From the NCBI GenBank assembly GCA_035531375.1, contig DATKSZ010000149.1, positions 903-64,902 on the forward strand: a DNA stretch of 64,000 nucleotides. Reading direction: 5' to 3'. Shown here in pieces: positions 1-64,000 of this stretch. This DNA is from Terriglobales bacterium. Its GTDB lineage: Bacteria; Acidobacteriota; Terriglobia; Terriglobales; SCQP01. The notes under the pieces are model-generated. The model was not told the DNA's origin. It did no database searches and saw nothing but the letters and a program-made list of their open reading frames with translations. Numbering within the stretch: the stretch's first letter is position 1; each line of letters opens with the position of its first letter. The translations under genes were made by a program, and so were the position numbers.

Positions 1-758
1 ACAAGCGCTTCTCCGCCAACCTGGAATATGCCGAAAAGCACATGCAGGATTACAAGCGCATGGAGACGCCCACCGAGCATGTGTGCGAGAAGTGCGGCAA
101 GCCCATGGTGATCCGCTGGGGCAAGCACGGCTCCTTCCTGGCCTGCAGCGGCTATCCCGAGTGCACCAACACCCGCGAGGTGGCCCTCGACCTGCCCGAC
201 CTCGATTCGGCCGACACCAGCCAGGAGAAAGAGGAGTTCTGCGAAAACTGCGGCCGCCCCATGGTGCTCAAGCGCGGCCGCTTTGGCCAGTTCTGGGCCT
301 GCACTGGCTATCCCGACTGCAAGACCACCCGCCGCCTCGACGCCCAGCAGAAGCAGCCCGAGCGCAAGCTGGAGGAGGCCTGCCCGCAGTGCGGCAAAAA
401 CCTGGTGGTCAAGCACGGCCGCTTCGGCGAGTTCACCGCCTGCAGCGGCTATCCCGAGTGCAAGTACATCAAGCAGAACCTGGTGGAGGGCTTCAAGTGC
501 CCCAAGTGCAAGATCGGCGACGTGGCCGAGAAGCGCTCCAAGCGCGGCAAGACCTTCTATAGCTGCACCCGCTATCCCGACTGCGACTTCAGCTTGTGGC
601 AGCGCCCCGTGCCCGAGGCCTGCCCCAACTGCCGCTTCCCCTACCTGGTGAAGAAGTTCCTCAAGGCTGGCCCCAAGCTGGTCTGCCCCAACGAGGGCTG
701 CGGCTATGAGCGCGAGGCCGAGGCCGAGGAGCAGCCCGCCGGGGCCAAAATTGTGTGA
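1..758 (+). CDS. topA: DNA topoisomerase I, C-terminal fragment (5' end outside window)
   Basis: Frame open from the window edge. Four repeated C4 zinc-ribbon units of topo I type (CEKCGKPM..ACSGYPEC, CENCGRPM..ACTGYPDC, CPQCGKNL..ACSGYPEC, CPKCK..SCTRYPDC). Confidence 0.8.
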   Translation, partial: KRFSANLEYAEKHMQDYKRMETPTEHVCEKCGKPMVIRWGKHGSFLACSGYPECTNTREVALDLPDLDSADTSQEKEEFCENCGRPMVLKRGRFGQFWACTGYPDCKTTRRLDAQQKQPERKLEEACPQCGKNLVVKHGRFGEFTACSGYPECKYIKQNLVEGFKCPKCKIGDVAEKRSKRGKTFYSCTRYPDCDFSLWQRPVPEACPNCRFPYLVKKFLKAGPKLVCPNEGCGYEREAEAEEQPAGAKIV

Positions 759-905
759 CCTTCCCCCCCCTGGCACATCCAATCGGGGGACGCCAGGTGC
801 GCGGCGGGCCGGGCCCGGCCGGGTTGGATTTCCGTATTATCATGGCTTTTAAGCTCGCTGCTCCACTTTGGTGAAACGAATCCGATTCACAAGGAGAAAT
901 CTCGT

Positions 906-1259
906 ATGAAAAAGACTCTCGGCGTCGCGACCCTGGTCGCGGCCTTTGGCCTGACGATGTTCGCGTTCGCGGCTCCCACCACCGTGCGGGGCTACATTAT
1001 GGATTCCAACTGCGCCCACGGCGCCAAGGTGCAGAAGATGAAGGGCAATGTCGGCTGCGCCACCAGTTGCATCAAGCGCGGCAGCGCCGCCGTCCTGGTG
1101 GAGGATGGCGCGGCCGGCACGGTGCTGAAGATCGCCAACCAAGACGCCGTCAAGGCGGTCATCGGCAAGCACGTCACCCTCCAGGGCAACGTGGCCGACG
1201 GCTCGATCACCGTGGCCTCGGCCAAGGTGATGCCCGCGGGCATGAAGATGGGCAAGTAA
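906..1259 (+). CDS. small secreted hypothetical protein (117 aa)
   Basis: AGGAG Shine-Dalgarno sequence 8 nt upstream. Sec leader MKKTLGVATLVAAFGLTMFAFA. Followed by a strong intrinsic terminator. Confidence 0.6.
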   Translation: MKKTLGVATLVAAFGLTMFAFAAPTTVRGYIMDSNCAHGAKVQKMKGNVGCATSCIKRGSAAVLVEDGAAGTVLKIANQDAVKAVIGKHVTLQGNVADGSITVASAKVMPAGMKMGK

Positions 1260-1279
1260 GCGCCGCCCGGCGGTGCCAG

Positions 1280-1313
1280 GCGGGGTGGACCTTCCGGTCC
1301 ACCCCGCTTTTTT
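1280..1313 (+). terminator. rho-independent terminator
   Basis: Perfect 12-bp stem GCGGGGTGGACC/GGTCCACCCCGC, loop TTCC, then T6. Confidence 0.85.
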
Positions 1314-1318
1314 GCGTC

Positions 1319-1500
1319 TCGCGGGGGTCGCGCCGCTTTGCCTGCTGGCAAAATCGGCGCGAAAGCCTGCGAAATTCCGCAGGAGGGGCGGGTGCCAGTG
1401 GCACCCGCCCGCCCCCGGGAAGCGAATGCGGCGCGGCCCCAGCGGGGCGGCTCACAAGCGGGACGCGCGCCGCAGGCGCGCGGGGGCCCGCGCCCACCAT
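1319..1500 (+). repeat. mosaic hairpin repeat, copy A (short form)
   Basis: Starts tcGCGGGGGTCGCGCCGCTTTGCCTGCTGGCAAAATCGGCGC and ends GGGGCCCGCGCCCACC. Shares modules with the copies at 25957, 32385, 34633, 47163 and 63835. Confidence 0.9.
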
Positions 1501-1567
1501 CGCCCGCCGCAGGCAACTTTCGGCGCGCGGCCCGGCATCGGTCCTAGCAGACCGAGAGGCGGCCGCC

Positions 1568-1951
1568 ATGTCGAAACGTATTGCCTTCCCCGCCGCGCTC
1601 GCCGCCCTCCTCCTGGCGGCGGCCGGCATCGTCTCCCTGGGCCAGCCGGGCGCCGGCCGCGCCGCGCCTCCGCTCCAGGCCGCGGCCCAGCCGCCCGGCC
1701 CCGGCATGCAAGCCGGCATGGGGCAGGGCATGATGCAGCACATGACTCCGGAGCAGCGCCGCCGCATGCAGCTCCACCGCCAGCGCCTGCAGCAGCTCAC
1801 CACCCAAATGCGCGCCCACATGGCCGAGCTCGCCCAAGCTCCGCCCGCCGTGCGCCAGCAGTTCGAACTGATCACCCGGGCCTTCGAAGAAATGCAGCAG
1901 ATGCGGGCGATGATGCCGCCCCCGCCGGCCCCGGGGCGGCAGCACCGCTGA
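1568..1951 (+). CDS. Met-rich periplasmic protein with LTXXQ-like motif (Spy/CpxP/ZraP-like)
   Basis: Leader MSKRIAFPAALAALLLAAAG. Motif HMTPEQRRRM. Many M/Q residues (MQAGMGQGMMQHM, QQMRAMM). Lies next to copper genes. Confidence 0.55.
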   Translation: MSKRIAFPAALAALLLAAAGIVSLGQPGAGRAAPPLQAAAQPPGPGMQAGMGQGMMQHMTPEQRRRMQLHRQRLQQLTTQMRAHMAELAQAPPAVRQQFELITRAFEEMQQMRAMMPPPPAPGRQHR

Positions 1952-1963
1952 GCCCGCAAGCCC

Positions 1964-2536
1964 TCACATGATGGGCTCCGGGAAGATGCTCTTGGGGTTG
2001 TAGGCCTTCATCGCCTCCACCTCGGCCGGGGTTTGCTGCGGCAGATGTCGGATCAGCGACACCAGCATCCAGATCTCGTCGTTCTCGTCGTCGGGCCAGG
2101 CCGGCATGCCGCTCAGCCGGATGCCGTTGCGGATGGTGTAGAACAGCTCCCCGTCGCTCTTGTCCTGGGTGAGCGGCGCCCGCAGGTCGGGCGGCTTGGG
2201 ATAGAGATCGCGCCCCAGGTCGGTCAGCCCGTCCCCGTTGTTGTTGTGGCACAGGGCGCAGTGGGCGGCGAAGTGCTGGCTGGCCATGGTCAAATTGGCC
2301 GGCGTGGTGGGGAGCGGATTCCGCATCGCCGCCGCCTGGCTGGGCATGGCCATGCGGCGCGCCATGTCGGCCATCATCGCCTCCATGGCGGTGGGCGGGG
2401 CGGTGGCGCTGAAGCCCTGCGCCGACTTTACCCACAGCAGGCCAGCGCCAACCACCACCACCGCCAGGATGGCCAGAGTCAGCGCCAACAGCCAGCCCAG
2501 GCGCCGGCGGATCAACCCGGAGTTCTGCTGGCTCAT
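1964..2536 (-). CDS. membrane-anchored c-type cytochrome with Met-rich linker
   Basis: CALCH haem motif. N-terminal TM helix. Met-rich stretch AMEAMMADMARRMAM. ATGA overlap with the upstream TolC-like gene. Paralog at 49909-50373. Confidence 0.8.
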   Translation of the reverse strand: MSQQNSGLIRRRLGWLLALTLAILAVVVVGAGLLWVKSAQGFSATAPPTAMEAMMADMARRMAMPSQAAAMRNPLPTTPANLTMASQHFAAHCALCHNNNGDGLTDLGRDLYPKPPDLRAPLTQDKSDGELFYTIRNGIRLSGMPAWPDDENDEIWMLVSLIRHLPQQTPAEVEAMKAYNPKSIFPEPIM

Positions 2537-3864
2537 TGCCCGCCTCCCATCGTGCCCATGGACAGCGCCGCCGGCGCCGCCCCCATGCGGTCCAGGCCCT
2601 GCGTCGCCAAATAGCCGCGCAGCGTCACCGCGCTGCGCCACAGTTCCGCCTCCGCCGCCAGATAGCCGGTCTGCTCCTGGAACCAATTGCGCTGCGCCAC
2701 CAGCACCTGCGGGTAGGCAGCCGCCATGTGGTGGTAGTTGTTCAGATACAACGCATAGGCCTGCCGCGCCTGCGGCAACATGTGGTCGCGGTACTGCGCC
2801 ACCGCCAGGGACGCCGCCTGGTAGGCGGCGAGCTGGGGAGCGGCTTGGGCGCGCAGGCTCAAGCGCACCCGCTCCAGCTCCTGTTGCGCCCGGTCGAGCT
2901 CGGCCACCGCGGCCTCGACATTGCCTTGGTTGCGGTTGAAGAGCGGCAACTGCACCCCCACCGAGGCGAAGCCCTGCCAGCCCACCGGGCGCTGGCCGAG
3001 CTGGTCGAGCTCGCGGTTCGCCTCCACCCCGCCCCGCAGTTGCAGGTCGGGGATGGGCTGCTTGCGGGCGCGGCGCAGGGCGGCCTGCGCCTGCGCCACT
3101 GCCGCCTCGGCGATGCGTACCGCCGGGCTCTCGGTCAGCAGCCGCTGCACGTAGGGCTGCGGTAGGATCGGGGCGGGCGGCGTCGCCAAGTCGCCCGCCA
3201 GCGGCTGCGGTTGCAGGCTGGGCTGGCCCACCGTCGCGGCCAGTTGCGCCCAGTCCTGGGTCCGCATCTGTTGGGCTTGGTTCAGGTCCAGTTGCGCCTG
3301 CCCCGCCTCCACCTGCGCCTCGAGCTGGTCGGGCTGGTCGGCCTGGCCCACGTTGGCCAGTTGCGCCGTGGTGCGCACCGCGTCCTGGGCGATGGCGAGC
3401 AGGTGCTGGCGCAGCGCCACCTCCTGCTGCGCGCGCAGGGCCTCGTAGAAGGCCAACTGCACCGCGGTGCCAACCGCTTGGCCCTGGCCGGCGGCGCGCG
3501 CCTGCTGCTGCCGCTGGGCCGCCGCCGCCTCCTGGCGCGCCGCCCCCAGCTTGCCGCCCAGCACAATATCCTGCTGCACGAACGCGCCCTGCTCGCCGCC
3601 GCGGAACGAGCCGCCGCGGATCTGGGCGCCCTCGTAGCCCACCGTCGGGTTGGGCCACAGCCCCGCTTGGCGGGTGCGCCCGGCCGCCGCCGCCACGTTG
3701 TCGCGGGCCTGGCGCAGGGTCGGGTTGTGCGCCAGCGCGAGCTGCTCCAGCGCCGCCAAGGTGAGCGGCGCCGCAGCGGTTTGCGCCGCCGCCCGCCCCG
3801 CCATCCCTCCGCCGCCGAGCGCGGCGAACAGCACCGCAATCAAAGGAAGATGGAGTCGTTTCAT
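2533..3864 (-). CDS. TolC-family outer membrane efflux protein
   Basis: Start at MKRLHLPLIAVLFAAL (leader). Coiled Q/A-rich repeats and LPLFNRNQGN typical of outer membrane factor proteins. 4-nt overlaps with both neighbours. Confidence 0.8.
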   Translation of the reverse strand: MKRLHLPLIAVLFAALGGGGMAGRAAAQTAAAPLTLAALEQLALAHNPTLRQARDNVAAAAGRTRQAGLWPNPTVGYEGAQIRGGSFRGGEQGAFVQQDIVLGGKLGAARQEAAAAQRQQQARAAGQGQAVGTAVQLAFYEALRAQQEVALRQHLLAIAQDAVRTTAQLANVGQADQPDQLEAQVEAGQAQLDLNQAQQMRTQDWAQLAATVGQPSLQPQPLAGDLATPPAPILPQPYVQRLLTESPAVRIAEAAVAQAQAALRRARKQPIPDLQLRGGVEANRELDQLGQRPVGWQGFASVGVQLPLFNRNQGNVEAAVAELDRAQQELERVRLSLRAQAAPQLAAYQAASLAVAQYRDHMLPQARQAYALYLNNYHHMAAAYPQVLVAQRNWFQEQTGYLAAEAELWRSAVTLRGYLATQGLDRMGAAPAALSMGTMGGGQ

Positions 3865-5258
3865 TGCTGGTCTGCCTTTCCCGCTTGGGCGCGGAGTTGC
3901 TGGATCTTGTCGTATATCTCCGGGCGCAGCACCCGCACGATGGTCATCATGCCCTGGATGCTGCCACTCCAGCCCGGCTGCAGCCCGTAGGTCTCCGGTT
4001 TGGCCACGGCTGCGTCCATGGCCATCGCCGGACCCTCCATGTAGGCGTCCTGGGGAAAGCCCGGCACTTGGTTGGCGTGGGCGGCGATGCTGTCCGGCAT
4101 CTGCATGCCCGGCATGCTCGGGCTCGTCGCCTGGCCGCCCTGTGGCCCGTTGGTCACCGGGTGTTCGCGCCCCGGCAAGCCCATGCCGCGCCCCAGGCTG
4201 GCGCCGAACTGGTCCGAGAGCGCGGCGGCGCCTTCCTGCACCATGCCCATGCCGCTCTCCATGCTGCCCGCCGCCGGCATCCCCGGGGTGCGCGTCATCG
4301 GCCCCACCGTCGAGGCCATCTGGTTCATCATGTGGTGCGGCAAGTGGCAGTGCAGCATCCACTCCCCCAGGTGAACCGCGTCGAACTCCACGTCGTAGGC
4401 CTGCGCCACCCCCACCAGCACGGTATTGCGCCGGATCCAGTTCGACTCCGGCTGCCGCCCCCCCTCGGTGCCGGTGATCCAGAACTGGAAGCCGTGCAGA
4501 TGGATGGGATGGTGGTCCATGCCCATGTTGATCAGCCGAATCTTGACCTTCTCGTTGTGGCGGACGATCAGCGGCGTGGTGGCGGGCCCGGATTTGCCGT
4601 TGAAGGTCAGCCAGTTGAACTCCATGCTCATGGTGTTGGGCACCGGGTTGTTGGGCAGGGCGGCGAACTCCTGCATGACGATCAGGAAATCCTTGTCCAC
4701 CTGCGTCGAGTAGGGCTGGCGCGGCTGCAGCACCAGCGGCCCGATCAGGCCGAGCATCTCCTGCATCGCCATGTGCGAGTGGTAGAAGTAGGTGCCCTCC
4801 TGATGCAGGGTGAATTCATAGACGAAGCGTCCCCCGGGCAGCACCGGCGGTTGGGTGATGCTGGTCACCCCGTCCATGGCGTTGGGCACCTCCAATCCGT
4901 GCCAGTGGATGGAGATGGGCTCGGGCAAATGGTTGTCGAAGACGATCCGAACCCGGTCGCCCTGGTTGGCCTCGATCAGCGGTCCGGGCGAGCTGCCGTT
5001 GAATCCCCACAGGTCCAGCGTCTTGCCCGGGATGAGTTCTTGCCGCACCGGCTCGGCGCGCAGGCGAAAGACCTTGACGCCGTGGTCGAGCGTCCAGGGC
5101 AGCTTGGCCAGATCGGGGGTTTGCACCGCGACCGGCCCCGGCGCCCCGGGGGCGGGGAAGGGAAGCGGGGGCGGCGCCGCCGCGGCGCGGCGCCCCAGCG
5201 CCAGGCCGCCGGCGCCCAGCGCCAGGGCCTGTTGCAGAAAGCTCCTGCGGTTGCTCAT
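3861..5258 (-). CDS. Tat-exported multicopper oxidase (CopA/PcoA-like)
   Basis: Twin-arginine leader MSNRRSFLQQALALGAG. Copper ligand motifs HWHGLEV, HPIHLHG, HCHLPHHMMNQM. Met-rich insert. GAGG Shine-Dalgarno sequence before the ATG at 5258; an alternative ATG lies at 5276. Confidence 0.85.
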   Translation of the reverse strand: MSNRRSFLQQALALGAGGLALGRRAAAAPPPLPFPAPGAPGPVAVQTPDLAKLPWTLDHGVKVFRLRAEPVRQELIPGKTLDLWGFNGSSPGPLIEANQGDRVRIVFDNHLPEPISIHWHGLEVPNAMDGVTSITQPPVLPGGRFVYEFTLHQEGTYFYHSHMAMQEMLGLIGPLVLQPRQPYSTQVDKDFLIVMQEFAALPNNPVPNTMSMEFNWLTFNGKSGPATTPLIVRHNEKVKIRLINMGMDHHPIHLHGFQFWITGTEGGRQPESNWIRRNTVLVGVAQAYDVEFDAVHLGEWMLHCHLPHHMMNQMASTVGPMTRTPGMPAAGSMESGMGMVQEGAAALSDQFGASLGRGMGLPGREHPVTNGPQGGQATSPSMPGMQMPDSIAAHANQVPGFPQDAYMEGPAMAMDAAVAKPETYGLQPGWSGSIQGMMTIVRVLRPEIYDKIQQLRAQAGKADQQ

Positions 5259-5382
5259 GGGAACCTCATTGCCCATCCGCCAGCGCGCGGCGCCGGCGGG
5301 AATCGGAGTGGAAAAGGAGCGGGGCGCGGCCTCCCGACGACGGGGGGCGAATGCCCTCGGCGGTGAGATGGCGGGCGGAGGT

Positions 5383-5712
5383 CTAGAGGCGCAGGGGCGC
5401 GGTCGTCGCCGCGCCGGGCGGCGAGGCGGAGCGGGGTGGCTGCCGCTCGAGGAAGTGCGCCGTCAGCGCGGGGCGGGCGGGCGCGGCGGGAGCCCTCCGG
5501 GGCGCCGCCGATGGCGGCGTGGCGCGCTCGCTCCGGCTCAGGCTGGGCTGCTGCGTCCGGCACACCGCGCAGCAATCGGGCGCGGCCTTCTGGCTGCAGC
5601 CGGCCATGGGACCCGACTGGGTGGCTCCGGCGGCGCAGCAGGGACACCCCGCCAGCATGGCGCCCAGGCTCAACCACACCGCCAAGACCAAGTTCAATGC
5701 GCTGCCTGCCAC
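5383..5712 (-). CDS. small leader-bearing Cys-rich protein (possible metal-binding lipoprotein)
   Basis: Starts 6 nt after the murG stop, heading the copper operon. LAGC lipobox-like site, then CPCC..PMAGC..DCCAVC. The tail is low complexity, so the true extent is uncertain. Confidence 0.35.
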   Translation of the reverse strand: MAGSALNLVLAVWLSLGAMLAGCPCCAAGATQSGPMAGCSQKAAPDCCAVCRTQQPSLSRSERATPPSAAPRRAPAAPARPALTAHFLERQPPRSASPPGAATTAPLRL

Positions 5713-5717
5713 GGTTT

Positions 5718-6794
5718 TCAGTCTACCATTCGGCTCGCGGCGGCCGCCGCCAACACCAGCGCGGCGATCTCCTCGGCGGCGCGGGGATGGGCGAAGCCCC
5801 CGACCGCCTGCCGCATGGCCTCGAGCCGCGCCGGGGCGGCGAGCAACTGCTCGATGCGCGCCCCCAGCCCGGCCGGGCTGAGCCTGGCCTGCTCCATCAC
5901 CTCCGCCGCGCCCGCCCGGGCGTAGGCCTGGGCGTTGCGCAACTGGTGCTGGTCGGCGGCGCCGGGGAAGGGAACCAGGATGGCCGGCCGCCGCGCCGCC
6001 GCCAGCTCGCCCAGCGTGCTGGCCCCGGCGCGGCCCACCACCAGCGCCGCCTCCGCCATGGCCGCCGCCATGTCGTCCACAAACGCCACCGCCCGCGCCC
6101 GCCCCCCCAGCCCGGCGTAGGCGGCTTGGCAGGCCCCGAGGTCGGCGGCCCCGGTCTGGTGCAGCAGGCGGAAGGCGACCTGCGGCGCCATCTCCCGCAC
6201 CACTTGATTGAGGGCGTGGGCGCCCTGGCTGCCGCCAGTGACCAATACCAGCGGCGGCCCGGACGCCGCCGCCGCCGCGGCGGCGGCGCGGAAGAACTCC
6301 GGCCGCACCGGAATCCCGGTCACCACCGCCCGCCGGAAGTCGCGCGCGGTCTCGGGAAAATTGACCGCCGCGGTCGCCACCCAGGGCGCCGCCCAGCGGT
6401 TGGCCAGCCCGGTCTTGGCGTTGACCTCGAGCACCACCACCGGCACCCGCAGCAGCGCGGCGGCGGCCAGCACCGGCCCGGAGGCGTAGCCGCCGATGCC
6501 CAGCACCGCCTGCGCCCGCAGCCGCCGCAGCAGCCCGACACTGTGGGCGACCGCCCGCGGCAACTGCGCCAGCGTCGCCAGCCGCCGCCCCGCCCCCCCC
6601 GTCTTCAGCCCCCCGATCCGGATCGTCTCCAGCCGGAAGCCGGCCGCCGGCACCAGCTTCGCCTCCAGCCCCCGCGCCGTGCCCACGAAGGCGGCCGGCT
6701 CCGCCCCCGCCGCGCGCAGCGCCCGCGCCACCGCCAGTCCGGGCATCAGGTGCCCGCCGGTGCCGCCGCCGGCGATGACGATGCGGGCGGCCAT
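5718..6794 (-). CDS. murG: UDP-N-acetylglucosamine--N-acetylmuramyl-(pentapeptide) pyrophosphoryl-undecaprenol GlcNAc transferase
   Basis: MAARIVIAGGGTGGHLMPGLAVA N-terminus, GGYASGP, TGGSQGA motifs. Position in the dcw cluster. Confidence 0.9.
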   Translation of the reverse strand: MAARIVIAGGGTGGHLMPGLAVARALRAAGAEPAAFVGTARGLEAKLVPAAGFRLETIRIGGLKTGGAGRRLATLAQLPRAVAHSVGLLRRLRAQAVLGIGGYASGPVLAAAALLRVPVVVLEVNAKTGLANRWAAPWVATAAVNFPETARDFRRAVVTGIPVRPEFFRAAAAAAAASGPPLVLVTGGSQGAHALNQVVREMAPQVAFRLLHQTGAADLGACQAAYAGLGGRARAVAFVDDMAAAMAEAALVVGRAGASTLGELAAARRPAILVPFPGAADQHQLRNAQAYARAGAAEVMEQARLSPAGLGARIEQLLAAPARLEAMRQAVGGFAHPRAAEEIAALVLAAAAASRMVD

Positions 6795-6796
6795 GC

Positions 6797-7885
6797 TCAG
6801 CCGGTGTGCTGCGACACGTTCAGCAGCACCCCCACCGCCGCCAGCGAGAAGATTAGCGACGAGCCCCCGTAGCTGATGAACGGCAGCGGGATCCCCTTGT
6901 TGGGCACCAGGCTGGTGACCACGCTGAAGTTGATCAGCGCCTGGATCACCACCATCGCCGTCACCCCGATGGCCAGCAGCTTGGCGAAGGCGTCGGGGGC
7001 CCGGCGCGCGATCCGCATCCCCCGCCACAGGAACACCAGAAACGCCGCCACCACCAGGGTGCAGCCCACCCAGCCCAGCTCCTCGCCCACCACCGCGAAG
7101 ATGAAGTCGGTGTGCGCCTCCGGCAGGAAAAACAGCTTCTGCCGCCCGTTCATCAGCCCCACCCCGGTCCAGCCCCCCGAGCCCACCGCGATCAGCGACT
7201 GCACGATCTGGAAGGCCGCCCCGCGCGCCTCCGCCCAGGGATGCAGGAACGCCAGGATGCGCTCGCGCCGGTAGGCGACGTGGAAGATGAGCAGGTACAG
7301 CGCCGGCAGGCTCGCCACCACGCCCAGGCCCAGCAGCCGCCAGCGCAGCCCGGCGGCGTAGAGCATGGTGGCGGCGATCAGCACCAGCGCCACCGTGGTC
7401 CCCAGGTCGGGCTCGGCCACCACCAGCCCGCACACCATCGCCAGGTAGAACAGGATGGGTCCCAGCGTGCTCCACTCGTTCACCTGCCGCAGCCGCGTCT
7501 CCAGGTAGAAGGCGAGGAACAGGATCAGCGTCGGCTTGGCCAGCTCCGACGGCTGCAGCGACAGCGGCCCCAGCCGGATCCAGCGGTGGGTGTTGTGCGA
7601 GCGGTCGAGCAGGAACACCAGCCCCAGCAGGAAGAGGGTGACGCACAGCAGCAGGTAGACCACCCCGGGGTCCTTCAGCCGGCGGTAGTCGAAGCGCATG
7701 ATCAGCACCAGCGCCGCCAGCCCCAGCCCCGCCCCCACCGCCTGGCGCAGCACAAAGCTGTAGGGCGACTGGGTGCGCTCGGCCGCCATCAGCGCCGAGG
7801 CGGAGAACACCATCACCAGCCCGAACGTCACCAGGCCCAGGGTGGTGAGGAAGAGCACGCGGTCGTAGGCGAGGCGCTTGGGCAT
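6797..7885 (-). CDS. ftsW: SEDS-family cell division protein FtsW
   Basis: Polytopic membrane protein; motifs PEAHTDFIF and LPFISYGGSS. Lies between murD and murG. Confidence 0.9.
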   Translation of the reverse strand: MPKRLAYDRVLFLTTLGLVTFGLVMVFSASALMAAERTQSPYSFVLRQAVGAGLGLAALVLIMRFDYRRLKDPGVVYLLLCVTLFLLGLVFLLDRSHNTHRWIRLGPLSLQPSELAKPTLILFLAFYLETRLRQVNEWSTLGPILFYLAMVCGLVVAEPDLGTTVALVLIAATMLYAAGLRWRLLGLGVVASLPALYLLIFHVAYRRERILAFLHPWAEARGAAFQIVQSLIAVGSGGWTGVGLMNGRQKLFFLPEAHTDFIFAVVGEELGWVGCTLVVAAFLVFLWRGMRIARRAPDAFAKLLAIGVTAMVVIQALINFSVVTSLVPNKGIPLPFISYGGSSLIFSLAAVGVLLNVSQHTG

Positions 7886-7889
7886 GGCG

Positions 7890-9260
7890 CTAGCGCGCGG
7901 CGGCCAGTCCCGCCACCAACTGCTTGAACACCTGGCCGCGGTGGCCGTAGTTCTGGAACTGGTCGAAGCTGGCGCAGGCCGGCGCCAGCAGCACCGTGTC
8001 GCCCGGCTGCGCCCGCTCCGCCGCCGTCGCCACCGCCTGGTCGAGCGTGCCGCAGCGGGTGAGCGCCAGCCCCGCCGGGCCCAGTTGCGCCGCGATCTTC
8101 TCGGTGGCGGCGCCGATCAGCAGCACCCCGCGCGCCCGCGCTTCCAACAGCGGCGCCAGCGCGCTGTAGTCGCTGCCCTTGTCCTTGCCCCCCAAGATGA
8201 TCCACACCCCCTGCCCAAACGCCTCCAGCGCCTTGATCGCCGCGTCCACGTTGGTGGCCTTGGAGTCGTTGTAGTAGTCCACCCCCCCCACCTGGGCCAC
8301 GAACTCCAGCCGGTGCTCCACCGCCCGGAAGCTCCGCACCGTCTGCGCCAGCGCCGGCGCCGCCTCTTCCCCCGCCACCAGGCAGGCCATCGCCACCGCC
8401 GCCAGCACGTTCTCCAGGTTGTGCGCCCCGCGCAGCGGGATCTCCGCCACCGGCAGGATGGGCGTCGCCTGGCCGCCGCGCATCCACACCACCTCGCCCC
8501 CGCGCACGCACGCCCCCGTCTGCCGCTCCAGCGCGAAGGGCGCGAACCACACCGGCTGGCTGGCCAGGTTGGCGGCGAACTGCCGGCACCAGGCGTCGTT
8601 GGGGTTGAGCACGGCGTAGTCGGCCGCGGTCTGGTTGCGGAAGATGCGCTGCTTGGCCGCCGCGTAGGCCTCCATGCTGCCGTGCCGGTCGAGGTGGTCG
8701 GGCGAGAGGTTCAGCACCGCCGCGATGTGGGCGTGGAAGCTCTCCACCGTCTCCAACTGGAAGCTCGACACCTCGATCACGTTGACGCAGTCGTCGCTGG
8801 AGCTGTCCACCAGCGAGATCAGCGGGGTGCCGATATTGCCCCCCACCTGCACCCGCCGCCCGCTCGCCGCCAGCAGCTCGCCCGTCAGGCTGGTGGTGGT
8901 GGTCTTGCCGTTGGCCCCGGTGATCGCCACCACCATGCCGCGCAGGTGGCGCGAGGCCAGCTCGATCTCCCCCCATACCGGGATCGCCTGCGCCCGCGCC
9001 CGCTTCAGCAGCGGCAGGTCGGCCGGCACCCCCGGGCTCACCACGATCAGGTCGGCGTCCAGGAAGCTGCGCTCGCGGTGCCCGCCCGTCTCCACCGCCA
9101 CCCCGGTCTGCAGCAGTTGGAAGATCTCCGCCCGCAGCTCCGCCGCCGGCCGCATCTCCGAGATCACCACCCGCGCCCCCCGCCGCCGCAAAAACTCCGC
9201 CGCCGCCATGCCGCTGGCGGCCATGCCCACAACCAACACGCGCTTGCCGTTGAGTTCCAT
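7890..9260 (-). CDS. murD: UDP-N-acetylmuramoylalanine--D-glutamate ligase
   Basis: VVGMAASG N-terminus, ITGANGKTTT P-loop, Mur ligase C-terminal region. dcw context. Confidence 0.9.
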   Translation of the reverse strand: MELNGKRVLVVGMAASGMAAAEFLRRRGARVVISEMRPAAELRAEIFQLLQTGVAVETGGHRERSFLDADLIVVSPGVPADLPLLKRARAQAIPVWGEIELASRHLRGMVVAITGANGKTTTTSLTGELLAASGRRVQVGGNIGTPLISLVDSSSDDCVNVIEVSSFQLETVESFHAHIAAVLNLSPDHLDRHGSMEAYAAAKQRIFRNQTAADYAVLNPNDAWCRQFAANLASQPVWFAPFALERQTGACVRGGEVVWMRGGQATPILPVAEIPLRGAHNLENVLAAVAMACLVAGEEAAPALAQTVRSFRAVEHRLEFVAQVGGVDYYNDSKATNVDAAIKALEAFGQGVWIILGGKDKGSDYSALAPLLEARARGVLLIGAATEKIAAQLGPAGLALTRCGTLDQAVATAAERAQPGDTVLLAPACASFDQFQNYGHRGQVFKQLVAGLAAAR

Positions 9261-9272
9261 GCGGTTTTCAGG

Positions 9273-10406
9273 TTAGCGCAACTTCAGCGTGGTCAGCGCG
9301 AACAATGCGCAGACCGCGGCGATGATCCAAAAACGGATGATCACCTTCGACTCGCTCCAGCCCAAATGCTCGAAGTGGTGGTGCAGCGGCGCCATCTTGA
9401 AGATGCGCTTGCCCCGCAGCTTGTAGCTGCCCACCTGCAGGATCACCGACAGCGCCTCGATCACAAAAATGCCGCCCAGGAACGGCAGCAGCAGCTCCTG
9501 CTTGATCAGCACCGCCACCGTCCCGATCGCCCCCCCCAGCGCCAGCGAGCCCACGTCCCCCATGAAGATCTCCGCCGGATGGGCGTTGTACCAGAGGAAG
9601 CCGATGCTCGCCCCCACCATCGCCCCCCCGAAGATGGTGAGCTCGCCCACCTGCGGCATGCGCTCGATCTCCAGGTAGGTGGCAAACACCGCGTGCCCGG
9701 AGACGTAGGTCAGCACCGTCAGCGCCCCGGCGGAGATGATGGTGCAGCCGATCGCCAGCCCGTCCAGCCCGTCGGTGAGGTTGACCGCGTTGCTCGAGCC
9801 CACCACCACCAGCACCACGAACAGGATGAAGGGCAGGAACGCCACCAGGTACCAGCCCGGGTGCCCCAGCAGCCCGTTGAAGGCCAGGTTGGGGCGGTAG
9901 GCCTTGAAAAACGGCACCACCAGCCGGGTGGAGTAGCGCCCGGCGTGGTTCAGCCACACCAGGATGAGCGCGATCGCCACCGCCGCCAGCACCTGCGCCA
10001 GCAGCTTCTGGCGCGAGGTCAGGCCCAGGTTGCGCTGCCGCCGCACCTTGGCCAAATCGTCCGCCAGCCCGATCGCGCCAAACGCCACCACCGCCAAAAT
10101 CGCGATCCAGATGAAGGGGTTGGCCAGGTCGGCCCACAACAGCGTTGGCACCAGGATGGCGATGTTGATGAGCAGCCCGCCCATGGTGGGCGTGCCCGCC
10201 TTGGCGTGGTGCGAGCGCGGCCCGTCCTCGCGGATGTACTGGCCGATCTGGAAGGCCTGCAGCCGCCGGATCAGCCACGGCCCCAGCACCAGCGCGATCG
10301 CCAGCGCCGTCAGCCCGGCGAAGGCGGTGCGGAAGGTGAGGAAGCGGAACAGCCGCAGCGGCCGGTAGTAGGGAAACAGCTTGCGGTAGAAGAGCCAGTA
10401 GAGCAT
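9273..10406 (-). CDS. mraY: phospho-N-acetylmuramoyl-pentapeptide transferase
   Basis: HHAKAGTPTMGG, NAVNLTDGLDGLA, MGDVGSLALGG, APLHHHFE motifs. Confidence 0.95.
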   Translation of the reverse strand: MLYWLFYRKLFPYYRPLRLFRFLTFRTAFAGLTALAIALVLGPWLIRRLQAFQIGQYIREDGPRSHHAKAGTPTMGGLLINIAILVPTLLWADLANPFIWIAILAVVAFGAIGLADDLAKVRRQRNLGLTSRQKLLAQVLAAVAIALILVWLNHAGRYSTRLVVPFFKAYRPNLAFNGLLGHPGWYLVAFLPFILFVVLVVVGSSNAVNLTDGLDGLAIGCTIISAGALTVLTYVSGHAVFATYLEIERMPQVGELTIFGGAMVGASIGFLWYNAHPAEIFMGDVGSLALGGAIGTVAVLIKQELLLPFLGGIFVIEALSVILQVGSYKLRGKRIFKMAPLHHHFEHLGWSESKVIIRFWIIAAVCALFALTTLKLR

Positions 10407-10412
10407 GGGGTC

Positions 10413-11653
<1,241 letters not shown>

Positions 11654-11657
<4 letters not shown>

Positions 11658-13144
11658 AGGCTCCAGCCCAGTTCCGCCAGCGCCGCCCGCGCCTGCTGCG
11701 CATCGTCGAAGGGCAGGCGCTGCTCGCCCACGATCTGGTAGGCCTCGTGCCCCTTGCCGGCCAGCACCACCACGTCGCCCGCCCGCGCCGTGCGCAGCGC
11801 CAGGCGGATGGCGCTGGCGCGGTCGGCGTCCACCAGCACCGCCCCCGGCTCGACCCCGGCCAGCGCCTCGCGGATGATCGCCAGCGGGTCCTCCGAGCGC
11901 GGGTTGTCGCTGGTCAGCACCACCCAATCCGCCCCCCGCCGCGCCGCCTGCGCCATCAGCGGCCGTTTCCCCCGGTCGCGGTCGCCGCCGCAGCCAAACA
12001 GCACCAGCACCCGCCCCGGCGTGGCGCCCTCGCCGCTGGCCAGCTCGCGCGCCAGCCCCAGCACGTTGGCCAGCGCGTCCGGGGTGTGGGCGTAGTCCAC
12101 CAGCACCACAAACGGCTGGCCGGCGTAGACGCGCTCAAACCGCCCCGGCACCCGCCGCAGCCGGCTCGCCCCCTCCACCACCGCCTCCCGCTCCAGCCCC
12201 ATCGCCCAGCCCGTCCCGATCGCCGCCAGCAGGTTGAGCACGTTGGCCCGCCCCACCAGCGGCGTCGCCACCTCGGCGCGGTACCCTCCCGGGCCGCTCA
12301 GCGTGAACGTCGCCCCCGCCGGCCGGTTGCGCAGCCCGCTGGCGCGCAGCTCCGCTCCTTCTCCCAGCCCGTAGCGCACCACCTCGCCGCCATAGCCCGC
12401 CAGCATCGCCACGCTCGCCGGGTCGTCGGCGTTCACCACCGCCGCCCGCGGCGCCGCCGCCCCCAGCCCCCGGAACAGCCGCCGCTTCGCCTCCTGGTAG
12501 CCCGCCATGGTGCCGTGGTAGTCGAGATGGTCCTGGGTCAGGTTGGTGAACACCGCCACCTCGAAGGCGCAGCCCCACACCCGCTCCATCGCCAGCGCGT
12601 GGGAGGAGACCTCCATCACCGCCGCCTGGCACTCCGCCGCCACCATGCGCGCCAGCAGCGCCTGCAGGTCGTAGGACTCGGGCGTGGTGTGGGGCGAGGG
12701 CAAAACCGCTTCGCCGATATGGTACTCCACCGTGCCCAGCAGCCCGCTGCGGATGCCGGCGGCGCGCAGCAGCTCCTCCACCAGCCAGGCGGTGGTGGTC
12801 TTGCCGTTGGTGCCGGTGATGCCCACTAGGCGCAGGCGCTCCGCCGGGCGGCCGAAAAAATTGGCCGCCGCCTGCGCCAGCGCCCTGCGCGCCTGCCCCA
12901 CCTGCACCCAGGCCACCCCCAACTCCCCCGCCGGCGCCGCCTGCTCCGACAGCACCACCGTGGCGCCTTGGCGCCGCGCCTGCGGCACAAAGGCGTTGCC
13001 GTCGGCCTGCTCCCCCCGGATCGCCACAAACGCCCAGCCCGGCTCGATCCGGCGCGAGTCGTAGTGCAGCCCGGCCACGGCGGCGGGCGCGGGCCCGCTC
13101 CGGGCCAGCACCGGAACGTCGCGCAGGAGCTGGTCCAGGGTCAT
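11654..13144 (-). CDS. murE: UDP-N-acetylmuramoyl-L-alanyl-D-glutamate--2,6-diaminopimelate ligase
   Basis: Start MTLDQLLRDV. GITGTNGKTTT, DYAHTPDAL, GCGGDRDRGKRP, DNPRSEDP (DAP-type) motifs. Confidence 0.9.
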
Positions 13145-13161
13145 GGGGGGTTCCTCCAGGG

Positions 13162-15192
13162 CTAGGGCTGCGTCGCCGCGAAGCGCACCATCACCCGTCC
13201 GCCCGCCGCCAGCCGCGTCCCGGCGGCGGGCGCTTGTGCGCGCGCCACGCCACTTCCCTGCAAGGCAAGGTCCAAACCCAGGCGCGCGCAGGCGGCCGAC
13301 ACCGCCCGCACCGATTCGCCGCTGAAGTCCGGCACCACCACCCCGGCGCCGGCGCCGTAGCGCAACACCACCATCGCCGGCGGCACCGCCGGCCCCGCCG
13401 CCGGCTGCGCCGGCGCCGCCAGCGGCAGCTCCGCCACCTCCTGCGACTCTTCCTGCGCGTCGGCGGCGGCGATATGCACCGGCGCCGGCTCCGCCACCAC
13501 CGGGATGTCGTGCGGCACCCCCAGGTAGGGCAGCACCCGCTCGGCGATCTCCTTGAACACCGGACCCGCCACCGCTCCGCCCTCGTGCCCGTCCCGGGGC
13601 GAGTCCAGCACCACCAGGATGGTCACCGCCGGATCGTTGATCGGCGCGAAGCCGCCAAACGAGGCCACGTAGTCCCGCGCCGAGTAAAGATGGGTGCCGG
13701 GATCCACTTTTTGCGCGGTGCCGGTCTTGCCGGCGGCGGTGTAGCCGTTGAGCTGCGCCTGCTGCGCCGTGCCCGCCAGCACCACCTGCGCCATCATCTG
13801 CTTCATCTCGTTCGCCACCCGCTCGCTCACCACCCGCCGCCCCGGCTCCCCCGCCTCCTCCGCCGCCTGCGCCGGCGCCGCCCCGCTGAACTCGCCCAGC
13901 ACCACCCGCGGCTGGTGGTAGACCCCGCCGTCCGCCAGGGTCGAGATCATGGCGATCACCTGCAGCGGCGTTACCGCCACCTCCTGCCCCATGCTCACCG
14001 CCCCGATGGACATCGGCGTCCAGCGCGCCACCGGCCACACGATCCCGCGCGACTCGCCCGGCAGCATCACCCCCGTCGGCGCGCCAAAGCCGTAGGCCCG
14101 GATGTAGTGGTAAAACTCGTCATCGCCGAGCTTGAGCCCGATCTTGATCGCCCCCACGTCGCTGGAGTGCCGCAAAATATCGCTCACGCTCATCACCCCG
14201 AACTTGGCGTGGTCGTGGATGATGCGCCCGCCCAGAAAGATCGAGCCCATCTGGCAGTTGATCATCTCCTCCGGGGTGATCAGGTGCTGCTGCAGCGCCG
14301 CCGACAGCGTCACCAGCTTGAACACCGAGCCCGGCTCGTAGGGATCGCTCACCGCGGCATCGCCCAGAGCGGCGGCGGGGGCGTTCTCGAAATCGTTGGG
14401 ATCGAAGCTGGGCGAGTTGGCCAGCGCCAGGATCTGCCCGTTGTGGGGATCCTCCACCACGGCCACGCCGCGCAGCGCGTGGTGGGCGGCCACCGCCCGG
14501 TCGAGCGCCTGCTGGGCGATGAACTGGATGTTCTGGTCGAGGCTGAGCACCAGGTTCTTGCCCTCCACCGGGGGGCGCTCGACCTGGCTGTAGCTCTGCC
14601 CGTGGGCGTCCACCTCCAGCACCGCCCGCCCGTTGCGGCCGTGCAGCACCGGGTCGAAGGAGTGCTCGATGCCGCCCAGGCCGTGCCCGTCCATCCCAAC
14701 GTAGCCCAGCACGCTCGCCGCCAGTTGGCCCTTGGGATAGAAGCGCCGCGTGTCGGGCTGGGCGAATACCCCGGCCAGGTGCAGCGCCGCCACCGCCTGC
14801 GCCTGGTCGGCGGTCACCTGGCGCGCGATCCAGACAAAGCCGCGCCGCTCGCGCAGGGTGCGCGCCAACTCGCTCCGGTCCAGCCCCAGGATGGGCGCCA
14901 GCGCCCGCGCCGCCGCCCCCGCGTCCCCCACCTGGCGGGGGTTGGCGAACAGCGACTGCACCGGCAGGCTCATCGCCAGCGGCGTCAGGTGGCGATCATA
15001 GATGGCGCCGCGCTGCGCCTCCACCGTCACCGTGCGCTGCTGCTGCAGTTGCGCCCGCCGCGCCAGCCAGGCGTGGTCCACCACCTGCAGCCAGAACAGC
15101 CGCGCCACCACCAGCAGCGCCCAAAGCGTCAAGCCCGCCTGCAGGCTGAGCAGGCGGTAGCGGGGGGTGGACTGGCGCTCGACGTTCGGCAT
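13162..15192 (-). CDS. ftsI: penicillin-binding protein 3-like transpeptidase with C-terminal PASTA-like domain
   Basis: N-terminal TM anchor. PBP dimerisation and transpeptidase regions (SVFK, SSD, AGKTGTA). Last ~60 aa match the PASTA pattern VPDFSGESVR..GL..GSG.V..Q.P..G. Confidence 0.9.
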   Translation of the reverse strand: MPNVERQSTPRYRLLSLQAGLTLWALLVVARLFWLQVVDHAWLARRAQLQQQRTVTVEAQRGAIYDRHLTPLAMSLPVQSLFANPRQVGDAGAAARALAPILGLDRSELARTLRERRGFVWIARQVTADQAQAVAALHLAGVFAQPDTRRFYPKGQLAASVLGYVGMDGHGLGGIEHSFDPVLHGRNGRAVLEVDAHGQSYSQVERPPVEGKNLVLSLDQNIQFIAQQALDRAVAAHHALRGVAVVEDPHNGQILALANSPSFDPNDFENAPAAALGDAAVSDPYEPGSVFKLVTLSAALQQHLITPEEMINCQMGSIFLGGRIIHDHAKFGVMSVSDILRHSSDVGAIKIGLKLGDDEFYHYIRAYGFGAPTGVMLPGESRGIVWPVARWTPMSIGAVSMGQEVAVTPLQVIAMISTLADGGVYHQPRVVLGEFSGAAPAQAAEEAGEPGRRVVSERVANEMKQMMAQVVLAGTAQQAQLNGYTAAGKTGTAQKVDPGTHLYSARDYVASFGGFAPINDPAVTILVVLDSPRDGHEGGAVAGPVFKEIAERVLPYLGVPHDIPVVAEPAPVHIAAADAQEESQEVAELPLAAPAQPAAGPAVPPAMVVLRYGAGAGVVVPDFSGESVRAVSAACARLGLDLALQGSGVARAQAPAAGTRLAAGGRVMVRFAATQP

Positions 15193-15231
15193 GGTACAGG
15201 CCCCCAGCGGGTGGCGCGCCGCCCCGCGCCG

Positions 15232-15636
15232 CTAGCGATTGCCGGCCGCCATCGGCGCCGGCGCGGTGTTCGCCGCCAAGGCCGGCGCCACCCCGTTGCT
15301 CGGCGCCGTCGCCAGCGCCAGGATCTGCCCCGGCTGCGCCGTCTGCATGCCCAACTGCGCCTGCGCCAGGGTATAAATTCGGTCCGGGCTGCGCAGCGCC
15401 GCCTGCTGCAGTTCCAGCCCGCGGTTCCACTGCTCCAGGCTGGCCGCCTGCTGCCGCGCCGCCTCCAACTGGTAGCCCAGCCGCACCATCTCGAAGCGCT
15501 GCCAGGCGTAGCCGAAGCCCAGCGCGAACACCACCATCACCGCCGCCAGGTACACCCGCTGCTCCCGCCGCCGCTGCGGGTCGGCGACGCGGACCACGCG
15601 CGAGTTGTCAATTTGTTGTACGAAGTAGATCTCCAT
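15232..15636 (-). CDS. ftsL: FtsL-like cell division protein
   Basis: Single TM helix (VYLAAVMVVFALGFGYAW) followed by a coiled region. Conserved slot between rsmH and ftsI. Confidence 0.6.
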   Translation of the reverse strand: MEIYFVQQIDNSRVVRVADPQRRREQRVYLAAVMVVFALGFGYAWQRFEMVRLGYQLEAARQQAASLEQWNRGLELQQAALRSPDRIYTLAQAQLGMQTAQPGQILALATAPSNGVAPALAANTAPAPMAAGNR

Positions 15637-15637
15637 C

Positions 15638-16540
15638 TCAGCCCTCCGCCCCCAACCGCTCCACCGCCCGCAGCTTGGCGCTGCGCGAACGCGGGTTCCG
15701 CGCCGCCTCCGCCGCGCTCGGCCGCAACGGCCGCGGCGTCAAAATCCGGTACCAGCCCGCCTGCGCCCCCGCCCGGAAGCTCTGCTTCACCGGACGGTCC
15801 TCCAACGAATGAAAACTGATGATCACCGCCCGGCCGCCCGGACGCAGCCAGCTCGGCAATATCTCCAGCAACTCGGCAAGGGCCTGCAACTCGGAGTTCA
15901 CGTAGATGCGCAGCGCCTGAAACGTCCGCGTCGCCGGATGCGGCCCCCGGCTGCGTTTCATTGGCCGGTTCACGGCCGCCACCAACTCCGCCAACTGGGC
16001 GGTGCTGCGCAGCGGCCGCGACCGGACAATGGCTCTGGCAATTCTCCGCGACCTCCTTTCCTCTCCGAATTGGAAAATCAGATCGGCCAGCTCGCGCTCG
16101 TCGAACTGATTCACCACCTGTTCCGCCGTCAGCGGCTGGCGAGGATCCATCCTCATGTCCAGCGGCCCCGCGGCGGCAAAGCTAAATCCCCGTTCGGGAC
16201 GGCCGAGCTGCATCGAGCTCACCCCCAGGTCGGCCACCACGCCGTCCACCTGGTCCATCCCCTCCGCCCGCAGCGCCCTCGCCCCTGCGGCAAAGTCCTG
16301 CTGCCGGGCCTCGAACTCCACCTCCCGCTCCCCCCGCCCCGCCAGCGCCTTCTCCGCCAGCGCCAGCGCCTCCGGGTCGCGGTCGAACCCGATCAACTTC
16401 CCCCGCCCCATCGCCGCCGCGATCCGCAGGCTGTGGCCGCCCGCTCCCAGCGTGCAGTCCACATACACCCCCCCCGCCCGCGGCGCCAAATACTCCACCA
16501 CCTCGTCGGCCATGACCGCGACATGTTCCGCCCCGGCCAC
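15638..16540 (-). CDS. rsmH: 16S rRNA (cytosine1402-N4)-methyltransferase
   Basis: HVAVM..VDCTLGAGGHS, FDRDPEA, DLGVSSMQL, ISFHSLEDR motifs. Confidence 0.9.
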   Translation of the reverse strand: MAGAEHVAVMADEVVEYLAPRAGGVYVDCTLGAGGHSLRIAAAMGRGKLIGFDRDPEALALAEKALAGRGEREVEFEARQQDFAAGARALRAEGMDQVDGVVADLGVSSMQLGRPERGFSFAAAGPLDMRMDPRQPLTAEQVVNQFDERELADLIFQFGEERRSRRIARAIVRSRPLRSTAQLAELVAAVNRPMKRSRGPHPATRTFQALRIYVNSELQALAELLEILPSWLRPGGRAVIISFHSLEDRPVKQSFRAGAQAGWYRILTPRPLRPSAAEAARNPRSRSAKLRAVERLGAEG

Positions 16541-16546
16541 GCCGCC

Positions 16547-16990
16547 CTATATCCCCAGGTCGGCCAGCGTCTGCTTGTCGGCGTCGGTGAACTCCTTCGC
16601 CTTCATCTCCGACAGCAGCCGCTCTTCGTTCCAGACTTCCAGGTACTGCAGGTACCCCAGCACCGCCACATCGCCCCGCATCTGCGCCGCCTCGCGCAGC
16701 ACCGCCGGGATTAGCACCCGCCCCTGCGCATCCATCTCCACCACCTGGCCAAAGTAGTTCGTCCGGCTCAGCAGCTTCTGCTTGGTCGGGTGCATCGAAG
16801 GCAACGCCGCCAGCCGCTCCTCGATCCGCTCCCACTCCCGCAGCGGGTACACCCGCGCGTTCACCCCGTCGAAGCTGGTGATATAGAACTGGTGGTTGGG
16901 GTTCGCCTGGTCCAGGTGGGCGCGGAACTCGGTGGGCAGCTTGAGCCGCCCCTTTTCGTCCACCCGCGCTGGATAGTTGCCCCGCAGCAT
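16547..16990 (-). CDS. mraZ: transcriptional regulator MraZ
   Basis: MLRGNYPARVDEKGRLKLP N-terminus and a second DAQGRVLIP SpoVT/AbrB-like repeat. The upstream in-frame ORF start at 17014 (GTG, not an ATG) would fall inside the operator boxes, so 16990 is preferred. Confidence 0.85.
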   Translation of the reverse strand: MLRGNYPARVDEKGRLKLPTEFRAHLDQANPNHQFYITSFDGVNARVYPLREWERIEERLAALPSMHPTKQKLLSRTNYFGQVVEMDAQGRVLIPAVLREAAQMRGDVAVLGYLQYLEVWNEERLLSEMKAKEFTDADKQTLADLGI

Positions 16991-16999
16991 TTTCTTCCC

Positions 17000-17034
17000 A
17001 CCACAATTTACCACTTCTCACCACTTCTGCCCAC
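17000..17034 (-). promoter_or_regulatory. four direct GTGG[G/T] boxes at exact 10-bp spacing (candidate MraZ operator)
   Basis: Minus strand reads TAATAT-GTGGG-CAGAA-GTGGT-GAGAA-GTGGT-AAATT-GTGGT-GGGAAGAAA-ATG. This is a 5-nt box plus 5-nt spacer architecture like the known MraZ repeat operators. Confidence 0.5.
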
Positions 17035-17062
17035 ATATTAGTGGCTGGGAGCCCGAAGTCAA
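17035..17062 (-). promoter_or_regulatory. sigma70-like promoter of the dcw operon
   Basis: Minus strand carries TTGACT (17062-17057), a 16-nt spacer, then TAATAT (17040-17035), in an AT-richer gap. Confidence 0.55.
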
Positions 17063-17209
17063 GTCCGGAATTGCACATTTTTTCCGGTATCTGCCCTGTT
17101 ACGCGAAGAAAAGGCGAAGAAAGCCTGGCGGCCGCACGCCCAGCGCCGGCCGTTCGCTTCCGGATTTCGGCGAGTGGCCCTAAAGGCGGCAGTGCGCATC
17201 GCACCTTCG

Positions 17210-18400
17210 ATGCGGGTGCTGGTGCTGGGCGGAACCGGGTTTGTGGGCTCCGCCCTGGTGAAGAGGTTGCTGGCCGAGGGCCACAGCGTCGCCGTCTTCC
17301 ACCGCGGCGCCATCGGCCGGCCTTGCCACTCCCTCGCCGTGGGCCCGCATCCGCCGCCGCTGTGCATCCACGGCGACCGCCGCCAGCTCGAGGCGTTCGC
17401 GGCCGCCTTCGCCCTGTTCGCGCCCGAGGTGGTGGTGGACGCCATCGCCGCCGCGGCCGCGCCGGCGCGGCGCACGCTGCGGCTGTTCGCCGCCTGGGCG
17501 CGGCGCGTGGTGCTGGTGGGCAGCATGGATGTCTACCGCGCCTGCGGCATCTTCCACGGCACCGAAGACGGCGGGCCCGAGCTGGGGGTGCTGGACGAGT
17601 CGGCGCCGCTGCGCCAGCGCCCCGGCCTCTACCCCGCCTCCACCCTGCAGCGCATGCGCCAGCTCTGCGGCTGGCTGGAAGAGGGCTACGACAAGTTGGG
17701 CATGGAGCAGGCGGCGGCCGCCTGCCCGGGCGTGGAGGTGGTGGTGGTGCGCCTAGCGCCGGTCTACGGCCCCGGCGACCGGCAGCGGCGGCTGCTGCCG
17801 CTGTGGCGGCCGATGCGCGACCGGCGGCGCGCCCTGCTGCTGCCGCGCGGCTGGGCGGAGTGGCGCAGCCCGCGCGGCTACGTCGAGAACGTGGCCGAGG
17901 GCCTCGCCCTGGCGGCCCTCCATCCCCGCGCCGCCGGACGCACCTACAACCTCGCCGACGCCGGCAACCACTCCGAGGCGGAGTGGGCGCAGCACCTCGC
18001 CGCCGCCTGCGCCTGGCCCGGGCGCCTGGTGGTCACCTCCCCGGCCCACACCCCGCCCCACCTACGCGTCTATGCCAACACCGCCCAGCCTTGGCTGGCC
18101 GACACCACCCGCATCCGCCGCGAGCTCGGCTACCGCGAGCGCGTCCCCCTGCCCGCGGCGCTCGCCGCCTCCCTCGCCTGGGAGCGACAGCAGCCCGCCC
18201 AGCCCGGCGACGCCGCCGACTACGCCGCCGCCGACTACGCCGCCGAAGACGCGGTGCTGCGCTGGCTGGGCATGGCGGCCGAGGCCGGCGCCTGGGGATG
18301 CAGCTTGGCGAACAGCGCCCACAGCATGGCCACCACCACCAGCACCCAGACGCTGCCCTCCGGCCCCACCGTGCCGCCGGTGATCCAGCTCGAGCCCTGA
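17210..18400 (+). CDS. NAD-dependent epimerase/dehydratase family protein
   Basis: MRVLVLGGTGFVGSALV Rossmann N-terminus. The long non-conserved tail overlaps the convergent CPBP gene by 166 nt. Confidence 0.75.
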   Translation: MRVLVLGGTGFVGSALVKRLLAEGHSVAVFHRGAIGRPCHSLAVGPHPPPLCIHGDRRQLEAFAAAFALFAPEVVVDAIAAAAAPARRTLRLFAAWARRVVLVGSMDVYRACGIFHGTEDGGPELGVLDESAPLRQRPGLYPASTLQRMRQLCGWLEEGYDKLGMEQAAAACPGVEVVVVRLAPVYGPGDRQRRLLPLWRPMRDRRRALLLPRGWAEWRSPRGYVENVAEGLALAALHPRAAGRTYNLADAGNHSEAEWAQHLAAACAWPGRLVVTSPAHTPPHLRVYANTAQPWLADTTRIRRELGYRERVPLPAALAASLAWERQQPAQPGDAADYAAADYAAEDAVLRWLGMAAEAGAWGCSLANSAHSMATTTSTQTLPSGPTVPPVIQLEP

Positions 18401-19158
18401 AAGTGCGGCTGCAGCAGCCGCCCGTGGCTGAGCAGCCCGCTGTCGGGCACGCCGTAGACAAAGCTCTGGCAGAAGTCCCAGGCGGCGTGCATGCCCACCG
18501 CAAACCACAGGTCGCCGGTGCGCCACCAGGTGAAACAGAAGAAAAAGCCCAGCAGCCCCGCCGAGGTCACGCCCAAGGGGGTTTCCCCGGGGTTGCGCAG
18601 GTGGACCGCCCCAAACGCCAACGAGAGCAGCATCGCCGCCGGCCAAAAGCCCACCCCGGCCCGCAGCGTGAACAGCGCATAGCCGCGGTAGCGGAACTCC
18701 TCGAACAGCGCCACCAGCAAAAACGCCAGCCCCCACTCCAGCCCGTAGCGCAGCGTCTCCATCCCCGGCCGCGCCCCCAGCCCCAGGCGCAGGTCGCCGC
18801 TGGCCCCGATCAGCAGCAGCAGCGCCGTGAGCGATCCCGCCCCCCACAGCGCCCCCTCCCAGAAGTTCCGGCGCAAGGCGCCCCGCGCCGGCAGCCCGTA
18901 GGTTCCCAGCGGGCGCTGCTCCAGCAAGGTCATCGCCAGCGTGGCGATCGCCACCCACAGCAGGGCGAATCCCTCGCCCATCGCCACCGCGCCCGGCGTG
19001 ATCACCAGGAGGGCGGGCGAGCTCGGCGCCAGCTTGCCCACCCCGCCGCTGAGCAGGTCGGGAATGCCCACCAGGATGAACCCGAACACCGCCAGCCGCC
19101 AGCCCGCCCGCAGCCCGGCGAAGTCGCGCTGCTCGGGCGAAGAGAACCAAAGGCTCAT
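18235..19158 (-). CDS. CPBP-family intramembrane glutamic endopeptidase (CAAX protease/Abi-like), paralog 1
   Basis: EEFRYRGYA, FGAVHLRN, HAAWDF motifs. Multiple TM helices. Confidence 0.8.
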   Translation of the reverse strand: MSLWFSSPEQRDFAGLRAGWRLAVFGFILVGIPDLLSGGVGKLAPSSPALLVITPGAVAMGEGFALLWVAIATLAMTLLEQRPLGTYGLPARGALRRNFWEGALWGAGSLTALLLLIGASGDLRLGLGARPGMETLRYGLEWGLAFLLVALFEEFRYRGYALFTLRAGVGFWPAAMLLSLAFGAVHLRNPGETPLGVTSAGLLGFFFCFTWWRTGDLWFAVGMHAAWDFCQSFVYGVPDSGLLSHGRLLQPHFQGSSWITGGTVGPEGSVWVLVVVAMLWALFAKLHPQAPASAAMPSQRSTASSAA

Positions 19159-20039
19159 GGCGTGGGCGCCGCCGCCGCTTGTGCCGCCGGGTGGCGCCGG
19201 GCGAACAGCACGAACAGCGCGGCAATCACCAGGAAGACATACACGCTGCCCTCGGGCCCCACGCTGCCGCCGGTGATCCAGTGCGAGCCGCGGAAGCTGG
19301 GGTGCATCAGGCTGCCGGGCAGGGTCGAGCCGCTGTCGGGCACGCCGAACAGAAAGCTCTCGCTATAGTCCCAGGCGGCATGCAGCCCCACCGCAAACCA
19401 GAGGTTGCCGGTGCGGCGCACGGTCAAACAGAAAAACAGCCCAATCCCCGCCGCCGCGAGCGCGCCCAGGATGCTCTCGCCGCTGTTGCCCAGGTGCAGC
19501 GCGCCAAACAGCGCCGACAATCCCACCGCCGCCGGCCAGAAGTCCAGCCCGCTGGCCAGCGTCACCAGCGCGTAGCCGCGGAAGCAGAACTCCTCGAACA
19601 GGCCCACGCTGACAAACGCCACCGCCCACTCCAGCGCCGACCGCACTGTGCCCGCGCTGGCGGTCAAGGGGGCGAAGCGCAGGCCGCCGCTGGCCGCGAT
19701 CAGCCCCAGCAACAGGCTCAGCGCCACGAACCCCCAGAGCGCTCCCCGCCAAAACTCGCCCCGGAAGGCGGCGCGCCCGGGCAGGCCGAAGTCGCCGAAA
19801 GGCCGCTGCTCCAGCCGCGCCAGGATCAGCGTCACCAGCCCCACCCACAGCAGCGGCACCCCATCGCCCACCCAGTGCGGGAGCGCCCGCGCCCACCCCG
19901 CCCCGGCGGCGCTGCTCATCGCCAGTCCATAGCCCAGCAGCGGACCCGCCACCATCAGCACAAACAGCGCGAAGCGCCAGCCCGCCCGCAAACCGCCCAA
20001 GTCGCGCCGCTCCGCCGACGTGTACCAAAGGCTCGCCAT
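19155..20039 (-). CDS. CPBP-family intramembrane glutamic endopeptidase, paralog 2
   Basis: EEFCFRGYA, FGALHLGN, HAAWDY motifs. Collinear with paralog 1, 4-nt overlap. Confidence 0.8.
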   Translation of the reverse strand: MASLWYTSAERRDLGGLRAGWRFALFVLMVAGPLLGYGLAMSSAAGAGWARALPHWVGDGVPLLWVGLVTLILARLEQRPFGDFGLPGRAAFRGEFWRGALWGFVALSLLLGLIAASGGLRFAPLTASAGTVRSALEWAVAFVSVGLFEEFCFRGYALVTLASGLDFWPAAVGLSALFGALHLGNSGESILGALAAAGIGLFFCLTVRRTGNLWFAVGLHAAWDYSESFLFGVPDSGSTLPGSLMHPSFRGSHWITGGSVGPEGSVYVFLVIAALFVLFARRHPAAQAAAAPTP

Positions 20040-20079
20040 ACCGCGTATGGTAGCGGAATTGCCCGCCGCATGCCCTCCG

Positions 20080-20085
20080 TATAAT
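20080..20085 (+). promoter_or_regulatory. -10 box for the tRNA gene
   Basis: Perfect TATAAT 9 nt upstream of the tRNA 5' end. The -35 element is weak (TTGCCC-like at 20059). Confidence 0.4.
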
Positions 20086-20094
20086 GAAGGGGCC

Positions 20095-20172
20095 GGGCGC
20101 GTAGCTCAGTTGGACCAGAGCATCGGCCTTCTAAGCCGACGGTCGCAGGTTCGAATCCTGCCGCGCCCGCCA
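20095..20172 (+). tRNA. tRNA-Arg (anticodon TCT)
   Basis: Hand-folded. Acceptor GGGCGCG/CGCGCCC; D arm GCTC/GAGC; anticodon stem TCGGC/GCCGA with loop CTTCTAA; T arm GCAGG-TTCGAAT-CCTGC. CCA is encoded. Confidence 0.9.
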
Positions 20173-20177
20173 GCCCC

Positions 20178-20609
20178 TCAGCCCAGCGGGTCGAACACCC
20201 GCAGCCCGGCCACGGCGACAAAATCGCGGTCGTGCGTCCAAATCTCGGTGGCGCCGTCGTCGCGCGCCGCCAGCGCGATCTGCAGATCGAAAATCCGCCG
20301 TCCCAGGATCTCTCCCTGGCTGGCAATCGCCAACAGCCGCAGGCCAAAGTCGGCCTGGCCTTGCCATAGTTGCGCCCCCGCGTGGATCAGCGAAGCCAAG
20401 AAGGCAACGGCTTCGGTCGTTGTGGCAGCTTGCGCCCGCTCCCCACCCGCCCGCGTGGCCACGCTCCAAAACTCCGACGCGTTGGCGACGGTAAAGCCCC
20501 AGCCCCGGCCGTCCGCCTGCGCCCGCAACAAGGCTGCCCGCGCGGAGGCGTGCTCCGCCTCCTGCGGGAAGAACGCATAGAGCAGGAGGTTGGTATCCAC
20601 CGCGATCAC
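20178..20609 (-). CDS. vapC: PIN-domain toxin VapC
   Basis: GTG start overlapping the vapB stop (GTGA). IAVDTNLLLY, DLQIA, THDRDF acidic PIN residues. Confidence 0.8.
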   Translation of the reverse strand: MIAVDTNLLLYAFFPQEAEHASARAALLRAQADGRGWGFTVANASEFWSVATRAGGERAQAATTTEAVAFLASLIHAGAQLWQGQADFGLRLLAIASQGEILGRRIFDLQIALAARDDGATEIWTHDRDFVAVAGLRVFDPLG

Positions 20610-20851
20610 TGGGCGTTCTTGGCGCGATTTTCCAGCCACTCCCACATCGCCTCGCGGCTGGAGAGGTCCAAACCACGCGGCAACTCGCCACTCGCCGTGA
20701 CCCAGGCAATGCCCGCCGACGGCTTGGCTCCCGCCGCCAACTCGCGCCGCAGCCCTCGCTCAATCATTTCCCGCAGCGTGCATTTCCGGTCGATCGCGGC
20801 CCGCTTGGCCGCGCGCAGCAGGTCCTCTTCGATCTCGACGGTCGTCTTCAT
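20606..20851 (-). CDS. vapB: VapB-family antitoxin
   Basis: MKTTVEIEEDLLRAAKRAA N-terminus typical of VapB/DUF2191-type antitoxins. Coupled to the PIN gene. Confidence 0.7.
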   Translation of the reverse strand: MKTTVEIEEDLLRAAKRAAIDRKCTLREMIERGLRRELAAGAKPSAGIAWVTASGELPRGLDLSSREAMWEWLENRAKNAQ

Positions 20852-20853
20852 AA

Positions 20854-20873
20854 ATATGGCCATATTACCATAT
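20854..20873. promoter_or_regulatory. palindromic operator candidate upstream of vapB
   Basis: Perfect 12-nt palindrome ATATGGCCATAT plus a third CCATAT half-site, directly 5' of the vapB ATG in an AT-rich patch. Confidence 0.45.
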
Positions 20874-20885
20874 CGGCCCTGCCTC

Positions 20886-20915
20886 AAAAAAAACGGGCCC
20901 GCCGCAGCGGGCCCG
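20886..20915 (-). terminator. rho-independent terminator of the BNR/VPS10 gene
   Basis: Stem CGGGCCCGC/GCGGGCCCG, loop CGCA. A8 on the plus strand equals a U-run on the minus strand. Confidence 0.75.
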
Positions 20916-20938
20916 CGCCCAACATCGCTGAGCTGGAT

Positions 20939-23905
20939 TTACGGCCGCATCCAGATGTCGTCCAACACCTGGACCGAGCTGTTGAGCGTCTGCCCGCCGA
21001 CCGTGACCCGCACCATATAGGTGCCCGGCGCCAGCAGCGGCCCCTGCACCGCGCCGCGGCCGAAGAAGCCGCCACGGCCGCCATTGGCCACGAACGGCAC
21101 CGGCTGCGGGCCGCCGCGCCCGGCGGCGCCGCGCCCGCCGCGTCCGCCGCGGCCGCCGGCGTTCTCCCCGCCGCGCGCCGCCGGCGGCGCCGCGCCGCGC
21201 ATATCCCACTGGAAGCGGTTCATGCCCGCCTTGATGTCCTTCGCCTTCATGCTGCTGACCACCTTGCCCTCCTGCAGGAAGTCAATCGTGGCCGGCCCCA
21301 TGTCCGCCTTGGCCCAGATGCTGATGGCGGTGCCGCCCTGCGGGTTGGCGCCGCGGAAGGCGTTCTGGAAGACCGGGTTCTGCTCCTCGATGTCGTTCCT
21401 CCACTCCACCGCCGGGCGCGGCGTGAACAGGTGCACGTCGGCATCGCCGATCTGGCCCAACTGCTCCAGCGGGGTGATGTCGTCGGCGATCCAGATGGAG
21501 CGCCCGTGGGTGGCCAGGATCAGGTCGCGGTCGCGCGGCTGGATCAGGATGTCGTCCACCGGCACCTCGGGCAGGTCGTTCATGAACTTGTGCCAGCTCT
21601 GGGCGCCGTCGGTGGAGACGAACAGCCCGAACTCGGTGCCCACGAACAGCAGGTTGGGGTTGCGGTCGTCCTCGCGCAGCGCCTGGATCTCGCCCTGGGC
21701 GGGCAGGTTGGCGGTGACGTCGGTCCAGGTCTTGCCGTAGTCGGTGGTCTTGAAGAGGTAGGGGTGGTAGTCGTCGTTGCGGTGGTTGTCGAGGGCGACG
21801 TAGGTGGTGGCGCCGTTGAAGTGCGAGGGCTCGATGCGGTTCACCTGCACGTAGCCCTTGGGCGCGCCCGGCACGCTGGCGTCGAGGTTGGGCATGACGT
21901 TGGTGAAGGTGGCGCCGTCGTCGAGGCTGAGCTGCAGGTTGCCATCGTCGGTGCCCACCCAGATCTCGCCCGGGCGCGAAGGCGACTCGCGCACCTGCGT
22001 CGCCAGCGAGCTGGCGGAGTAGCCGTCGTGCTTCTCCGCCATCGGCAGGTTGCCGGCCACGCCCATGATCGCCATTTGCGGCGACCACCGGTCCACGTTC
22101 TTGGTCAGGTCGGTGGGGTTCATGGTCCAGGTGTCGCCGCGGTTGTCGGACTTGAAGAAGTACTGCGCCGCCATGTAGACCTTGCGCGGGTTGAAGGGCG
22201 AGATCTCAAACGGGGCGTTCCAATAGAAGCGGAACGGCGGCGGGTCGGCGGGCTGGTTGATGATGTTGCCCGGGCCGCCGCGGCCGCCAAAGCCGCCCGC
22301 CGGCGCCGCCGGCGCGGTGGCCCGCGGCCGGATGCTCACCTGCGTGCCCGCGCGCAGGTCGTGCCGCACCATGCCGCCGTCCTGCGACTCGCCGTAGACG
22401 ATGGCGAAGTTGCCCGGGTCCTGCCGCGTGTAGAAGCCGTCCCCGCCCGCCACCGTGTACCAGTCGGTGTTGACGATGCCGTTGGCGTTGCGCACCGCGC
22501 TCGGCCCGCACCAGGCGTTGTTGTCCTGCAGCCCGCCGCAGACGTAGTAGGGGTGGCGCATGTCGCTGGAGACCTGGTAGAACTGCCCCACCGCCATCTT
22601 GTTCTCGTAGGTCCAGCTCATGCCGCCGTCGTGGCTGATGTCCAGCCCGCCGTCGTGGCCGATGGCGACGATGCGCGGGTCCTGGGGATCAATCCAGATG
22701 GCGTGGTAGTCGGTGTGCGAGCCCGTCATCGGCCGCCAGGTCTTGCCCCCGTCCATCGAGATCTGCCCCGGCGTGCCCCCCACGAACAGCTTGTTGGAGT
22801 CCACCGGATCCACCCGGATCTGGCTGAAATAGACCGGGCGCTGGTCCTGGTTGCTCATGAAGGTCCAGGTCTTGCCGGCGTCGGCGGAGCGGAACACGCC
22901 GCTCTTGTTGGGGTCGGGCGGCGGCGCCGCCCCGCGCCCGCGCCCGCCGAAGCCGCCCCGTCCCGGCGGCAGGGGCCCGCCGCTGGCGGCGGTGCCCCCG
23001 CCCACGCCCGCGCTCGCCCCCGCCTCCACCTGCGCATAAACGATGTTGGGGTTGCGCGGGAAGATGGCGATGGCGATGCGCCCGTAGATGCCGTCCTGGG
23101 GCTTCGGCCAGCCCGCCCCGTCCAGCCGCGTCCAACTCGCGCCCGCGTCGGTGGACTTCCACAGCCCGCTGTTGGGCCCGCCCCCGTTGTAGCCCCACCA
23201 GGTGCGGCGGTGCTCGTAGCTGCTGGCGTAGACCACCTTCGGGTTCGCCGGGTCAATCGCCACGTCCTCAAAGCCGGTGTTCTCGTCCAGGTACTTGGCC
23301 TTGATCCAGGTCTTGCCCCCGTCCGTGCTCTTGTAGAGCCCGCGGTCGGGGTTGGGCCCGAACAGGTGCCCCGCCGCCGCCACGTAGACCACGTCCGGGT
23401 TGGTCGGATCCACCGCGATGCGCCCGATGGACTGGGTGTTGGCCAGCCCCAGGTGGGTCCAGGTCTTGCCCCCGTCGCGCGTCCCCCACACCCCGTCGCC
23501 GATGGTCGAGCTCTGCCGGTTGTTGGCCTCGCCCGAGCCCACATACACGATCTCCTTGTTCGAGGGTGCGATCCCAATCGCCCCCACCGACTCGTCCGGC
23601 ATCTGGTCCCAGAGCGAGGTCCAGTGGTTGCCCCCGTCGGTGGACTTCCACAGCCCGCCGGTGGCGAAGCCGATGTACAGGGTCATCGGATCCTGCGGCG
23701 AGCCCTCGATGTCGTCCAGCCGCCCCATCATCGTCGCCGGCCCGATCGAGCGGAAGGTGAACGGCGCCAGCAGCGGGTTGCTGGAGATGTTGATCGGCTT
23801 CGGCGGCGGCTGCTGGGCGCGGCCCTGCGCCAGCGCCAGCCCGCTGCTGGCCAGCAGCAGGGCGGTGGATGCGGCAATGCGGCGGAAGGCGGTGCGGTTC
23901 GGCAT
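20939..23905 (-). CDS. secreted BNR/Asp-box repeat protein (VPS10/sortilin-like beta-propellers)
   Basis: Many SxDxGxTW boxes (STDGGNHW, TRDGGKTW, STDGGKTW, STDAGASW, SADAGKTW, SMDGGKTW, SHDGGMSW, STDGAQSW). Leader MPNRTAFRRIAASTALLLASSGLALA. GGGAG Shine-Dalgarno sequence before the ATG at 23905. Confidence 0.8.
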   Translation of the reverse strand: MPNRTAFRRIAASTALLLASSGLALAQGRAQQPPPKPINISSNPLLAPFTFRSIGPATMMGRLDDIEGSPQDPMTLYIGFATGGLWKSTDGGNHWTSLWDQMPDESVGAIGIAPSNKEIVYVGSGEANNRQSSTIGDGVWGTRDGGKTWTHLGLANTQSIGRIAVDPTNPDVVYVAAAGHLFGPNPDRGLYKSTDGGKTWIKAKYLDENTGFEDVAIDPANPKVVYASSYEHRRTWWGYNGGGPNSGLWKSTDAGASWTRLDGAGWPKPQDGIYGRIAIAIFPRNPNIVYAQVEAGASAGVGGGTAASGGPLPPGRGGFGGRGRGAAPPPDPNKSGVFRSADAGKTWTFMSNQDQRPVYFSQIRVDPVDSNKLFVGGTPGQISMDGGKTWRPMTGSHTDYHAIWIDPQDPRIVAIGHDGGLDISHDGGMSWTYENKMAVGQFYQVSSDMRHPYYVCGGLQDNNAWCGPSAVRNANGIVNTDWYTVAGGDGFYTRQDPGNFAIVYGESQDGGMVRHDLRAGTQVSIRPRATAPAAPAGGFGGRGGPGNIINQPADPPPFRFYWNAPFEISPFNPRKVYMAAQYFFKSDNRGDTWTMNPTDLTKNVDRWSPQMAIMGVAGNLPMAEKHDGYSASSLATQVRESPSRPGEIWVGTDDGNLQLSLDDGATFTNVMPNLDASVPGAPKGYVQVNRIEPSHFNGATTYVALDNHRNDDYHPYLFKTTDYGKTWTDVTANLPAQGEIQALREDDRNPNLLFVGTEFGLFVSTDGAQSWHKFMNDLPEVPVDDILIQPRDRDLILATHGRSIWIADDITPLEQLGQIGDADVHLFTPRPAVEWRNDIEEQNPVFQNAFRGANPQGGTAISIWAKADMGPATIDFLQEGKVVSSMKAKDIKAGMNRFQWDMRGAAPPAARGGENAGGRGGRGGRGAAGRGGPQPVPFVANGGRGGFFGRGAVQGPLLAPGTYMVRVTVGGQTLNSSVQVLDDIWMRP

Positions 23906-24032
23906 GGGGCTCCCTCTCGGGTGAAACAGGGGCAATGTATCACATCTGCGCTGGTTCCCCGGCAGGCATTCTGCAAAATGACGCCCCGGTCAGCCCCTGC
24001 AACTTCCGCCGCCTTGGGGAATCCTACCCACT

Positions 24033-24779
24033 ATGACCGCACCCGCCAAGATCGCGCTCTGGTCGCTGGCGGCGCTGGCCGCGCTGGCGGCCTTGGCCGC
24101 GCTGGTCTCGACCAGCGGCGTCTCCCCCGTCCGCACCCTCGCCCGCCTGCCCGCCGCCCGGCTCGACGAGCCCCGCCCGCTGCATGGCTCCGCGCCCACC
24201 CGGGAATCGGTGGTGCTGGCCGGCGGCTGCTTCTGGGGCATGCAATTGGTCTTCGAGCACGTGCGCGGCGTGGACGCCGTCACCGCGGGCTACGCCGGCG
24301 GCCTGGCCGCGACCGCCCACTACGACAGGGTGAGCACCGGCGCCACCGGCCACGCCGAGTCGGTGCGCATCGTCTACGATCCCGCCCGGGTCTCGCTGGG
24401 CACGCTGCTGCGCGTGTTCTTCTCCGTCGCCCACGACCCCACCGAGCTCGACTACCAGGGCCCCGACCAGGGCACGCAGTACCGCTCCGCCATCTTCTAC
24501 GCCAACCCCGGGCAATACCGCATCGCCCGCGCCTACATCGCCCAACTGCAGCAAGCGCGCGCCTTCCGCCGGCCCGTCGTCACCGGGCTGACGCCGCTCA
24601 CCGCCCAGCGCGGCTTCTATCCGGCCGAGGCGTATCATCAGGACTACGCCGCGCACAATCCGGATGACCTCTACATCCGCATCAACGACCTGCCCAAGCT
24701 CGCCGCCCTGCGCCGCCAGTGGCCCGCCCTCTCGCGGGACGCGCGGCGCAGCCGCGCAGGGGCCCGCGCCCACCATTGA
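24033..24779 (+). CDS. msrA: peptide-methionine (S)-S-oxide reductase
   Basis: GGCFWG active-site motif, GHAESVRIVYDP, YHQDY. N-terminal leader. The last ~15 codons are supplied by a repeat module. Confidence 0.9.
   Translation: MTAPAKIALWSLAALAALAALAALVSTSGVSPVRTLARLPAARLDEPRPLHGSAPTRESVVLAGGCFWGMQLVFEHVRGVDAVTAGYAGGLAATAHYDRVSTGATGHAESVRIVYDPARVSLGTLLRVFFSVAHDPTELDYQGPDQGTQYRSAIFYANPGQYRIARAYIAQLQQARAFRRPVVTGLTPLTAQRGFYPAEAYHQDYAAHNPDDLYIRINDLPKLAALRRQWPALSRDARRSRAGARAHH
24734..24776 (+). repeat. mosaic repeat, tail module only (copy J)
   Basis: GCGGGACGCGCGGCGCAGCCGCGCAGGGGCCCGCGCCCACC equals the 3' module of copies C and F. It lies inside the msrA 3' end. Confidence 0.7.
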
Positions 24780-24798
24780 TCGGTCCCTGAAAATCCTG

Positions 24799-25950
24799 AT
24801 GGTCAGCGACGATCCCGACGACCCCACCGTGGGCGCCGCGATCGTCCCCCGCCAACTGCAGCGGGCGTTCACCGAGCTGGGCCACCGCTGCGACCTGCTC
24901 TTCAGCCACGACCTGGGCGGCTGGCCGGCGAACGAGCGCCTGCGCTTCGCCCTCTCGCCCCGGCTGGCCCAGCGCGCAGTCGAGCGCGCTTGGCGCCGCA
25001 ACGGCCCCTACGACGTGGTGGACGCGGTCGCCGCCGAGGCTTCGCGCCTCGCCCGGGGGCGCGCGCGGATCCCCTGCGCCGTCCTCATCGCCCGCAGCCA
25101 CGGCCTCGAGCACTTCTATTACCGCGAGCTGCTCGCCGACCACCGCGCAGGCCTGCTGCGCAAGCCCTGGTGGCGGCGCGGCTACTACCCGCTGGTGCGC
25201 CTGCGTCCCGCCGCCGCCGGCTTCCGCCGCGCCGACCGCGCCATCCTGCTCAACCGCCGCGAGCGCGCGGAGGCGCTGGCGCGCCACTGGCAGCCCCCGC
25301 AACGCCTCGACCTCATTCCCCACGGCCTCGACGACGCCCGCCTCGCCGCCGCGCCCCCGCCCGACGCCCCCCGCGGCGCCGGCCTGCTCTTCAGCGGCGC
25401 CTGGTACACCGGCAAGGGCAATATCTACCTCGCCCGCGCCCACGCGCTGCTGGTCCAGCGCGGCCTGCCGCTGCCACTCACCCTGCTCGGCCCCGGCATC
25501 GGCCATCCGCCGGCCGAGGTCGAGCGCCACGTCCGCGCCAGCTTCGCCTCCGCCTCCCAGCCCTATCTCACCATCCTGCCCCGCCTCGCCTCGCCCGCCG
25601 CGGTGGACGCGCACTACCGCCGCCACGACCTGCTGGTCTGCCCCTCCACCGCCGAGGGCTTTGGCATGGTGGTGTTCGAGGCGCTCAGCCAGCGCCTGCC
25701 GGTGGTCGCCAGCAGCGCCGTCGGCGCCGCCGACTATCTCCGCCCGGACGAAGATCTCTGCATCGTCCCGCCCCGCGACCCCGAAGCCCTGGCCGGCGCC
25801 ATCGCCCGGCTCTGGCAAGACCCCGAGCGCCGCCGCGCCCTGGCCGAGCACGGCCACCAAACCGTGCGCCCCTACACCTGGCGCCGCGCCGCCCAGCAAA
25901 CCCTGGCCTGCTACGCCGCCGCCCGCGCTGCCCGCCCACAGATCCGCTGA
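24799..25950 (+). CDS. glycosyltransferase family 4/1
   Basis: (LKIL)MVSDD N-terminus. C-terminal CPSTAEGFGMVVFEALSQRLPVVAS EX7E-type motif. The start is uncertain because no ATG precedes LKIL. Confidence 0.75.
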   Translation: MVSDDPDDPTVGAAIVPRQLQRAFTELGHRCDLLFSHDLGGWPANERLRFALSPRLAQRAVERAWRRNGPYDVVDAVAAEASRLARGRARIPCAVLIARSHGLEHFYYRELLADHRAGLLRKPWWRRGYYPLVRLRPAAAGFRRADRAILLNRRERAEALARHWQPPQRLDLIPHGLDDARLAAAPPPDAPRGAGLLFSGAWYTGKGNIYLARAHALLVQRGLPLPLTLLGPGIGHPPAEVERHVRASFASASQPYLTILPRLASPAAVDAHYRRHDLLVCPSTAEGFGMVVFEALSQRLPVVASSAVGAADYLRPDEDLCIVPPRDPEALAGAIARLWQDPERRRALAEHGHQTVRPYTWRRAAQQTLACYAAARAARPQIR

Positions 25951-25956
25951 ACCCCT

Positions 25957-26249
25957 GGCGGGGGCCGCGCCGCTTTGCCTGCTGGCAAAAGCGGCGCGCA
26001 AGGCTGCGTGTAATTCCGCAGGGGCGCGCCAGTGGCGCGTCTGCGCCCCCGGGAAACGAATGCGGCGCGGCCCCAGCAATCCATTAACAAAACCGCGCAG
26101 CGCCGACTTGGGGCCAGGGGCCCCCAAGCCGGCGTGAGCATGCCGCCCCGCGCCGTTACAGCGGGGCGGCTCACAAGCGGGACGCGCGCCGCACCGGCCC
26201 GGCGCTGCTACAGCCGGGCCGGGCAGGCGCGCTGGAGTCCGCGCCCACT
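25957..26249 (+). repeat. mosaic hairpin repeat, copy B (long form)
   Basis: Same module order as copy G, without the H2 hairpin. Confidence 0.9.
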
Positions 26250-26296
26250 AACTTGTAGCAAAGTATGACCTTTCGCCTCCGCCCCGCATTTTTCTC

Positions 26297-26327
26297 TTGA
26301 CACCCGCCGCCCCGGTTCGGTTAGCCT
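26297..26327 (+). promoter_or_regulatory. possible promoter of the RHS locus
   Basis: TTGACA at 26297-26302. Only a weak -10 (TAGCCT, 19-nt spacer). AT-richer context. Confidence 0.3.
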
Positions 26328-26359
26328 GACCGCGCGGTGTGGCTCACAGGGTGACGGCA

Positions 26360-27009
26360 ATGCGGATGGCAAAAGACTTGCTCTCTCTCTCTCTCTCTCT
26401 CTCCTAGTTCTCGCTAGCGCCGCGCAGGCGCAGGTTCTTGCGGCGACGGGCTACATTGCCCGCGGCACAGCCACGGTCATCGGCCCGCGCGGCAGCGAGA
26501 GCGGTGCGATCACGGTCGCGGCCTGGGGCGAGGGCCACTGCAAGGTCACGATCGCCCTGGGGGGGCCGGGGGCGCGGCGCCAGTACACGGCCATCGCCAA
26601 CGGCAACCACGCCAGCATCTCGGCCCCGGCGGGAATGGCGGCGGCGGCGCCGCTGCCGCTCGGCCCGCCCGTCGGCTGTGCGCTGCTGCCGCAGGGGCTG
26701 GCCTACGACAAACTGGCCGCGGGCGGCGCGGCCAGCCTCACTGCGGATCCAGCGACGGGGCGGCCGCTGGCGCTGGTTTGGACGGCCCTTGCGCCCGGCG
26801 GCGGCGAAGCCGCAACGCTGGCCTACGGGAACTACCAGGTTTCCGGAGGGCTGAGCTACCCAGCCACGGTCACCGAGAGCGTGGCTGGCCAGACGCGGCT
26901 TGCCATCCGCTTCACCTCGATTGAAACCCATAGCCTCGCCGAGAGCGACTTCGCGCTGCCGCCGCCGCCGAAGGGCTTTCCCACCCGGACCACGGGAGGT
27001 GGGCTATGA
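26360..27009 (+). CDS. secreted protein gene interrupted by a frame shift in the (CT)11 tract (as sequenced: leader in frame 2, mature part in frame 1; first in-frame ATG only at 26635)
   Basis: See the first finding. Frame 1 is open from 26269 to 27009 with protein-like, high-GC3 translation from 26404. ATGA overlap with the RHS start. Confidence 0.6.
26381..26403 (+). repeat. (CT)11 dinucleotide microsatellite
   Basis: Perfect CTCTCTCTCTCTCTCTCTCTCTC. The only such tract seen in the window. Confidence 0.95.
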
Positions 27010-30000
27010 AGGCGCGGGTACTTGCTGGCCTCTTGCTTCTGGCACTCGCGGCGCTTCCGGCGGCGGCGCAGGTCAACACCTCGGGCTGGGGCAGCTTCCA
27101 GTCGCTGCCCGAGGGCCGCGTGGACCGCGGCGACCTCGACCTGCACCTCGAGTTCCCGATCTTCAATCGGGCCACCGTAGGGCGGGCGCAGGTGAAGGCG
27201 GTGCTGGTCTACGACAGCCAGTTTTGGCAGCCGGTGAACGGCGCCTGGGCGCCCGAGACGGGCGGAGGCTGGTGGCTGCGCACCGCCGCTGGGCATCTGA
27301 GCGAGACGACCACGGTGGACAGCGGTGCCTGCGGCTGGACCGACGGCAGCGGCACCGACGACGGCAGCGGCACCATCACCAACCACGCCTTTGCCTTCAC
27401 CGAGCCCGATGGCACGGTGGCGCCCGCGGGCAGCTACATCTCGGTCTATGCGCCCAACAGGATCCATCCCGAGGGCTACTACAACGACTGCCCGCCCTCG
27501 GACACACTGCCCATCACGACCTTCATCGGCGACGGCAAGGGCTACCGCGTGGTGATTGACAGCTCGGGCGCGGGAACGGCCTGGGACGGCGACGGCGACA
27601 ACCTGACCGACGGCCTCACCGATCCCAACGGCAACTCCGTCACCGTCTCCGCCGGGGCCCTGAACGACCCGCTGGGAACGGCGCTCACCGTCAGCGGCTC
27701 GGGAACCCCCAGCTCGCCCATCGTCTACACCTACACCGGCACGGGCGCCACCCCGGTGAGCGTCACCGAGAACTTCGAGTCGGTGTATGCCACCGGCAGC
27801 TTCGGCTGCTACCCCGGCTGGAGCGGGTACCTGAACCTGCCGGAATCCATCACCTATCCCGACAGCTCCGAGTACGTCTTCAGCTACGACTCGGCCGGCA
27901 GACTGGCCACGCTCACGCTCCCCACGGGCGGGGTGATCAGCTACAGCCAATCGCTTTCGAACAACTGCTCCTACACCACCAGCACCCTCACCCGCTCGGA
28001 GTCGCTGGATTCCGGCAAGGAATGGCTCTGGTGGAATTCCAGCGGCTCCTCCAGCGGGCAGACCACCCAGACCAGTCCGGACAACAACCTTTCCGTCTTT
28101 GACTTCGACGCCACCGGCGCGCTGACCGAGACCGACGCCTACAGCGGGCCGTCGACCGGGACCATAGAGAGCGAGACCACCATCGCCACCGGCTACAGCG
28201 GCGGCACCACCAAGACGGCGGTGACCGAGCTGTTCGGCCCAACTCCGCTCTACTCCCAGCACCAACAGACGTTCGACCCCTTCGACAACCTCACCGCCAG
28301 CAGCGACACCGACTGGGGCACAACCTCGCCTGGGGGCGCCATCCTGCGCCAGACGACGGCGGTCTACGGCACCAGCGGCGAGGCGGAGGTGCTCGCCAGC
28401 CGGACGGTGAGCGACGGCTCCGGCAACGAAGTGTCAAAGTCCACATTCTCCTACGACAGCCACGCCAATCTGCTGAGCGAGAGCGATTACGTCACCGGCA
28501 GCACATACCTCACCAAAAGCTACGCCTACAACAGCAACGGCACGGTGCACACCGCGACCGACGCCAACGGGGGGGTGACCACCTACAGCTACACCTGCGG
28601 CAGCGGGTTTTACCCCAGCAGCGTGCAGAGCGCCATCGCCCCGGTGGCCACCAGCGCCACTTGGGACTGCGCCGGCGGCGTGCAGCTAACCTCCACCGAC
28701 CCCAACGGCCAAACCACCACCACCGCCTACGACGATCCAACGCACATGTGGCGGCCGACCTCGATCACCGCGCCCGACGGCAGCCAGACCACGATCAGCT
28801 ACATCTCGCCCAACCAGGTGGAGCGGGCGCAAACCTACAATTCCGGCCACTCCACCGACGATGTGCTGACCACGCTCGACGCTCTGGGGCGTCCCGTCCT
28901 CAGCCAGCGCCGGCAATCGCCCGTCAGCGGGAGCTTTGATACGGTCGAGACTTGGTACGACGCCATGGACAGGCCGGTCCAGGCGAGCATGCCCTTCACC
29001 TCGACCGCCGGCGTCGGCGGTGGCGCCGCCTTCACCACCACCACCTACGACGAGTTCTCGCGTCCGCTGGTGGTGATCGACGGCGGCGGGGGAAAGGTGA
29101 GCTATGCCTACAGCCAGAACGACACCCTGATCACGGCCGGGCCGGCGCCGAGCGGGGAGAACACCAAGAGCAAGCAGGAGCAGTTCGACGGCTTGGGAAG
29201 GCTGCAGTCGGTGTGCGAGATCAACACGCTGGGGGGCGACGGGCCCTGCGGACAGACGGTGGCGCAGAGCGGGTATCTTACGGTCTATGCCCGCAACGCC
29301 CTGGGCCAAATCACCCAGGTCACCCAGAACGCGCAGACCACGCCCACCCAGACGCGGACTTTCAGCTTTGACCAGCTCGGCCGGCTGACGGCGGAGGCCA
29401 ACCCGGAGAGCGGGACCACCGCCTACACCTTCGACAGCGATGCGACCTGCGGGATCTCGGGAGGCGACTTGGTGAAGCGCGTGGACGCCAACGGCAACAC
29501 CACCTGCTACGCCTACGATTTGCTCCACCGGGTAACGCAGATCCGCTATCCGAGCGGCGATCCGAACCCCACGCCGGACAAGTATTTTGCCTACGACGGC
29601 GCCAGCCTGGACAACACCAGCATGGCCAACGTGGCGGGCAGGCTGGCCGAGGCCTACACCGGCACGCCGACGGCCAAGATCACCGACCTGGGCTTCAGCT
29701 ACCCCAATCCGGGCGCGGACGAAGAGGACGTCTACCAGTCCTCGCCCAACTCCGGCGGCTGGACCATCGCCATCGCCCAGCATTACGCCAACGGCGCGGT
29801 TTCGACGCTGACCTTGCCCACGGGCGTGCCGGCCATCACCTACAGCCTGGACGGCGAGGGCCGCCCGGTCGGCGCCATGGCGGGCACCGCGACGCTGGCG
29901 AAGAACGGCGTCTACTCGCCCGAGGGGCTGACCAGCCTGACCCTGGGCTCCAACGACAGCGACGGCTACCAGTACGACGCCAGTACCGGCCGCATGGAGC

Positions 30001-31631
30001 AGTACCAGTTCACGGTGGGCGGCGCGACCGACACCGGGACGCTCACTTGGAACGCCAACGGCTCGCTGGGGACGCTGGGGATCACCGACAACATCCCGGG
30101 CGCCGACGACACCCAGTCCTGCACCTACACCCACGACGACCTGGGCCGCATTGCCTCGGCGGCATGCACCGGCGGGGACAACTGGAGCCAGACCTTTTCC
30201 TACGATTCGCTGGGCAATGTACTGAAGAGCGGGACGCAATCGTTCCAGCCCAACTATGGGATCAACAACCGCATCTCGACCAACATCAACTTCACGGCCC
30301 ACTACGACAACGACGGCAATTTGCTCGACGACCCGGTGACGCCGGCCACCGGAGTCAACGCCTTCGACGCCGAGGGGCACGCGGTGACACTGGAGGGGAT
30401 CGGGGTGACGTATGACGCGCTGGGAAGGGCGGTGGAGGCGGCGGAGCCGGGCGGGACGATCGAGTTCCTGTATGGCCCGGGCGGGGGTAAACTGGCGGTG
30501 ATGAACGGGCAGACCCTGGCGGCCGCCTACATTCCGCTGCCGGGCGGGGGGACGGCGGTCTATCATGGTGCGACGCTGGCCTACTACCGGCATGCCGATT
30601 GGCTGGGCAGCTCGCGGCTGGCCTCGACCCCCGGCCGGACGCTCTATTCGGCCACCGCCTACGCGCCGTATGGGGAGCCGTACGAGGAGAGCGGGACGAT
30701 CGACCGCAATTTCACCGGCCAGAACCAGGACATCGTCGGCGGCCAGTACGACTTCCTCATGCGGGTGTACAACCCCATCCAAGGCCGTTGGTGGACGCCC
30801 GACCCCGCCGGCCTGGCGGCGGTGGACCCCAATGACCCGCAGAGCTGGAATCGCTACGCCTATGTCGGCGGCACCCCCCTGGAGGCCACCGATCCGCTCG
30901 GGCTGGACCCGTGCCCGCCGGGGAGCAGCGTGCAGTGGTGCTTTAGCGGGAGCTCGGTGCCTGGGCTGGGGCAGCAGAATACGCCGCCGGGCATGGGCAG
31001 CGGCGGCCTCGACCTGCTCATCGCTGCGCTGCAGCAGGAGCTCAGTCTCTTTTGGCCCGGCAGCGCCCAGCCTGCCATTGTCGTGCCCGGCAGCGGGAGT
31101 GGCGAGCCAACTAGCCCTGCGACGACGACTTCAGGAAAGCAAAGCAACACGCCGTGCAGCCACGGGATTGGCGTAGGCGCAATGAGTGGGGGCGCTGCCG
31201 AGGCGGGCGCTGGGGCCGCCGGCGCTGGAGTACAGGGCTCTGTCGGCGGCGGCCTGTTTTTCAACCCGCAAAATGACCTTAGCATTGGCGCGCTGGCCGC
31301 CGGCGGTGCCGTGGCCTATGCCGGGGGCGCTGTCTCCGGGGTGCCGCAGCAATACCCCAAGACTGCTCTTATCCTTGGGGCGTTCGCCGGCGCTGGCGGT
31401 GGCGTCTTCCTCACGAATGCGGGGTCAGTGTCCGAACTCGCGGGTCCATTTCTGACCCTCAGCGCGAATCTTGCGGTTTTTGGAATCAAGGGCAGCCTCC
31501 AGCTTGCCGTTGATCGCCACTGGACGGCCATGGCAACGTTTAGTCTCGGCGCCGGCCCGCCAGGGGCCGATTTTTCCGCATACACGACCGACACCGTGAC
31601 CACGGAGCCAGGGTGCTCCTGGGTGCCGTGA
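27006..31631 (+). CDS. RHS/YD-repeat polymorphic toxin with Sec leader and glycine-rich C-terminal domain
   Basis: GGGAGG Shine-Dalgarno sequence. Leader MKARVLAGLLLLALAALPAAAQ. Numerous YD repeats. RHS core end YNPIQGRWWTPDP..NRYAYVGGTPLEATDPLGL, followed by a 241-aa tail. Confidence 0.9.
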   Translation: MKARVLAGLLLLALAALPAAAQVNTSGWGSFQSLPEGRVDRGDLDLHLEFPIFNRATVGRAQVKAVLVYDSQFWQPVNGAWAPETGGGWWLRTAAGHLSETTTVDSGACGWTDGSGTDDGSGTITNHAFAFTEPDGTVAPAGSYISVYAPNRIHPEGYYNDCPPSDTLPITTFIGDGKGYRVVIDSSGAGTAWDGDGDNLTDGLTDPNGNSVTVSAGALNDPLGTALTVSGSGTPSSPIVYTYTGTGATPVSVTENFESVYATGSFGCYPGWSGYLNLPESITYPDSSEYVFSYDSAGRLATLTLPTGGVISYSQSLSNNCSYTTSTLTRSESLDSGKEWLWWNSSGSSSGQTTQTSPDNNLSVFDFDATGALTETDAYSGPSTGTIESETTIATGYSGGTTKTAVTELFGPTPLYSQHQQTFDPFDNLTASSDTDWGTTSPGGAILRQTTAVYGTSGEAEVLASRTVSDGSGNEVSKSTFSYDSHANLLSESDYVTGSTYLTKSYAYNSNGTVHTATDANGGVTTYSYTCGSGFYPSSVQSAIAPVATSATWDCAGGVQLTSTDPNGQTTTTAYDDPTHMWRPTSITAPDGSQTTISYISPNQVERAQTYNSGHSTDDVLTTLDALGRPVLSQRRQSPVSGSFDTVETWYDAMDRPVQASMPFTSTAGVGGGAAFTTTTYDEFSRPLVVIDGGGGKVSYAYSQNDTLITAGPAPSGENTKSKQEQFDGLGRLQSVCEINTLGGDGPCGQTVAQSGYLTVYARNALGQITQVTQNAQTTPTQTRTFSFDQLGRLTAEANPESGTTAYTFDSDATCGISGGDLVKRVDANGNTTCYAYDLLHRVTQIRYPSGDPNPTPDKYFAYDGASLDNTSMANVAGRLAEAYTGTPTAKITDLGFSYPNPGADEEDVYQSSPNSGGWTIAIAQHYANGAVSTLTLPTGVPAITYSLDGEGRPVGAMAGTATLAKNGVYSPEGLTSLTLGSNDSDGYQYDASTGRMEQYQFTVGGATDTGTLTWNANGSLGTLGITDNIPGADDTQSCTYTHDDLGRIASAACTGGDNWSQTFSYDSLGNVLKSGTQSFQPNYGINNRISTNINFTAHYDNDGNLLDDPVTPATGVNAFDAEGHAVTLEGIGVTYDALGRAVEAAEPGGTIEFLYGPGGGKLAVMNGQTLAAAYIPLPGGGTAVYHGATLAYYRHADWLGSSRLASTPGRTLYSATAYAPYGEPYEESGTIDRNFTGQNQDIVGGQYDFLMRVYNPIQGRWWTPDPAGLAAVDPNDPQSWNRYAYVGGTPLEATDPLGLDPCPPGSSVQWCFSGSSVPGLGQQNTPPGMGSGGLDLLIAALQQELSLFWPGSAQPAIVVPGSGSGEPTSPATTTSGKQSNTPCSHGIGVGAMSGGAAEAGAGAAGAGVQGSVGGGLFFNPQNDLSIGALAAGGAVAYAGGAVSGVPQQYPKTALILGAFAGAGGGVFLTNAGSVSELAGPFLTLSANLAVFGIKGSLQLAVDRHWTAMATFSLGAGPPGADFSAYTTDTVTTEPGCSWVP

Positions 31632-31894
31632 TGACAGGGCTCCCGCAGCAAATGTTTGAGGTTTTCCGGCCGATCGGCGTCCTGTTGGCGTACTCTTTCT
31701 GGCTGCTCGTACTGGCGAGGGCGCCTATTGTCGAGAAGGCGGAGAGATGGATTGAGCGGTCGGGCTTGGGCAGGTGTTCGAACTGGCTGCCGCAGGATTT
31801 CCGGACCGCAACTAGCCGCGGCTGGCGGTGGGTTGCTCTGGTTATCACGATTGGAATTTATGTGTCGCTGGTTTTGGCGCCCTGGGGCCTGTAG
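31631..31894 (+). CDS. small 2-TM membrane protein, candidate cognate immunity
   Basis: ATG shares one nucleotide with the RHS stop (TGATG). Predicted helices IGVLLAYSFWLLVLA and WVALVITIGIYVSLVLAPW. AT-richer sequence. An alternative GTG start lies at 31613. Confidence 0.55.
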   Translation: MTGLPQQMFEVFRPIGVLLAYSFWLLVLARAPIVEKAERWIERSGLGRCSNWLPQDFRTATSRGWRWVALVITIGIYVSLVLAPWGL

Positions 31895-31927
31895 CGGCGG
31901 GCACATGCCAGCATTGGACCGACGCAC

Positions 31928-32233
31928 ATGACGCGAGTTGACTTGCTTGTAGATGCCGCAATCCCCTTTCTGATCCCGCTGGGGCCGATTTGGATCTGTT
32001 ACGTAATCTTCCGGCTGGTGAATGGAGGGGCGCCCATGGGGCACCGTCAGAGATTCGTTACGGCGGCTTGGGCGTTCTTTTTCTTCGAATTCGGCATATT
32101 GGGCGCGCTTGGCTCCCTTTGGAATATCCAATTTCGAATTTCTATTTCGCTCGTGCTCTGCACCTTGCTGGCCTTGGTGGTCGGGCGCTGGTGGGCGGGG
32201 CGCGGGCAAGCGCGGAATGATTTGGGCGGCTGA
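31928..32233 (+). CDS. small 3-TM membrane protein (second immunity-like ORF)
   Basis: ATG start. Three hydrophobic segments. Same AT-richer patch. Confidence 0.5.
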   Translation: MTRVDLLVDAAIPFLIPLGPIWICYVIFRLVNGGAPMGHRQRFVTAAWAFFFFEFGILGALGSLWNIQFRISISLVLCTLLALVVGRWWAGRGQARNDLGG

Positions 32234-32384
32234 GCGCCAACGAAAAGTGGGCTCTGAACGAAAATCTGACAAGGTGCTCATTTCAAGCGGATTTCCGCAG
32301 GACAGGCCTGACCCGCAGACGGCTGGGCGTGGCAGCTGGGAAGGATGGAGCGTTCCTAAGGGGCACAGCGGTTGACCGTCCCCT

Positions 32385-32585
32385 TCGCGGGGGTCGCGCC
32401 GCTTTGCCTGTCGGCAAAATCGGCGCGAAAGGCCGCGAAATTCCGCAGGGCGGCCCGCCCCCGGGAAGCGACTTCGGCGCGGCCCCTGCGAGGCGCAGCG
32501 CCGGCTTGGGGCTCCGGGGCCCCCAAGCCGGCGTGAGCACAAGCGGGACGCGCGGCGCAGCCGCGCAGGGGCCCGCGCCCACCTT
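32385..32585 (+). repeat. mosaic hairpin repeat, copy C
   Basis: Head module (H1) plus H5 hairpin plus short tail. Confidence 0.9.
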
Positions 32586-32604
32586 CGCTGCCGCGTCCAT
32601 CGCC

Positions 32605-33648
32605 TCATGAAAGGTTCCGCTTGAGCCCCAGGAGGGGCCGCTCGAAGCCGAACCACAGCGCCGTGGCCACCGCGATGGCGGCCGTCCAGCGCGCCGCCAC
32701 GATGGCCAGGTCGCCGGCAGCCCCGGCGTGAATGGCGTCCATGCGCGCGTCCAGCCCGCCCAGCAGCATGAACACCGGCATGTGGACCATATAGAGGCCG
32801 TAGCTGATCCTGCCCAGGCCGCGCAGCGGGCGCAGCCGCAGCCCGCGGGCGACGGCGCTGCCGGTTTCCTCGCCCCCCACCGCCAGCAGCAGCAGGCCGC
32901 CAAAGCCCAGCGCCACCGCCGAGCTGATCCCGGGCCCCCACCAGCGCGCCGCGGCCACCGCGCCCGCCAGCCCGGCTCCGGCGCCGCCCCAGGCCAGCCG
33001 CATCCAGGTGCGGCGCGGCCAGCGCGTGGCGCGCAGCCCCAGCGCGAGCAGCGAGCCGATCGCCAGCCCGTCCAAGTGGTAGAGCGTGTGCACCGGGACA
33101 AACCAGCGCGGATGCGCCCGCACCCAGGGCTCGGCCGCCACCACCAGCCCCAGCACCCCGGCCAGGGCCGCCGCCGGCAGCCGCCGCGCCAGCGGCGCCC
33201 ACACCAGGTAATACTGCTCCTCGATGGCCAGGCTCCAGGCTGGATACAACGCCCCGTTCAGCCCCGGAACCAGGTTCTGCAGGAAGAGCGCGAACATCAG
33301 CCAATACGGCTGCCGCCCGGTCCATACCGCCCCCGCCCCGAAGAGCAGCACGCAGGCGGCGACCACCAGCGCCAGCACCGGCAGGATGCGCAGCCCGCGG
33401 CGGGCGTAGAAGCGGGCGAAAAACCGCTGCCGCCGCCGCCCGTCGAGCACGATGCCGGTGATCAAAAAGCCGGAAAGGACAAAAAACAGATCCACCCCGA
33501 TCCAGCCCCACTCCGCCGCCCCGCCCAGCCCCAGCGGCGCCAGCCGCGGCGCGCAGTGCTGCACCAGCACCAGCGCGATGGCCGCCCCCCGCAGCCCGTC
33601 CAGCGCGGGCATGGCGTCGGGCACCCAGTCGGGCTTGGTCTGGATCAC
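32605..33648 (-). CDS. acyltransferase family 3 membrane protein (OafA/YrhL-like)
   Basis: GTG start. LDGLRGAAIALVLVQH N-terminal motif. About 10 TM segments. Confidence 0.85.
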   Translation of the reverse strand: MIQTKPDWVPDAMPALDGLRGAAIALVLVQHCAPRLAPLGLGGAAEWGWIGVDLFFVLSGFLITGIVLDGRRRQRFFARFYARRGLRILPVLALVVAACVLLFGAGAVWTGRQPYWLMFALFLQNLVPGLNGALYPAWSLAIEEQYYLVWAPLARRLPAAALAGVLGLVVAAEPWVRAHPRWFVPVHTLYHLDGLAIGSLLALGLRATRWPRRTWMRLAWGGAGAGLAGAVAAARWWGPGISSAVALGFGGLLLLAVGGEETGSAVARGLRLRPLRGLGRISYGLYMVHMPVFMLLGGLDARMDAIHAGAAGDLAIVAARWTAAIAVATALWFGFERPLLGLKRNLS

Positions 33649-33731
33649 CTGTTCACTCTAGCCTGCCGGACGCCCATGCGCGGCTTGACATGCGGGAAAT
33701 TTGGACCACACTGGAGGCAACGGAGATTCCC

Positions 33732-34592
33732 ATGCCCGGCAGATGGAAGGTGGCCACGTTCCTGCTCGCGGCTGTCTTGGCGGCAGGGGTGCTGGCCTTG
33801 GCCGATTCCTACGTGCGCATCGTGCGCGTCAGCTTTCTGGCCCACCAGGTTGAGGTCAGCCGGCCGGCGGCCGCCGCCGCGGGCGCGACCCGCCCCCGGC
33901 GCTGGTCCACCGCCCTGCTCAACGCCCCCGTGGTGCAGTCCGAGCGGCTGCGCACCCGCGCCGCCGGCGAGGCCGAGGTGCAGTTGGAGTGCGGCTCGGC
34001 GCTGCGCCTGGCGCCGGACTCCGAACTCGTCTTCTCCAAGCTGTCGCTGCTCGACAGCGGCGTCCGCGCCACCACGGTGACGCTCCGCCGCGGCACCGCC
34101 TACTTCACCCTGCAGCGCGCCGACAGCCCCGATTTCCACGTGCTGCTGCCGGGGGGCGAGATCTCCACCCCCAACGGCGGAGCCAGCCTGCGCGTGGCCG
34201 CCCCCGACGACGCCCCCGCCACGGTCGAGCTGCTTGCCGGCCACGCCGTGGTCACCGCCGAGCAGCAAAAATTCGTGCTCAAGAAGTCGCGCACGCTGGC
34301 GCTGCTGCCCGACGGCGGCGTGGCCTGGCGGCCCGCGGCGCCGCCCGACCTCTGGCAGCGCTGGAGCCGCAGCCGCGACCAGGCCTTCCAGCGCGCCGTC
34401 AACGCCAGCGTGCCCAAGCTCGATATGGATGCCCACCCGCTGGCGCCGCCCCCGCCCCAGCCCAACATCGCCGGCACCCCCGACCTCTACGACCCCCTCC
34501 CCGCCGACGCCACCAGGATGTTCAACGACAGCGACCCCTTCGTCGCCACCGCCCGCGCCATCGCCAAAGTCCCCTATTGCGCCAACAACTGA
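33732..34592 (+). CDS. FecR-domain-like membrane-anchored protein
   Basis: GGAG Shine-Dalgarno sequence before the ATG at 33732 (alternative ATG at 33690). TM helix VATFLLAAVLAAGVLAL. Beta-rich region GEAEVQLECGSALRLAPDSELVF..LRRGTAYF. Confidence 0.65.
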   Translation: MPGRWKVATFLLAAVLAAGVLALADSYVRIVRVSFLAHQVEVSRPAAAAAGATRPRRWSTALLNAPVVQSERLRTRAAGEAEVQLECGSALRLAPDSELVFSKLSLLDSGVRATTVTLRRGTAYFTLQRADSPDFHVLLPGGEISTPNGGASLRVAAPDDAPATVELLAGHAVVTAEQQKFVLKKSRTLALLPDGGVAWRPAAPPDLWQRWSRSRDQAFQRAVNASVPKLDMDAHPLAPPPPQPNIAGTPDLYDPLPADATRMFNDSDPFVATARAIAKVPYCANN

Positions 34593-34632
34593 CCGCGCGG
34601 CAGGGCCCGCGCCGCCGCCCGCCGCCCGCCGC

Positions 34633-34919
34633 TCGCGGCGGTCGCCCCGCTTTGCCTGCTGGCAAAATCGGCGCGAAAGCCCGAAATTCCGCAGGGGCAG
34701 ACGCGCCCGTGGCGCGTCTGCGCCCCCGGGAAACGGCGGCCCCAGCAGCCCAGCAGCGAAGCCGCGCAGCGCCGGCTTGGGGCCATGGGGCCCCCGAGTC
34801 GGCGCGAGCATGCCGCCCCGCGCCGTTGCAGCGGGGCGGCACACAAGCGGGACGCGCGGCGCACCGGCCCGGCGCTGCTCCAGCCGGGCCGGGCAGGCGC
34901 GCTGGGGCCCGCGCCCACC
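34633..34919 (+). repeat. mosaic hairpin repeat, copy D (long form)
   Basis: Its last base abuts the TAA stop of the FG-GAP gene. Confidence 0.9.
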
Positions 34920-37900
34920 TTAGTTCAGAATCGTCAGCGTCAAGTTCAGCGCCGGCAGCGAGCCGCCGGTCATGTTGGCGCCGATGGCGATGGGCACTGC
35001 CCCCGCCGGCGGCGGCGTCCCGCCCCCGCCCAGGTTCGGCGCCGCGCTGGAGCCGCAGCCCACCAGTCCGCCGCCCAGGGCGAGGCCCAGCACCACCGCC
35101 AGGGCCCAGCCGCCGCGCCGCCCGCGGCGCTTGCGCCACCCCAGCGGCAGCAGTCCCAGCAGCGCCAGCGGCCACGCCATCGCCAGGTCGAATCCGCCCG
35201 GCGGCGGCAGCCCGGCCACGGTGGCGTCCACCGTGATGGTGAGCACGGTCGAGGCCGAGTCGCCCGCGCCGGCCAAGGTTGTCGGGATGGGATTGGGCGA
35301 GAAGCCGCAGTGCACATAGGCCGGCAGCGTGCTGGGGCAGGTGAAGGTGATGGGCGCGGAGAAGCCGTTGGGCGTGGTCACGGTGAGGGTGGTGGTGACG
35401 CTCTCGCCGCCCGAGGCCGTCAGCGACGAGGGGTTGGCGCTGATCAGGTACTGCACCGTGGCGTCTTGCGGCGTGGTGACGTTGGCGCTCTCGAAGTTGC
35501 TGTCGCCCGAGTAGGAAGCGGTGATGGCGTAGGGCGTGGCGCTGGGCGCCAGCACCGGCGACAGCACCCCGGCGTTGGAGCTCAGCGCCACCGCGCCGCC
35601 GGGGATGGCAATGCCGTTGCTGTAGAAGGTGATCGTGCCCGAGGGGTTGGGCGCGTTCCCCAGCGTCGCCGTGGTCGAGACCGTGCCGGTCAAGACCAGC
35701 GGCGTGATGCTGGCGCCGCTGGCCACGCCCCCGCTCACCGCCAGCGTCAGCGTGGTCGGCGCCTTGCCCAGGGTGTAGGAAGTGGCGTCGGCGCCCTGGC
35801 TGCTTTGGAAGTTGCCGCTGGCGTCGCTGTAGCAGGCGGTGACGGTGAGGCCGCTGCCGGCCCCCACCACCACGCCGGAGACGCTGGCGGCGCCGTTCTG
35901 CACCGTGGCCGTGGCCACGTAGGCGGAGACCGAGCAGGCCGCCCCCGCCGTCCCCACGATAAAGCCCACGCTGCCCTCGGCCACCGGCGCGCTGGCGTTG
36001 TTGCTGTTCGCCACCGTGGCGCTGAAGCTCACCGGGCCGGGATAGGTGTTGGTCGCCTCGGTGAAGCTGGCGCTGACCGCGGTCGGCGCCGCCGTCACCT
36101 GCAGCGGCACGGTGCCGGCGGTGGTGCTGGCGGCGAAGCTGCCGCTGCCGCTGTAGCTGGCCGAGACCAGGTAGCTGCCCACCGGAATGGCGCCGCTGGC
36201 GCTGGCCGTGCCGCCCTGCACCGAGGCCGCCATCAGTTGCACCGGGCTGGCACAGGCCCCGGTCGCGGGACACAGGCTGAAGGTCACCGACCCGCCCGCC
36301 ACCGATCCCCCCGTCCAGGTCACCGCCGCCGTCAGCGTGCCCGGGCCGGGATAGACCGCCGTCGCCGCCAGTCCGGTGACGGTGATCGTGGTCGATGTCG
36401 CGCTGCTCGAGGCCACCCCGTTGTTGACCAGCAGCGCCGCCCCCTGGCTGGTCGAGACCAGCACGCCGGGGCTGCCCCCCACCGGCGCGGTTCCCGCCGC
36501 CGCCAGGTTCGAATCCACCCCGGCCACCGTCCCCACCGTCGGCGGCAGCAGTTGTCCCTTCACGTTTTGATAGGCGTAGGCGACGCCATTCGCCAGCGCC
36601 ACCACGTCCGGCAGCGCCGAGCCGTAGAACTTGCCGGTGGCCAGCACCGGGTCGTAGCTGACGCAGCCGGCGTAGTTGCCCCCGGCGTTGCAGTTGGGCC
36701 CGGGAATGCTGTCGCCGGCGTAGAGCGGCTGCGCCGGCTGCGGGGTGAAGCTGCCCGCCTGCCCCGCGGTGTTGAGCAGCACCTGCACCCCCTGGCTGCC
36801 CGCCACCACGAGGTCGGGCAGGCCGTCGCCGTTGATGTCGGCCGAGGCCACCGCGCTGAAGTTGGGGTAGGGCGTTCCCACCGCCTGGCTCAACAGCGTG
36901 GGGTTGGTCGGCGCCACCAGCATGCCGCCGTTGTTTTGCAAAATCCCCACCGCCGCGCCGCCCTGAGCGGCGGTGTTGCCGCTGCACAACTCGCCGCCAT
37001 CCACCAGCGCCAGGTCGGGCTGCTTGCCCTGGAAAAAGAAGTCGGCCGCCCCCGCCACCGGGTTCACCACCGGCGGCGCCACGTACACCGGGTTGGCGAA
37101 GGTGCCATCGCCCTTGCCCAGGAACACATACACCGCCCCCAGCGAATCCCCCGTGCCGTCGTTGTTGCAGTTGTTGCCGTTTTCCGGGAGCACCAGCACC
37201 AGGTCGGCCTTGCCATCGCCGTTGACGTCGAAGGCGAACATCTGCGGCTGCGCCCCCGCCCCGGGCGTGCTGGGCCGGTAGTTGTAGCCGGGATAGCCGG
37301 GGGCCGCGGAGAGGTTGTAGCTATAGGTCGGGGTGAAGGTCCCGTCGCCGTTCGCGCCCATCACCACCACCGTGTCCGCGCCAAACAGCGCCAAGTCGCT
37401 GTTGCTCGAGGGCCCGAAGTTGCCCGCCACCTCGGCATCGGCGCCGCTGTAGCTCAGGCTGGCATTGGCGACCGTGGTCACCGGCACAGTGGTGGTGGTG
37501 GGCAGCGCCCCGCTGGCGTTGGCCAGGTAGACGGTGAAGTTGGGCTCGCCCGTCGCCAAGTCGCCGCCCAGCACCGCCAAGTCGGTCTTGCCGTCGCCGT
37601 TGAAGTCGCCGGTGGCGAAGCCGGGCGGAAAGTTGTACCCATTGCGGCCGGTGCCGGGATAGAGCGTTGCCGTGCCGCCCACCGCCCCCGCCGCGTTCAG
37701 CACATAGACGTCAATCGAGCGCTCGTCGGTGAAGCTTTGGAAAATAGGAAACGAGCCGGCGTGGACGCCGGCGCCGATGACCACGTAGCCTGGGCTGGCC
37801 AGGTTGGGCGAGTAACCGCTGGCCAGCGCCTGCTCCGGCGGGCTCAGCGCCCCGCTCGCCTGCCAGGTGCCGTTGAACGTGCCCCCGCTGCCGCTGAAGT

Positions 37901-38930
37901 TGGAGTAGGAGCTGACCTCGAGGCTGTTGGACGCGTCCAGGTAGGCGAACTCGATGCTGCTGGTTCCGCTGCTGTTCAGCACCGTCAGCGCCGAGCCCAG
38001 CGGCGATCCGCCCTGCGGCACCAGCGAGACCGCCGCGAAGGTGCCGCTGCCGTCGCTCTGGAAGGCCTGGATGGCCTGGGAGGTGTTGGTCCAGAACAGC
38101 GCCGGCAGGTTGTCGAATTCCCCCGCCGCCAGCCCGCCGCTGGTCCCGTTCAGCGAGATCTGCTGGCTGGGGGCGGGGCCGAAGGTCCCGCTGCCCTGGT
38201 TGGGGAAGATGTACAGGGCGTCGAAGGAGATGGGGCCGCACACCAGCGCCAAGTCCACCCGCCCGTTGGAGGGGCTGGTGAAGCTGCCGCCCACGATGGC
38301 GCTGCAGCGGTAGCCCGTCTGCGCCGCCGGGTAGGCGGTGCCCGCCCCGCTGGGCAGGCCGCCGCCGTTGGGCGCCAGGAAAACGGTGAACGCGCCGGCG
38401 CCGTTGGGAATGGCGGCGAGGTCGCTGAAGCCGTTGCCGTCCAGGTCGGCCACCGCCAGGGCGGCGAAGCCGCCCGTCGCCGTGATGGCGCTGGCGCTCA
38501 GGCTGAAGTTGCCGCTGCCGTCGTTGGTCAGATACACAATGCCGCTGTTGGTCGCCACCGCCAAGTCGAAGGTGGTGGCGCTGCGGAAGCCGCCGCCGGC
38601 GATGGCGTTGCCCCGCACCCCCGCTCCCAGCGACACCACCGCCGTGCTGGCAAAGCTGCCGTCGGCCTGGCCCTGGAAGATATCCACCTCGTCGCCGGCG
38701 CCGTTGGGGTTCTCCAGCAGCACGGCGAAGTCGAGCAGGCCGTTGCTGGCGTTGAACACGCCGGTGGCCACCGCCTTGGGGATGGTTCCCGCCGGCGCCT
38801 CGTAGGCGGCGGCGCCGCCCAACTGCAGCGGCGTCGCGTTCTGCGCCCCCGCGGCGGCGGCGAGGAGCAGCAGCGCGCCCACCAGCCGGATCACCCTCGC
38901 GTCCACCCCACGCCGGGACAAGTGTGTCAT
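34920..38930 (-). CDS. FG-GAP/VCBS-repeat plus Ig-like-domain surface protein (1336 aa)
   Basis: Start MTHLSRRGVDARVIRLVGALLLLAAAAGA (leader). Repeats DLDGNGFSDLA, DFNGDGKTDLA, DVNGDGKADLV, DINGDGLPDLV. Then about 5 Ig-like modules and an unusual double hydrophobic C-terminus. Confidence 0.85.
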   Translation of the reverse strand: MTHLSRRGVDARVIRLVGALLLLAAAAGAQNATPLQLGGAAAYEAPAGTIPKAVATGVFNASNGLLDFAVLLENPNGAGDEVDIFQGQADGSFASTAVVSLGAGVRGNAIAGGGFRSATTFDLAVATNSGIVYLTNDGSGNFSLSASAITATGGFAALAVADLDGNGFSDLAAIPNGAGAFTVFLAPNGGGLPSGAGTAYPAAQTGYRCSAIVGGSFTSPSNGRVDLALVCGPISFDALYIFPNQGSGTFGPAPSQQISLNGTSGGLAAGEFDNLPALFWTNTSQAIQAFQSDGSGTFAAVSLVPQGGSPLGSALTVLNSSGTSSIEFAYLDASNSLEVSSYSNFSGSGGTFNGTWQASGALSPPEQALASGYSPNLASPGYVVIGAGVHAGSFPIFQSFTDERSIDVYVLNAAGAVGGTATLYPGTGRNGYNFPPGFATGDFNGDGKTDLAVLGGDLATGEPNFTVYLANASGALPTTTTVPVTTVANASLSYSGADAEVAGNFGPSSNSDLALFGADTVVVMGANGDGTFTPTYSYNLSAAPGYPGYNYRPSTPGAGAQPQMFAFDVNGDGKADLVLVLPENGNNCNNDGTGDSLGAVYVFLGKGDGTFANPVYVAPPVVNPVAGAADFFFQGKQPDLALVDGGELCSGNTAAQGGAAVGILQNNGGMLVAPTNPTLLSQAVGTPYPNFSAVASADINGDGLPDLVVAGSQGVQVLLNTAGQAGSFTPQPAQPLYAGDSIPGPNCNAGGNYAGCVSYDPVLATGKFYGSALPDVVALANGVAYAYQNVKGQLLPPTVGTVAGVDSNLAAAGTAPVGGSPGVLVSTSQGAALLVNNGVASSSATSTTITVTGLAATAVYPGPGTLTAAVTWTGGSVAGGSVTFSLCPATGACASPVQLMAASVQGGTASASGAIPVGSYLVSASYSGSGSFAASTTAGTVPLQVTAAPTAVSASFTEATNTYPGPVSFSATVANSNNASAPVAEGSVGFIVGTAGAACSVSAYVATATVQNGAASVSGVVVGAGSGLTVTACYSDASGNFQSSQGADATSYTLGKAPTTLTLAVSGGVASGASITPLVLTGTVSTTATLGNAPNPSGTITFYSNGIAIPGGAVALSSNAGVLSPVLAPSATPYAITASYSGDSNFESANVTTPQDATVQYLISANPSSLTASGGESVTTTLTVTTPNGFSAPITFTCPSTLPAYVHCGFSPNPIPTTLAGAGDSASTVLTITVDATVAGLPPPGGFDLAMAWPLALLGLLPLGWRKRRGRRGGWALAVVLGLALGGGLVGCGSSAAPNLGGGGTPPPAGAVPIAIGANMTGGSLPALNLTLTILN

Positions 38931-39000
38931 GGTAACTCTTGTCGTGAGAGAGTCTCTGCCGGGCAGTATACACCCGCGGCGGCGCGCCGGGCGGCGGTGG

Positions 39001-39780
39001 TTACGCGCCGGCGCGCGCGGCCCGGTCCGTTCGCCGCCGGCAGCGCGCCCGCAGCCGCCGCAGGTTGAGCGCAAACTCGAGATAGTCGCGCCCCCCCAGC
39101 TTGGAATTTCCATACTGCCGCTGCCCAAAGCGAATGGGCAGCTCCACCACCGGCGCGCCGCTGAGCAGCAGCTCGGTGATCAGCGACGACTGGAAGGCGT
39201 AGCCGCGGGTCGCCAGCTTGTCCACCCGGCACCCTTGCAGGCAGCGCGCCAGCGCCGCCGCGTCGAGGCAGCGGAAGCCGGAGGTGTAGTCGTAGAGGTG
39301 GGGCAGGCCGGCGAGGCGGTGGATCAGCCAGTTGCCCACCCGGCTGGTGGCGCGCCGCCGCCAGGAGAATGCCGGGGTCGCCCCCCCGGGCGCGAAGCGC
39401 GAGCCCACCACCGCCGCCACCGCCGGCCCGCAGGCCTCGATCAGCGCCGGCAGCATCGCCGGATCGTGCTGCCAGTCGCCGTCCATCTGCACCAAAAGGC
39501 TGGGCGCCAGCGTCGCCAGCGCCTGGGCGAAGCCGCGCTGATAGGCCACCCCCAGCCCCTGCTTGCGCCCGCGCACCACCTGCATCCGGGGAAACTCGCG
39601 CTGCAAGCCCTCCAACAGCGCCGCTGAGTCGTCGCCCCCGCCCGGGCCCTCGTCGTTGACCACCACCAGCCAAAGCTCGTGGCTCAAGATGCGCGCCTGC
39701 TGCGCGAAGATGGCGGGCACCAGCGTGGGCAGATGGTGCGCCTCGCAGTAGGTGGGCAGGACGACGCAGCAGCGCGGCAT
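39001..39780 (-). CDS. GT2 glycosyltransferase (polyprenyl-phosphate sugar transferase-like)
   Basis: Start MPRCCVVLPTYCE. VVNDEGPG, DGDWQHDP (DxD-type) and SGFRC motifs. Confidence 0.85.
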   Translation of the reverse strand: MPRCCVVLPTYCEAHHLPTLVPAIFAQQARILSHELWLVVVNDEGPGGGDDSAALLEGLQREFPRMQVVRGRKQGLGVAYQRGFAQALATLAPSLLVQMDGDWQHDPAMLPALIEACGPAVAAVVGSRFAPGGATPAFSWRRRATSRVGNWLIHRLAGLPHLYDYTSGFRCLDAAALARCLQGCRVDKLATRGYAFQSSLITELLLSGAPVVELPIRFGQRQYGNSKLGGRDYLEFALNLRRLRARCRRRTDRAARAGA

Positions 39781-39794
39781 AGGGCAGGTTCCGC

Positions 39795-41951
39795 TCAGCG
39801 GCAGCGCCGCACCTGGGCCAGCAGCCGCCCCAGATCGTGCGTGGCCGGCGGCGAGGCGGCGCCGTAGCGCACCGCTTGGTAGGCGGCGACGAAGGCGGTG
39901 GCGGCGGCCAGCAGGGGCGAGCGCGGCCGCGCCGCCGCCACCTCGCCCAGCAGCTCCTCGCTGGTCTGCGCCGGCCGGGGCGCGAAGCCCGCCCGCCGCA
40001 GCGTGCGCTGGAAGCGCCGGTAGGCGCGCCGCGCCCGCCGCGCCGCCGCCTCCTCCTCCGCCGCCGCCCCGGGCCCGGCGCGCCACCAGCCCCGCCGCCG
40101 CACCGTCCAGCCCGCCAGCCCCAGCCCGCCCAAAAGCACCAGCCCCGCCGCCCCCTCCGCCCAGCCCTTCGCGCCCGCGCCGCCGCCGGCGCCGAGCTGC
40201 CGCCAGGCCGCGCTGGCCGCCGCCCCGCCTTGGCTCCAGGCCCGCGCCACGCTCTCCGCCACCCGCGTCTCCACCCCCTCCGCCAGCCGCGCCTGCCGCA
40301 GCCAGTCGTAATTGACGATCCACTCCTGCCACAGGCTGGAGAGCGCATCCAGCACCATCCCTCCCCCCCAGCCCGCCGCCGCCGCGCTCGCCCCCGCCGG
40401 GGTGGCGTCGAAGCTCATCCAGGTCCCCGGCTGGAAGCCCCGCCCCCGCCGCTCCCCCGGAAAATACGCCTCCACCCAACTGTGCGCGTCCCGCCCCCGC
40501 ACCACGTACTCGCCCGACAGCGGGTTGTAGGCGTCCACCACAAACCCGTTCACCACCCGCGTCGGGATCCCCAGCGTGCGCGCCATCACCGCCAGCGCCG
40601 AGGCGAAGTACTCGCAGTCGCCCGCCTGCTGGTCAAACAGAAACTCTGCCAGCGGGTCCGCCCCCTGCGGCAGGTCCTCCAGCGTGTACTGGTAGTGGGT
40701 CTGCAGATACCCGCTCAGCGCCTGCATCCGGTCCCAGTCGTCGCCCGGCGCGTGGGCCACGATCGAGCGCGCCAGCAGCGGAATGCGCGGGTCCAGCCCC
40801 CGCGGCAGTTGCAGGTAGGCCTGGAAGCCGAAGCGGAAGCGCACCCGCGCCCGCGGATCGCGGCGCAGCGCCTGCGGGCTGGGTTGCGCCAGGTCGGAGA
40901 CGCCGGCATAGGAGGTGCCCGCGAAGTCGGCGCCCAGGCTGGCCAGCGTCCCCGTCGCCCGGTCCCAGGCCAGCACCGGAAAGTGGGTGGAGGCGCGCAG
41001 CAGTTGCGCCGGGAAAAACAGCACCGGGCTGTTCATCGGCTCCAGCGTCACCTGGTAGCGCACCAGCTCGGGCGGCGATCCGGCGCTGTAGCGGCTCACG
41101 TCCAGCCGCCCCGCCTGGGTGCCGTACAGCCCCGGGGTGGAGTCGCTGGTCCAGCGCTGCCCATCGAAGTGGGTCAGTCCCCGCCCCCGCCACCGGATCT
41201 GCTGGAACTGGGCCGGCGTCAGCGGCGGATCGCTGCTCACCAGCCGGATGTGCATCACCGGCGTGTCGCTGCGCTCCAGGCTGGCGATCGCCCCCAGCCG
41301 CACCTCGTCGCTGAAGCCGGTCAGCCCCCGCGCCGCCGGCCGCGCCGCCCACACCCCCATCCCCGTGCGCGGCAGCAGGAAGAAGATCACCACGCTGCTC
41401 AGCGCCACCCCCAGGCTGAGCAGCAGCGAAAAGCGGAACAGCGGCCGCAGCGGCGAGCCCCCTCCCGGCGCCGCCCGCTGCGCCTCCGCCCGCGCCATTT
41501 CCTGCGCCACCAGCGTCGCCACCAGCAGCACCAAGAACAGCAGGAAGAGCACAAAAAACAGTCCCGACACCGTCAGCAGCGCTGCCGTCAACACCTCGAG
41601 AAAGGCCAGCAGTCCCAGCAACAGCGTGTCCCGGCCCGACTCCGGCGCCAGCAGCTTGCCCGCCCCCGCCAGCACCACCAGGTGCAGCGTGGCCTGCAGC
41701 AGGCTGTGCGACCACAACAGCGCGTCGCCGGCGTAGACCGGAAGGTAGAGCAGCAGCCCCGCCAACCAAACCCGGTTGGGGACGGTCAAGCTGCGCCGCC
41801 GCAAAAACCCATAGCAGCGCACCGCATAGGCGCTTCCCGCCGCCACCACAATCGGCCAGGCCAGCCGCCCGGTGCTGGCTAGGGTGAAAAACCCGGTCGC
41901 CAGCAACAGCAGCAGCAGGCCGTCGAAGTAGCGCCGCAGCGGCGTGCCCAT
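39795..41951 (-). CDS. transglutaminase-like protein with N-terminal polytopic membrane domain (TgpA/DUF3488-like)
   Basis: Six N-terminal TM helices. Core QAGDCEYFASALAVMARTLGIPTRVVNGF..GRDAHSWVE (Cys-His-Asp type). Confidence 0.85.
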   Translation of the reverse strand: MGTPLRRYFDGLLLLLLATGFFTLASTGRLAWPIVVAAGSAYAVRCYGFLRRRSLTVPNRVWLAGLLLYLPVYAGDALLWSHSLLQATLHLVVLAGAGKLLAPESGRDTLLLGLLAFLEVLTAALLTVSGLFFVLFLLFLVLLVATLVAQEMARAEAQRAAPGGGSPLRPLFRFSLLLSLGVALSSVVIFFLLPRTGMGVWAARPAARGLTGFSDEVRLGAIASLERSDTPVMHIRLVSSDPPLTPAQFQQIRWRGRGLTHFDGQRWTSDSTPGLYGTQAGRLDVSRYSAGSPPELVRYQVTLEPMNSPVLFFPAQLLRASTHFPVLAWDRATGTLASLGADFAGTSYAGVSDLAQPSPQALRRDPRARVRFRFGFQAYLQLPRGLDPRIPLLARSIVAHAPGDDWDRMQALSGYLQTHYQYTLEDLPQGADPLAEFLFDQQAGDCEYFASALAVMARTLGIPTRVVNGFVVDAYNPLSGEYVVRGRDAHSWVEAYFPGERRGRGFQPGTWMSFDATPAGASAAAAGWGGGMVLDALSSLWQEWIVNYDWLRQARLAEGVETRVAESVARAWSQGGAAASAAWRQLGAGGGAGAKGWAEGAAGLVLLGGLGLAGWTVRRRGWWRAGPGAAAEEEAAARRARRAYRRFQRTLRRAGFAPRPAQTSEELLGEVAAARPRSPLLAAATAFVAAYQAVRYGAASPPATHDLGRLLAQVRRCR

Positions 41952-42001
41952 GCTGCCAGTCTAACGCGCCTCCTCCCCGGCCGCGCTATGCTAGCGGTGG
42001 C

Positions 42002-43171
42002 ATGGGCGCGCCCTTCCATTGGGTCTTCCACACTCCTTTGGCCGAGCAGAGCGACGATTTCCTGCTCTTGGCGGGCACCCTGGCGCGCGACTTCCAGGCC
42101 GAGCTGAGCGCCGCCCCCGCCCCAGCGGGGCGCAGCGCCGATTTGGGGCCACGGGGCCCCCAAATCGGCGCAAGCACAAGCGGGACGCGCGCCGCAGGCG
42201 CGCTGGGGCCCGCGCCAACCATCGGCTGGGTGCTGCGCGCCGATTTTGCCGGCGACGAGATGGAGGCGGAGGAGCGCGGCCGCGCCTTTTGGCTGGAACT
42301 CCACAGCCGCTGCCTCGACGCCAACCTCGCCATGGAACTGGTCGAGGGCTTCGAGCCCGCCCAAGGCTGGCGTCCCGCCTCCGGCCTGGCCCCCGCGCCG
42401 GAAGCCTCCGCCGCCGCCCTGCCAGCGGCGGCCGCCGCGCTGGCCCCGCCCGCGCCGGCGGCGCTCGCCCGCCAGCGCCCGCCCATCCCCGCCCAGACCG
42501 TCTACGACCTGCTGCGCGCCGACGACCCCGACCTCGACCGCAATCTGGACGAGACCATCGCCTGGATCGAAGCCGCCGGCCTACCCGTCATCAACCTGCT
42601 CAGCTATCTCGACCTGCCGCTGTTTCGCGGCTACGCCGCCGAGCACCCCGACGAGCGCGACCAGAACCTCTTCTTGCACATGCTGCACACCTGGGCCTGC
42701 TTCCGCCGCTGGGGCGCGGTGGGCGCGGTGTTGCCGCCGGCGCTGGCCCAGGCCTTCGCCGACCCGCGCTACCTGCGGTTGAACACCACCCAGTTCCGCT
42801 CCCCCGCCCCCGCCCTCTGCCTGCAACTCGCCGACTGGTCCGAGCCGGTGCGCCCGGTGGCCGGCGGCGCCCCGCAATGGGCCAAGGAGATCTACCTCAC
42901 CCACCTGGACCCCCCCACCCCCGCCGACGACCGCGAGCTCACCCTGATGATCGTCAGCTACGACGAGCGCGGCGAGTTTGGCTTCATTCCCTTGGAGATC
43001 CCGCTCAGCCTGCCCGGCGTGGGCGAGTCCATCGCGGCTTTTTTCGCCCCCAGCGCCGGCGACGAGGAGCTGGGCGCCAACACCGAAGACCTGCATCGCC
43101 TCACCGTGCTGGCCGCCACCTATTGCCTCTATGCCACCGCCCGCGACCCCGCCCTCTACCTCGCCGGCTGA
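42002..43171 (+). CDS. hypothetical protein carrying an in-frame repeat-module insertion
   Basis: ATG start. Protein-like sequence on both sides of the repeat. No recognisable family. Confidence 0.55.
   Translation: MGAPFHWVFHTPLAEQSDDFLLLAGTLARDFQAELSAAPAPAGRSADLGPRGPQIGASTSGTRAAGALGPAPTIGWVLRADFAGDEMEAEERGRAFWLELHSRCLDANLAMELVEGFEPAQGWRPASGLAPAPEASAAALPAAAAALAPPAPAALARQRPPIPAQTVYDLLRADDPDLDRNLDETIAWIEAAGLPVINLLSYLDLPLFRGYAAEHPDERDQNLFLHMLHTWACFRRWGAVGAVLPPALAQAFADPRYLRLNTTQFRSPAPALCLQLADWSEPVRPVAGGAPQWAKEIYLTHLDPPTPADDRELTLMIVSYDERGEFGFIPLEIPLSLPGVGESIAAFFAPSAGDEELGANTEDLHRLTVLAATYCLYATARDPALYLAG
42120..42222 (+). repeat. mosaic repeat, H5 plus tail modules (copy E), inside a CDS
   Basis: GCGCAGCGCCGATTTGGGGCCACGGGGCCCCCAAATCGGCGC...GGGGCCCGCGCCAACC. 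Confidence 0.8.
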
Positions 43172-44522
43172 GGCCGGCGCCGCCGCGCCCGACCACGCCG
43201 CCACCGCCGGCGAAGCGCAGCGCCGGCTTGGGGCCGCGGGGCCCCCAAGCCGGCGTGAGCACAAGCGGGACGCGCGGCGCAGCCGCGCTGGGGCCCGCGC
43301 CAACCATTGGGAGGCCGCCTTCTTCGCCCTGCTCGCCGCCGCCGCCGCCGCGCTCGCCCTGTTGCGCCCCGACAAGGCGATTGATTTCCACGTCTACGTG
43401 GAGAACGCCCGCCACTACTTTCTGGCCGGCGCCGCCATGTACGGCCCCCACAGCGGCACCGGCTGGGCGGGCGGGGTGTACCGCTATCCCCCCATCTTCT
43501 TGGATCTGTTCCGCCCGCTCTCGCTGCTGCCGCTGCGGTGGGGCGCCGCGCTCTGGGCGGTGGGCAAGCTGGCCCTCGGCGGCGCCCTGGCGGTGCGCCT
43601 GCGCCGCCGCTGGCATCTGGCCAGCATCCTCCCCTTCTGGCCGGCGCTGCTGCTGGTGGCCGCTTACTTCATCCAGGAGTTACGCTACGGCAACGCCCAG
43701 TTCTATATCGTTGCCCTGGTGGTGCTCGCCTTCCTGGCCGACGATCCGCGCTGGGGCGGCTTCTGGCTGGGCTTCGCCGCCGCCCTCAAGGTCTGGCCGC
43801 TGTTCTTCTTCCCCTGCCTGGTCCCGCGCCGGCGCCTGCGCATGCTCGGCGCCGCCGTCGCCAGCGGCGTGGGCTGGACGCTGCTGCCGGTGCTCTGGCG
43901 CGGCTGGACGGCGCAGGGGCGGCTGCTCGCGCAATGGCTGGCGCAGGAGCGCTCCATCGCCGCCACCAGCGCCGCCCGCGGCGAGCTCTGGTACCCCGGC
44001 CAGTCGCTGCACGACGTCATGGCCCGCTACCTCGGCGTGTTGAACTACTCCCGCCTCGCCGACGCCCGCTACGTGCAGGTGGCCTGGGCCCACTGCGCCC
44101 CCGCCACGGTCGAGCGCCTGTGGTGGGCCGTGGTCGCGGTCTTGCTGGTGGCGATGTTTGGGTGGCTGTGGCGTGCCCAGGGCAGCGAGGACGGGGTGGT
44201 GGCGCTGTTGTTCTGCGGCGTGGTGGTGTTCGAGCCCCACGTCCACCGCCTCATCCTCGAGACCCTGCTGTGGTCGGCGCTGTGGCTGGCCTCCGAGCGG
44301 GCGCAGGGCCGCCTCGCCGGCTGGCGCCGCGCCCTGTTCTGGCTGGCGGTGGCGGCGGCGGTGGCGCAGCCCTTGGTGCCCGGCGCCGCCCGCCAGCGCT
44401 GGCTGCAGGTCTACGGCGTGGACTTCTTTTTCGTGGTGGTGCCGCTCACCGCCGTAGTGGCGCGGCAGGCCTGGCTAGGGCATATCGCCGATAGGCAGGC
44501 GCGCGCGGCGGCGGCAGACTGA
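43131..44522 (+). CDS. polytopic membrane glycosyltransferase (DUF2029/GT87-like); start uncertain
   Basis: About 10 TM helices; YRYPPIF and NAQFY motifs. No ATG/GTG/TTG between repeat F and the first TM helix. The nearest in-frame ATG is 43131, upstream of the repeat. Confidence 0.6.
   Translation: MPPPATPPSTSPAEAGAAAPDHAATAGEAQRRLGAAGPPSRREHKRDARRSRAGARANHWEAAFFALLAAAAAALALLRPDKAIDFHVYVENARHYFLAGAAMYGPHSGTGWAGGVYRYPPIFLDLFRPLSLLPLRWGAALWAVGKLALGGALAVRLRRRWHLASILPFWPALLLVAAYFIQELRYGNAQFYIVALVVLAFLADDPRWGGFWLGFAAALKVWPLFFFPCLVPRRRLRMLGAAVASGVGWTLLPVLWRGWTAQGRLLAQWLAQERSIAATSAARGELWYPGQSLHDVMARYLGVLNYSRLADARYVQVAWAHCAPATVERLWWAVVAVLLVAMFGWLWRAQGSEDGVVALLFCGVVVFEPHVHRLILETLLWSALWLASERAQGRLAGWRRALFWLAVAAAVAQPLVPGAARQRWLQVYGVDFFFVVVPLTAVVARQAWLGHIADRQARAAAAD
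43215..43306 (+). repeat. mosaic repeat, H5 plus tail modules (copy F)
   Basis: Near-identical to the 3' half of copy C. Confidence 0.85.
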
Positions 44523-44547
44523 GACAGCCTCAGGAGCCCGCGCCGAT

Positions 44548-46659
44548 TTGCCACTTCGTCGCACTCTCGCAATTGGGCTGCTCGGCCTCTGCCTGTTCGC
44601 GGCAGGCGTGGGCGCCACCGGCGCCCACCCGCCCCAGGCACGGGCCCGGCCCAGCCCGCCGGCGCGCCGTCCCCCGGCCGCCTTGCCGGCCGCCGGCGCC
44701 GGTGCCGGCGCCGGCAGCTTGCTGCGCGCCGCCGCCCCCTACCTGAAGTCGCCCCGCGCCCTCGCCGACCAGGCCTCCGCCTTTCCCGCCGAGGGCGCGG
44801 TCGAGCTCTACCACCTCGACTACGAGCAGGTCATGCCCAGCGGCCTCTCCGGCCAGGTGGTGCAGCGCGTCTTCCAGATCCGCACCGCCGCCGCCGCCGC
44901 CGACTTTGTGCCCGACGACGTCTGGTACGACCGCTCCCGCTCCCGCTTTCAACTGGTCCGCGCCCAAGTGTTGCGCCGCGGCCGCATCCTCCACGGCACC
45001 GACCGTGGCGACCTGAACCCGGACGGCACCGGCAACCAGCCCCGGCACTTGACCTTGCCGCGGCTGCGCCTGGGCGACCGCGTCAACCTGGTCTACCTCC
45101 TGCTGCCCGACACCCGCCACGACTGGTCGCTGCTCGGCGGCCACTTCCTCGGCAACCTCTTCGCCTTCCGCGACAGCTACTCCACCCTGCGGGTGCGCTA
45201 CGTGCTGGCCGCCCCCGCCGCCCAGGCCGCCGCCATCGCCACCAGCCAAGTGGGTGTGCCCCCACCCCGGCGCGGACGCGGCCGCAACGGCGAGCCCACC
45301 TGGAGCTGGCAGGCGCGGCGGCAAGCCGCCTTCTTCTCCACCCTGGACGGCCCCTCCATCACCGACCTATCGCCCTTTGTCCAGGTCTCCGGCTTCTCCT
45401 CCTGGGCGGCGATGGCGGATTGGTACAACAACCTGCTGGCGCGCCGCGCCCGCCTCGGCGGCGGCTTGCAGCAGCGCCTCTTGCAGGTGGCGCTGCCCGG
45501 CCTGGCCGCCGCCGCCCCCGGGCTGGGCGCGCGCCCCCCCGCCCAGATTCGCGCCACCGTGGCCCGCGTCTGGCGCTACCTGTCCGCCCATCTCGACTAC
45601 CGCGGCGACGAGACCGGCATCCACGCCTATGTCCCCGCTCCGGTGGGCGCGGTCTTGGCCGCCGGCCAAGGCGACTGCAAGGACGGCGCCCTGCTGTTGA
45701 CCGCTTGGCTGCGCGCCGCCGGCGTCGAGGCCGACTTGGCGCTGGTGCGCACCGCCGCCATGGGCCAGATCGCCCCCGCCGGCCCCAACGGCCAAGTGGC
45801 CGCCACCATGGCCGCCTTCGACCACGCCCTGGTCTACATCCCCGCCACCCAACAATGGATTGACACCACCGCCCCCAACTTCCTCTCCACCGAACTCCCC
45901 TCCTCCGACCAAAACAGCCTGGCGCTGATCGTGCGCGCCGGCCAGAGCCAACTGGTGCGCGTGCCCATGGCCGCCGCCAGCGCCAACCTCACCCGCCGCA
46001 GCCTGCGCTTCACCCCCGCCGGCGCCGGCTGGCTCCAGGCCGAGGGCGACATCCAGGTGCGCGGCGCCGACGCCCCACTGCTGCGCCAGCGCTACGCCGA
46101 CCCCGCCCGCGGCCGCCGCGAGTTGGCCGCCTGGCTGCGCTCCATCTTCCCCCAAGCCCAGGTGGATTCGGTGGCGATCGCCGGGGTCGAGCCCTCCCGC
46201 TCCACCGTGCATCTGCAGTTCGCCGCCCGCATCCCCGCCGCCGGACTGCCGGCCGCCCTGCGCGCCGCCTGGTCGCGCCGCCATTACGCCCGCCTGCTGG
46301 CCCTCCAGGCCGAGCGCCGCCAAGCCCTCGAACTGCCGCTGCGCTGGCAACTCGACGAATCCTGGGCCGTGCAAGTCGGCGACCGCGCCGCCTGCGCCCA
46401 GCTTCGCCCCCCGCTGCGCCGCGACGGCCCCTTCGGCCAGCTCTCCATCTCCACCTCCTGCGCCAACGGCTGGTTCCAACTGCGCTCGCGCGTGGCCCAA
46501 ACCTCCCGCCAAGTCCCCCCCGCCGACTACGCCGCCTTCCGCTCCTTCTGGCAGGGCGTGGACGCCGATCTCGCCGCCCCGGTGCTGGGCACCGAGTTCG
46601 CCGGCGCCGGCTCCCCGCTCGCCACCGCCCGATCCATGGGTGTCGGCAACCGCCGCTAG
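44548..46659 (+). CDS. DUF3857-like plus transglutaminase-like domain protein
   Basis: Leader MPLRRTLAIGLLGLCLFAAG. Core GQGDCKDGALLLTAWLRAAGVEADLALV. Confidence 0.75.
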   Translation: MPLRRTLAIGLLGLCLFAAGVGATGAHPPQARARPSPPARRPPAALPAAGAGAGAGSLLRAAAPYLKSPRALADQASAFPAEGAVELYHLDYEQVMPSGLSGQVVQRVFQIRTAAAAADFVPDDVWYDRSRSRFQLVRAQVLRRGRILHGTDRGDLNPDGTGNQPRHLTLPRLRLGDRVNLVYLLLPDTRHDWSLLGGHFLGNLFAFRDSYSTLRVRYVLAAPAAQAAAIATSQVGVPPPRRGRGRNGEPTWSWQARRQAAFFSTLDGPSITDLSPFVQVSGFSSWAAMADWYNNLLARRARLGGGLQQRLLQVALPGLAAAAPGLGARPPAQIRATVARVWRYLSAHLDYRGDETGIHAYVPAPVGAVLAAGQGDCKDGALLLTAWLRAAGVEADLALVRTAAMGQIAPAGPNGQVAATMAAFDHALVYIPATQQWIDTTAPNFLSTELPSSDQNSLALIVRAGQSQLVRVPMAAASANLTRRSLRFTPAGAGWLQAEGDIQVRGADAPLLRQRYADPARGRRELAAWLRSIFPQAQVDSVAIAGVEPSRSTVHLQFAARIPAAGLPAALRAAWSRRHYARLLALQAERRQALELPLRWQLDESWAVQVGDRAACAQLRPPLRRDGPFGQLSISTSCANGWFQLRSRVAQTSRQVPPADYAAFRSFWQGVDADLAAPVLGTEFAGAGSPLATARSMGVGNRR

Positions 46660-47128
46660 CGGCAGAAACTGCACCCGCACGCCCGCTCGTGCGTCACAAT
46701 ATCAAGACGTGCAGCGCGCGCAACCCATCTTCCTGGTGCTCTTGCTGCTGCTGCCGCTAGCCCCTTGGGCGGCGGCGGGGCTGCCAGCCTGCTGCCTGGG
46801 CGCGAGCTGCCCCATGGCCCCGGGGAAACCGGCCACCGCCAAGCCGCATTGCGCCCTGGGCGCCATGGGCGCGATGGGCGCCATGGGGGCGATAGGGGCG
46901 ATGGGGGCGATGGGCGCGATGTCCCCAGCCCGGTGTCCCATGCCCTGCTGCGGCGTCTCGGCGGCCCCGCCGCTCAGCCCCCTGCCCGCCCTGCTGCTCG
47001 CCCTGCCCCCAGCCGCCACCGCATCCGGCGCCGTCCTCCCCCGGCGGCTGCGCCGCCTCGTCCTCGCCACTGGCCCCGCCCCCGCCCTGGGCTGGCGAGA
47101 CCGCGTCTTCCATCCTCCCCAGGCCTAA
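46640..47128 (+). CDS. small leader-bearing Cys/Met-rich protein with (GAM)7 repeat
   Basis: GTG starts at 46640 or 46709. Hydrophobic leader IFLVLLLLLPLAPWAAAG. ACC..CPMAP..HC, then GAMGAMGAMGAIGAMGAMGAM, then CPMPCC. Confidence 0.45.
   Translation: MSATAASGRNCTRTPARASQYQDVQRAQPIFLVLLLLLPLAPWAAAGLPACCLGASCPMAPGKPATAKPHCALGAMGAMGAMGAIGAMGAMGAMSPARCPMPCCGVSAAPPLSPLPALLLALPPAATASGAVLPRRLRRLVLATGPAPALGWRDRVFHPPQA
46859..46921 (+). repeat. 7 x 9-bp tandem repeat (GGSGCSATG)
   Basis: ggcgccatg ggcgcgatg ggcgccatg ggggcgata ggggcgatg ggggcgatg ggcgcgatg; in frame. Confidence 0.9.
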
Positions 47129-47162
47129 TTCGGCAGCCCCGCGCGCTCCCGAACCCAGCCCC

Positions 47163-47496
47163 TCGCGGGGGTCGCGCCGCTTTGCCTGCTGGCAAAATCG
47201 GCGCGAAAGGCTGCGAACCTGGGTCCCCTGAGCCCGCCTCGGGTTCTGGGGTGGTCGTAATTCCGCAGGCGCAGACGCGCCAGTGGCGCGTCTGCGCCCC
47301 CGGGAAGCGAATTCGGCGCGGCCCCCCTGGCAGTGAAGCAGCGCAGCGCCGACTTGGGGCCATGGGGCCCCCGAGTCGGCGCGAGCATGCCGCCCCGCGC
47401 ATCTACAGCGGGGCGGCTCACAAGCGGGACGCGCGCCGCACCGGCCCGGCGCGGCTACAGCCGGGCCGGGCCGGCGCGCTGGGGCCCGCGCCCACC
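47163..47496 (+). repeat. mosaic hairpin repeat, copy G (longest, all modules)
   Basis: H1, H2, H3, H5, H6, outer tail hairpin with nested H8, then GGGGCCCGCGCCCACC. Confidence 0.9.
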
Positions 47497-47533
47497 AAAG
47501 TGTCTGCGGCCCGCCTGGGCCGCGGGAGGATCC

Positions 47534-49732
47534 ATGCGTTCGCTCTTCGTCTTCGTCTGGTTGGCCGTCTCCGCCTGGGGCGCCGTCCCCGGCGCCGTGC
47601 GCGGCATTGTCCACGATCCCCAGCATCGCCCCATTCCCGGCGCGCTCCTGCGGCTGCGCGCTGTGCATGCCCCCTGGCGGCAATCGGCCAGCTCCGATGC
47701 CAACGGCGAATTCCGTTTTTCCTCCGTCCCGCTGGGCGCGTACACCCTCACCGCCTCCCACCCCGGCTTTCGCACCGTGCGCCAGGCCCTGGTAGTCGCC
47801 GCCGGCCAAGCGCCCATTCTCCACCTCGAGCTGCCCTTGGCGGCGGTTAGCCAGAGCACCACCGTCACCGCCTCGGCGCCGCTGGCCGACGTCGCCTCCT
47901 CCACCCCCACCACCACCGTCACCCGCCTGGAGGTCGCCCGCACCCCCGGCGCCGACCGCACCAACAGCCTGGCCGCCATCACCGACTTCGTCCCCGGCGC
48001 CTACATGGTCCACGACCAGTTGCATGTCCGCGGCGGCCACCAGGTCAGTTGGCTGGTGGATGGCGTGCCCGTGCCCAACACCAACATCGCCAGCAACGTC
48101 GGCCCCCAATTCGATCCCAAGGACATGCACGCCCTCCAGGCCCAGCGCGGCAGCTACGACGCCGAGTACGGCGACCGCACCTACGGCGTCTTCAACGTCG
48201 TGCCCCGCACCGGCTTCTCCCGCAACCGCCAGGCCGAGTTGGTGCTCAGCGCCGGCAGCTTCGGCCAGACCAACGATCAACTCAACCTCGGCAGCCACAC
48301 CGACCGCTTCGCCTACTACGCCAGCCTGAGCGGCAACCGCTCCGCCCTGGGGCTGGAGACGCCCACCGCCCAGGTGCTGCACGACGCCGACAATGGCCTT
48401 GGCGGCTTTCAGTCGCTCCTCTTCAACCTCGATCCCAAGGACCAGTGGCGGGTGGTCGCCTCCGAGCGCCGCGACTTCTACCAGATCCCCAACACTCCGG
48501 CGCAAGACACCGCCGCCCAGCACGATGCCCAGCGCGAAGCCGACGCCTACGTCAATTTCAGTTGGGTGCGCACCCTCAGCCCCAGCGCCGTGCTCACCGT
48601 CTCGCCCCTCTACCACTACAACGCCGCCGACTACCGCGGCGGCCCCAACGACTTCCCCCTCAGCACCACCGACGACCGCTCCTCCCAGTACGCCGGCGCC
48701 CAGGCCGTGCTCAACGCCTCGACCGCCCGCAACAGCCTCGCGCTGGGCTTCTACGGCTTCGCCCAGCGCGACCAGCAGTTCTTTGGCCTGCGGTTCAACG
48801 ATGGCTCCCAGCCCAACCTGAGCCAAAACCAGCCCGCCCGCGGCCAGCTCGAGGAGGAGTTCCTCGAGGAAAAATTCCAGCCCTGGAGCTGGCTGACCCT
48901 CATGGGCGGCCTGCGCCAGTCCCACTTCCGCGGCAGCCTGGCCGAAGACGCCACCTCGCCCCGGCTGGGGCTGGCGCTGGCCCTGCCGCGCCTGCACTGG
49001 GTGCTGCGCGGCAACTACGGCCGCTACTACCAGCCCCCGCCGCTGGTGACCGCCTCCGGCCCGCTGCTGCAGTTCGTCACCGGCCAGAACCTGGGCTTTA
49101 TCCCCTTGCGCGGCGAACGCGACCAGGAGTGGCAGGTGGGCCTCACCCTCCCCCTGCGCGGCTGGGCCCTCGACGGCGACTACTTCCACAACCGCGCCCG
49201 CAACTTCTTTGACCACAACAATATCGGCAACTCCGATCTCTTCTTCCCGCTCACCATCGCCGCCGCCCGCGTCTACGGCTTCGAGGCCACGCTGCGCTCC
49301 CCCCGCCTCTGGAACCGCGGCCAGGTCCACCTCGCCTACTCCAACCAGATCGCCGAGGGCGCCGGCGCCGTCTCCGGCGGCCTCACCGACTTCTCCCCTC
49401 CCCAAGGCTGGTTCCTGCTCGACCACGACCAGCGCAACACCCTTGACGCCGGCGCCGACCTCAACCTCCCCGGCGCCGCCTACCTCTCGGCCAATCTCTA
49501 CTTCGGCTCCGGCTTCGCCAACGGCAACGCCCCCCCCGCCCACCTCCCCGGCCACGCCGAGGTTGACCTCACGCTGGGCAAGCCAATCGCCGAAAACCTC
49601 TCCATCGCCGCCACCGTCCTCAATCTCGCCAACTGCCATCTGCTCACCGACAACAGCCTCACCTTCGGCGGCACCCACTGGAACAGCCCGCGCCAGGTCT
49701 ACCTGGAACTCCGGTACCGATTCCGTTACTAG
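47534..49732 (+). CDS. TonB-dependent receptor with CarboxypepD_reg-like N-domain
   Basis: GGGAGGA Shine-Dalgarno sequence. Leader MRSLFVFVWLAVSAWG. GIVHD..ANGEFRF..PLGAYTL, then plug (VRGGHQVSWLVDGVP). Terminal ...YLELRYRFRY. Confidence 0.85.
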   Translation: MRSLFVFVWLAVSAWGAVPGAVRGIVHDPQHRPIPGALLRLRAVHAPWRQSASSDANGEFRFSSVPLGAYTLTASHPGFRTVRQALVVAAGQAPILHLELPLAAVSQSTTVTASAPLADVASSTPTTTVTRLEVARTPGADRTNSLAAITDFVPGAYMVHDQLHVRGGHQVSWLVDGVPVPNTNIASNVGPQFDPKDMHALQAQRGSYDAEYGDRTYGVFNVVPRTGFSRNRQAELVLSAGSFGQTNDQLNLGSHTDRFAYYASLSGNRSALGLETPTAQVLHDADNGLGGFQSLLFNLDPKDQWRVVASERRDFYQIPNTPAQDTAAQHDAQREADAYVNFSWVRTLSPSAVLTVSPLYHYNAADYRGGPNDFPLSTTDDRSSQYAGAQAVLNASTARNSLALGFYGFAQRDQQFFGLRFNDGSQPNLSQNQPARGQLEEEFLEEKFQPWSWLTLMGGLRQSHFRGSLAEDATSPRLGLALALPRLHWVLRGNYGRYYQPPPLVTASGPLLQFVTGQNLGFIPLRGERDQEWQVGLTLPLRGWALDGDYFHNRARNFFDHNNIGNSDLFFPLTIAAARVYGFEATLRSPRLWNRGQVHLAYSNQIAEGAGAVSGGLTDFSPPQGWFLLDHDQRNTLDAGADLNLPGAAYLSANLYFGSGFANGNAPPAHLPGHAEVDLTLGKPIAENLSIAATVLNLANCHLLTDNSLTFGGTHWNSPRQVYLELRYRFRY

Positions 49733-49908
49733 CTGCGGCTGCGGTGCCGAGCGCACCCACCTTGGCCGAAGGGAGGGGAAACGGGTAAGCTGGAAGATGC
49801 ACGGAGGGTTCGCTGTGGACGCTGACACCCCAGGGCTCGGGCGGAGCGCCGTAAGCGTGGGGGGCGACGGCGGCGACGTGCCGGCGGCGGCTGCGCCGCG
49901 CCTGGACC

Positions 49909-50373
49909 ATGCGCAGAGGCTTGATTGTCGTGTTGGTGCTGGCGATCCTGGCCGCTGGGGCGGCCTGGGGATGGCTGCGCTCGGCCCATGGCTTCAGCGC
50001 CCGCGCCCGCCCCACCTGGATCGAGGCCAAGCTGGCGGCGCTGAGCCGGGCCCTGGCCCTGCCCGGCAATGAGAACGCCGTGAAGAATCCCTACCCCGCC
50101 ACCCCCGCCGCGCTGGCCCAAGGCCGCCAGATCTTTCACTCCCAGTGCGCCCTCTGCCACAACGACAACGGTGACGGCCGCACCGCCCTGGGGCAGTCTC
50201 TCTATCCCAAGCCCCCCAACCTGCGCGGTTTGACCCAGGACAAGAGCGACGGCGACCTTTTCTTCACCATCCGCAACGGCGTCCGCATGAGCGGCATGCC
50301 CGCCTGGAGCCAGGATTCCGATGAACAAATCTGGAACTTGGTGAGCCTGATCCGCACCCTCAAAACGCAATGA
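49909..50373 (+). CDS. membrane-anchored c-type cytochrome (paralog of 1964-2536)
   Basis: CALCH motif. Collinear with the other copy: CALCHN.NGDG.T.LG..LYPKPP.LR..LTQDKSDG.LF.TIRNG.R.SGMPAW. Confidence 0.8.
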   Translation: MRRGLIVVLVLAILAAGAAWGWLRSAHGFSARARPTWIEAKLAALSRALALPGNENAVKNPYPATPAALAQGRQIFHSQCALCHNDNGDGRTALGQSLYPKPPNLRGLTQDKSDGDLFFTIRNGVRMSGMPAWSQDSDEQIWNLVSLIRTLKTQ

Positions 50374-51713
50374 AAACCCTTCGCATCCTCGGTTGTCTGC
50401 TGGGCTTGGCCTTGGCGCTCGGGGCGCAGGACCAGACCCAAATCGTGATCACCGGCCAGGTGAAGTACAACCTCGCGCTGCCGCTGTTCAACCCCGGCCC
50501 CGGCGTGCCCGCCGCGGTCGCCTCCACCTTCGACAACGTGCTCTGGAACGACCTCTACCAGTCGGCGGTGGTGAACCTGGTGGGGCGCAGCCTATATACC
50601 GCCCCCACCCCCGCCGCCGAGACCGACCTCAACAACCCCGCCCTGCGCGGCGCCTGGACCGCCCCGCCGCTCTCCATCCAGCGCCTGGCCTTCGGGGCGC
50701 TGCAGGTGAACCAGGGCGGCCTGGTGGTGGACGGCTTCCTCTACGACGTCACCCAGCCCCCCGGGGCGGGCCGCCTGCTGGCCCGCCGCTACGCCAACCC
50801 CGACACCCCCGACGGCGCCCGCGCCATCGCCCACCACCTCGCCGACGACATCATCGCCGCCCTCGGTTTTGGCCCCGGCATCGCCAGCAGCCAGATCGCC
50901 TTCATCAGCAACCGGTCCGGACACCAGGAGGTCTGGACCATGGACTACGACGGCCACAGCCAGCAGCAGCGCACCCACCTCCATAGCATTGCCTACTCCC
51001 CCCGCATCTCCCCCAACGGCCAAACCCTGGCCTTCATGAGCTCGGTCGGCGGCCAGCCCCAAATCAAGCTGCTCTCCCTGCTTACCAACCGCCTGCTCCG
51101 CTTTCCCGCCTACCGCGGCCTGGCCGAGTCCCCCGCCTGGTCGCCCGACGGCAGCCAGCTCGCCTTCGCCGCCAACATGGGCGGCCCCAACATGGAGATT
51201 TACACCATCCACGCCGACGGCACCGGCCTCCACCGCCTCACCTTCTCCCACGGCTACGACAACATGTCCCCCGCCTGGAACCCCAAGCCCCCCCCCGGCA
51301 GCCCCGGCCAGATCGCCTTCGTCAGCAGCCGCATCGGCCTGCCCCAGATCTACACCATGAACGCCGACGGCAGCGACCAGCAGCGGGTACCCCTGGGGGG
51401 ATACGCCGTCAGCCCCTCCTGGTCCCCCAACGGCCTCTCCCTGGCCTTCGCCTGGGTCCGCGGCGGCGGCGGGGAGAACAGCGGCCTGTCTGATATTTAT
51501 TTGTGGTATTTCGGCGATCAGAAGTATGTCCAGTTGACCCATAATGGAGACCGAAACGACTTTCCCAGTTGGGCGCCCGACAACCGCCACATCGTCTTCC
51601 AGTCCGGAAAGCAGTACCACACCCAACTGTTCACCGTCGCTGCCGACGGCTCCGTGCCCACGCAGCTCACCTCAGCCGGCAGCAATGAAATGCCCAACTG
51701 GTCGTGGCACTGA
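50370..51713 (+). CDS. tolB: Tol-Pal system beta-propeller protein TolB
   Basis: Leader, TolB N-domain, repeated PD40 blades (SPNGQTLAF, SPDGSQLAF, IAFVSSR, SPNGLSLAF, APDNRHIVF). ATGA overlap with the cytochrome c gene. Confidence 0.85.
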   Translation: MKTLRILGCLLGLALALGAQDQTQIVITGQVKYNLALPLFNPGPGVPAAVASTFDNVLWNDLYQSAVVNLVGRSLYTAPTPAAETDLNNPALRGAWTAPPLSIQRLAFGALQVNQGGLVVDGFLYDVTQPPGAGRLLARRYANPDTPDGARAIAHHLADDIIAALGFGPGIASSQIAFISNRSGHQEVWTMDYDGHSQQQRTHLHSIAYSPRISPNGQTLAFMSSVGGQPQIKLLSLLTNRLLRFPAYRGLAESPAWSPDGSQLAFAANMGGPNMEIYTIHADGTGLHRLTFSHGYDNMSPAWNPKPPPGSPGQIAFVSSRIGLPQIYTMNADGSDQQRVPLGGYAVSPSWSPNGLSLAFAWVRGGGGENSGLSDIYLWYFGDQKYVQLTHNGDRNDFPSWAPDNRHIVFQSGKQYHTQLFTVAADGSVPTQLTSAGSNEMPNWSWH

Positions 51714-51739
51714 CCCAGCACCTGAAAGGAACCGAGTCC

Positions 51740-52498
51740 ATGCGCAAAGCCCCTTCGTCCCACCTTGTGACCGCCCTCATTTCTGGTTCAGCCTTGGCGC
51801 TGTGCTTGGCCATGGCTGCCTGCGGCCACAAAGCTGTGCCTCCGCCTCCGCCCCCGGCGCCGCCCAAGGCCGCCGCCCCGGCGCCCACCATCACCCTCCA
51901 GGCCGACCCCACCGCCATCCAGAGCGGCGCCGCCTCCACCCTGACCTGGGCCTCGACCAACGCCACCCGGGTGGAATTGAACGGCACGGCGGTCAACCTC
52001 AACGGCAGCCAGCAGGTCACTCCCTCCCAGTCCACCGACTATGAGGTGGTGGCCACCAACGCCGATGGCCAGACCGCCAACGCCACCGTGCGCGTCACCG
52101 TCACCCAGCCCCCGCCGCCGCCGGCGCCTCCCGCCCCGGTCGTCCAGAATGTGGGCTCCTTCTCCGACAACGTCAAGGACGCCTTCTTCGACTACGACAA
52201 GAGCGACATCCGGCCCGACGCCGAGACCGTGCTGCAGGCCGATGCCCAGTACTTCAAGCAGAACCCCGACATCAACCTCCAGGTCGTCGGCCACTGCGAT
52301 GCCCGCGGCAGCGCCGAGTACAACCTGGCGCTGGGCGAGCGCCGCGCCGATGCGGTCAAGAACTACCTGGTGTCGCAAGGCATTGACGCCAGCCGCATCT
52401 CCACCACCAGCGTCGGCAAGGAGCAGCCCTTCTGCACCCAAACCACCGACGACTGCTACCAGCTCAACCGCCGCGGCCACTTCGTCAAGGGCAATTGA
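51740..52498 (+). CDS. pal: peptidoglycan-associated lipoprotein (OmpA-C domain) with extra Ig-like insert
   Basis: Lipobox LAMAAC. OmpA-like FDYDKSDIR..GHCDARGSAEYNLALGERRA. Confidence 0.85.
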   Translation: MRKAPSSHLVTALISGSALALCLAMAACGHKAVPPPPPPAPPKAAAPAPTITLQADPTAIQSGAASTLTWASTNATRVELNGTAVNLNGSQQVTPSQSTDYEVVATNADGQTANATVRVTVTQPPPPPAPPAPVVQNVGSFSDNVKDAFFDYDKSDIRPDAETVLQADAQYFKQNPDINLQVVGHCDARGSAEYNLALGERRADAVKNYLVSQGIDASRISTTSVGKEQPFCTQTTDDCYQLNRRGHFVKGN

Positions 52499-52508
52499 TT
52501 CCCCCGGA

Positions 52509-52537
52509 CCCTCCCGGGCCGCCGCGGCCCGGGAGGG
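52509..52537 (+). terminator. hairpin after pal (13-bp perfect stem, no U-run)
   Basis: CCCTCCCGGGCCG-CCG-CGGCCCGGGAGGG. Confidence 0.4.
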
Positions 52538-52627
52538 CCCGACCCCGCCCCCGGAGCCGGGTGCGCGGGGTACAATGAGCAAAAATCGTTAGCCGACGGC
52601 TCTGCCAGCCGCCGGGGGGAGGCTGGT

Positions 52628-53482
52628 ATGCGGAAAAATCTCGTGGCGATTGCGTTGTTGGCCGCGCTGGGGGCGCTATCGTTCTCCCGCCCCGCCGCCG
52701 CCGAAGACAAGGGCATCCTGGCGCTGCAGCAGAGCGTCAGCCTGTTGATGAGCCAGGTGGCCGACCTGCAAAGGACCCTCAACACCTCCCTGGGCATGAT
52801 GCAGGGCCTGGTGACCCAGAACACCGACACCGTCAACAAGCTCTCCGCCGCCGTGGACGGCATCCAGCGCGCCCTCAACGGCACCCAAGTGGTGTCCGCC
52901 CAGCACCAAAGCGACATCAGCAAGCAGTTCGGCTCGCTCTCCGCCACCATCTCCGAGTTGCAGGCCCACCTGCAGCGCATGGACGAGACGCTGAAGCAGA
53001 TCCACCAGATGCAGCAGACCATTCCGCCGCCCACCGCACCCGCCGCCGGCGCCGCCCCCGCCGACGCCGCCGCCGGCGACAGCGGCGCCCCCGCCGCCTC
53101 CTCCACCTCGCTGCAGCTCTACCAGACCGCCCTGCTCGACTTCCAGAAAAATTCCCCCGCCGCGCTGGGCGAACTGGCCAGCTTCATCCGCAACTATCCC
53201 AACGATCCCCAGGTGCCGGATGCCATGTACTACCTCGGCACCATCTTCATGCAGAAGACGCAGTACAACGAGGCCATAGACCGCTTCAGCCAGGTGGTCG
53301 AGCAGTACCCGGACAGCCCCAAGGCGCAGTTGGCCGAACTCAACAAGGGCATCTGCCTCGCCCGCCTGGGCAACCGCACCGCCGCCATCAGCGAGCTGCG
53401 GGCGCTGAAGAAGAACTACGCCGGCACCGAGGCCGCTCGCCAAGCCGACATCGAACTGCGCAGCCTGCTGCGCGTCCGCTAG
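52628..53482 (+). CDS. cpoB: Tol-Pal system protein YbgF/CpoB
   Basis: Leader, coiled-coil N-domain, C-terminal TPR (YYLGTIFMQKTQYNEAIDRFSQVVEQYPDSPKA). Confidence 0.8.
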   Translation: MRKNLVAIALLAALGALSFSRPAAAEDKGILALQQSVSLLMSQVADLQRTLNTSLGMMQGLVTQNTDTVNKLSAAVDGIQRALNGTQVVSAQHQSDISKQFGSLSATISELQAHLQRMDETLKQIHQMQQTIPPPTAPAAGAAPADAAAGDSGAPAASSTSLQLYQTALLDFQKNSPAALGELASFIRNYPNDPQVPDAMYYLGTIFMQKTQYNEAIDRFSQVVEQYPDSPKAQLAELNKGICLARLGNRTAAISELRALKKNYAGTEAARQADIELRSLLRVR

Positions 53483-53515
53483 CGCCCTCCCAACCCAGCC
53501 CCGCCGGCCGCGGTG

Positions 53516-53556
53516 GCACAGCCCGTCTTGGCTGTGCAGGCGCCAGCTTGGCTGGC
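53516..53556. terminator. two adjacent hairpins between convergent genes
   Basis: GCACAGCC-CGTCTT-GGCTGTGC and GCCAGC-TTG-GCTGGC. No U-run. Confidence 0.35.
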
Positions 53557-53557
53557 C

Positions 53558-54607
53558 TCAGTTTCCGCCGCAGCAGACCGGCGGGCTGCCCCCCGGCGGC
53601 GGCATGCCCGGCAGGCTGGGCGTGGGCGGCGCGCCCGGCGCCGTCGGCATCGTCGGCGGCGCCTGCCCCGGCAGGCCCGCCCCCGGCGGCGGCAAGCTCA
53701 TGGCGCCGTTGCCGCTCGGGCGCGGCGGCGGCGCGTCGCCGGGACGGCGCAGCGTGGGCGGCGGTTCCGCCGCCTCCCGCTCCTCCTGCGCCGCCTCCCG
53801 CTGCTGTTGCCGCGCCTGCGACGCCAGCGCCGGGTCGGGGGTGCTGTCCACGATGTGGGTGCCGTTGGGCAGGTAGGTCGTCACCCGCGCCACCCGCCCG
53901 CCGATGAAGCGCACAAACACCGTCTTCGCCGGCGGTCGGCCATACATCCAATCCTCGTAGGGCTGCCCCTGGGCGCTGGTCTCGCGGTCCTTGTTGTTGG
54001 TCCGCCCCAGCGCCGCCACCACCATCCCCGGGGTCATGCCCACCAGCACCCGATGGCTGTGGATGGCCGCCTTTACCGGCGCCGGCAGCGCCCGCACCAT
54101 CATCTCCGCCTCCGCCGGCCGGTCCCAGTCGATCAGCGCCCCCAAATCCGCCTTCACCGCCGCCGGCGTCAGCGGCGGCACCCCGCCGGCGAAGTGCAGC
54201 GTGATCAATGCTCCCCGCGGCCCCACCTGGCTCGGCCCCACCGGCTGCGCCCCGCCCCCCATGCCGATGGAGACGTGGTTGTACCAGTGGTCCTTGTGCG
54301 GCCCGCCGTTGAGGTCAAATACAATGCGGTCGCCCTTGAACGTGATGGCGGTGATCGCCACCCGGTCGCCCACTTTGGCGGCGAGGCCGTGCTCCTGCAG
54401 CGCCTGCGCCACCTTGCTCGGGTCCAGCACCTGCCCGCTCGCGCCCAGGTCCACGCCGTGCTTGTTCGGCGGCAGCGCTTGGCGGGCAATGCCCACCTCG
54501 GCGATCAGGCTGCGGATGATGGCCATCTTCTGCGCCTCGCTGATGCGCGGCGCCGAGGCCGCCAGCGGCAGCCACAACAGCCCCCCCAGTCCCAGCACAG
54601 CCCCCAT
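53558..54607 (-). CDS. secreted hypothetical protein with Pro-rich C-terminus
   Basis: Start MGAVLGLGGLLWLPLAASA (leader). The longer ORF 5' extension is only antisense repeat sequence. Confidence 0.6.
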   Translation of the reverse strand: MGAVLGLGGLLWLPLAASAPRISEAQKMAIIRSLIAEVGIARQALPPNKHGVDLGASGQVLDPSKVAQALQEHGLAAKVGDRVAITAITFKGDRIVFDLNGGPHKDHWYNHVSIGMGGGAQPVGPSQVGPRGALITLHFAGGVPPLTPAAVKADLGALIDWDRPAEAEMMVRALPAPVKAAIHSHRVLVGMTPGMVVAALGRTNNKDRETSAQGQPYEDWMYGRPPAKTVFVRFIGGRVARVTTYLPNGTHIVDSTPDPALASQARQQQREAAQEEREAAEPPPTLRRPGDAPPPRPSGNGAMSLPPPGAGLPGQAPPTMPTAPGAPPTPSLPGMPPPGGSPPVCCGGN

Positions 54608-54654
54608 CGTGCGATAGCCAAACACGATGGCTCTATTATAGTCCCCTCGCCGCC

Positions 54655-54773
54655 GCGCGAGCATGCCGCCCCGCGCTGTTACAGCGGGGCGGCTCACAAG
54701 CGGGCCGCGCGCCGCACCGGCCTGGCGCTTGCTACAGCCGGGCCGGGCAGGCGCGCTGGGGCCCGCGCCCACC
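54655..54773 (+). repeat. mosaic repeat, H6 plus nested tail modules (copy H)
   Basis: GAGCATGCCGCCCCGCG...GGGGCCCGCGCCCACC. Lies between two minus-strand genes, yet in plus orientation. Confidence 0.85.
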
Positions 54774-54794
54774 AAGGCGCGCCCGCGCCCGTCT

Positions 54795-55160
54795 TCAGTG
54801 CGGCAGCTCGACCTCGATCTGGTTGAGCACGTGGAAGCCCCGCCAGCCGTCCTTGGCCGCCACCGCCCGCGCCATGCGCGTGGCCACCCCCTTGTGCTCG
54901 GCCGAGTGCACCACCCCGCGCAGGGTGATGTCGTCGCCGCTGACCGCTAAATTGACCTGGTCGCCGCTCAGCGGCGCGGCGCGCAGCGCCGCCGCCAAGT
55001 CCTGCTCCAGCGCCGCCGCGCTCTTGGGCCCGGCCGGCTTGGCCGGCGCATTGTGGACGAACTTGCCCGCCCGGGCGGCGGGATGCAGGGGGTGGGCGGG
55101 GGCGTGCGCCGGCGTTTGCGGCAGCCAGAAAAAGGCGAACAGAAGCGTGGGCAGGAGCAT
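54795..55160 (-). CDS. BON-domain protein
   Basis: Leader. C-terminal VNLAVSGDDITLRGVVHSAEHKGVATRMA pattern of BON domains. Confidence 0.65.
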   Translation of the reverse strand: MLLPTLLFAFFWLPQTPAHAPAHPLHPAARAGKFVHNAPAKPAGPKSAAALEQDLAAALRAAPLSGDQVNLAVSGDDITLRGVVHSAEHKGVATRMARAVAAKDGWRGFHVLNQIEVELPH

Positions 55161-55192
55161 GGCTCTTCCTGCAACGATACTACAATAGCCCC

Positions 55193-56194
55193 ATGGAACA
55201 CGGCGATTTCTGCGACCTGCTGATTGTCGGCGCCGGCCCCACCGGCTTGGCCTGCGCCATCGAGGCGGGCAAAGCCGGGCTGCGCGCTATCGTGGTGGAA
55301 AAAGGCTGCCTGGTCAACTCCCTGTTTCACTACCCCGCCAACATGGTCTTCTTCACCACCTCCGAGCTGCTGGAGATCGGCGGCGTGCCCTTCACCACCG
55401 CCCTCGCCAAGCCCAACCGCCTGGAGGCGCTGGAGTACTACCGCAAGGTCGCCGCCCACTTCGCCCTCGACACCCGCCTTTACGAGCGCGTCGAGGCCAT
55501 CTCCCCTCTCCTGCCCGGTTTCGAGGTCGCCACCACCCGCGCCGACGGCAGCCGCGGCCGCTACCGCGCCGCCGCCGTGGTCATCGCCACCGGCTACTAT
55601 GACCTGCCCAACCTAATGGGCATTCCCGGCGAGGACCTTCCCCACGTCCGCCACTACTTCCAGGAGGCCCACGCCTTCGCCGGCCAGGAGGTGGCCATTA
55701 TCGGCGGCAAGAACTTCGCCGCCGAGACCGCCCTCGACCTCTACCGCCATGGCGCCCGCGTCACCCTCATCCACCGCCAGGCCGAGCTCGCCGCCAGCAT
55801 CAAGTATTGGGTCCGCCCCGACATCGACAACCGCATCAAGGCGGGCGAGATCCGCGCCCGCTTCCGCACCCGCGTGCTCGAGGTCCTGCCCGGCCGCCTG
55901 CGCCTCGCCACCCCCGAGGGCGAGGCCGAGATGCGCGCCGATTTCGTCTTCGCCCTCACCGGCTACCATCCCGACTTCGACTTCCTCCGCGCCGCCGGCG
56001 TCGCGCTCGACCCCGCCTCCCGCCCGCTCTGCGATCCCGCCAGCTACCAGACCAACGTCCCCGGCCTCTACCTCGGCGGCGTGGTCGTCGCCGGCCGCAA
56101 CACCTCGGAGATCTTCATCGAGAACGGCCGCTTCCACGGCCAGGTGATCGTCGCCCACCTCCTCGCCCAGCGCGCCGCCGCCCCACTGGCATGA
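55193..56194 (+). CDS. YpdA-family FAD/NAD(P)-dependent disulfide reductase (putative bacillithiol disulfide reductase)
   Basis: DLLIVGAGPTGLACAIEA, LVNSLFHYPANMVFFTTSELLEIGG, second Rossmann motif IIGGKNFAAE. Confidence 0.8.
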   Translation: MEHGDFCDLLIVGAGPTGLACAIEAGKAGLRAIVVEKGCLVNSLFHYPANMVFFTTSELLEIGGVPFTTALAKPNRLEALEYYRKVAAHFALDTRLYERVEAISPLLPGFEVATTRADGSRGRYRAAAVVIATGYYDLPNLMGIPGEDLPHVRHYFQEAHAFAGQEVAIIGGKNFAAETALDLYRHGARVTLIHRQAELAASIKYWVRPDIDNRIKAGEIRARFRTRVLEVLPGRLRLATPEGEAEMRADFVFALTGYHPDFDFLRAAGVALDPASRPLCDPASYQTNVPGLYLGGVVVAGRNTSEIFIENGRFHGQVIVAHLLAQRAAAPLA

Positions 56195-56622
56195 CCACCG
56201 AGACCATCCTGCAGATCGAGACCAGCCTGGACGACTGCAGCCCGCAGGTGGTCGGCTACGTGCTCGAGCGGGCGCTCGAGCTGGGCGCGCTCGACGCCTA
56301 CGCCCTCGCCGCGCAGATGAAGAAGCACCGCCCCGGCGTAGTGCTCACCCTGCTCGCCCGCCCGGAGCGGCGCGACGTGCTGGTGGAACTGCTGCTGCGC
56401 GAGACCCCCACCCTGGGGGTGCGCATCCTGGCCTGCGAACGCGTGGTGCTGGAGCGCGCCCAGGCCACGGTCGCCACCCCCTTCGGCCCCATCCAGGTCA
56501 AGGCCGCCGGCGACAAGGCCGCGCCCGAATACGACGATTGCCGCGCCGCCGCCCGCCGCCATGGCGTCCCCCTGCGCCAAGTTATGGATGCCGCCCTCGC
56601 CGCCTGGCGCCGCCAAAGTTAG
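56191..56622 (+). CDS. stand-alone LarC C-terminal domain protein (DUF111 C-terminal part)
   Basis: ATGA overlap with ypdA. ETSLDDCSPQ..GALDAY..QMKKHRPG..RETPTLGVR..PFGPIQVK..PEYDDC resembles the C-terminal third of LarC nickel-insertion proteins. The N-terminal two thirds are absent. Confidence 0.7.
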   Translation: MTTETILQIETSLDDCSPQVVGYVLERALELGALDAYALAAQMKKHRPGVVLTLLARPERRDVLVELLLRETPTLGVRILACERVVLERAQATVATPFGPIQVKAAGDKAAPEYDDCRAAARRHGVPLRQVMDAALAAWRRQS

Positions 56623-56720
56623 CCCCGCCCCCCCTGTTTTTTGCCCCGCCGCGGCCGGGGAAATATGAGATACTGGCAATCACGCTGGATCCCCCCCCCG
56701 AGTGAGTTGGTGCTGGTAGC

Positions 56721-57932
56721 ATGGATATTCGCACTCTGCTGTTGGGCGATCTGGTGTTGCAGGTGTGCTGTGCCCTGGGCCTGCTGCTGATGAGCCGCGG
56801 CGTGCCCGGCTTCCGGGGCCTGCGCTGGTTCGCCTGGGCCTACGCCGGCGCCACCGCCGGCATCGTGCTGATGCTGCTCCAGGGCCACCTGCCCGCCCCC
56901 TGGACCATGGCCGCCGGGCGCACCCTGCTGCTGCTGGCGGCGGTGCTGCTCACCCAGGGCATCGCCGAGTTCGTGGTGCCCGCGTCCAGCGCCCTGGGCT
57001 GGGGCCTGCCGCTGCTGGGCGTCTATGCCCTGGTGGATTTCCTCCGCCCCCACGGCAGCCCCGGCTCGGTGGGCGAGGTGGTGCTGTTCGGCGTCGCCTT
57101 CGCCGCCCAACTGCTGGTCGGCATCCTGGTGCTGGCCTCCAATCCCCACCCCGCCGAGCGCACCGCCAGCCGCGCCACCGCCGGCCTGCTCGCCGGCTTG
57201 GCCACCCTCAGCCTGGCCCGCGCCGCCATCGCCCCGCTGCGCCGCCTCGGCCCCGCCTCCAGCTCCTACAACGCCCTCATGTTCGGCGGCGTGGTGCTCC
57301 ACATGCTCTTCAGCGCCGGCATGGCCTTCGGCTTCATTTGGATGATGACCGCGCGCCTGCGCCAGGAGTGGGAACACCAGGCCCGCACCGACGACCTCAC
57401 CGGCCTGCCCAACCGCCGCGCCCTCGAGCTCGCCGGCGAGCGCGAACTGGCCGCCTGCCGCCGCCGCGGCGGCCCGCTGGCGGTGCTGGCCATGGACCTG
57501 GACCACTTCAAGCAGCTCAACGACACCTACGGCCACGCCGCCGGCGACCGCGTGCTGGCCGCCGCCGCCCGCGCCTTCGCCGCCGGCCTGCGCAGCTCCG
57601 ACCTGGTCGGCCGCCTGGGCGGGGAGGAGTTCGCCGCCGTGCTGCCCGAGCGCGACGCCGAGCGCGCCCTGGAGATCGCCGAGCGCCTCCGCCTCCGCCT
57701 GGAATCACTCCGCGTCAGCTTCGAGGGCCAGCCCCTGCGCATCACCGCCAGCCTGGGCGTGGCCGCCCTCGCCGATCCCGGCGAGGGCTGGCACGAGCTG
57801 CTGCGCCGCGCCGACCGCGCCCTCTACGAGGCCAAGCGCGCCGGCCGCAACTGCTGCCGCAGCGCCGAGGCCGCCCCCCCCGGCCCCGCCCCCTGCGCCG
57901 TCGCCAGCGCCGGCGCCCGCGCCACCGCCTAG
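56721..57932 (+). CDS. membrane-bound diguanylate cyclase (GGDEF)
   Basis: About 6 N-terminal TM helices. DDLTGLPNRRAL, DLDHFKQLNDTYGHAAGD and RLGGEEF active-site motifs. Confidence 0.85.
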   Translation: MDIRTLLLGDLVLQVCCALGLLLMSRGVPGFRGLRWFAWAYAGATAGIVLMLLQGHLPAPWTMAAGRTLLLLAAVLLTQGIAEFVVPASSALGWGLPLLGVYALVDFLRPHGSPGSVGEVVLFGVAFAAQLLVGILVLASNPHPAERTASRATAGLLAGLATLSLARAAIAPLRRLGPASSSYNALMFGGVVLHMLFSAGMAFGFIWMMTARLRQEWEHQARTDDLTGLPNRRALELAGERELAACRRRGGPLAVLAMDLDHFKQLNDTYGHAAGDRVLAAAARAFAAGLRSSDLVGRLGGEEFAAVLPERDAERALEIAERLRLRLESLRVSFEGQPLRITASLGVAALADPGEGWHELLRRADRALYEAKRAGRNCCRSAEAAPPGPAPCAVASAGARATA

Positions 57933-57942
57933 CCCGGCCGGA

Positions 57943-58239
57943 CTAGCCGCCCGCAATCGCCCCCAGCACGATCAGCGGCTCCTCCCCCCGCGCCACCGCC
58001 GCCGGCAGCGGCGTCTCCGGCGGTTCGTGGGAGACATCGCGCGCCCCGGCGAAGTAGCGCACGTAGGCCCGCCGCCGCCCGCTGTCGTGCTCGCGAAGGG
58101 TGCCCCGCAGCATGGGATAGCGCGCCTCCAGCGCCTCCAGCGCCGCCCCCAGCGTCGCCTCCCCCCCCAACTCCAGCTCCACCGCCGCGCCCACCCCCGC
58201 CAACGTGCGCAAATGCGGCGGCAGCTCCACCACGATCAC
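57943..58239 (-). CDS. MoaD/ThiS-family ubiquitin-like sulfur-carrier-type protein ending in Gly-Gly
   Basis: GTG start overlapping the upstream stop (GTGA). 98 aa; C-terminus ...VLGAIAGG. Confidence 0.7.
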
Positions 58240-59420
58240 GGCAGCACCTGCGCCTCCACCGACAGCACCGCCGGCAGGTCGCGCACGATCGCGTTCCAGC
58301 TCTCGCCCCCGTCGGCGGAGGCGTAGACCTGCCCCCCCGTGGTGCCGAAGTACACCCCGCAGGGATCGAGCTGGTCCACCGCCATCGCCTCGCGCAGCAC
58401 GTCCACGTAGCAGTCGCGGTCGGGCAGCCCCCGCCCCAGCTCCTGCCATCTCTCCTCCCCGCCCCGGCTGCGGTACACCCGCAGCTTGCCCCCCGGCGGA
58501 TAATGCTCGCTGTCGCTCTTGATCGGCACCACGTAGACCGTCTCCGGCTCGTGCGCGTGCACCTCCACCACAAAGCCAAAGTCGGTGGGCAGGTCGCCGC
58601 TGATCTCCCGCCAGTCGTCGCCGGCGTTGTCGCTGCGCATCACGTCCCAGTGCTTCTGCATGAACAGCGTCTCCGGCCGCGCCGGGTGGCGGGCGATGCG
58701 GTGCACGCAGTGGCCGATCGCGGCGGCGGGGTCGGGCAGGTAGCCGGAGCGCAGCCCGCGGTTGATCGGCCGCCAGCTCGCCCCCCCGTCGTCGCTGCGA
58801 AAGGCGCCGGCGGCGGAGATCGCCACCCACAGGCGCCCCGGCCGCGCCCGATCCAGCAGGATGGTGTGCAGGCACAGCCCCCCCGCCCCCGGCTGCCACT
58901 GCGGGCCGGTGCCGTGGCCGCGCAGCCCCGCCAGCTCTTGCCAGCTCTCCCCCCCGTTGCTCGAGCGGAACAGCGCCGCGTCCTCCACCCCGGCGTAGAC
59001 CAGGTCGGGATCGTCCGGCGCCGGCTCCAGGTGCCACACCCGCTTGAACTCCCAGGCGTGCTGGGTGCCGTCGTACCACTGGTGGGTGGTCAGCGGCCGG
59101 CCCGTCGCCGCCGTGGTGTCGTAGGCGAAGCGGTTGCTCTCCCCCCGGGCCGGTCCCGGCGCGGCCGCCGCCCCGCCCGCCGGCGTGCCCGGCTGCTGCC
59201 AGCTCCGGCCCCCGTCGTCGGAGCGCTGCAGCACCTGCCCGAACCAGTCGCTCGCCTGCGAGGCGTAGAGGCGGTTGGGGTCGGCGGGCGAGCCCTTGAG
59301 GTGGTAGACCGGCCAGCCCGCGAACAACGGCCCGGCGATCTCCCACTGCCGCCGCTGGCCGTCGGCGCTCAGCAGAAAAGCGCCCTTGCGCGTGCCCACC
59401 AATACCCGTACCCGGCTCAT
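58236..59420 (-). CDS. cytoplasmic BNR/sialidase-like beta-propeller protein
   Basis: No leader. Asp-box-like motifs ([44 protein letters not shown]). Confidence 0.75.
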
Positions 59421-59442
59421 CCTCCCCGTCTCCTTCCCCGGT

Positions 59443-62400
59443 CTAGTAGCTCGGCGCCGCCTCCCCCGCCACCGCCGCCGGCTGCGCCTTCTTCTTCCCC
59501 ATCCAGCCCTGCAGCCGGTCCATGTAGATGTACACCACCGGCGTGATATACAGCGTCAGGAACTGCGCCAGCACCAGGCCCCCCACCACCGCCAGCCCCA
59601 GCGGCCGCCGGCTCTCCGCCCCCGGCCCGGTGCCGATGGCGATCGGCAGCGTCCCCACCAGCGCGCAGAAGGTGGTCATCATGATGGGGCGGAAGCGCAC
59701 CAGCGCCCCCTGGTAGATCGCCTCCTCCGGCCCGTGGTTGTTCTCCCGCTCCGCCTGCAGCGCGAAGTCGATCATCATGATGGCGTTCTTCTTCACGATC
59801 CCGATCAGCATGATGATGCCCACGATGGAATAGATGTTCAGGTCCACGTGGAAGTACCACAGCGTCAGCAGCGCCCCGCACGCCGCCGCCGGCAGCCCCG
59901 ACAGGATGGTGAGCGGGTGGATGAAGCTCTCGTAGAGGATGCCCAGCACGATGTAGATCACCAGCACCGTCATCACCAGCAGCAGCGCCATCCCCTGCAT
60001 GGACTGCTGGAACACCTGCGCCGTGCCCTGGAAGGTCAGGTTGATGGTGGGCGGCAGCATCTCCCGCGCCGTCTGCTGGATCAGGTCCACCGCCGTGCCC
60101 AGCGACGCCCCCAGCTTCAGGTCGAAGGAGATGGTCACCGCCGGAAACTGCCCGATGTGGTTCACCGTCAGCGGCCCCAGGCTCTGGGTGAAGTTGGTCA
60201 CCGCGCTCAGCGGCACCAGCGCCCCGTTGCTGGAGTGCACGTAGAGGTAGGAGAGCGTCTGCGGGTTGAGCTGGTACTTCTGCTGCAGCTCGGTGATGAC
60301 GTAGTACTCGTCGTCGGGGGCGTAGATCATGGACAACTGCCGCTGCCCGTAGGCGGTGTAGAGCGCCTGCTCGATCTGGCTGGCGCTCACCCCCAGGCTG
60401 CTGGCCTTGTCGCGGTTGATCACCACGTTCACCTGCGGGTTCTGCATCTGCATGTCGGTGTTCACATCCTTGAGGATGGCGAACTGCGACAGCTTCTGCG
60501 CCAGCAGCGGGGCGTAGTGGTAGAGCTCGTCCGGGTTGGTCCCCTCCAGCGCCACCTGGTACAGGCTCTTGGTGCCGTGCGCCCCGATCTTGATCGGCGG
60601 CGGGTTCTGCAGGAACACCTGCACCCCCGGGATTTTGGCCAGCACCGGCCGCACCGCCGCGATGATCTGGTCGGCGCTGCGGCTGCGCTCCGCCCGCGGC
60701 TTGAGGTGGTCGTAGACGGCGCCGGTGTTGCCCGCCCCGCCCCCCGCCATCGCCATCGCTGCCTGCGTCTCCGGCAGCGCGTCGAACACCTTGATCACCT
60801 CCAGCTCGTGCTGCCGCATCGCCGTCCAGGAGATGCCCTGCGCCGCCTGCACCTGCGCCACCACCTCGTCCATGTCCTGGTTGGGCAAAAAGCCGGTGGG
60901 CAGGATGAGGAACAGCTTGATGGTCAGGCCCAGCACCGCCAGCGCTCCCAGCATGGTCAGCGCCGGATGCCGCAGCACCGCCTTCAGGGTGGCGTTGTAG
61001 GCGCGGTACATCAACTGGTAGCCGCCCTCGAGGAAGTTGTACACCGCGCCGTGGCGGCGGTGCCCCTCCGGTTTGAGGAAGCGGCTGCACAGCATCGGCG
61101 TCAAGGTCAGCGACACCAGCCCGCTCACCAGGATGGCCGCCCCGATGGTCACCGCAAACTCGTGCAGCAGCCGCCCCAGCACCCCACCCATGAACAGGAA
61201 GGGGATGAACACCGCCGACAGCGACAGCGTCATGGAGAGGATGGTGAAGCTGATCTCCTTGCTGCCGTCAAACGCCGCCTGCAGCGCCGCCTTGCCCATC
61301 TCCATGTGGCGGACGATGTTCTCCAGCATCACGATGGCGTCGTCCACCACGAAGCCCACCGACAGCGTCAGCGCCAGCAGCGAGAGGTTGTCCAGGCTGT
61401 AGTGCAGCAGGTACATCACCGCGAACGTGCCCACGATGGTGAACGGCAAAGCCAGGCTGGGGATGGCGGTGGCGGAGATGTTCTTCAGGAACAGGAAGAT
61501 CACCAGCACCACCAGGAACATGGTCAGCAGCAGGGTGAACTTGACGTCGTTGACCGAGGCCCGCACCGGAATCGATTTGTCGTACTCCACCTGCAGCTTG
61601 ATCGAGGGCGGGATCGAGCGCTGCATCGCCGGGATCAGCGCCTTCACCCGGTCCACCGTGTTGATGGTGTTCGCCCCCGGCTGCTTGTTGATGGTCAGCA
61701 GCACCGCCGGGGTGCCGTTCACCCAGCTCTCGTTCTTGTCCACCAGCACGCTGTCCACCACGTGGGCGATGTCCTGCAGCCGCACCGGCGCGCCGTTGTG
61801 CTCGGCCACGATCAGCGAGCGGAAGGCGGCGGCGCTGGTCAACTGCCCGGTGGCCTGCACCGTGTAGGCCTTGTTCTTCCCCCACAGCACCCCGGCCGGC
61901 AGGTTCACGTTGCCGTTCTGGATCGCCGTCTGCACCTGGTCAATCCCCACCCCCCGCGCCGCCATCGCCAGCGGGTTCAACTGCACCCGCACCGCGTACT
62001 TGCGCGCCCCCATCACGTTCACCTGCGCCACCCCGCTCAGCATCGAGATCTGCTGCCCCACCACGTCCTCGGCGTAGTGGTCCACCGTCGACAGCGGCTG
62101 CGTGCTCGAGCTCAGCGCCAGGTTGAGGATGGAGGTGTCGGCCGGGTTGACCTTGTGGAAGGTGGGCGGCGCCGGCATGCCCTGCGGCAACTGCCCTCCC
62201 GCCGCGTTGATCGCCGTCTGCACATCCCCCGCCGCCCCGTCTATGTCCCGGCTCAGGTCGAACTGCAGCGCGATCGAGGTCGAGCCCTGCTGGCTGCTCG
62301 AGCTCATCTCGTCCAGCCCGGGGATGGCGGCGAACTGCTTCTCCAGCGGCGTCGCCACCGAGCTCGCCATGGTCTGCGCGCTCGCCCCCGGCAGCCCCGC

Positions 62401-62544
62401 GTTCACCTGGATGGTGGGAAAGTCCACGTTGGGCAGGTCGCTCACCGGCAGCGCCCGGTAGGCCACGATGCCAAACACCAGCAGCGCCATCATCAGCAGC
62501 GCGGTGGCGATCGGACGGCGGATGAAGATGCTCGCCAGGTTCAT
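59443..62544 (-). CDS. RND efflux transporter permease (AcrB/HAE1-like)
   Basis: [19 protein letters not shown]-terminus. 12-TM, two-large-loop architecture. 1033 aa. Confidence 0.95.
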
Positions 62545-62547
62545 GCC

Positions 62548-63705
62548 CTACTCCTGCGCCTGCGTGCCCGGATTGGGCCCCGCCCCCTGCGCCTGTACCC
62601 CCGGCCGCACCGTCACCTTCGCCCCCGGGTACAGCGCCAACTGCCCGTCGGTCACCACCGTCTCCCCCGGCGCCACCCCCTTGGCGATCACCGTCACCCC
62701 GTTGGCCGTGGTCGAGGTGGTCACGGTGCGGTTCTCCACCGTCCCCGCCGGCGTCACCACGTACACGTACATGTCGTTCTGTCCGGTCAGCACCGCCGTC
62801 GAGGGCACCACCGTCGCCCCGTCCTGCACCGACAGCGTCACGTCGGTGTTGACATACTCGCCCGGCCACAGCCGCTGCTGCGCGTTGGGAAAGGTCCCCA
62901 TCAACTGGATGGTGGCGGTGCTGTTGTCAATGCTGTTGTTGATGAAGCTCAGCACCCCCGCCTCCGGCGACGCCTCCCCCTGCGCCTGCGCCCGCACCTG
63001 CAGCGGATGCCGCGCGTTCAGCGCCTTCAGCTCCAGCAGGTACTGCTCCGGCACCGAAAACGAGACGTAGATCGGCGCGATCTGGTTGATCGTCACCAGC
63101 ACCGTCGCGTTGGGCTGCACTACGTTGCCCGCCTGCACCAGCAGGCTGCCGGTGCGCCCGTCAATCGGCGAGGCGATGGTGCAGTAGCTCAGGTTCAGCT
63201 TCGCCGTCTCCACCGCCGCCCGGTCCGCCCGCACCACCGAGTCGTCCGCCGCCGCCGCCGCCTGCAACTGCTCGTTCTGCTCCACCGACACGATCCCCTG
63301 CTTGGCCAGGTCGCCGTAGCGCTTGGCCTCCACCTGCGCCTGGCTGTCGTTGGCCAGGTCGCGCGCCAGGTTGGCCTGCGCCTGCGCCAAGGCCGCCTGG
63401 TAGGGCTGCGGGTCTATGGTGAACAGCACCTGCCCCTTGTGCACCTCGTCGCCTTGGCGGAAGCCCACCGTCTTCAGCTCCCCCCCCACCAGCGACTTCA
63501 CCGACACCGTCGCCATCGCCTGCACCGAGCCGATTGCCTCCAGCCGGGTCGGCACATTTTGCGTCGTGGCGCGAGCCACCGTCACCGCCACCGGCGCCAG
63601 CGCCGCCGCCTTGGGCGTGGCCGCCTTGCAGCCCGCCAGCAGGCTGGCCAGCAGCCCCATCGCCGCCGCGGCGGCCAAAGTCCGAGCAGGTGTCGAAAGT
63701 CGCAT
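62548..63705 (-). CDS. RND efflux periplasmic adaptor (membrane fusion protein)
   Basis: Start MRLSTPARTLAAAAAMGLLASLLAGC (lipobox). GDEVHKGQVLFTIDP lipoyl/hairpin motifs. Confidence 0.85.
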   Translation of the reverse strand: MRLSTPARTLAAAAAMGLLASLLAGCKAATPKAAALAPVAVTVARATTQNVPTRLEAIGSVQAMATVSVKSLVGGELKTVGFRQGDEVHKGQVLFTIDPQPYQAALAQAQANLARDLANDSQAQVEAKRYGDLAKQGIVSVEQNEQLQAAAAADDSVVRADRAAVETAKLNLSYCTIASPIDGRTGSLLVQAGNVVQPNATVLVTINQIAPIYVSFSVPEQYLLELKALNARHPLQVRAQAQGEASPEAGVLSFINNSIDNSTATIQLMGTFPNAQQRLWPGEYVNTDVTLSVQDGATVVPSTAVLTGQNDMYVYVVTPAGTVENRTVTTSTTANGVTVIAKGVAPGETVVTDGQLALYPGAKVTVRPGVQAQGAGPNPGTQAQE

Positions 63706-63834
63706 AGTCGGGCGCGGGGGCTCGCCGTCGCGCACACCCCCCCAGACTTTCAATTGTATATCCGTCGGCCCGGTTTTTCCCCGCCTTCTCCCCCTTCCTT
63801 TTCCCCGGTTACGGTTAATGACAGCCTTGTCCGA

Positions 63835-64000
63835 TCGCGGGGGTCGCGCCGCTTTGCCAGCTGGCAAAACCGGCGCGAAAGGCTGCGAACCGGGGTCCCC
63901 AGAACCCGCTTCGGGTTCTGGGGTGGTCGTAATTCCGCAGGCGCAGACGCGCCAGTGGCGCGTCTGCGCCCCCGGGAAGCGAATTCGGCGCGGCCCCAGC
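63835..64000 (+). repeat. mosaic hairpin repeat, copy I (truncated by window end)
   Basis: H1, H2 and H3 modules nearly identical to copy G. Confidence 0.9.

Follow-up and report, generated by a model that had tools for sequence, protein, structure and literature searches.

The C-terminal tip of an RHS protein encoded in the window, the whole 64,000-nucleotide stretch of Terriglobales DNA that was analysed, is probably a divergent RHS-borne β-barrel ionophore toxin of the Ntox25 class, with a candidate immunity protein of two transmembrane (TM) segments encoded at 31613–31894. The anatomy of the gene, the predicted fold of the tip, its family, its gene neighbourhood and its profile similarity to Ntox25 are established in the present analysis. 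To our knowledge, β-barrel ionophore toxins (Ntox25, Tse4) have been recognized only recently and are known from Proteobacteria CDI and T6SS.

The RHS gene and its C-terminal tail

The gene occupies 27006–31631 on the plus strand and encodes a polymorphic-toxin protein of 1541 aa with RHS_repeat, YD_repeat and Rhs_assc_core matches. RHS repeats (PF05593, Pfam E 9e-25) are found in six stretches, together with YD repeats (TIGR01643, E 1e-10); TEN_YD-shell is named for the same ORF by public annotation, and metagenome contigs carry an identical copy of the gene. Inspection of the sequence predicts a Sec signal peptide, MKARVLAGLLLLALAALPAAAQ, at 27006–27071 (plus strand), and other full-length members of the tip family have similar N-terminal signal peptides; no PAAR or VgrG domain was found in the RHS protein of the window or in the family members scanned. 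The Rhs-associated core (TIGR03696, E 4e-15, profile 1–76/76) covers aa 1219–1300 (30660–30905, plus strand) and is closed by a DPLGL autoproteolysis motif at aa 1296–1300 (30891–30905), where the junction reads ATDPLGL followed directly by DPC. With a repeat shell, a core with DPxGL and a variable tip, the protein is placed by these profile matches among the RHS / YD-repeat polymorphic toxins.

Directly after DPLGL, positions 30906–31631 translate to a tail of 241 aa, identical to that described in an earlier note on this DNA, including the four Gly/Ala-rich stretches quoted there. Its composition is 18.7% G, 14.1% A and 10.4% S with only ~7% charged residues, and no Pfam or NCBIfam family matches it at E ≤ 1 or even at E ≤ 10. 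The note had described the 241-aa tail as a C-terminal domain; the AlphaFold2 (AF2) model of the full tail divides it into a disordered linker of ~80 aa and a domain of ~155 aa, and only the latter would be toxin. The linker or pre-toxin segment (tail aa 1–80, 30906–31145, plus strand; AF2 pLDDT 44–64, no Pfam match) contains two Cys and, in the model, an amphipathic helix at aa 33–47, after which comes the P/S/T-rich spacer; the Cys-containing linker and spacer noted earlier are thus both present. DNA identity of 86% to an orphan RHS module with a different tip runs until window position 31099, and two further sister modules in the related genome diverge in DNA right at DPLGL (30905/30909). 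At the protein level, P0001 has 88% aa identity to the tail, confined to the linker part. By these alignments the first ~64 aa of the tail are a linker common to another RHS module bearing a different tip, and are not part of the toxin domain. The tip itself, a Gly/Ala-rich all-β domain at 31146–31628 (plus strand) with its structured core at 31161–31601, is supported by the AF2 model, the homologous clusters and hhalign.

Predicted fold and relatives of the tip

The AF2 model of the tip is all-β (pLDDT 93.5, pTM 0.85), and the run on the full tail gives the same all-β tip beside the disordered linker. In order, the elements are four long strands in hairpins, one short helix and a further four strands (eight to nine strands); the strands of the first half are 15–16 residues long, and the only helix is one of four residues. 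The tip is bracketed by Cys codons at 31155–31157 and 31614–31616, and in the family alignment the pair occurs together (62 sequences with both, 31 with neither, 0 with the N-terminal Cys only). Residues 83 and 238, flanking Cys84 and Cys237, are bridge residues in the AF2 model; a Cys84–Cys237 disulfide probably closes the barrel, and would imply action in an oxidizing compartment, either outside the cell or in the target periplasm.

Exhaustive search of representatives recovered 346 homologous clusters at 50% identity (E ≤ 1e-3), 74 of them at E ≤ 1e-10, and on this sequence evidence the tip domain founds a large uncatalogued family. Word-indexed homology searches are saturated by Gly/Ala words; they returned only P0001, via the linker, when run with the tail, and five proteins when run with the family profile. 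The search for related loci led to one genome locus from a single tip and to metagenome loci from a narrower sub-alignment. Family members come from soil and aquatic metagenomes and one Phycisphaerales MAG. The tip domain is almost always C-terminal, all eight long members scanned (8/8) are RHS proteins, most of the shorter ones have the end of an RHS core upstream, and orphan cassettes of family tips occur in RHS arrays. Among 115 aligned homologues the conserved positions are Gly, Pro67, Asn91/Ala92, Thr148/Thr150 and Asn/Gln/Ser, with an acidic residue, E/D19, at 82%; no catalytic-type His, Lys, Arg or Cys and no Ser-His-Asp-type constellation is conserved among them. The family alignment further displays an alternating conservation pattern and tight turns of two to three residues, which fit hairpins.

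Comparison of a 114-sequence family alignment with four genuine Ntox25 (PF15530) domains by hhalign gave a probability of 58.8% (E 9.4e-5, 64 columns) and a score of 32.7, to be read against 300 column-shuffled controls (mean 10.5, maximum 20.2) and a reversed alignment at 22.3, as scores of this kind are inflated by Gly-rich periodic composition. The Ntox25 reference was CdiA-CT2 of E. coli EC93 (WP_061892950.1, from plasmid pCP127). In the profile–profile alignment the likeness is confined to the C-terminal ~65–70 residues, with the shared pattern YS-x-N-x-G-x-G ... G-x-W/V ... S-F/I-x-x-GP-x-x-G-x-S. The four-sequence Ntox25 HMM scores 20.2 bits over 69 positions on family member P0042, against 6.3 for the best of 500 shuffles, and P0042 is itself a match to the tail of the window, with an E value of 3.8e-13. 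Pfam Ntox25 aligns co-linearly with member P0029 (16.3 bits, E 0.0089, aa 191–257 on profile 80–143/168), the best in the family, no member of which reaches the Pfam gathering score of 25 bits. The window tip has no match to Pfam Ntox25 at E ≤ 10 and scores −0.7 bits with the four-sequence HMM; it is tied to Ntox25 transitively, through other family members. At the level of profiles, the tip family appears homologous to Ntox25 as a distant member of one superfamily. The FGPY signature of Ntox25 (Zhang et al. 2012) is absent, the HMM aligning it to F-F-TNA of the family, whose GPF motif sits ~10 residues after that position; where Ntox25 has FGPY, the tip family has F-x-TNA, a short helix and QL-x-GPF. 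Four plasmid CdiA tips tried as Ntox25 references turned out to be non-Ntox25, and a tblastn search of plasmids with a family member gave nothing.

In further comparing the two, both are C-terminal cargo of polymorphic toxins, Gly-rich, of low charge and predicted to be all-β barrels, and an integral-membrane immunity gene, a candidate one in the tip family, overlaps the 3′ end of the toxin. They differ in carrier, which is CdiA for Ntox25 and Sec-signal RHS proteins for the tip family, in length (~125 aa against ~155 aa), in the Gly/Ala hairpins, which are much longer in the first, N-terminal half of the tip, in the terminal Cys pair, which belongs to the tip family, and in origin, Ntox25 being from Enterobacteria and the tip family from soil and aquatic metagenomes. 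The CdiI proteins of Ntox25 are multi-TM proteins of 150–160 aa, whereas the immunity candidates of the tip family are unrelated two-TM proteins of 71–97 aa. A tapered β-barrel has been predicted by AF2 for Ntox25 and Tse4 (PMC11630599), and CdiA-CT2 of EC93 depolarizes target cells, which its cognate CdiI prevents (PMC8190604). Tse4 (PA2774, Pseudomonas aeruginosa) is, by published description, a depolarizing antibacterial effector that makes ion-selective channels (PMC12169545); it was initially held to be an α-helical glycine-zipper toxin and is now predicted to be an Ntox25-like β-barrel (PMC11630599), a history that matches the correction made here to the reading of the tip. Tse4 differs in being a stand-alone Hcp-dependent T6SS effector, whereas the tip is the C-terminus of an RHS protein.

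Among solved structures, the best Foldseek match of the tip is Vap of Rhodococcus (Prescottella) equi (VapA/B/D/G, PF05526; E 7e-3, probability 1.0), with TM-scores of 0.41–0.44 by query and 0.55–0.58 by target and an rmsd of 6–7.6 Å. An OmpA/Ail-like outer-membrane barrel was rejected, its Foldseek TM-score being just 0.17–0.22. Vap is defined by an eight-stranded closed barrel of order β1-2-3-8-5-6-7-4 with a helix between β4 and β5; compared by element order, the tip has four strands, one short helix and four strands in the same order (PMC4118825), and both have strands rich in glycine, 'bald' surfaces of apolar character and amide residues conserved at the surface. In the first half of the tip the strands, of 15–16 residues, are much longer than those of Vap, and the Vap proteins, secreted virulence factors that stand alone, have no immunity genes. 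Homology to Vap by sequence was rejected, hhalign giving a probability of just 0.2% for the tip family (with 4 and with 10 Vap/Vap-like sequences) and likewise 0.2% for Ntox25, with no Pfam Vap (PF05526) match among family members. Vap has been proposed to be a barrel that may bind ligands or lipids, its glycine 'bald' surface binding detergent (PMC4118825), and VapA is membrane-active and neutralizes vacuole pH (PMC10100859). A speculative and rather improbable extension would unite the tip family with Ntox25 and Tse4 in a single ancient superfamily of glycine-rich 'bald' β-barrel ionophores, with a fold and possibly an origin in common with Vap. If true, phagosome-pH neutralization by VapA would be the membrane permeabilization that bacteria use on each other, and the two-TM immunity proteins would offer a handle on how a barrel is neutralized inside a membrane; the fold resemblance offers a lead that can be tested on an old question of R. 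equi pathogenesis.

The same fold could also serve a binder of an envelope component (a transporter, lipid II or another lipid), which would block or mis-open its target in a lactococcin-972-like or receptor-dependent-bacteriocin-like manner while the TM immunity protein shields that target. The E. coli Ntox25 toxin does require AcrB, and its authors consider opening of the AcrB proton path instead of a pore (PMC8190604); the ligand- or lipid-binding proposed for Vap, the nearest solved fold (PMC4118825; Foldseek), and the very small size of the immunity candidates (71–97 aa) fit a binder as well. However, the family shows no conservation that would mark a binding site, its very low charge and Gly/Ala faces resemble a membrane-partitioning protein, and its spread across distant phyla (soil metagenomes, a Phycisphaerales MAG) speaks against reliance on a single protein receptor, so that we consider a binder unlikely.

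Glycine-zipper and enzymatic readings

The earlier note read the tail as a membrane-like glycine-zipper module with hydrophobic stretches dense in GxxxG and AxxxG, resembling pore-forming or membrane-depolarizing bacteriocin domains; it would then insert as TM α-helices and form a helical pore like Tse5-CT, the type-10 ionophores of CdiA-CT(EC93) and bacteriocins. The Gly/Ala content is indeed high and several stretches are moderately hydrophobic, the ionophores known from RHS (Tse5) and CDI systems consist of helices and are paired with an immunity protein that has two TM segments or is hydrophobic (PMC9637101, PMC11630599), and an AF2 model represents the soluble state at best, from which a membrane state could differ. 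The quoted stretches exist, but their motif density is mostly a matter of composition: strict GxxxG occurs 8 times in the tail against 8.1 expected (2000 shuffles), and [GAS]xxx[GAS] over the whole tail 47 times against 43.8 (z 0.85). Small-xxx-small motifs are modestly enriched solely within the last 161 aa (z 2.5), which speaks for helices in the tip but is explained equally well by the i/i+2/i+4 periodicity of β-strands. Over 19 residues, the Kyte-Doolittle value reaches at most 1.53 in the tail, short of the 1.6 usually taken as the threshold for a TM helix; no Pfam glycine-zipper family matches among ~60 family members (E ≤ 1–10; sets of 35 and 50). With no TM-grade hydrophobic helices, GxxxG at shuffle level and no Pfam match, the TM-helix glycine-zipper class is not supported for the tip. 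As two AF2 runs are very confidently all-β, the alternating patterns and tight turns fit hairpins and homology leads to the β-barrel Ntox25 class, a helical pore is very unlikely. What survives of the note is a membrane-directed, non-enzymatic toxin, as the Ntox25 similarity suggests, while the helices give way to strands.

Tse5-CT/Tsi5 of P. aeruginosa RhsP1 is alike in delivery logic and type of immunity: Tse5-CT is an RHS-encapsulated, non-enzymatic, depolarizing C-terminal toxin, and immunity is conferred by Tsi5, an inner-membrane protein for which two TM segments are predicted (PMC9637101). It differs in its predicted TM/amphipathic helices and in its PAAR/VgrG/T6SS delivery, where the RHS protein of the window has a Sec signal without PAAR. 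Nor is there sequence similarity between Tse5-CT and the tip family, the family profile finding nothing at E ≤ 10 in a PDB sequence set that includes Tse5 entries.

Many RHS tips are enzymes, which counts towards a cryptic enzyme, such as a cell-wall or lipid hydrolase with an uncatalogued fold and active site. The conservation of E/D19 (82%) and of Asn, Gln and Thr could be taken in the same sense, as could the first prediction of Ntox25 as an RNase (PMC3482391); that prediction has, however, been superseded by depolarization data (PMC11630599). No enzyme family or fold was matched by the tip in Pfam, NCBIfam, PDB sequences or Foldseek, and no catalytic-type His, Lys, Arg or Cys is conserved in the 115 homologues, in agreement with the earlier remark that no nuclease, deaminase, ADP-ribosyltransferase or peptidase motif is visible. 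The immunity candidates are moreover integral-membrane rather than soluble proteins, and we hold an enzyme to be highly improbable.

Downstream reading frames and proposed mechanism

The candidate immunity gene at 31613–31894 (plus strand) starts with GTG at 31613, GGAG lying 5 nt upstream, and encodes a protein of 93 aa with two predicted TM helices (residues 16–34 and 70–88 by Kyte-Doolittle) and a basic loop; the alternative start, ATG at 31631, gives 87 aa and a TGATG overlap with the RHS stop. The downstream ORFs of the window have no homologues in a set of 5.8 billion proteins, and ORF 31613–31894 does not match the 150–160-aa multi-TM CdiI proteins of Ntox25. Membership of ORF 31631–31894 in a common two-TM immunity family was rejected, the HMM score of ~2 bits being not significant. 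Because there are neither homologues nor a family match, the assignment is drawn from position, including the overlap with the RHS stop, and architecture by themselves, and 31613–31894 is regarded as the putative immunity gene for the tip. Small TM-protein ORFs, of 71–97 aa in the related loci, lie directly downstream of the tip in 24 of 31 loci (gap about −34 to +186 nt), and the window ORF is alike in position and architecture; this recurrence lends weight to the proposal, made earlier for the window, that the downstream membrane proteins fit immunity. The tip, like both small ORFs that follow it, has a GC content of 55–60%, against ~70% in the flanks, and this drop, together with the end of DNA identity at 31099, is typical of a swapped toxin–immunity cassette. 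That the tail is structural, adhesive or decayed, followed by ORFs that are spurious or have no relation to it, could draw on the lack of homologues for these ORFs and on frameshifted copies in some related loci (L009, L021–L024), but is scarcely credible given the position of the tail after the DPLGL cleavage site, the orphan cassettes in RHS arrays, the strong conservation over 346 clusters, the recurring adjacent TM ORF and the low-GC cassette.

For a β-barrel ionophore of the Ntox25 class, the function that we infer takes in cleavage, a disulfide, the target membrane, depolarization and immunity. The RHS protein would leave the producer via its Sec signal peptide, and the RHS shell would encapsulate the C-terminal tail and cut after DPLGL, like other RHS toxins. 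The released 241-aa fragment would comprise a flexible linker of ~80 aa, reused with other tips in the lineage, and the domain of ~155 aa, a low-charge, Gly/Ala/Ser/Thr-rich β-barrel related, in a divergent form specific to RHS proteins, to the ionophore toxins Ntox25 and probably Tse4. This barrel is proposed to attack the cytoplasmic membrane of the target and dissipate the membrane potential, either through a channel of its own or by way of a protein of the inner membrane, the route that the E. coli Ntox25 toxin takes with AcrB. The producer would be protected by the 93-aa protein, an inner-membrane protein with two TM segments that is translationally coupled to the toxin and would neutralize it within the membrane or at it.

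The β-barrel ionophore class would thereby be extended to a large and very diverse family borne by Sec-exported RHS proteins in soil and aquatic bacteria, with traits of its own in the long Gly/Ala hairpins, the Cys clamp at the termini and the minimal immunity candidates, two-TM proteins of 71–97 aa. Its many natural toxin–immunity pairs would help in working out the way in which a soluble β-barrel depolarizes a membrane and is blocked by a protein of two helices. The case also serves as a warning that Gly-rich 'glycine-zipper' tails of polymorphic toxins should not be equated with TM helices unless their structure has been predicted.

Downstream of the candidate immunity gene, a second small membrane ORF at 31928–32233 (plus strand) encodes 101 aa with three predicted TM segments by Kyte-Doolittle. 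Its assignment as a second or an orphan immunity gene is uncertain; the ORF has only a weak, sub-threshold match to DUF3397 and is called by two public annotations.

The RHS tail and its C-terminal tip family

The RHS protein is encoded by an ORF of 1541 aa (27006-31631, + strand); its repeats match PF05593 (E 9e-25), its Rhs-associated core is complete (TIGR03696, aa 1219-1300) with the terminus ...ATDPLGL, and its N-terminus is signal-peptide-like (MKARVLAGLLLLALAALPAAAQ). Domain search of the protein detected neither PAAR nor VgrG, nor any other delivery domain. A 124 aa ORF without a Pfam match (26635-27009, + strand) overlaps the start codon of the RHS gene (ATGA); it may encode an accessory protein or a chaperone, or may have been called in error.

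Translation of 30906-31631 gives exactly the 241 aa tail after DPLGL that was quoted in the earlier note, so that observation is real. Gly, Ala and Ser account for 18.7%, 14.1% and 10.4% of the tail, which carries few charges and matches no Pfam or NCBIfam model. It had been described as GxxxG-dense with hydrophobic stretches; strict GxxxG occurs no more often than in shuffles (8 versus 8.1), an excess of small-xxx-small is seen only in the last 161 aa (z 2.5), and hydrophobicity peaks at a Kyte-Doolittle value of 1.53, under the threshold for a TM helix. The structural half of that reading, glycine-zipper TM helices, is not supported. Homology and context do support the functional half, a non-enzymatic, membrane-depolarising tail paired with an immunity protein in the membrane. 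The tail is probably a new and divergent version, carried on an RHS protein, of the recently recognized β-barrel ionophore toxins.

An exhaustive HMMER scan against 1.84 billion cluster representatives returned 346 proteins at E<=1e-3 (74 at E<=1e-10) aligning to tail residues ~80-238, the Gly/Ala-rich tip of ~155 aa, not represented in Pfam, NCBIfam or the PDB. The domain lies at the extreme C-terminus in nearly all family members; all 8 of the long members scanned are RHS proteins, several long members have Sec signal peptides, and in most short members the RHS core end is found upstream of the tip. In an alignment of 115 tip domains, Gly residues, Pro67, Asn91-Ala92, Leu98, Gly100-Pro-Phe102, Thr148 and Thr150 are invariant or nearly so, charged residues make up ~7%, and no conserved His, Lys, Arg or catalytic Cys is present. 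Cys residues flank the domain on both sides in 62 of these sequences, on neither side in 31, on the C-terminal side only in 22 and on the N-terminal side only in 0; in the AlphaFold2 model of the full tail, residues 83 and 238, each adjacent to one of the flanking Cys, are bridge residues. This co-occurrence suggests that the pair acts as a disulfide clamp, and thereby points to action in an oxidizing compartment.

Predicted fold and resemblance to Vap proteins

In the AlphaFold2 model of the whole tail, residues 1-80 are of low confidence (pLDDT 44-64) with a single helix (33-47), and residues 86-232 reach pLDDT >=94. Modeled with a 35-sequence alignment, the tip is predicted to be all-β (pLDDT 93.5, pTM 0.85) with no TM helices: strands 8-22, 25-40, 44-59, (62-66) and 75-90 are followed by a four-residue helix (95-98) and strands 100-111, 114-122, 128-136 and 140-152. 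Residues within the strands alternate between a small-hydrophobic face (Ala/Val/Leu) and a face of Gly plus aromatic or polar residues.

Searching the PDB with the tip model in Foldseek gave no match at E<=1e-3, the best matches being the barrels of R. equi VapB, VapG and VapD (E 7e-3, probability 1.0; TM by query 0.41-0.44, by target 0.55-0.58). The fit to OmpA, Ail and GFP-type barrels was poor. The order of four strands, helix and four strands is common to the Vap proteins and the tip model, as are glycine-rich 'bald' apolar surfaces (PMC4118825), and VapA is membrane-active (PMC10100859). Profile comparison of the tip family with 4 or 10 Vap sequences was null (probability 0.2%), thus the likeness is moderate and confined to the predicted fold, and a structural bridge from the tip to the Vap virulence proteins is speculative. 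A Vap-like gene on a plasmid of Pantoea sp. CCBC3-3-1 (NZ_CP034366.1, L038:1243-1752) sits between annotated phage tail and baseplate genes, an arrangement hinting that Vap homologues in proteobacteria could serve as cargo for contractile injection systems.

Probable relationship to Ntox25 and proposed mechanism

Ntox25 (PF15530) tips of CdiA, earlier predicted to be RNases, are reported to dissipate membrane potential and are tapered β-barrels by AF2 prediction; Tse4, formerly read as an α-helical glycine-zipper toxin, is now predicted to be a similar barrel (PMC11630599, a 2024 CDI paper). EC93 CdiA-CT2 depolarizes target cells (DiBAC4(3)) in a manner that requires AcrB and is blocked by its own CdiI (PMC8190604).

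Ntox25 was the sole toxin family seen in Pfam scans of tip-family members, and in P0029 alone (E 0.0089; 16.3 bits, where the cut-off is 25; residues 191-257 versus profile positions 80-143 of 168, co-linear). A four-sequence Ntox25 set was assembled from cdiA-2 of EC93 plasmid pCP127 (WP_061892950.1, the protein named in PMC11630599) and homologues from Pantoea, Salmonella and Cronobacter, the last annotated 'polymorphic toxin type 25'. Using hhalign, the 114-sequence tip family aligned to this set over 64 columns (family 81-151, Ntox25 50-117) with a probability of 58.8%, E 9.4e-5 and a score of 32.7, against a mean of 10.5 (SD 2.0, maximum 20.2) in 300 column shuffles and 22.3 for the reversed alignment. 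The Ntox25 HMM scored 20.2 bits over 69 positions of family member P0042 (shuffle maximum 6.3), 13.2 bits for P0039 (6.4), 12.9 bits for P0041 (10.6) and -0.7 bits for the window tip. The P0042 alignment is readable (...LGA-x-AGAG-x-x-F... YS-x-N-x-G-x-G ... S-F-x-F-GP-x-IG-x-SG), and as P0042 also matches the window tail (E 3.8e-13), the link of the window tip to Ntox25 is transitive. From these profile comparisons, the tip family is fairly likely to be related to Ntox25, distantly and below threshold, over the C-terminal half or more. Two E. coli plasmid CdiA tips (L042/L043:1601-2879; NZ_AP027218.1, NZ_CP073590.1) have an entry domain (YGQAVASWNQYA..NNLTPEQ) in common with the EC93 Ntox25 toxin, and a different terminal Gly-rich domain without Pfam match followed by an overlapping 86 aa ORF.

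Encapsulation and aspartyl autoproteolysis are established for the RHS family. In the proposed mechanism, the RHS protein would be exported by Sec, encapsulate its tail and, by analogy, cleave itself after DPLGL, releasing linker and β-barrel; the disulfide-clamped barrel would then act at the periplasmic face of the target cytoplasmic membrane and collapse the membrane potential, with self-protection provided by the co-translated two-TM protein. The tail family broadens a young toxin class and is a source of many candidate toxin-immunity pairs.

Candidate immunity genes and the surrounding cassette

The candidate immunity ORF has two possible starts, GTG 31613, with GGAG located 5 nt before it, and ATG 31631, in a TGATG overlap, and runs to 31894; the encoded protein contains two hydrophobic stretches plus a basic loop. 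A second small ORF (31928-32233), with three hydrophobic segments, is part of this low-GC cassette as well. Across 31 tip-carrying loci (28 metagenome loci, two further loci, L003 and L005, and the window), a TM-protein ORF lies directly downstream of the tip in 24, most commonly from a conserved 71-80 aa two-TM family; a 100-115 aa two-TM family and a 174 aa four-TM protein also occur. ORF 31613-31894 does not match the HMM of the common two-TM family (~2 bits) and its homologue search returned itself alone, so its putative immunity role rests on position, coupling and architecture. Tsi5 offers a parallel as a two-TM inner-membrane protein (PMC9637101), as do the multi-TM CdiI proteins of Ntox25 toxins. 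At L018:903-1997, downstream of a toxin-immunity pair, a Gly-rich 139 aa ORF and two ~115 aa two-TM ORFs may encode another, distinct Gly-rich toxin and the immunity proteins that belong to it.

The linker, the first ~64 residues of the tail, is 88% identical to P0001. This orphan C-terminal fragment of an RHS protein derives from the window's own genome or one closely related to it, and continues into a different Gly-rich tip, with a 67 aa two-TM ORF next. DNA identity between the window and the P0001 module (86%) ends at 31099; for two other RHS modules from that genome, divergence starts precisely at the codons for DPLGL. GC content drops from ~70% to 55-60% between ~31250 and ~32300, covering the tip and the two small ORFs, a pattern characteristic of swapped toxin-immunity cassettes. 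The P0001 module (L001:6001-7319, ENA ERZ25039477 contig_6581, and L002) sits in an array behind a full RHS gene, adjoining an IS110 transposase and HicAB; this lineage apparently maintains several tips of the membrane type.

An intergenic GC-rich dispersed repeat (REP/MITE-like, ~190-300 bp) has at least nine copies in the window (~1319-1505, 25956-26254, 32385-32590, 34633-34926, 42112-42227, 43197-43312, 47163-47503, 54644-54780 and 63835-63997), two of which bracket the RHS cassette, and also occurs in the related genome at L001:7576-7662. Near the RHS locus, a very large, secreted-looking protein of 1402 aa (34920-39128, - strand) is rich in FG-GAP/VCBS-like and Ig-like repeat sequence. 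Within 18275-20034, two adjacent segments (~300 nt and ~90 nt) recur ~890 nt apart at 72-77% identity, which suggests tandem paralogous genes.

Follow-up and report, generated by a model that had tools for sequence, protein, structure and literature searches.

The window considered here, the whole stretch of 64,000 nt that was analysed, comes from a Terriglobales MAG and has a base composition of 71% GC, with long spurious ORFs common throughout. A conserved hypothetical protein of 389 aa is encoded on its + strand at 42002 - 43171, by what is termed below the host gene, and the product reads MGAPFHWVF...ELSAAP, then APAGRSADLGPRGPQIGASTSGTRAAGALGPAPTIG, then WVLRADFAGDEMEAEERG. A search of 5.8 billion proteins recovered 46 homologs, including P0001, which is an exact match from a Terriglobales MAG; about 45 orthologs, roughly 330 - 390 aa in length, are found in the Terriglobales, every one of them annotated as 'hypothetical', and a Pfam search of the host protein identified no family. 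In the protein an N-terminal beta-alpha-beta-beta-alpha domain is connected by a disordered linker to a C-terminal domain, and an AlphaFold model produced with the ortholog alignment as input has a mean pLDDT of 79.5. The closest orthologous locus, L001, encodes product P0002, for which identity is 79% by BLASTP and 88% in the ortholog alignment. Upstream lies a divergent TgpA-like transglutaminase gene (39795 - 41951, - strand; Pfam TgpA_N, Transglut_core and DUF4129), and DNA alignment shows that the 50-nt spacer between 41951 and 42002 is kept in L001. Downstream, a GT87 glycosyltransferase gene (43131 - 44522, + strand; Pfam GT87) starts within the 3' end of the host gene, which it overlaps by 41 nt. 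Comparison of the host gene with L001 gave dN/dS values of 0.09 for the 37 N-terminal codons, 0.18 just after the insertion described below and 0.16 for the C-terminal domain. The original prediction had described an ORF that reads as ordinary protein before and after a repeat; it reads exactly as given, both sides are coding by alignment and dN/dS, and 42002 - 43171 is confirmed as a real, conserved gene.

The repeat that interrupts it is a 100-nt unit, designated H5 + tail, at 42124 - 42223 on the + strand. An nhmmer profile of the unit matches 42125 - 42222 (E=2e-26) as well as other copies elsewhere in the window, and the stretch of about 100 nt that had been assigned to the H5 and tail portion of a repeat family was refined to the coordinates given. 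Translated in element frame a, the unit corresponds to host residues about 42 - 74, with boundaries accurate to some 4 nt in either direction because the turn at the insertion site varies by 0 - 3 residues among orthologs. None of the 25 aligned orthologs has the GRSADLGPRGPQIGASTSGTRAAGALGPAPTI stretch, and the extra 32 residues occur among them only in this genome. The unit is likewise absent from L001, where the DNA alignment leaves a clean 96-nt gap, a net gain of 96 nt or 32 aa relative to L001, and no target duplication is visible in that comparison. The proposed check against orthologs lacking the repeat has thus confirmed an insertion and fixed its limits to about 4 nt, with the nearest empty site about 12 - 16% diverged and situated in a loop of variable length, so that some uncertainty attaches to the precise limits of the unit and to the sequence that preceded the insertion. 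The unit directly follows a Pro/Ala-coding C-tract, GCC GCC CCC GCC CC.

An important consideration is whether translation begins before or after the repeat, as it had been suggested that the true start might lie downstream of it. Both GTG 42230 and ATG 42260 are in frame, spurious long ORFs are abundant at 71% GC and the majority of the family's copies are intergenic; the repeat would then be 5' untranslated or intergenic DNA and the upstream ORF an accident of high GC content. However, residues 1 - 39 are conserved across the 25 orthologs, with W7, E15, Q16, L23 and A33 nearly invariant, and in that alignment neither do the orthologs start at the Met of DEMEAEERG nor are the upstream 40 codons unconserved. 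The codons 5' of the repeat exhibit a low-GC2/high-GC3 coding periodicity, a signature that the repeat itself does not have, and their dN/dS against the closest relative is ~0.09. In the AlphaFold model the N-terminal residues form beta1-alpha1-beta2, packed on the strand after the insert as part of the N-terminal domain, with block-mean pLDDT of 90 - 96, and a consensus scan found no promoter-like site in or after the repeat. A start 3' of the repeat is contradicted by these observations and is judged highly improbable. Given the conservation of residues 1 - 39, the GC3 pattern, the dN/dS value and the conserved spacer, the start of the host gene is 42002, and sequence and model together suggest that the codons upstream of the repeat are translated.

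The original prediction also held that the repeat translates without a stop, with the frame preserved, and that the host protein tolerates an insertion of about 33 residues. The unit at 42124 is 77% GC and all six of its frames are stop-free, while a single stop, in one frame, is present in some of the other copies; by our own calculation the chance of six stop-free frames from base composition alone is about 1-in-8. An open frame across the element is weak evidence by itself and, since every frame lacks stops, it is the net length of +96 nt that counts. The 32 extra residues, which follow 39 conserved codons, are rich in Gly/Pro/Ala/Ser/Thr. The AlphaFold model places them between strands E33-39 and E76-82, for which block-mean pLDDT is about 89 - 96, and residues 40 - 75 between both strands have a pLDDT of 35 - 56 and no secondary structure. 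The insert is thus modelled, in line with the structural check that had been proposed, as a low-confidence surface loop leaving a beta-hairpin turn, and is predicted to be disordered.

The same openness of all six frames could mean that the insertion inactivated or crippled the host gene, leaving a young pseudogene that is open only by virtue of a stop-free element in a GC-rich genome. The unit has a fold of about -41 kcal/mol as DNA, and the host mRNA has gained a very stable hairpin. Against this, the 389-aa frame is intact with every conserved residue retained, dN/dS is low on either side of the insert, the insert sits in a variable turn and is modelled as an external loop, and the start of the downstream GT87 gene, which overlaps the host-gene 3' end, is intact. 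Furthermore, the identical 389-aa product occurs on 8 contigs ranging from 20 kb to >1 Mb and derived from at least two sources, and the allele with the insert is the only one seen. Loss of function is considered improbable. The contigs bear equally on the idea of a repeat-induced chimera, prompted by the facts that the window is from a MAG and that the unit is a dispersed repeat; both flanks are, moreover, collinear with the orthologous locus and the 42124 copy carries private substitutions relative to other copies, and an assembly artefact can for practical purposes be discounted. A recombination breakpoint at the element was considered in view of raised dS in the N-terminal 37 codons and rejected, as identity is 84 - 89% on both sides.

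The explanation that we favour, with a probability of roughly 0.85, is that a 100-nt unit of a mosaic hairpin repeat family entered a conserved gene and produced an in-frame, tolerated 32-residue loop, with the start at 42002 kept. The unit would have landed just after a C-tract, where two beta-strands of the N-terminal domain are joined by a turn whose length varies, and the gene would have survived because the GC-rich unit is stop-free in every frame and the net change of +96 nt is a multiple of three. The protein is predicted to be made from its original start with an extra disordered surface loop of 32 residues, and the insertion would represent a tolerated passenger rather than an adaptation.

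The family to which the unit belongs is widely represented in the window. A 19-nt core, AGCACAAGCGGGACGCGCG, occurs 8 times at up to 3 mismatches, all on the + strand, compared to 0.17 occurrences expected; a scan of genome contigs for the repeat gave at least 9 loci, and repeat grouping in the window brought together 42112-42224, 1390-1502, 32475-32587 and 43197-43309. The family is a mosaic in which the optional hairpin modules H1, H2 and H3 precede the 100-nt H5+tail unit, long copies carry nested extra hairpins, and the copy in the host gene is one bare H5+tail unit. An intergenic composite on the + strand at 32385 - 32587 consists of H1-H2 followed by a full unit at 32487-32586, which is joined directly to a module ending ggcgcggCCCC, the usual junction. 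The longest composite (47163 - 47501, + strand), also intergenic, comprises H1, H2 with an insert, H3, H5, H4 and a tail with a nested hairpin and has no Rfam match, whilst an MsrA-like gene (24033-24779) ends within a tail-only copy (24721 - 24779, + strand), which supplies its final ~15 codons and its stop.

Folding of the unit was examined with an RNAalifold consensus from 14 units of five genomes, and both hairpins were recovered. The H5 hairpin (42135 - 42171, + strand), on which single-sequence folds agree, has a 14-bp stem, GCGCCGATTTGGGG / CCCCAAATCGGCGC, plus 2 further pairs. The tail hairpin (42180 - 42213, + strand) has an outer stem GCGGG/CCCGC and an inner stem GCGCGCC-gca-GGCGCGC, and in long copies its loop hosts another nested hairpin. 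Five pairs show compensatory double changes, four of them in H5 (for example GAT..ATC, GGC..GCC and GAC..GTC) and one in the tail, where pair 70-76 is G-C or C-G, and G-U pairs are present that would be A-C on the opposite strand. The compensatory changes and G-U pairs indicate that the structure has been selected, and on the + strand. No known structured RNA family accounts for it: in a search of the window with Rfam 15 only a tRNA passed the gathering threshold, and the composite copy gave only chance-level matches, none at E<=1. An element-borne promoter or terminator was also rejected, a consensus scan of the element having found neither.

A second 100-nt unit lies in the adjacent gene, at 43209 - 43308 on the + strand, where it is read in frame in element frame b (EAQRRLGAAGPPSRREHKRDARRSRAGARANH) within the GT87 N-terminal tail before TM1. 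The GT87 start is an ATG located 41 - 47 nt inside the upstream gene in L001, L015, L016, L017 and this genome's own annotation (L018), and in the window ATG 43131 is the sole in-frame start before TM1 and the conserved RPDKAIDFHVY motif. Relative to L001 the net gain is 93 nt or 31 aa, with 7 nt of the L001 empty site missing, no target duplication and CGCC rather than CCCC before the unit. The GT87 protein is accordingly called as 463 aa in L018 and 432 aa in L001, and in an alignment of protein N-termini the 31-residue insert is found only in the window sequence. The frame-b insert is very basic (EAQRRLGAAGPPSRREHKRDARRSR...), which by the positive-inside rule would suit a cytoplasmic tail before TM1. 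The possibility that the 42124 unit arose by local duplication of the 43209 unit was rejected, as the copies are different covarying sub-types (GAT..ATC/GCC..GGC vs GGC..GCC/GGC..GCC) and in the 14-unit alignment the nearest relative of the 42124 copy is at L004 6298, in another genome.

These two units bracket most of the host gene, and this invites the question of whether the insert has been co-opted, either as a functional peptide module or as mRNA hairpins regulating translation or stability of the host gene and the overlapping GT87 gene. The hairpins are maintained through compensatory changes, and unit copies are 96% alike across genomes compared to 84 - 89% for orthologous genes. However, the same units are also found between genes and within genes that are unrelated, the element frames differ between the host gene and GT87, all other orthologs manage without the insert and the insert peptide is predicted to be disordered, and co-option therefore appears very improbable.

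The passenger insertion that we favour for the host gene is not an isolated case within the clade. A D-2-hydroxyacid dehydrogenase from a related MAG (P0050) carries the unit internally, flanked at L004 by a perfect 17-nt direct repeat, GACCAGCCCCCCTCCCC, to give a net length of 100+17 nt. The UvrC-like protein P0049 matches the PF22920 domain in two stretches, and 1.5 units lie after its UVR motif and before the higher-scoring of these; P0055 (812 aa) also carries a unit internally, and both proteins likewise come from related MAGs. Searches of 1.84 billion representative proteins yielded 10 matches to the frame-a peptide, the only query employed, and they are therefore uninformative on frame preference. 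Several of the 10 are N- or C-terminal run-ins in GBBH-like, dynamin, MazE and SIS proteins, and from their sequences these look like start or stop mis-calls.

Sites with and without the element provide some indication of how it inserts. L002 and L003 have an empty site, TCCCC/GG, which in L001 is filled by two units amounting to 195 nt. No fixed-length target-site duplication was found in L001 relative to L002/L003, at 42124 or at 43209, and the 17-nt direct repeat was seen in L004 only; the junctions are inconsistent, with no duplication, a 17-nt duplication or an apparent 7-nt loss. Terminal inverted repeats are absent, the best inverted match of the termini being 9/14 and that of the outermost 20 nt 6/20. 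CCCC stands 5' of three of the four independent intragenic units, including those at 42124 and L004 5144; in composites the module before the unit ends in ggcgcggCCCC and, where units are in tandem, each comes after the C-rich tail of the one before it. Intragenic copies land behind Pro/Ala codons, following SAAPAP, DQPPSP and LAASP. Every copy in the window lies on the + strand, where GC skew is -0.10 and CCCC occurs 1033 times against 288 for GGGG, and across all non-redundant loci 29 of the 35 copies are on the locally C-rich strand. The orientation bias could be no more than a consequence of CCCC being in 3.6-fold excess on the + strand. The view to which we commit is that the element is a mobile, C-tract-targeting hairpin element that inserts without target duplication, as far as can be judged from the sequences. 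Were insertion to take place 3' of a C-tract as a rule, the biased orientation, the head-to-tail order of units in mosaics and the position of intragenic copies behind Pro/Ala codons would all be accounted for.

As to the enzyme responsible, a single-strand HUH/Y1 transposase of the IS200/IS605 or RAYT type is the leading guess, and a tentative one. One Y1_Tnp gene (L010, Pfam E=6e-10) was the sole tblastn match in 238 kb to two Y1 transposase queries. Over the range examined, L010 2188-2721, it lies ~1 nt upstream of a composite copy, through which a longer ORF reads; the hairpins that it carries are its own, GTGG-tagged GCACAGCC, and it adjoins an IS21 istB. No cognate transposase, or autonomous relative with the ends of the unit, was seen in 397 kb of locus DNA.

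The original prediction likened the repeat to Rickettsia palindromic elements (RPEs), which, as described by Ogata et al. (2000, 2002) and summarised in PMC10969869 and PMC3733652, are hairpin repeats found in frame in conserved, unrelated genes, where they add roughly 30 - 50 residues at points that the fold tolerates, and also in intergenic DNA. The likeness stands at the level of how the element works, since the same unit is in frame in other genes of the clade: a dispersed palindromic repeat is in frame in conserved ORFs, with orthologs that do not have it, in the host gene, GT87, P0049, P0050 and P0055, and like the RPE as portrayed in those accounts the unit is short and also intergenic. 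It does not extend to descent. The host belongs to the Acidobacteriota (Terriglobales) and the units are 77 - 81% GC; compared with the RPE of the same accounts, the unit here folds into a pair of distinct hairpins where an RPE forms a single long palindrome, translation makes use of two or more element frames (frame a in the host gene and frame b in GT87) and the family is assembled from modules that may be present or absent. Given the unrelated host and base composition, common descent with RPEs is very unlikely, a judgement based on host and GC content.

Intragenic REPs with GTAG or CGTC tags have already been described outside Rickettsia (Di Nocera et al. 2013, PMC3733652), in Opitutus, Thauera and others and often in DNA-repair genes (PMC3733652; review PMC10969869), and a UvrC-like protein carries the unit here. 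The family shares with REPs and BIMEs small stem-loops, mosaics, G-T pairs that reveal a preferred strand and a mostly intergenic, occasionally intragenic, distribution. However, neither a GTAG nor a CGTC tag was found at either hairpin in the 14-unit alignment, where the H5 stem has GCGCA before it and GAGCA after it and the tail stem is preceded by GGGA, and the stems are of 14 - 16 bp and 7+5 bp compared to 8 - 9 bp in CGTC families. The absence of a tag and the different stem geometry place the family outside the GTAG/CGTC REPs. Units are also mostly head-to-tail rather than inverted dimers, and no linked RAYT was present in the locus DNA searched. REP/BIME-like or PATE-like is nonetheless the closest description, and what is reported here is a new repeat family, and a new host, for an already known kind of event, RPE-like or intragenic REP-like.

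Features of non-autonomous IS200/IS605 derivatives are apparent as well, as tests for a hairpin near each end and for a lack of terminal inverted repeats found both, the cleanest filled/empty pair has no duplication, CCCC lies directly 5' of most, though not all, of the independent intragenic units and the strand bias is strong. Unlike such derivatives, the family has one copy with a 17-nt direct repeat, and neither an autonomous copy nor a TnpA was found in the 397 kb. The units also sit on the C-rich strand, whereas for IS608 or ISDra2 the other strand would be expected if the skew reflects replication. The defining features of MITEs are terminal inverted repeats and a target-site duplication of fixed length; as the element has neither, a classical MITE was rejected, though the element resembles MITEs in being small, non-coding, dispersed and structured. 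MITEs such as Correia, ERIC and Nezha can create in-frame fusions (PMC10969869).

A length of 100 nt is 3n+1, yet all intragenic insertions have a net length of 3n (+96, +93, 100+17 and 195), and from this we infer a process of survivorship. On the C-rich strand, units would enter just 3' of a C-tract, with no regular target duplication, and this targeting would bias them, in sense orientation, towards loops and linkers rich in Pro/Ala. An insertion of exactly 100 nt would cause a frameshift and be purged, leaving in genes those copies whose net length returns to 3n through irregular junctions (about -4, -7 and +17 nt) or through doubling of the unit. Rickettsia is the best-known source of palindromic repeats that encode protein, and the examples here come from free-living, high-GC soil Acidobacteriota in which two adjacent genes of one genome carry units. 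If the preference for C-tracts does steer insertions to Pro/Ala-rich loops and linkers, frame-restoring junctions may then decide survival, and the parts most worth following are the generality of the phenomenon within the clade and the possible target rule. There is also a consequence for annotation, in that an N-terminal extension read through such a repeat is in some cases genuine, as in the host gene and GT87, and in others, of the P0052, P0053 and P0058 types, likely to be a start-codon error.

The host-gene family has been taken by two repeat families. Its orthologs P0016 and P0007 have inserts of 36 - 42 residues in the inter-domain linker that derive from another dispersed repeat family, of which a filled and an empty site differ cleanly by 108 nt, with no duplication (CCCCT/CCCGC). 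A broad generalisation can be formulated, in which the Terriglobales harbour at least two strand-specific hairpin families that lack target duplication, home to C-tracts (sense Pro/Ala linkers) and seed disordered loops, with the survivors filtered by frame, and that are moved by an HUH-type enzyme whose CCCC rule and strand preference would be unlike those of described IS200/IS605 elements; taken as a whole, this is speculative and rather unlikely. Another polymorphic copy of the second repeat family is found in the upstream spacer.

A second 100-nt unit of the dispersed hairpin repeat family (H5 plus tail) occurs at window 43209-43308, within the N-terminal tail of the glycosyltransferase gene GT87 (43131-44522) that adjoins the host gene, 42002-43171. 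This unit is also in frame, but the frame in which the element is read differs from that of the host-gene copy, and through it GT87 has gained 31 very basic residues ahead of the first transmembrane helix. It is missing from all four orthologous loci compared (L001, L015, L016 and L017). The host gene itself is the X of a conserved chromosomal cluster, tgpA / X / GT87 / DUF3857, and when its predicted structure model was compared with the PDB using Foldseek the only significant fold match was the anti-CRISPR AcrVA2 (7ci2_A, 7ci1_B), a model-based resemblance with E=3e-4 and TM ~0.33-0.39 over ~230 columns.

Elsewhere in the window, an MsrA-like gene (24033-24779) runs into a tail-only copy of the family, which provides its final ~15 codons (SRDARRSRAGARAHH) and the stop. 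A 1402-aa minus-strand ORF ending at 34920 has a stop codon that seems to adjoin, or to overlap with, the 3' end (..CCCACCTTA) of a composite copy (hairpin modules followed by the unit) at 34633-34924. In-frame insertion is also found with a different dispersed repeat family, for which copies were recorded at L019 10301-10411 and 9863-9958 and at L020 6248-6373; it forms an in-frame insert in the linker of two host-gene orthologs (L019, L020) and is polymorphic in the upstream spacer as well. Set against L021 and L025, the filled/empty pair shows 108 nt inserted at CCCCT|CCCGC with no duplication. Within the 64-kb window this second family was not found.

Unit copies at window 43207-43306 and at L001 71-169 and 9834-9926 are 96-97% identical, whereas orthologous genes of the same two genomes are only 84-89% identical, and this greater similarity of the repeats points to an element that may be under strong constraint, have spread recently or have been exchanged between genomes. 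The closest orthologous locus, L001, carries a two-unit insertion (9733-9927, against L002 9714/9715) up to which it is 99.6% identical to the empty-site strains L002 and L003; directly past it identity falls to 81% and 92%, respectively, a drop that, from the alignments, would place a recombination boundary at the repeats.

At window 47163-47330 and 63835-64000, as in the left-hand portions of other composites, the H1-H3 part looks like a multi-branch structure of three hairpins closed by tcgcggggg ... cccccggga, and it exists in variants with internal deletions where TCGGCGCG motifs recur; searches of Rfam gave only sub-threshold, chance-level matches. The + strand of the window is strongly C-rich (GC skew -0.10, locally down to -0.17; CCCC 1033 vs GGGG 288) and holds all family copies in the window, and across all loci 29 of 35 copies lie on the locally C-rich strand.

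On contig L010, which also carries istB (1254-2117), a RAYT-like Y1 transposase gene (2188-2721; Pfam Y1_Tnp, E=6e-10) lies directly 5' of a composite copy flanked on both sides by a GTGG-tagged hairpin (GCACAGCCAATCCTGGCTGTGC; 2662-2683 and 2940-2961). The contig is labelled Streptosporangiaceae yet contains acidobacterial repeats, and is therefore probably mis-binned. One hairpin resembling the GTGG-tagged form occurs at window 53516-53537.

Follow-up and report, generated by a model that had tools for sequence, protein, structure and literature searches.

Compensatory changes across the hairpins of REPINs have already been described (PMC3116915), as have the features of the IS200/IS605 family of insertion sequences (PMC6006769). 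High-copy 'atypical secondary structures' lie beside class 3 TnpA_Y1 genes, with ~600 copies in Solibacter usitatus (PMC6006769; PMC3733652). The transposase genes of IS200/IS605 tend toward the leading strand, and IS91 shows a bias against fork movement (PMC3971601). ISPpu9, of the IS110 family, is reported to insert in REPs (PMC8450116).

The repeat described here comes from a soil acidobacterium, a MAG of the Terriglobales (Acidobacteriota) with ~71% G+C. The window, that is, the whole stretch of 64,000 nucleotides that was analysed, contains a hairpin at 47269-47297 which is a single module of a small, gene-less mobile DNA repeat present at hundreds of sites; it is probably not a new structured RNA. 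We consider it probable that the repeat is a non-autonomous mobile element, similar to REP/BIME or to the PATEs of IS200/IS605, and that it is handled as folded single-stranded DNA. The repeat is a mosaic of 100-340 nt. Nine copies are found in the 64-kb window, all nine on the plus strand and fairly evenly spaced at ~1 copy per 7 kb, a density which would amount to several hundred in the whole genome. About 214 further instances, at ~160-210 distinct sites, were collected from 113 related metagenome loci. When a genome collection was scanned with a variable-gap pattern flanking hairpin H3, only locus L021 was a true relative among the matches listed, the rest being chance. In L021, three copies are arranged like an array, ~1 kb apart with small genes between them. 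A search of viral contigs with the conserved linker of the repeat gave no match.

Each copy is a string of up to seven hairpins (H1, H2, H3, H5, H6, tail, H7), and H1, H5 and the tail have in common the basal stem GCGCCG...CGGCGC. The loops are hypervariable and the stems conserved. The 3' unit, a compact and conserved multi-helix fold at the right end of the element, also occurs in tandem arrays, head to tail. The unpaired motifs ACAAGCGGGAC and GGGGCCCGCGCC are almost invariant across copies, and the least variable stretch of the whole repeat is the unpaired linker GAGCACAAGCGGGAC. Perfect hairpins with a stem of at least 11 bp and a loop of 3-6 nt number eight in the window, versus 0-4 (mean ~0.6) in 30 first-order Markov simulations, and five of these eight fall in copies of the repeat.

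The fullest form is copy G (47163-47498, 336 nt), which runs from the 5' end TCGCGGGGG through H1, H2, H3, a long linker, H5, H6 and the linker ACAAGCGGGAC to a tail hairpin extended by H7 and the 3' end GGGGCCCGCGCCCACCAA. Its H3, GCGCAGACGCGCC-AGT-GGCGCGTCTGCGC at 47269-47297, agrees on direct reading with the original prediction of a perfect stem, which has 13 bp, or 14 bp over 47268-47298, and carries the loop AGT; it represents the common H3 type (81 aligned copies). Copy A (1318-1500, 183 nt) consists of H1, a variant H3 and a short tail, without H2, H5, H6 and H7. Its H3, GGGCGGGTGCC-AGT-GGCACCCGCCC at 1386-1410, had likewise been read correctly as a perfect stem, of 11 bp, and is a unique allele. 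A terminator-like hairpin at 1280-1307 ends 10 nt upstream of copy A. Copy B (25956-26251) has lost part of the 5' arm of H3 (GGCGCGCC-AGT-GGCGCGTCTGCGC). Copy C (32375-32585), of the 200-nt class, lies between convergent genes, has the filler GCGGCCCGC in place of H3, and carries H5 and tail of the alpha type (GGCTT/AAGCC; GCGCGGC/GCCGCGC). Copy D (34633-34921) has H3 at 34697-34721 with the loop CGT, an H5 with a G.T and a T.G wobble, and both H6 and H7. Copy E (42124-42222, its 5' boundary being approximate) is a 3' unit only (H5 GATTT/AAATC and tail), inserted in frame within a conserved hypothetical-protein gene at 42002-43171; homologues of ~350 aa exist without the ~35-38 extra residues. 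Copy F (43212-43307), also a 3' unit only, lies between the stop codon of the 389-aa gene and the GT87 gene. A 5'-deleted copy at 54647-54775, whose neighbour genes are both on the minus strand, retains H6, the conserved linker, H7 with the tail, and the 3' end CCCACCAA. The last copy (63835-64000) is cut by the window end and comprises H1, H2 (63897-63923), which is perfect, and H3 (63941-63969), which matches the H3 of copy G exactly.

It had been proposed that compensatory changes keep the stems of these hairpins paired, and this is borne out, because in H2, H3, H5 and the tail mirrored substitutions are more frequent than in shuffled and slid controls. In the H3 alignment (A1, 81 copies), 92.6% of the cells are paired and six pairs carry double changes, versus 2.0 after shuffling, with 0 of 500 shuffles as high. 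In the alignment of H5 and tail (A2, 91 copies), 98.2% are paired and seven pairs carry double changes, versus 2.3 (0 of 500 shuffles); when the partners in A2 were slid by 1-3 columns, pairing was 31-45%. Covariation thus lies above the null and the majority of copies are paired, whereas covariation at or below the null and mostly unpaired stems had been named as grounds for giving up the idea. The tail alternates as described between GCGCGCC/GGCGCGC and GCGCGGC/GCCGCGC (40 versus 39 distinct rows, with 2 unpaired). The three versions given for H5 hold for the copies at 32495, 43217, 42132 and 47340. However, the H5 of copy D (34760s) is not GCCGAC but GCCGGC.../...GAGTCGGC, with two wobbles, and copy B (26100s), whose H5 has an A.C mismatch, had been omitted. 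The statement that structure rather than sequence is conserved is right insofar as pairing is kept, but it is too strong, since column-by-column identity among copies is 93-95% and the most invariant part is an unpaired linker. The comparison of copies A and G, aligned on the AGT loop, needs a similar qualification. All six stem positions that differ are indeed mirrored, but the H3 of copy A is a one-off allele between consensus flanks and looks like a block replacement rather than six stepwise compensations. It is found at 1 of 154 H3 sites and in 0 of 158 fetched loci, its arms have no second occurrence elsewhere in the window or in any fetched locus, and five of the six double-change pairs in H3 stem solely from it.

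Much of the covariation is linkage, of linked subfamily positions and of hairpin modules exchanged at the same locus. Two subfamilies differ at eight linked positions, which include two full compensatory pairs, one change from G:C to G.T and some unpaired sites, and none of which breaks a stem. At 60 of 154 sites (39%) a 9-nt filler replaces H3. The orthologous copies in loci L084 and L121 differ by the whole H2, H6 and H7 modules within flanks that are 98-100% identical, and the site of copy G is occupied in L156, a locus of the sister species, by a 207-nt form of a different subfamily. Between the two sister species, element copies are 95-97% identical and genes 84-88%; the element is active or homogenised in both. 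Variants common to at least three copies comprise seven compensated types in 131 copies, whereas of ~79 types of private mutation ~72 are one-sided and two compensated. Because private mutations are overwhelmingly one-sided, copies decay once inserted, and it is among propagating copies, not locus by locus, that pairing is enforced. Several single copies nevertheless carry private mirrored doubles (H5 pairs 6-38, 7-37 and 8-36), which are not easily explained by selection on propagation alone.

These data bear on the possibility that DNA mechanics without selection on folding, namely template switching that corrects one arm of a quasi-palindrome from the other, together with gene conversion of whole modules, produced the mirrored changes. 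We regard this as conceivable, though on balance not likely. It would account for orthologous copies that differ by whole modules, for the other subfamily at the copy G site, for element copies that are more alike across species than genes are, for the block replacement in copy A and for the private mirrored doubles. The discordant combinations at H5 pair 2 (seven G.T and eight A.C) are also as expected of recombinants. On the other hand, the ~72 types of one-sided private variant stay uncorrected, conversion explains how paired variants are inherited and not how they first arose, and the avoidance of stem breaks among subfamily differences implies a filter. DNA mechanics fits best as one part of the main explanation, not as a rival to it. 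According to that explanation, in which the repeat is mobilised as folded single-stranded DNA, a trans-acting enzyme of the HUH type (IS200/IS605, RAYT or IS91-like) would cut and join the folded strand, reading the hairpin shape and a few unpaired bases, probably on the plus strand. Only source copies with intact hairpins would propagate, so that selection would act on the element itself. The two arms of a hairpin would be inherited or converted as one block, and some changes in one arm may reach the other through template switching within the hairpin. After insertion, copies would decay through one-sided mutations. The mirrored substitutions would thus be the product of propagation from intact hairpins, of block inheritance or conversion and, possibly, of template switching.

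The original prediction left open whether the folded nucleic acid was a structured RNA or single-stranded DNA. The second alternative fits the remaining evidence best, and an RNA gene finds no support. An explanation by RNA would take the repeat as a multicopy structured RNA, small or cis-acting, transcribed from the plus strand, with its hairpins kept for RNA function, and this is unlikely. Covariation above the controls and conserved stems under hypervariable loops would agree with it. So would the folding of copy G as RNA, which is better for the plus strand (-237.4 kcal/mol, z = -8.1) than for the minus strand (-228.7 kcal/mol, z = -7.0). The plus strand holds all frequent G.U pairs: the three frequent non-Watson-Crick pairs are all G.T on that strand, with no A.C. 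The seven one-sided changes in the GCGGG/CCCGC helix are all G.U as well, and none breaks a pair. Against this, a search of Rfam with copy G at E-values up to 10 returned only noise (<=20 bits), and a tRNA is the sole match in the window at the gathering threshold. Upstream of the 5' end the copies have no conserved sequence, an argument against a common promoter outside the element, and on direct reading the hairpins are not followed by a T-run terminator. Many copies dispense with modules, H3 among them, private mutations mostly break stems, and copy E sits inside an open reading frame. Orientation is unrelated to that of neighbouring genes (co-oriented in 73 of 152 cases), so that read-through transcription would yield about half of the copies as antisense. 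The plus strand is moreover oriented head-on to replication.

The exactness of insertion also tells against an RNA and marks the repeat as mobile DNA. Comparison of filled and empty sites shows that insertion is exact, with no target-site duplication and no terminal inverted repeats. Two filled/empty pairs give unambiguous junctions: L084 (filled) and L121 (empty), with GCAGC|AGGAT, and a paralogous pair within L088, with CCCA|TAGTT. L156 lacks an insertion at the sites corresponding to copies D, E and F. A C-rich tetranucleotide immediately precedes the 5' end TCGCGGGGG; in 159 flanks, the positions just 5' of TCGCG have C at -4 in 93%, at -3 in 61% and at -1 in 47%. The 3' end is sharply defined as ...CC(C/A)ACCA(A/T). 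On the minus strand this gives a 5' terminus that begins (A/T)T-, continues with GGTGG (62%), GGTTGG (29%) or GGTAGG (7%), and then with GCGCG...CGCGCC. H1 starts 10 nt from the 5' end, the tail hairpin stops ~20 nt before the 3' end, and the GGGG just 5' of the foot of H1 could be a guide sequence. The two ends, TCGCGGGGG... and ...CCCACCAA, are not inverted repeats of each other. With neither terminal inverted repeats nor target-site duplication, the repeat is not a classical MITE.

Copies of the repeat are strongly polar. Adjacent copies lie on the same strand in 73 cases and on opposite strands in three; no switch in GC skew was found at the oppositely oriented neighbours. Such neighbours were also considered as a REPtron, but the genes between them are ordinary (cupredoxin-like and glycosidase-like, as judged from translated sequence). 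Where the absolute GC skew of a locus reaches 0.1 or more, the C-rich strand carries 33 copies and the other strand five (counted by locus, 20 versus 4, p = 0.0015). Convergent gene pairs flank 28 copies and divergent pairs 13. In the window, the copies lie among housekeeping genes such as those of the dcw cluster and RND efflux. The dcw cluster is usually co-oriented with replication, and in the window it is on the minus strand. From this co-orientation and the GC skew, the minus strand of the window is taken as leading. The copies thus fall on the lagging-strand side, which is C-rich, regardless of how the neighbouring genes are oriented. Judging from the target motif and the G.T pattern, the active 'top' strand would be the plus strand, which lies on the leading-strand template.

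Such polarity could also be imposed by the host. The repeat would then be a domesticated site of double-stranded or cruciform DNA that is polar in replication or segregation (a gyrase or nucleoid-protein site, as in BIMEs, or a Chi- or KOPS-like site) and has been selected onto one replication strand. The strong strand bias would follow from this, as would the high and fairly even density of the copies in the window and the near invariance of the unpaired motifs ACAAGCGGGAC and GGGGCCCGCGCC. The minus-strand 5' end, (A/T)TGGTGGG, resembles TGGTGG, the core of E. coli Chi, and this is a lead only. We think such an origin improbable, since copies present in one strain or species can be missing from a close relative, differ widely in their modules and decay on one side of their stems, and copy E lies within a gene. 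Domestication is, in any case, compatible with mobility.

Neither an autonomous copy nor a cognate transposase was found in the ~1.1 Mb searched. The distance from 5' end to 3' end is at most 341 nt, with four exceptions, and no Y1 enzyme is encoded in any of these four intervals. L101 (1790 nt) is an IS110-family element inserted in the H5 hairpin, in L087 (3515 nt) and L054 (4544 nt) the two ends belong to separate partial copies, and L086 (567 nt) is a single copy whose 3' unit is tandemly repeated. The sole Y1 gene in the ~1.1 Mb is a RAYT in L021 (NCBIfam REP_Tyr_transpos, 89 bits), which is flanked by a different, canonical GTGG-CACAGCC REP (GGTGG-CACAGCCAATCTTGGCTGTG). A 66% homologue of it in L155, on a 2.9-kb contig without the present element, is followed by a related GTGG REP. 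The resident RAYT was thus rejected as the mobiliser, being paired with another REP family. IS110 was rejected as well, because it interrupts a copy and the target of the repeat is specific to only ~4 nt. Two further assignments were set aside: a group II intron, since Rfam detects no intron domains and the element is too small, and an integron attC array, since the copies are dispersed among housekeeping genes with no adjacent integrase.

The compact, conserved multi-helix 3' unit at the right end, the ends of IS200/IS605-like geometry without target duplication and the IS110-family element in L101 might be taken to point to an RNA-guided transposon, of which the repeat would be a relic or the guide-RNA scaffold (a TnpB omega-RNA end of IS200/IS605 or a bridge RNA of IS110). 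This origin is highly improbable. No tnpB or iscB lies beside any copy among the cases examined. Rfam includes models for the class of omega-RNA and bridge RNA, and gave no match for copy G. IS110 interrupts a copy, as a parasite of the repeat and not its source, and a target specificity of only ~4 nt also speaks against a guide. It is unlikely, too, that the repeat stands for something new in kind. It would then be a new class of element mobilised as single-stranded DNA, with exchangeable hairpin cassettes, a polarity the reverse of that of IS200/IS605 (the active strand being on the leading-strand template or the nascent lagging strand) and an enzyme other than the resident RAYT or any known IS200 TnpA, or alternatively a multicopy structured RNA of the plus strand.

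These repeats matter for annotation, because in a genome of 71% G+C they create long spurious ORFs and sit within called genes: copy E makes a conserved protein ~35-38 residues longer, and the called start of the GT87 gene runs through copy F. With ~200 copies, two subfamilies and two sister species, they also provide a natural experiment on hairpin pairing in mobile palindromes, and reveal how pairing is kept up: shared variants are compensated, private ones are not, and whole hairpins are swapped. For specialists, a strong replication-strand polarity opposite to that of IS200/IS605 and a mobiliser absent from the ~1.1 Mb searched call for explanation. Explaining them could widen what is known of single-strand transposition by HUH enzymes in Acidobacteria, a phylum whose Y1-associated 'atypical' repeats are on record but uncharacterised.

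Among known systems, REP, BIME and REPIN sequences resemble the repeat in being high-copy, mostly extragenic, G+C-rich palindromes in mosaic composites, commonest between convergent genes (here 28 versus 13 divergent), and in the compensatory changes of their hairpins, as reported for REPINs (PMC3116915). Like REPs, the repeat is a target of the IS110 family (here in H5 of L101) and shares its genomes with a RAYT. It differs from REPINs and BIMEs in that copies are co-oriented (73 versus 3) and do not form inverted doublets, and from REPs in its unit of 100-340 nt with up to seven hairpins, compared with 20-40 nt, and in that an unpaired GT[AG]G foot is missing from its plus-strand hairpins, GGTGG, GGTTGG or GGTAGG being read only at the minus-strand terminus. 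In the ~1.1 Mb searched, the RAYT found is not flanked by this repeat, unlike in a REPtron.

The ends resemble those of IS200/IS605 and of PATEs, with subterminal hairpins but neither terminal inverted repeats nor target duplication. As in IS200/IS605, the element inserts 3' of a favoured tetranucleotide directly next to one of its ends, and orientation is coupled to replication. In contrast to that family, the repeat has many optional internal hairpins and tandem 3' units, and the search of ~1.1 Mb turned up no tnpA/tnpB partner. Its strand bias runs counter to the one reported for IS200/IS605 (PMC3971601) and would agree only if the minus strand were active. In the same phylum, the repeats of class 3 TnpA_Y1 in Acidobacteria and Planctomycetes and the TIRs of acidobacterial TIRYTs also comprise hundreds of copies of non-canonical hairpins, a likeness by description only. 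The 5' end GGGGTCGC is one base off the TIR motif GGGGWSAS reported for TIRYTs, whereas the reported CnGA foot is not consistent here and no gene of either type was seen beside a copy. Copy E, in frame in a conserved protein gene and adding ~35-38 residues, is reminiscent of Rickettsia palindromic elements (RPEs) and intragenic REPs, although the sequence is unrelated to RPEs and most copies here are intergenic. The repeat shares with the rolling-circle HUH elements IS91, ISCR and Helitron-like elements its asymmetric ends without inverted repeats or target duplication, the target tetranucleotide at one end, a hairpin near the 3' end and tandem 3' units; the bias of IS91 against fork movement (PMC3971601) is a further likeness. 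This likeness is one of end geometry, and no Y2 transposase was seen. Compensatory pairing in REP-like mobile palindromes is already known.

A scan with conserved motifs, combined with BLAST using the fullest copy, found nine copies of the repeat in the window, all on the + strand: copies A (1318-1500), B (25956-26251), C (32375-32585), D (34633-34921), E (~42124-42222), F (~43212-43307) and G (47163-47498), and two more at ~54647-54775 and from 63835 to the window end. The window has ~71% G+C, with a negative GC skew along its entire length. By exact sequence, its proteins match those of a Terriglobales (Acidobacteriota) MAG with a longest contig of 2.06 Mb. By pattern scan of metagenome contigs, 113 related loci (~1.06 Mb, three JGI samples) were found to hold ~214 instances at ~160-210 distinct sites, told apart by their differing flanks. 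The full form (336 nt) runs from the 5' end TCGCGGGGG through H1 and an optional H2 to AATTCCGCAGG, H3, CCCCGGGAAGCGAATT, CGGCGCGGCCCC and a variable linker, followed by H5, an optional H6, an unpaired near-invariant linker (GAGC/ACAAGCGGGAC) and the tail hairpin with its optional H7 extension, and ends in GGGGCCCGCGCC(C/A)ACCA(A/T). Element lengths fall into discrete classes of 200 (the commonest), 219, 233, 242, 275, ~290, ~305 and 335-341 nt. The same basal stem, GCGCCG...CGGCGC, recurs in H1, H5 and the tail. H5 and the tail together form a 3' unit of ~99 nt, which is also found solo and in head-to-tail arrays. Arrays of 2-4 units (L086 3831-4398; L074 1961-2343; L156 9737-9926) have upstream units that terminate in GCGCCAAG/GGAAG, not in CCAACCAT. 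Loops are hypervariable among copies and stems conserved (H1 loop, e.g., window 47186-47189; H5 loop, 47356-47359); the H1 loop is NGCN, its fourth base being T, C or G at roughly equal counts, and the H5 loop, of 3-4 nt, has more than 12 forms.

The original prediction held that stem substitutions in H3, H5 and the tail are mirrored on the opposite arm. Direct reading gives GCGCAGACGCGCC-AGT-GGCGCGTCTGCGC for the H3 of copy G (47269-47297; a perfect 14-bp stem when taken over 47268-47298) and GGGCGGGTGCC-AGT-GGCACCCGCCC for that of copy A (1386-1410). Aligned on the loop, the two differ at six stem positions, and all six changes are matched on the other arm. Five of the eight perfect hairpins in the window (stem of at least 11 bp, loop of 3-6 nt) belong to the repeat, and 30 windows simulated with a first-order Markov model had only 0-4 such hairpins (mean ~0.6). 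Two perfect G+C-rich hairpins lie outside the repeat: GCGGGGTGGACC-TTCC-GGTCCACCCCGC (1280-1307), 10 nt upstream of copy A, which is followed by a T-run and looks in sequence like an intrinsic terminator, and CCCTCCCGGGCCG-CCG-CGGCCCGGGAGGG (52509-52537), at a gene junction.

The mirrored changes were borne out across the wider alignment. In H3 (81 copies), standard pairs fill 92.6% of cells and six pairs are changed on both sides, against 2.0 ± 0.7 after shuffling; in H5 plus tail (91 copies), pairing extends to 98.2% of cells, with seven double-change pairs against 2.3 ± 0.8. In neither case did any of 500 shuffles reach the observed number. Covariation is above the null, and the stems are mostly paired. 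Sliding the H5 and tail partners by 1-3 columns lowered pairing to 31-45% of cells. RNAalifold recovered the same helices independently, plus GCGGG/CCCGC. H2 has at least four mirrored stem versions (CCCCAGAACCCG/CGGGTTCTGGGG, CCCCAGAGCCCG/CGGGCTCTGGGG, CCCCGGGACCCGC/GCGGGTCCCGGGG and CCCCAAGCCGC/GCGGCTTGGGG); H1 is nearly invariant and uninformative on covariation. Copy A alone accounts for five of the six H3 double-change pairs. Among 154 sites, the slot between the two H3 anchors holds only the filler GCGGCCCGC in 60, the GCAGACGCGCC type in ~85, a C to A change with mirrored G to T in ~8 and the GGGCGGGTGCC type in exactly one, copy A, whose allele was found in none of the 158 fetched loci.

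The further claim that structure is kept rather than sequence goes too far: mean column identity is also 93-95%, and the most invariant part is the unpaired linker. Much of the covariation signal is linkage. The 3' unit falls into two subfamilies, told apart by eight linked positions that comprise two full compensatory pairs (H5 G:C vs A:T; tail C:G vs G:C), one G:C vs G.T change and unpaired sites. Variants common to at least three copies include seven compensated Watson-Crick types (131 copies), whereas private variants comprise ~72 one-sided types (18 A.C, 15 G.T, 39 other mismatches) and two compensated ones. This contrast suggests that inserted copies decay freely while the multiplying lineages keep pairing. 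The prediction's reading, selection on a folded nucleic acid, is partly supported: folding matters, and what folds is most likely single-stranded DNA in the course of mobilisation, not the product of a conserved RNA gene.

Hairpins move as whole units. L084 and L121 carry orthologous copies between flanks that are 98-100% identical; entire H2, H6 and H7 modules distinguish the two copies, along with five substitutions in H5. At the site of copy G, a sister species has a 207-nt form of the alpha subfamily between the same two flanks. Element copies are 95-97% identical between these two species and genes only 84-88%; together with the module differences, this points to ongoing activity or gene conversion among copies. 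The six mirrored changes in the H3 of copy A stand between consensus flanks and are best explained by replacement of the whole block, not by compensation one step at a time. Private mirrored doubles in a few single copies (H5 pairs 6-38, 7-37 and 8-36) could stem from arm-to-arm template switching or from unsampled source copies.

The repeat is mobile DNA with exact insertion. The empty site ...CTGCAGC|AGGATA... of L121 is filled in L084 by TCGCGGGGG...CCAACCAT between the same bases, and within L088 the empty member of a paralogous pair (...CCCA|TAGTT...) has a twin filled with TCGCGGGGG...CCCACCAA. These two comparisons give unambiguous junctions, at which neither target duplication nor terminal inverted repeats were found. 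The 5' flank shows a base preference (C at -4 in 93%, -3 in 61% and -1 in 47% of 159 distinct flanks), and the 3' end of the element is sharply defined. In L156, a syntenic locus of a sister species with genes 84-88% identical to the window at the DNA level, the sites of copies D, E and F are empty. Copy E lies in-frame within a conserved Terriglobales hypothetical-protein gene (42002-43171; no Pfam domain), adding ~35-38 residues near the N-terminus. The protein has 389 residues; most homologues have ~330-370 and no element-encoded stretch, and the closest (~350 aa) are uninserted. Two 389-aa homologues (P0131, P0140) carry unrelated insertions further along.

Several other features lie near copies. 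Copy D abuts the 3' end of a 1402-aa ORF (34920-39128, - strand) that has no counterpart at the same place in L156, where no more than 12 nt separate a FecR-domain gene from the GT2 gene after it. A (TC)n microsatellite with 11 or more units (26378-26400) lies ~130 nt downstream of copy B and ~600 nt upstream of a 1541-aa RHS-repeat gene (27006-31631). Public calls of a GT87 glycosyltransferase ORF stretch upstream through copy F (window 43131-43380; L153 5598); its true start is probably downstream of 43308, and the call exemplifies the over-long ORFs caused by these G+C-rich repeats.

Element orientation tracks replication, not transcription. Neighbouring copies are on the same strand in 73 cases and on opposite strands in three; the element points the same way as its flanking genes in 73 of 152 cases, and convergent gene contexts are the commonest (28) and divergent the rarest (13). 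Among loci whose |GC skew| reaches 0.1 or more, computed with elements masked, 33 copies are on the C-rich strand and five on the G-rich strand (20 vs 4 by locus, p = 0.0015). The dcw cell-wall cluster is usually oriented with replication; in the window it lies on the - strand, which, in agreement with GC skew, is taken to be the leading strand, and the element's + strand therefore to be lagging-strand sequence. The predicted folds of both strands are much more stable than those of shuffles, at -237.4 kcal/mol (z = -8.1) for the + strand and -228.7 kcal/mol (z = -7.0) for the - strand. Three non-Watson-Crick pairs are abundant, and each is a G.T on the + strand: one in the helix that closes the H1 module (65% of copies), H5 pair 4-40 (in about half) and H5 pair 13-31 (~20%). 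No A.C pair reaches high frequency among the aligned copies; at low frequency, G.T and A.C changes occur about equally often. These pairs and the 5' target motif favour the + strand as the strand that would be read, which leaves the replication polarity hard to explain by an IS608-type model. In published surveys, IS200 shows the opposite strand bias and IS91 a lagging-strand bias (PMC3971601).

No transposase enclosed by paired element ends was found in the examined loci. In L101, the one long end-to-end case, an IS110-family element (~1.5 kb, about 447-1976, - strand) lies within the 3' arm of H5 (GGGGCCCC|IS|CGAGTCGGC); its DEDD_Tnp_IS110 and Transposase_20 domains are in two frames, indicating a frameshift. 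Its left non-coding end holds target-like sequence (GCCATGGGGCCCCCTG). Insertion into REPs is likewise reported for IS110-family elements such as ISPpu9 (PMC8450116). The sole Y1 gene in the data (L021 2188-2715) is directly upstream of an element copy and scores as a RAYT (NCBIfam REP_Tyr_transpos, 89 bits; Pfam Y1_Tnp, 5.9e-10). The REP on its flanks is a different, canonical one, GGTGG-CACAGCCAATCTTGGCTGTG (28 matches, both orientations, tandem arrays), and a 66% homologue in L155 is followed by a related GTGG REP, with no element copy on its 2.9-kb contig. This assigns the RAYT to the other repeat family, and it is rejected as the element's mobiliser. That second family (GGCCAC(G/A)GTGG-CACAGCCAATCYTGGCTGTG-CG) has a GTGG foot and is found in either orientation, also as 78-nt tandem arrays (window 53514-53536; L021 2660-2690 and 2938-2965; L118 6600-6860); the related REP of L155 has a stem altered on both arms (CACAGGCA/TGCCTGTG).

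The element has no Rfam match. It resembles REP/BIME/REPIN and IS200/IS605-PATE sequences in being gene-less, hairpin-rich and high-copy, with exact insertion without duplication. Compensatory changes in REP-like hairpins are already documented (PMC3116915), and covariation in itself would be expected for hairpin elements of the REP/IS200 type. What is noteworthy is that modules are exchanged like cassettes, that the replication polarity is reversed and that no mobiliser was found in the examined loci. In Acidobacteria, hundreds of 'atypical' hairpin repeats are reported to adjoin class 3 Y1 transposases (PMC6006769), and the phylum has its own TIRYT group with the TIR motif GGGGWSAS (PMC3733652), from which the element's 5' end, GGGGTCGC, differs by one base. 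In the examined loci, the inverted doublets and cognate RAYT of REPINs are missing, as are the strand polarity and TnpA partner of IS200/IS605, and these four differences set the element outside both families. It is filed as a new variant within the REP-like/IS200/IS605-PATE kind, a member of neither family.
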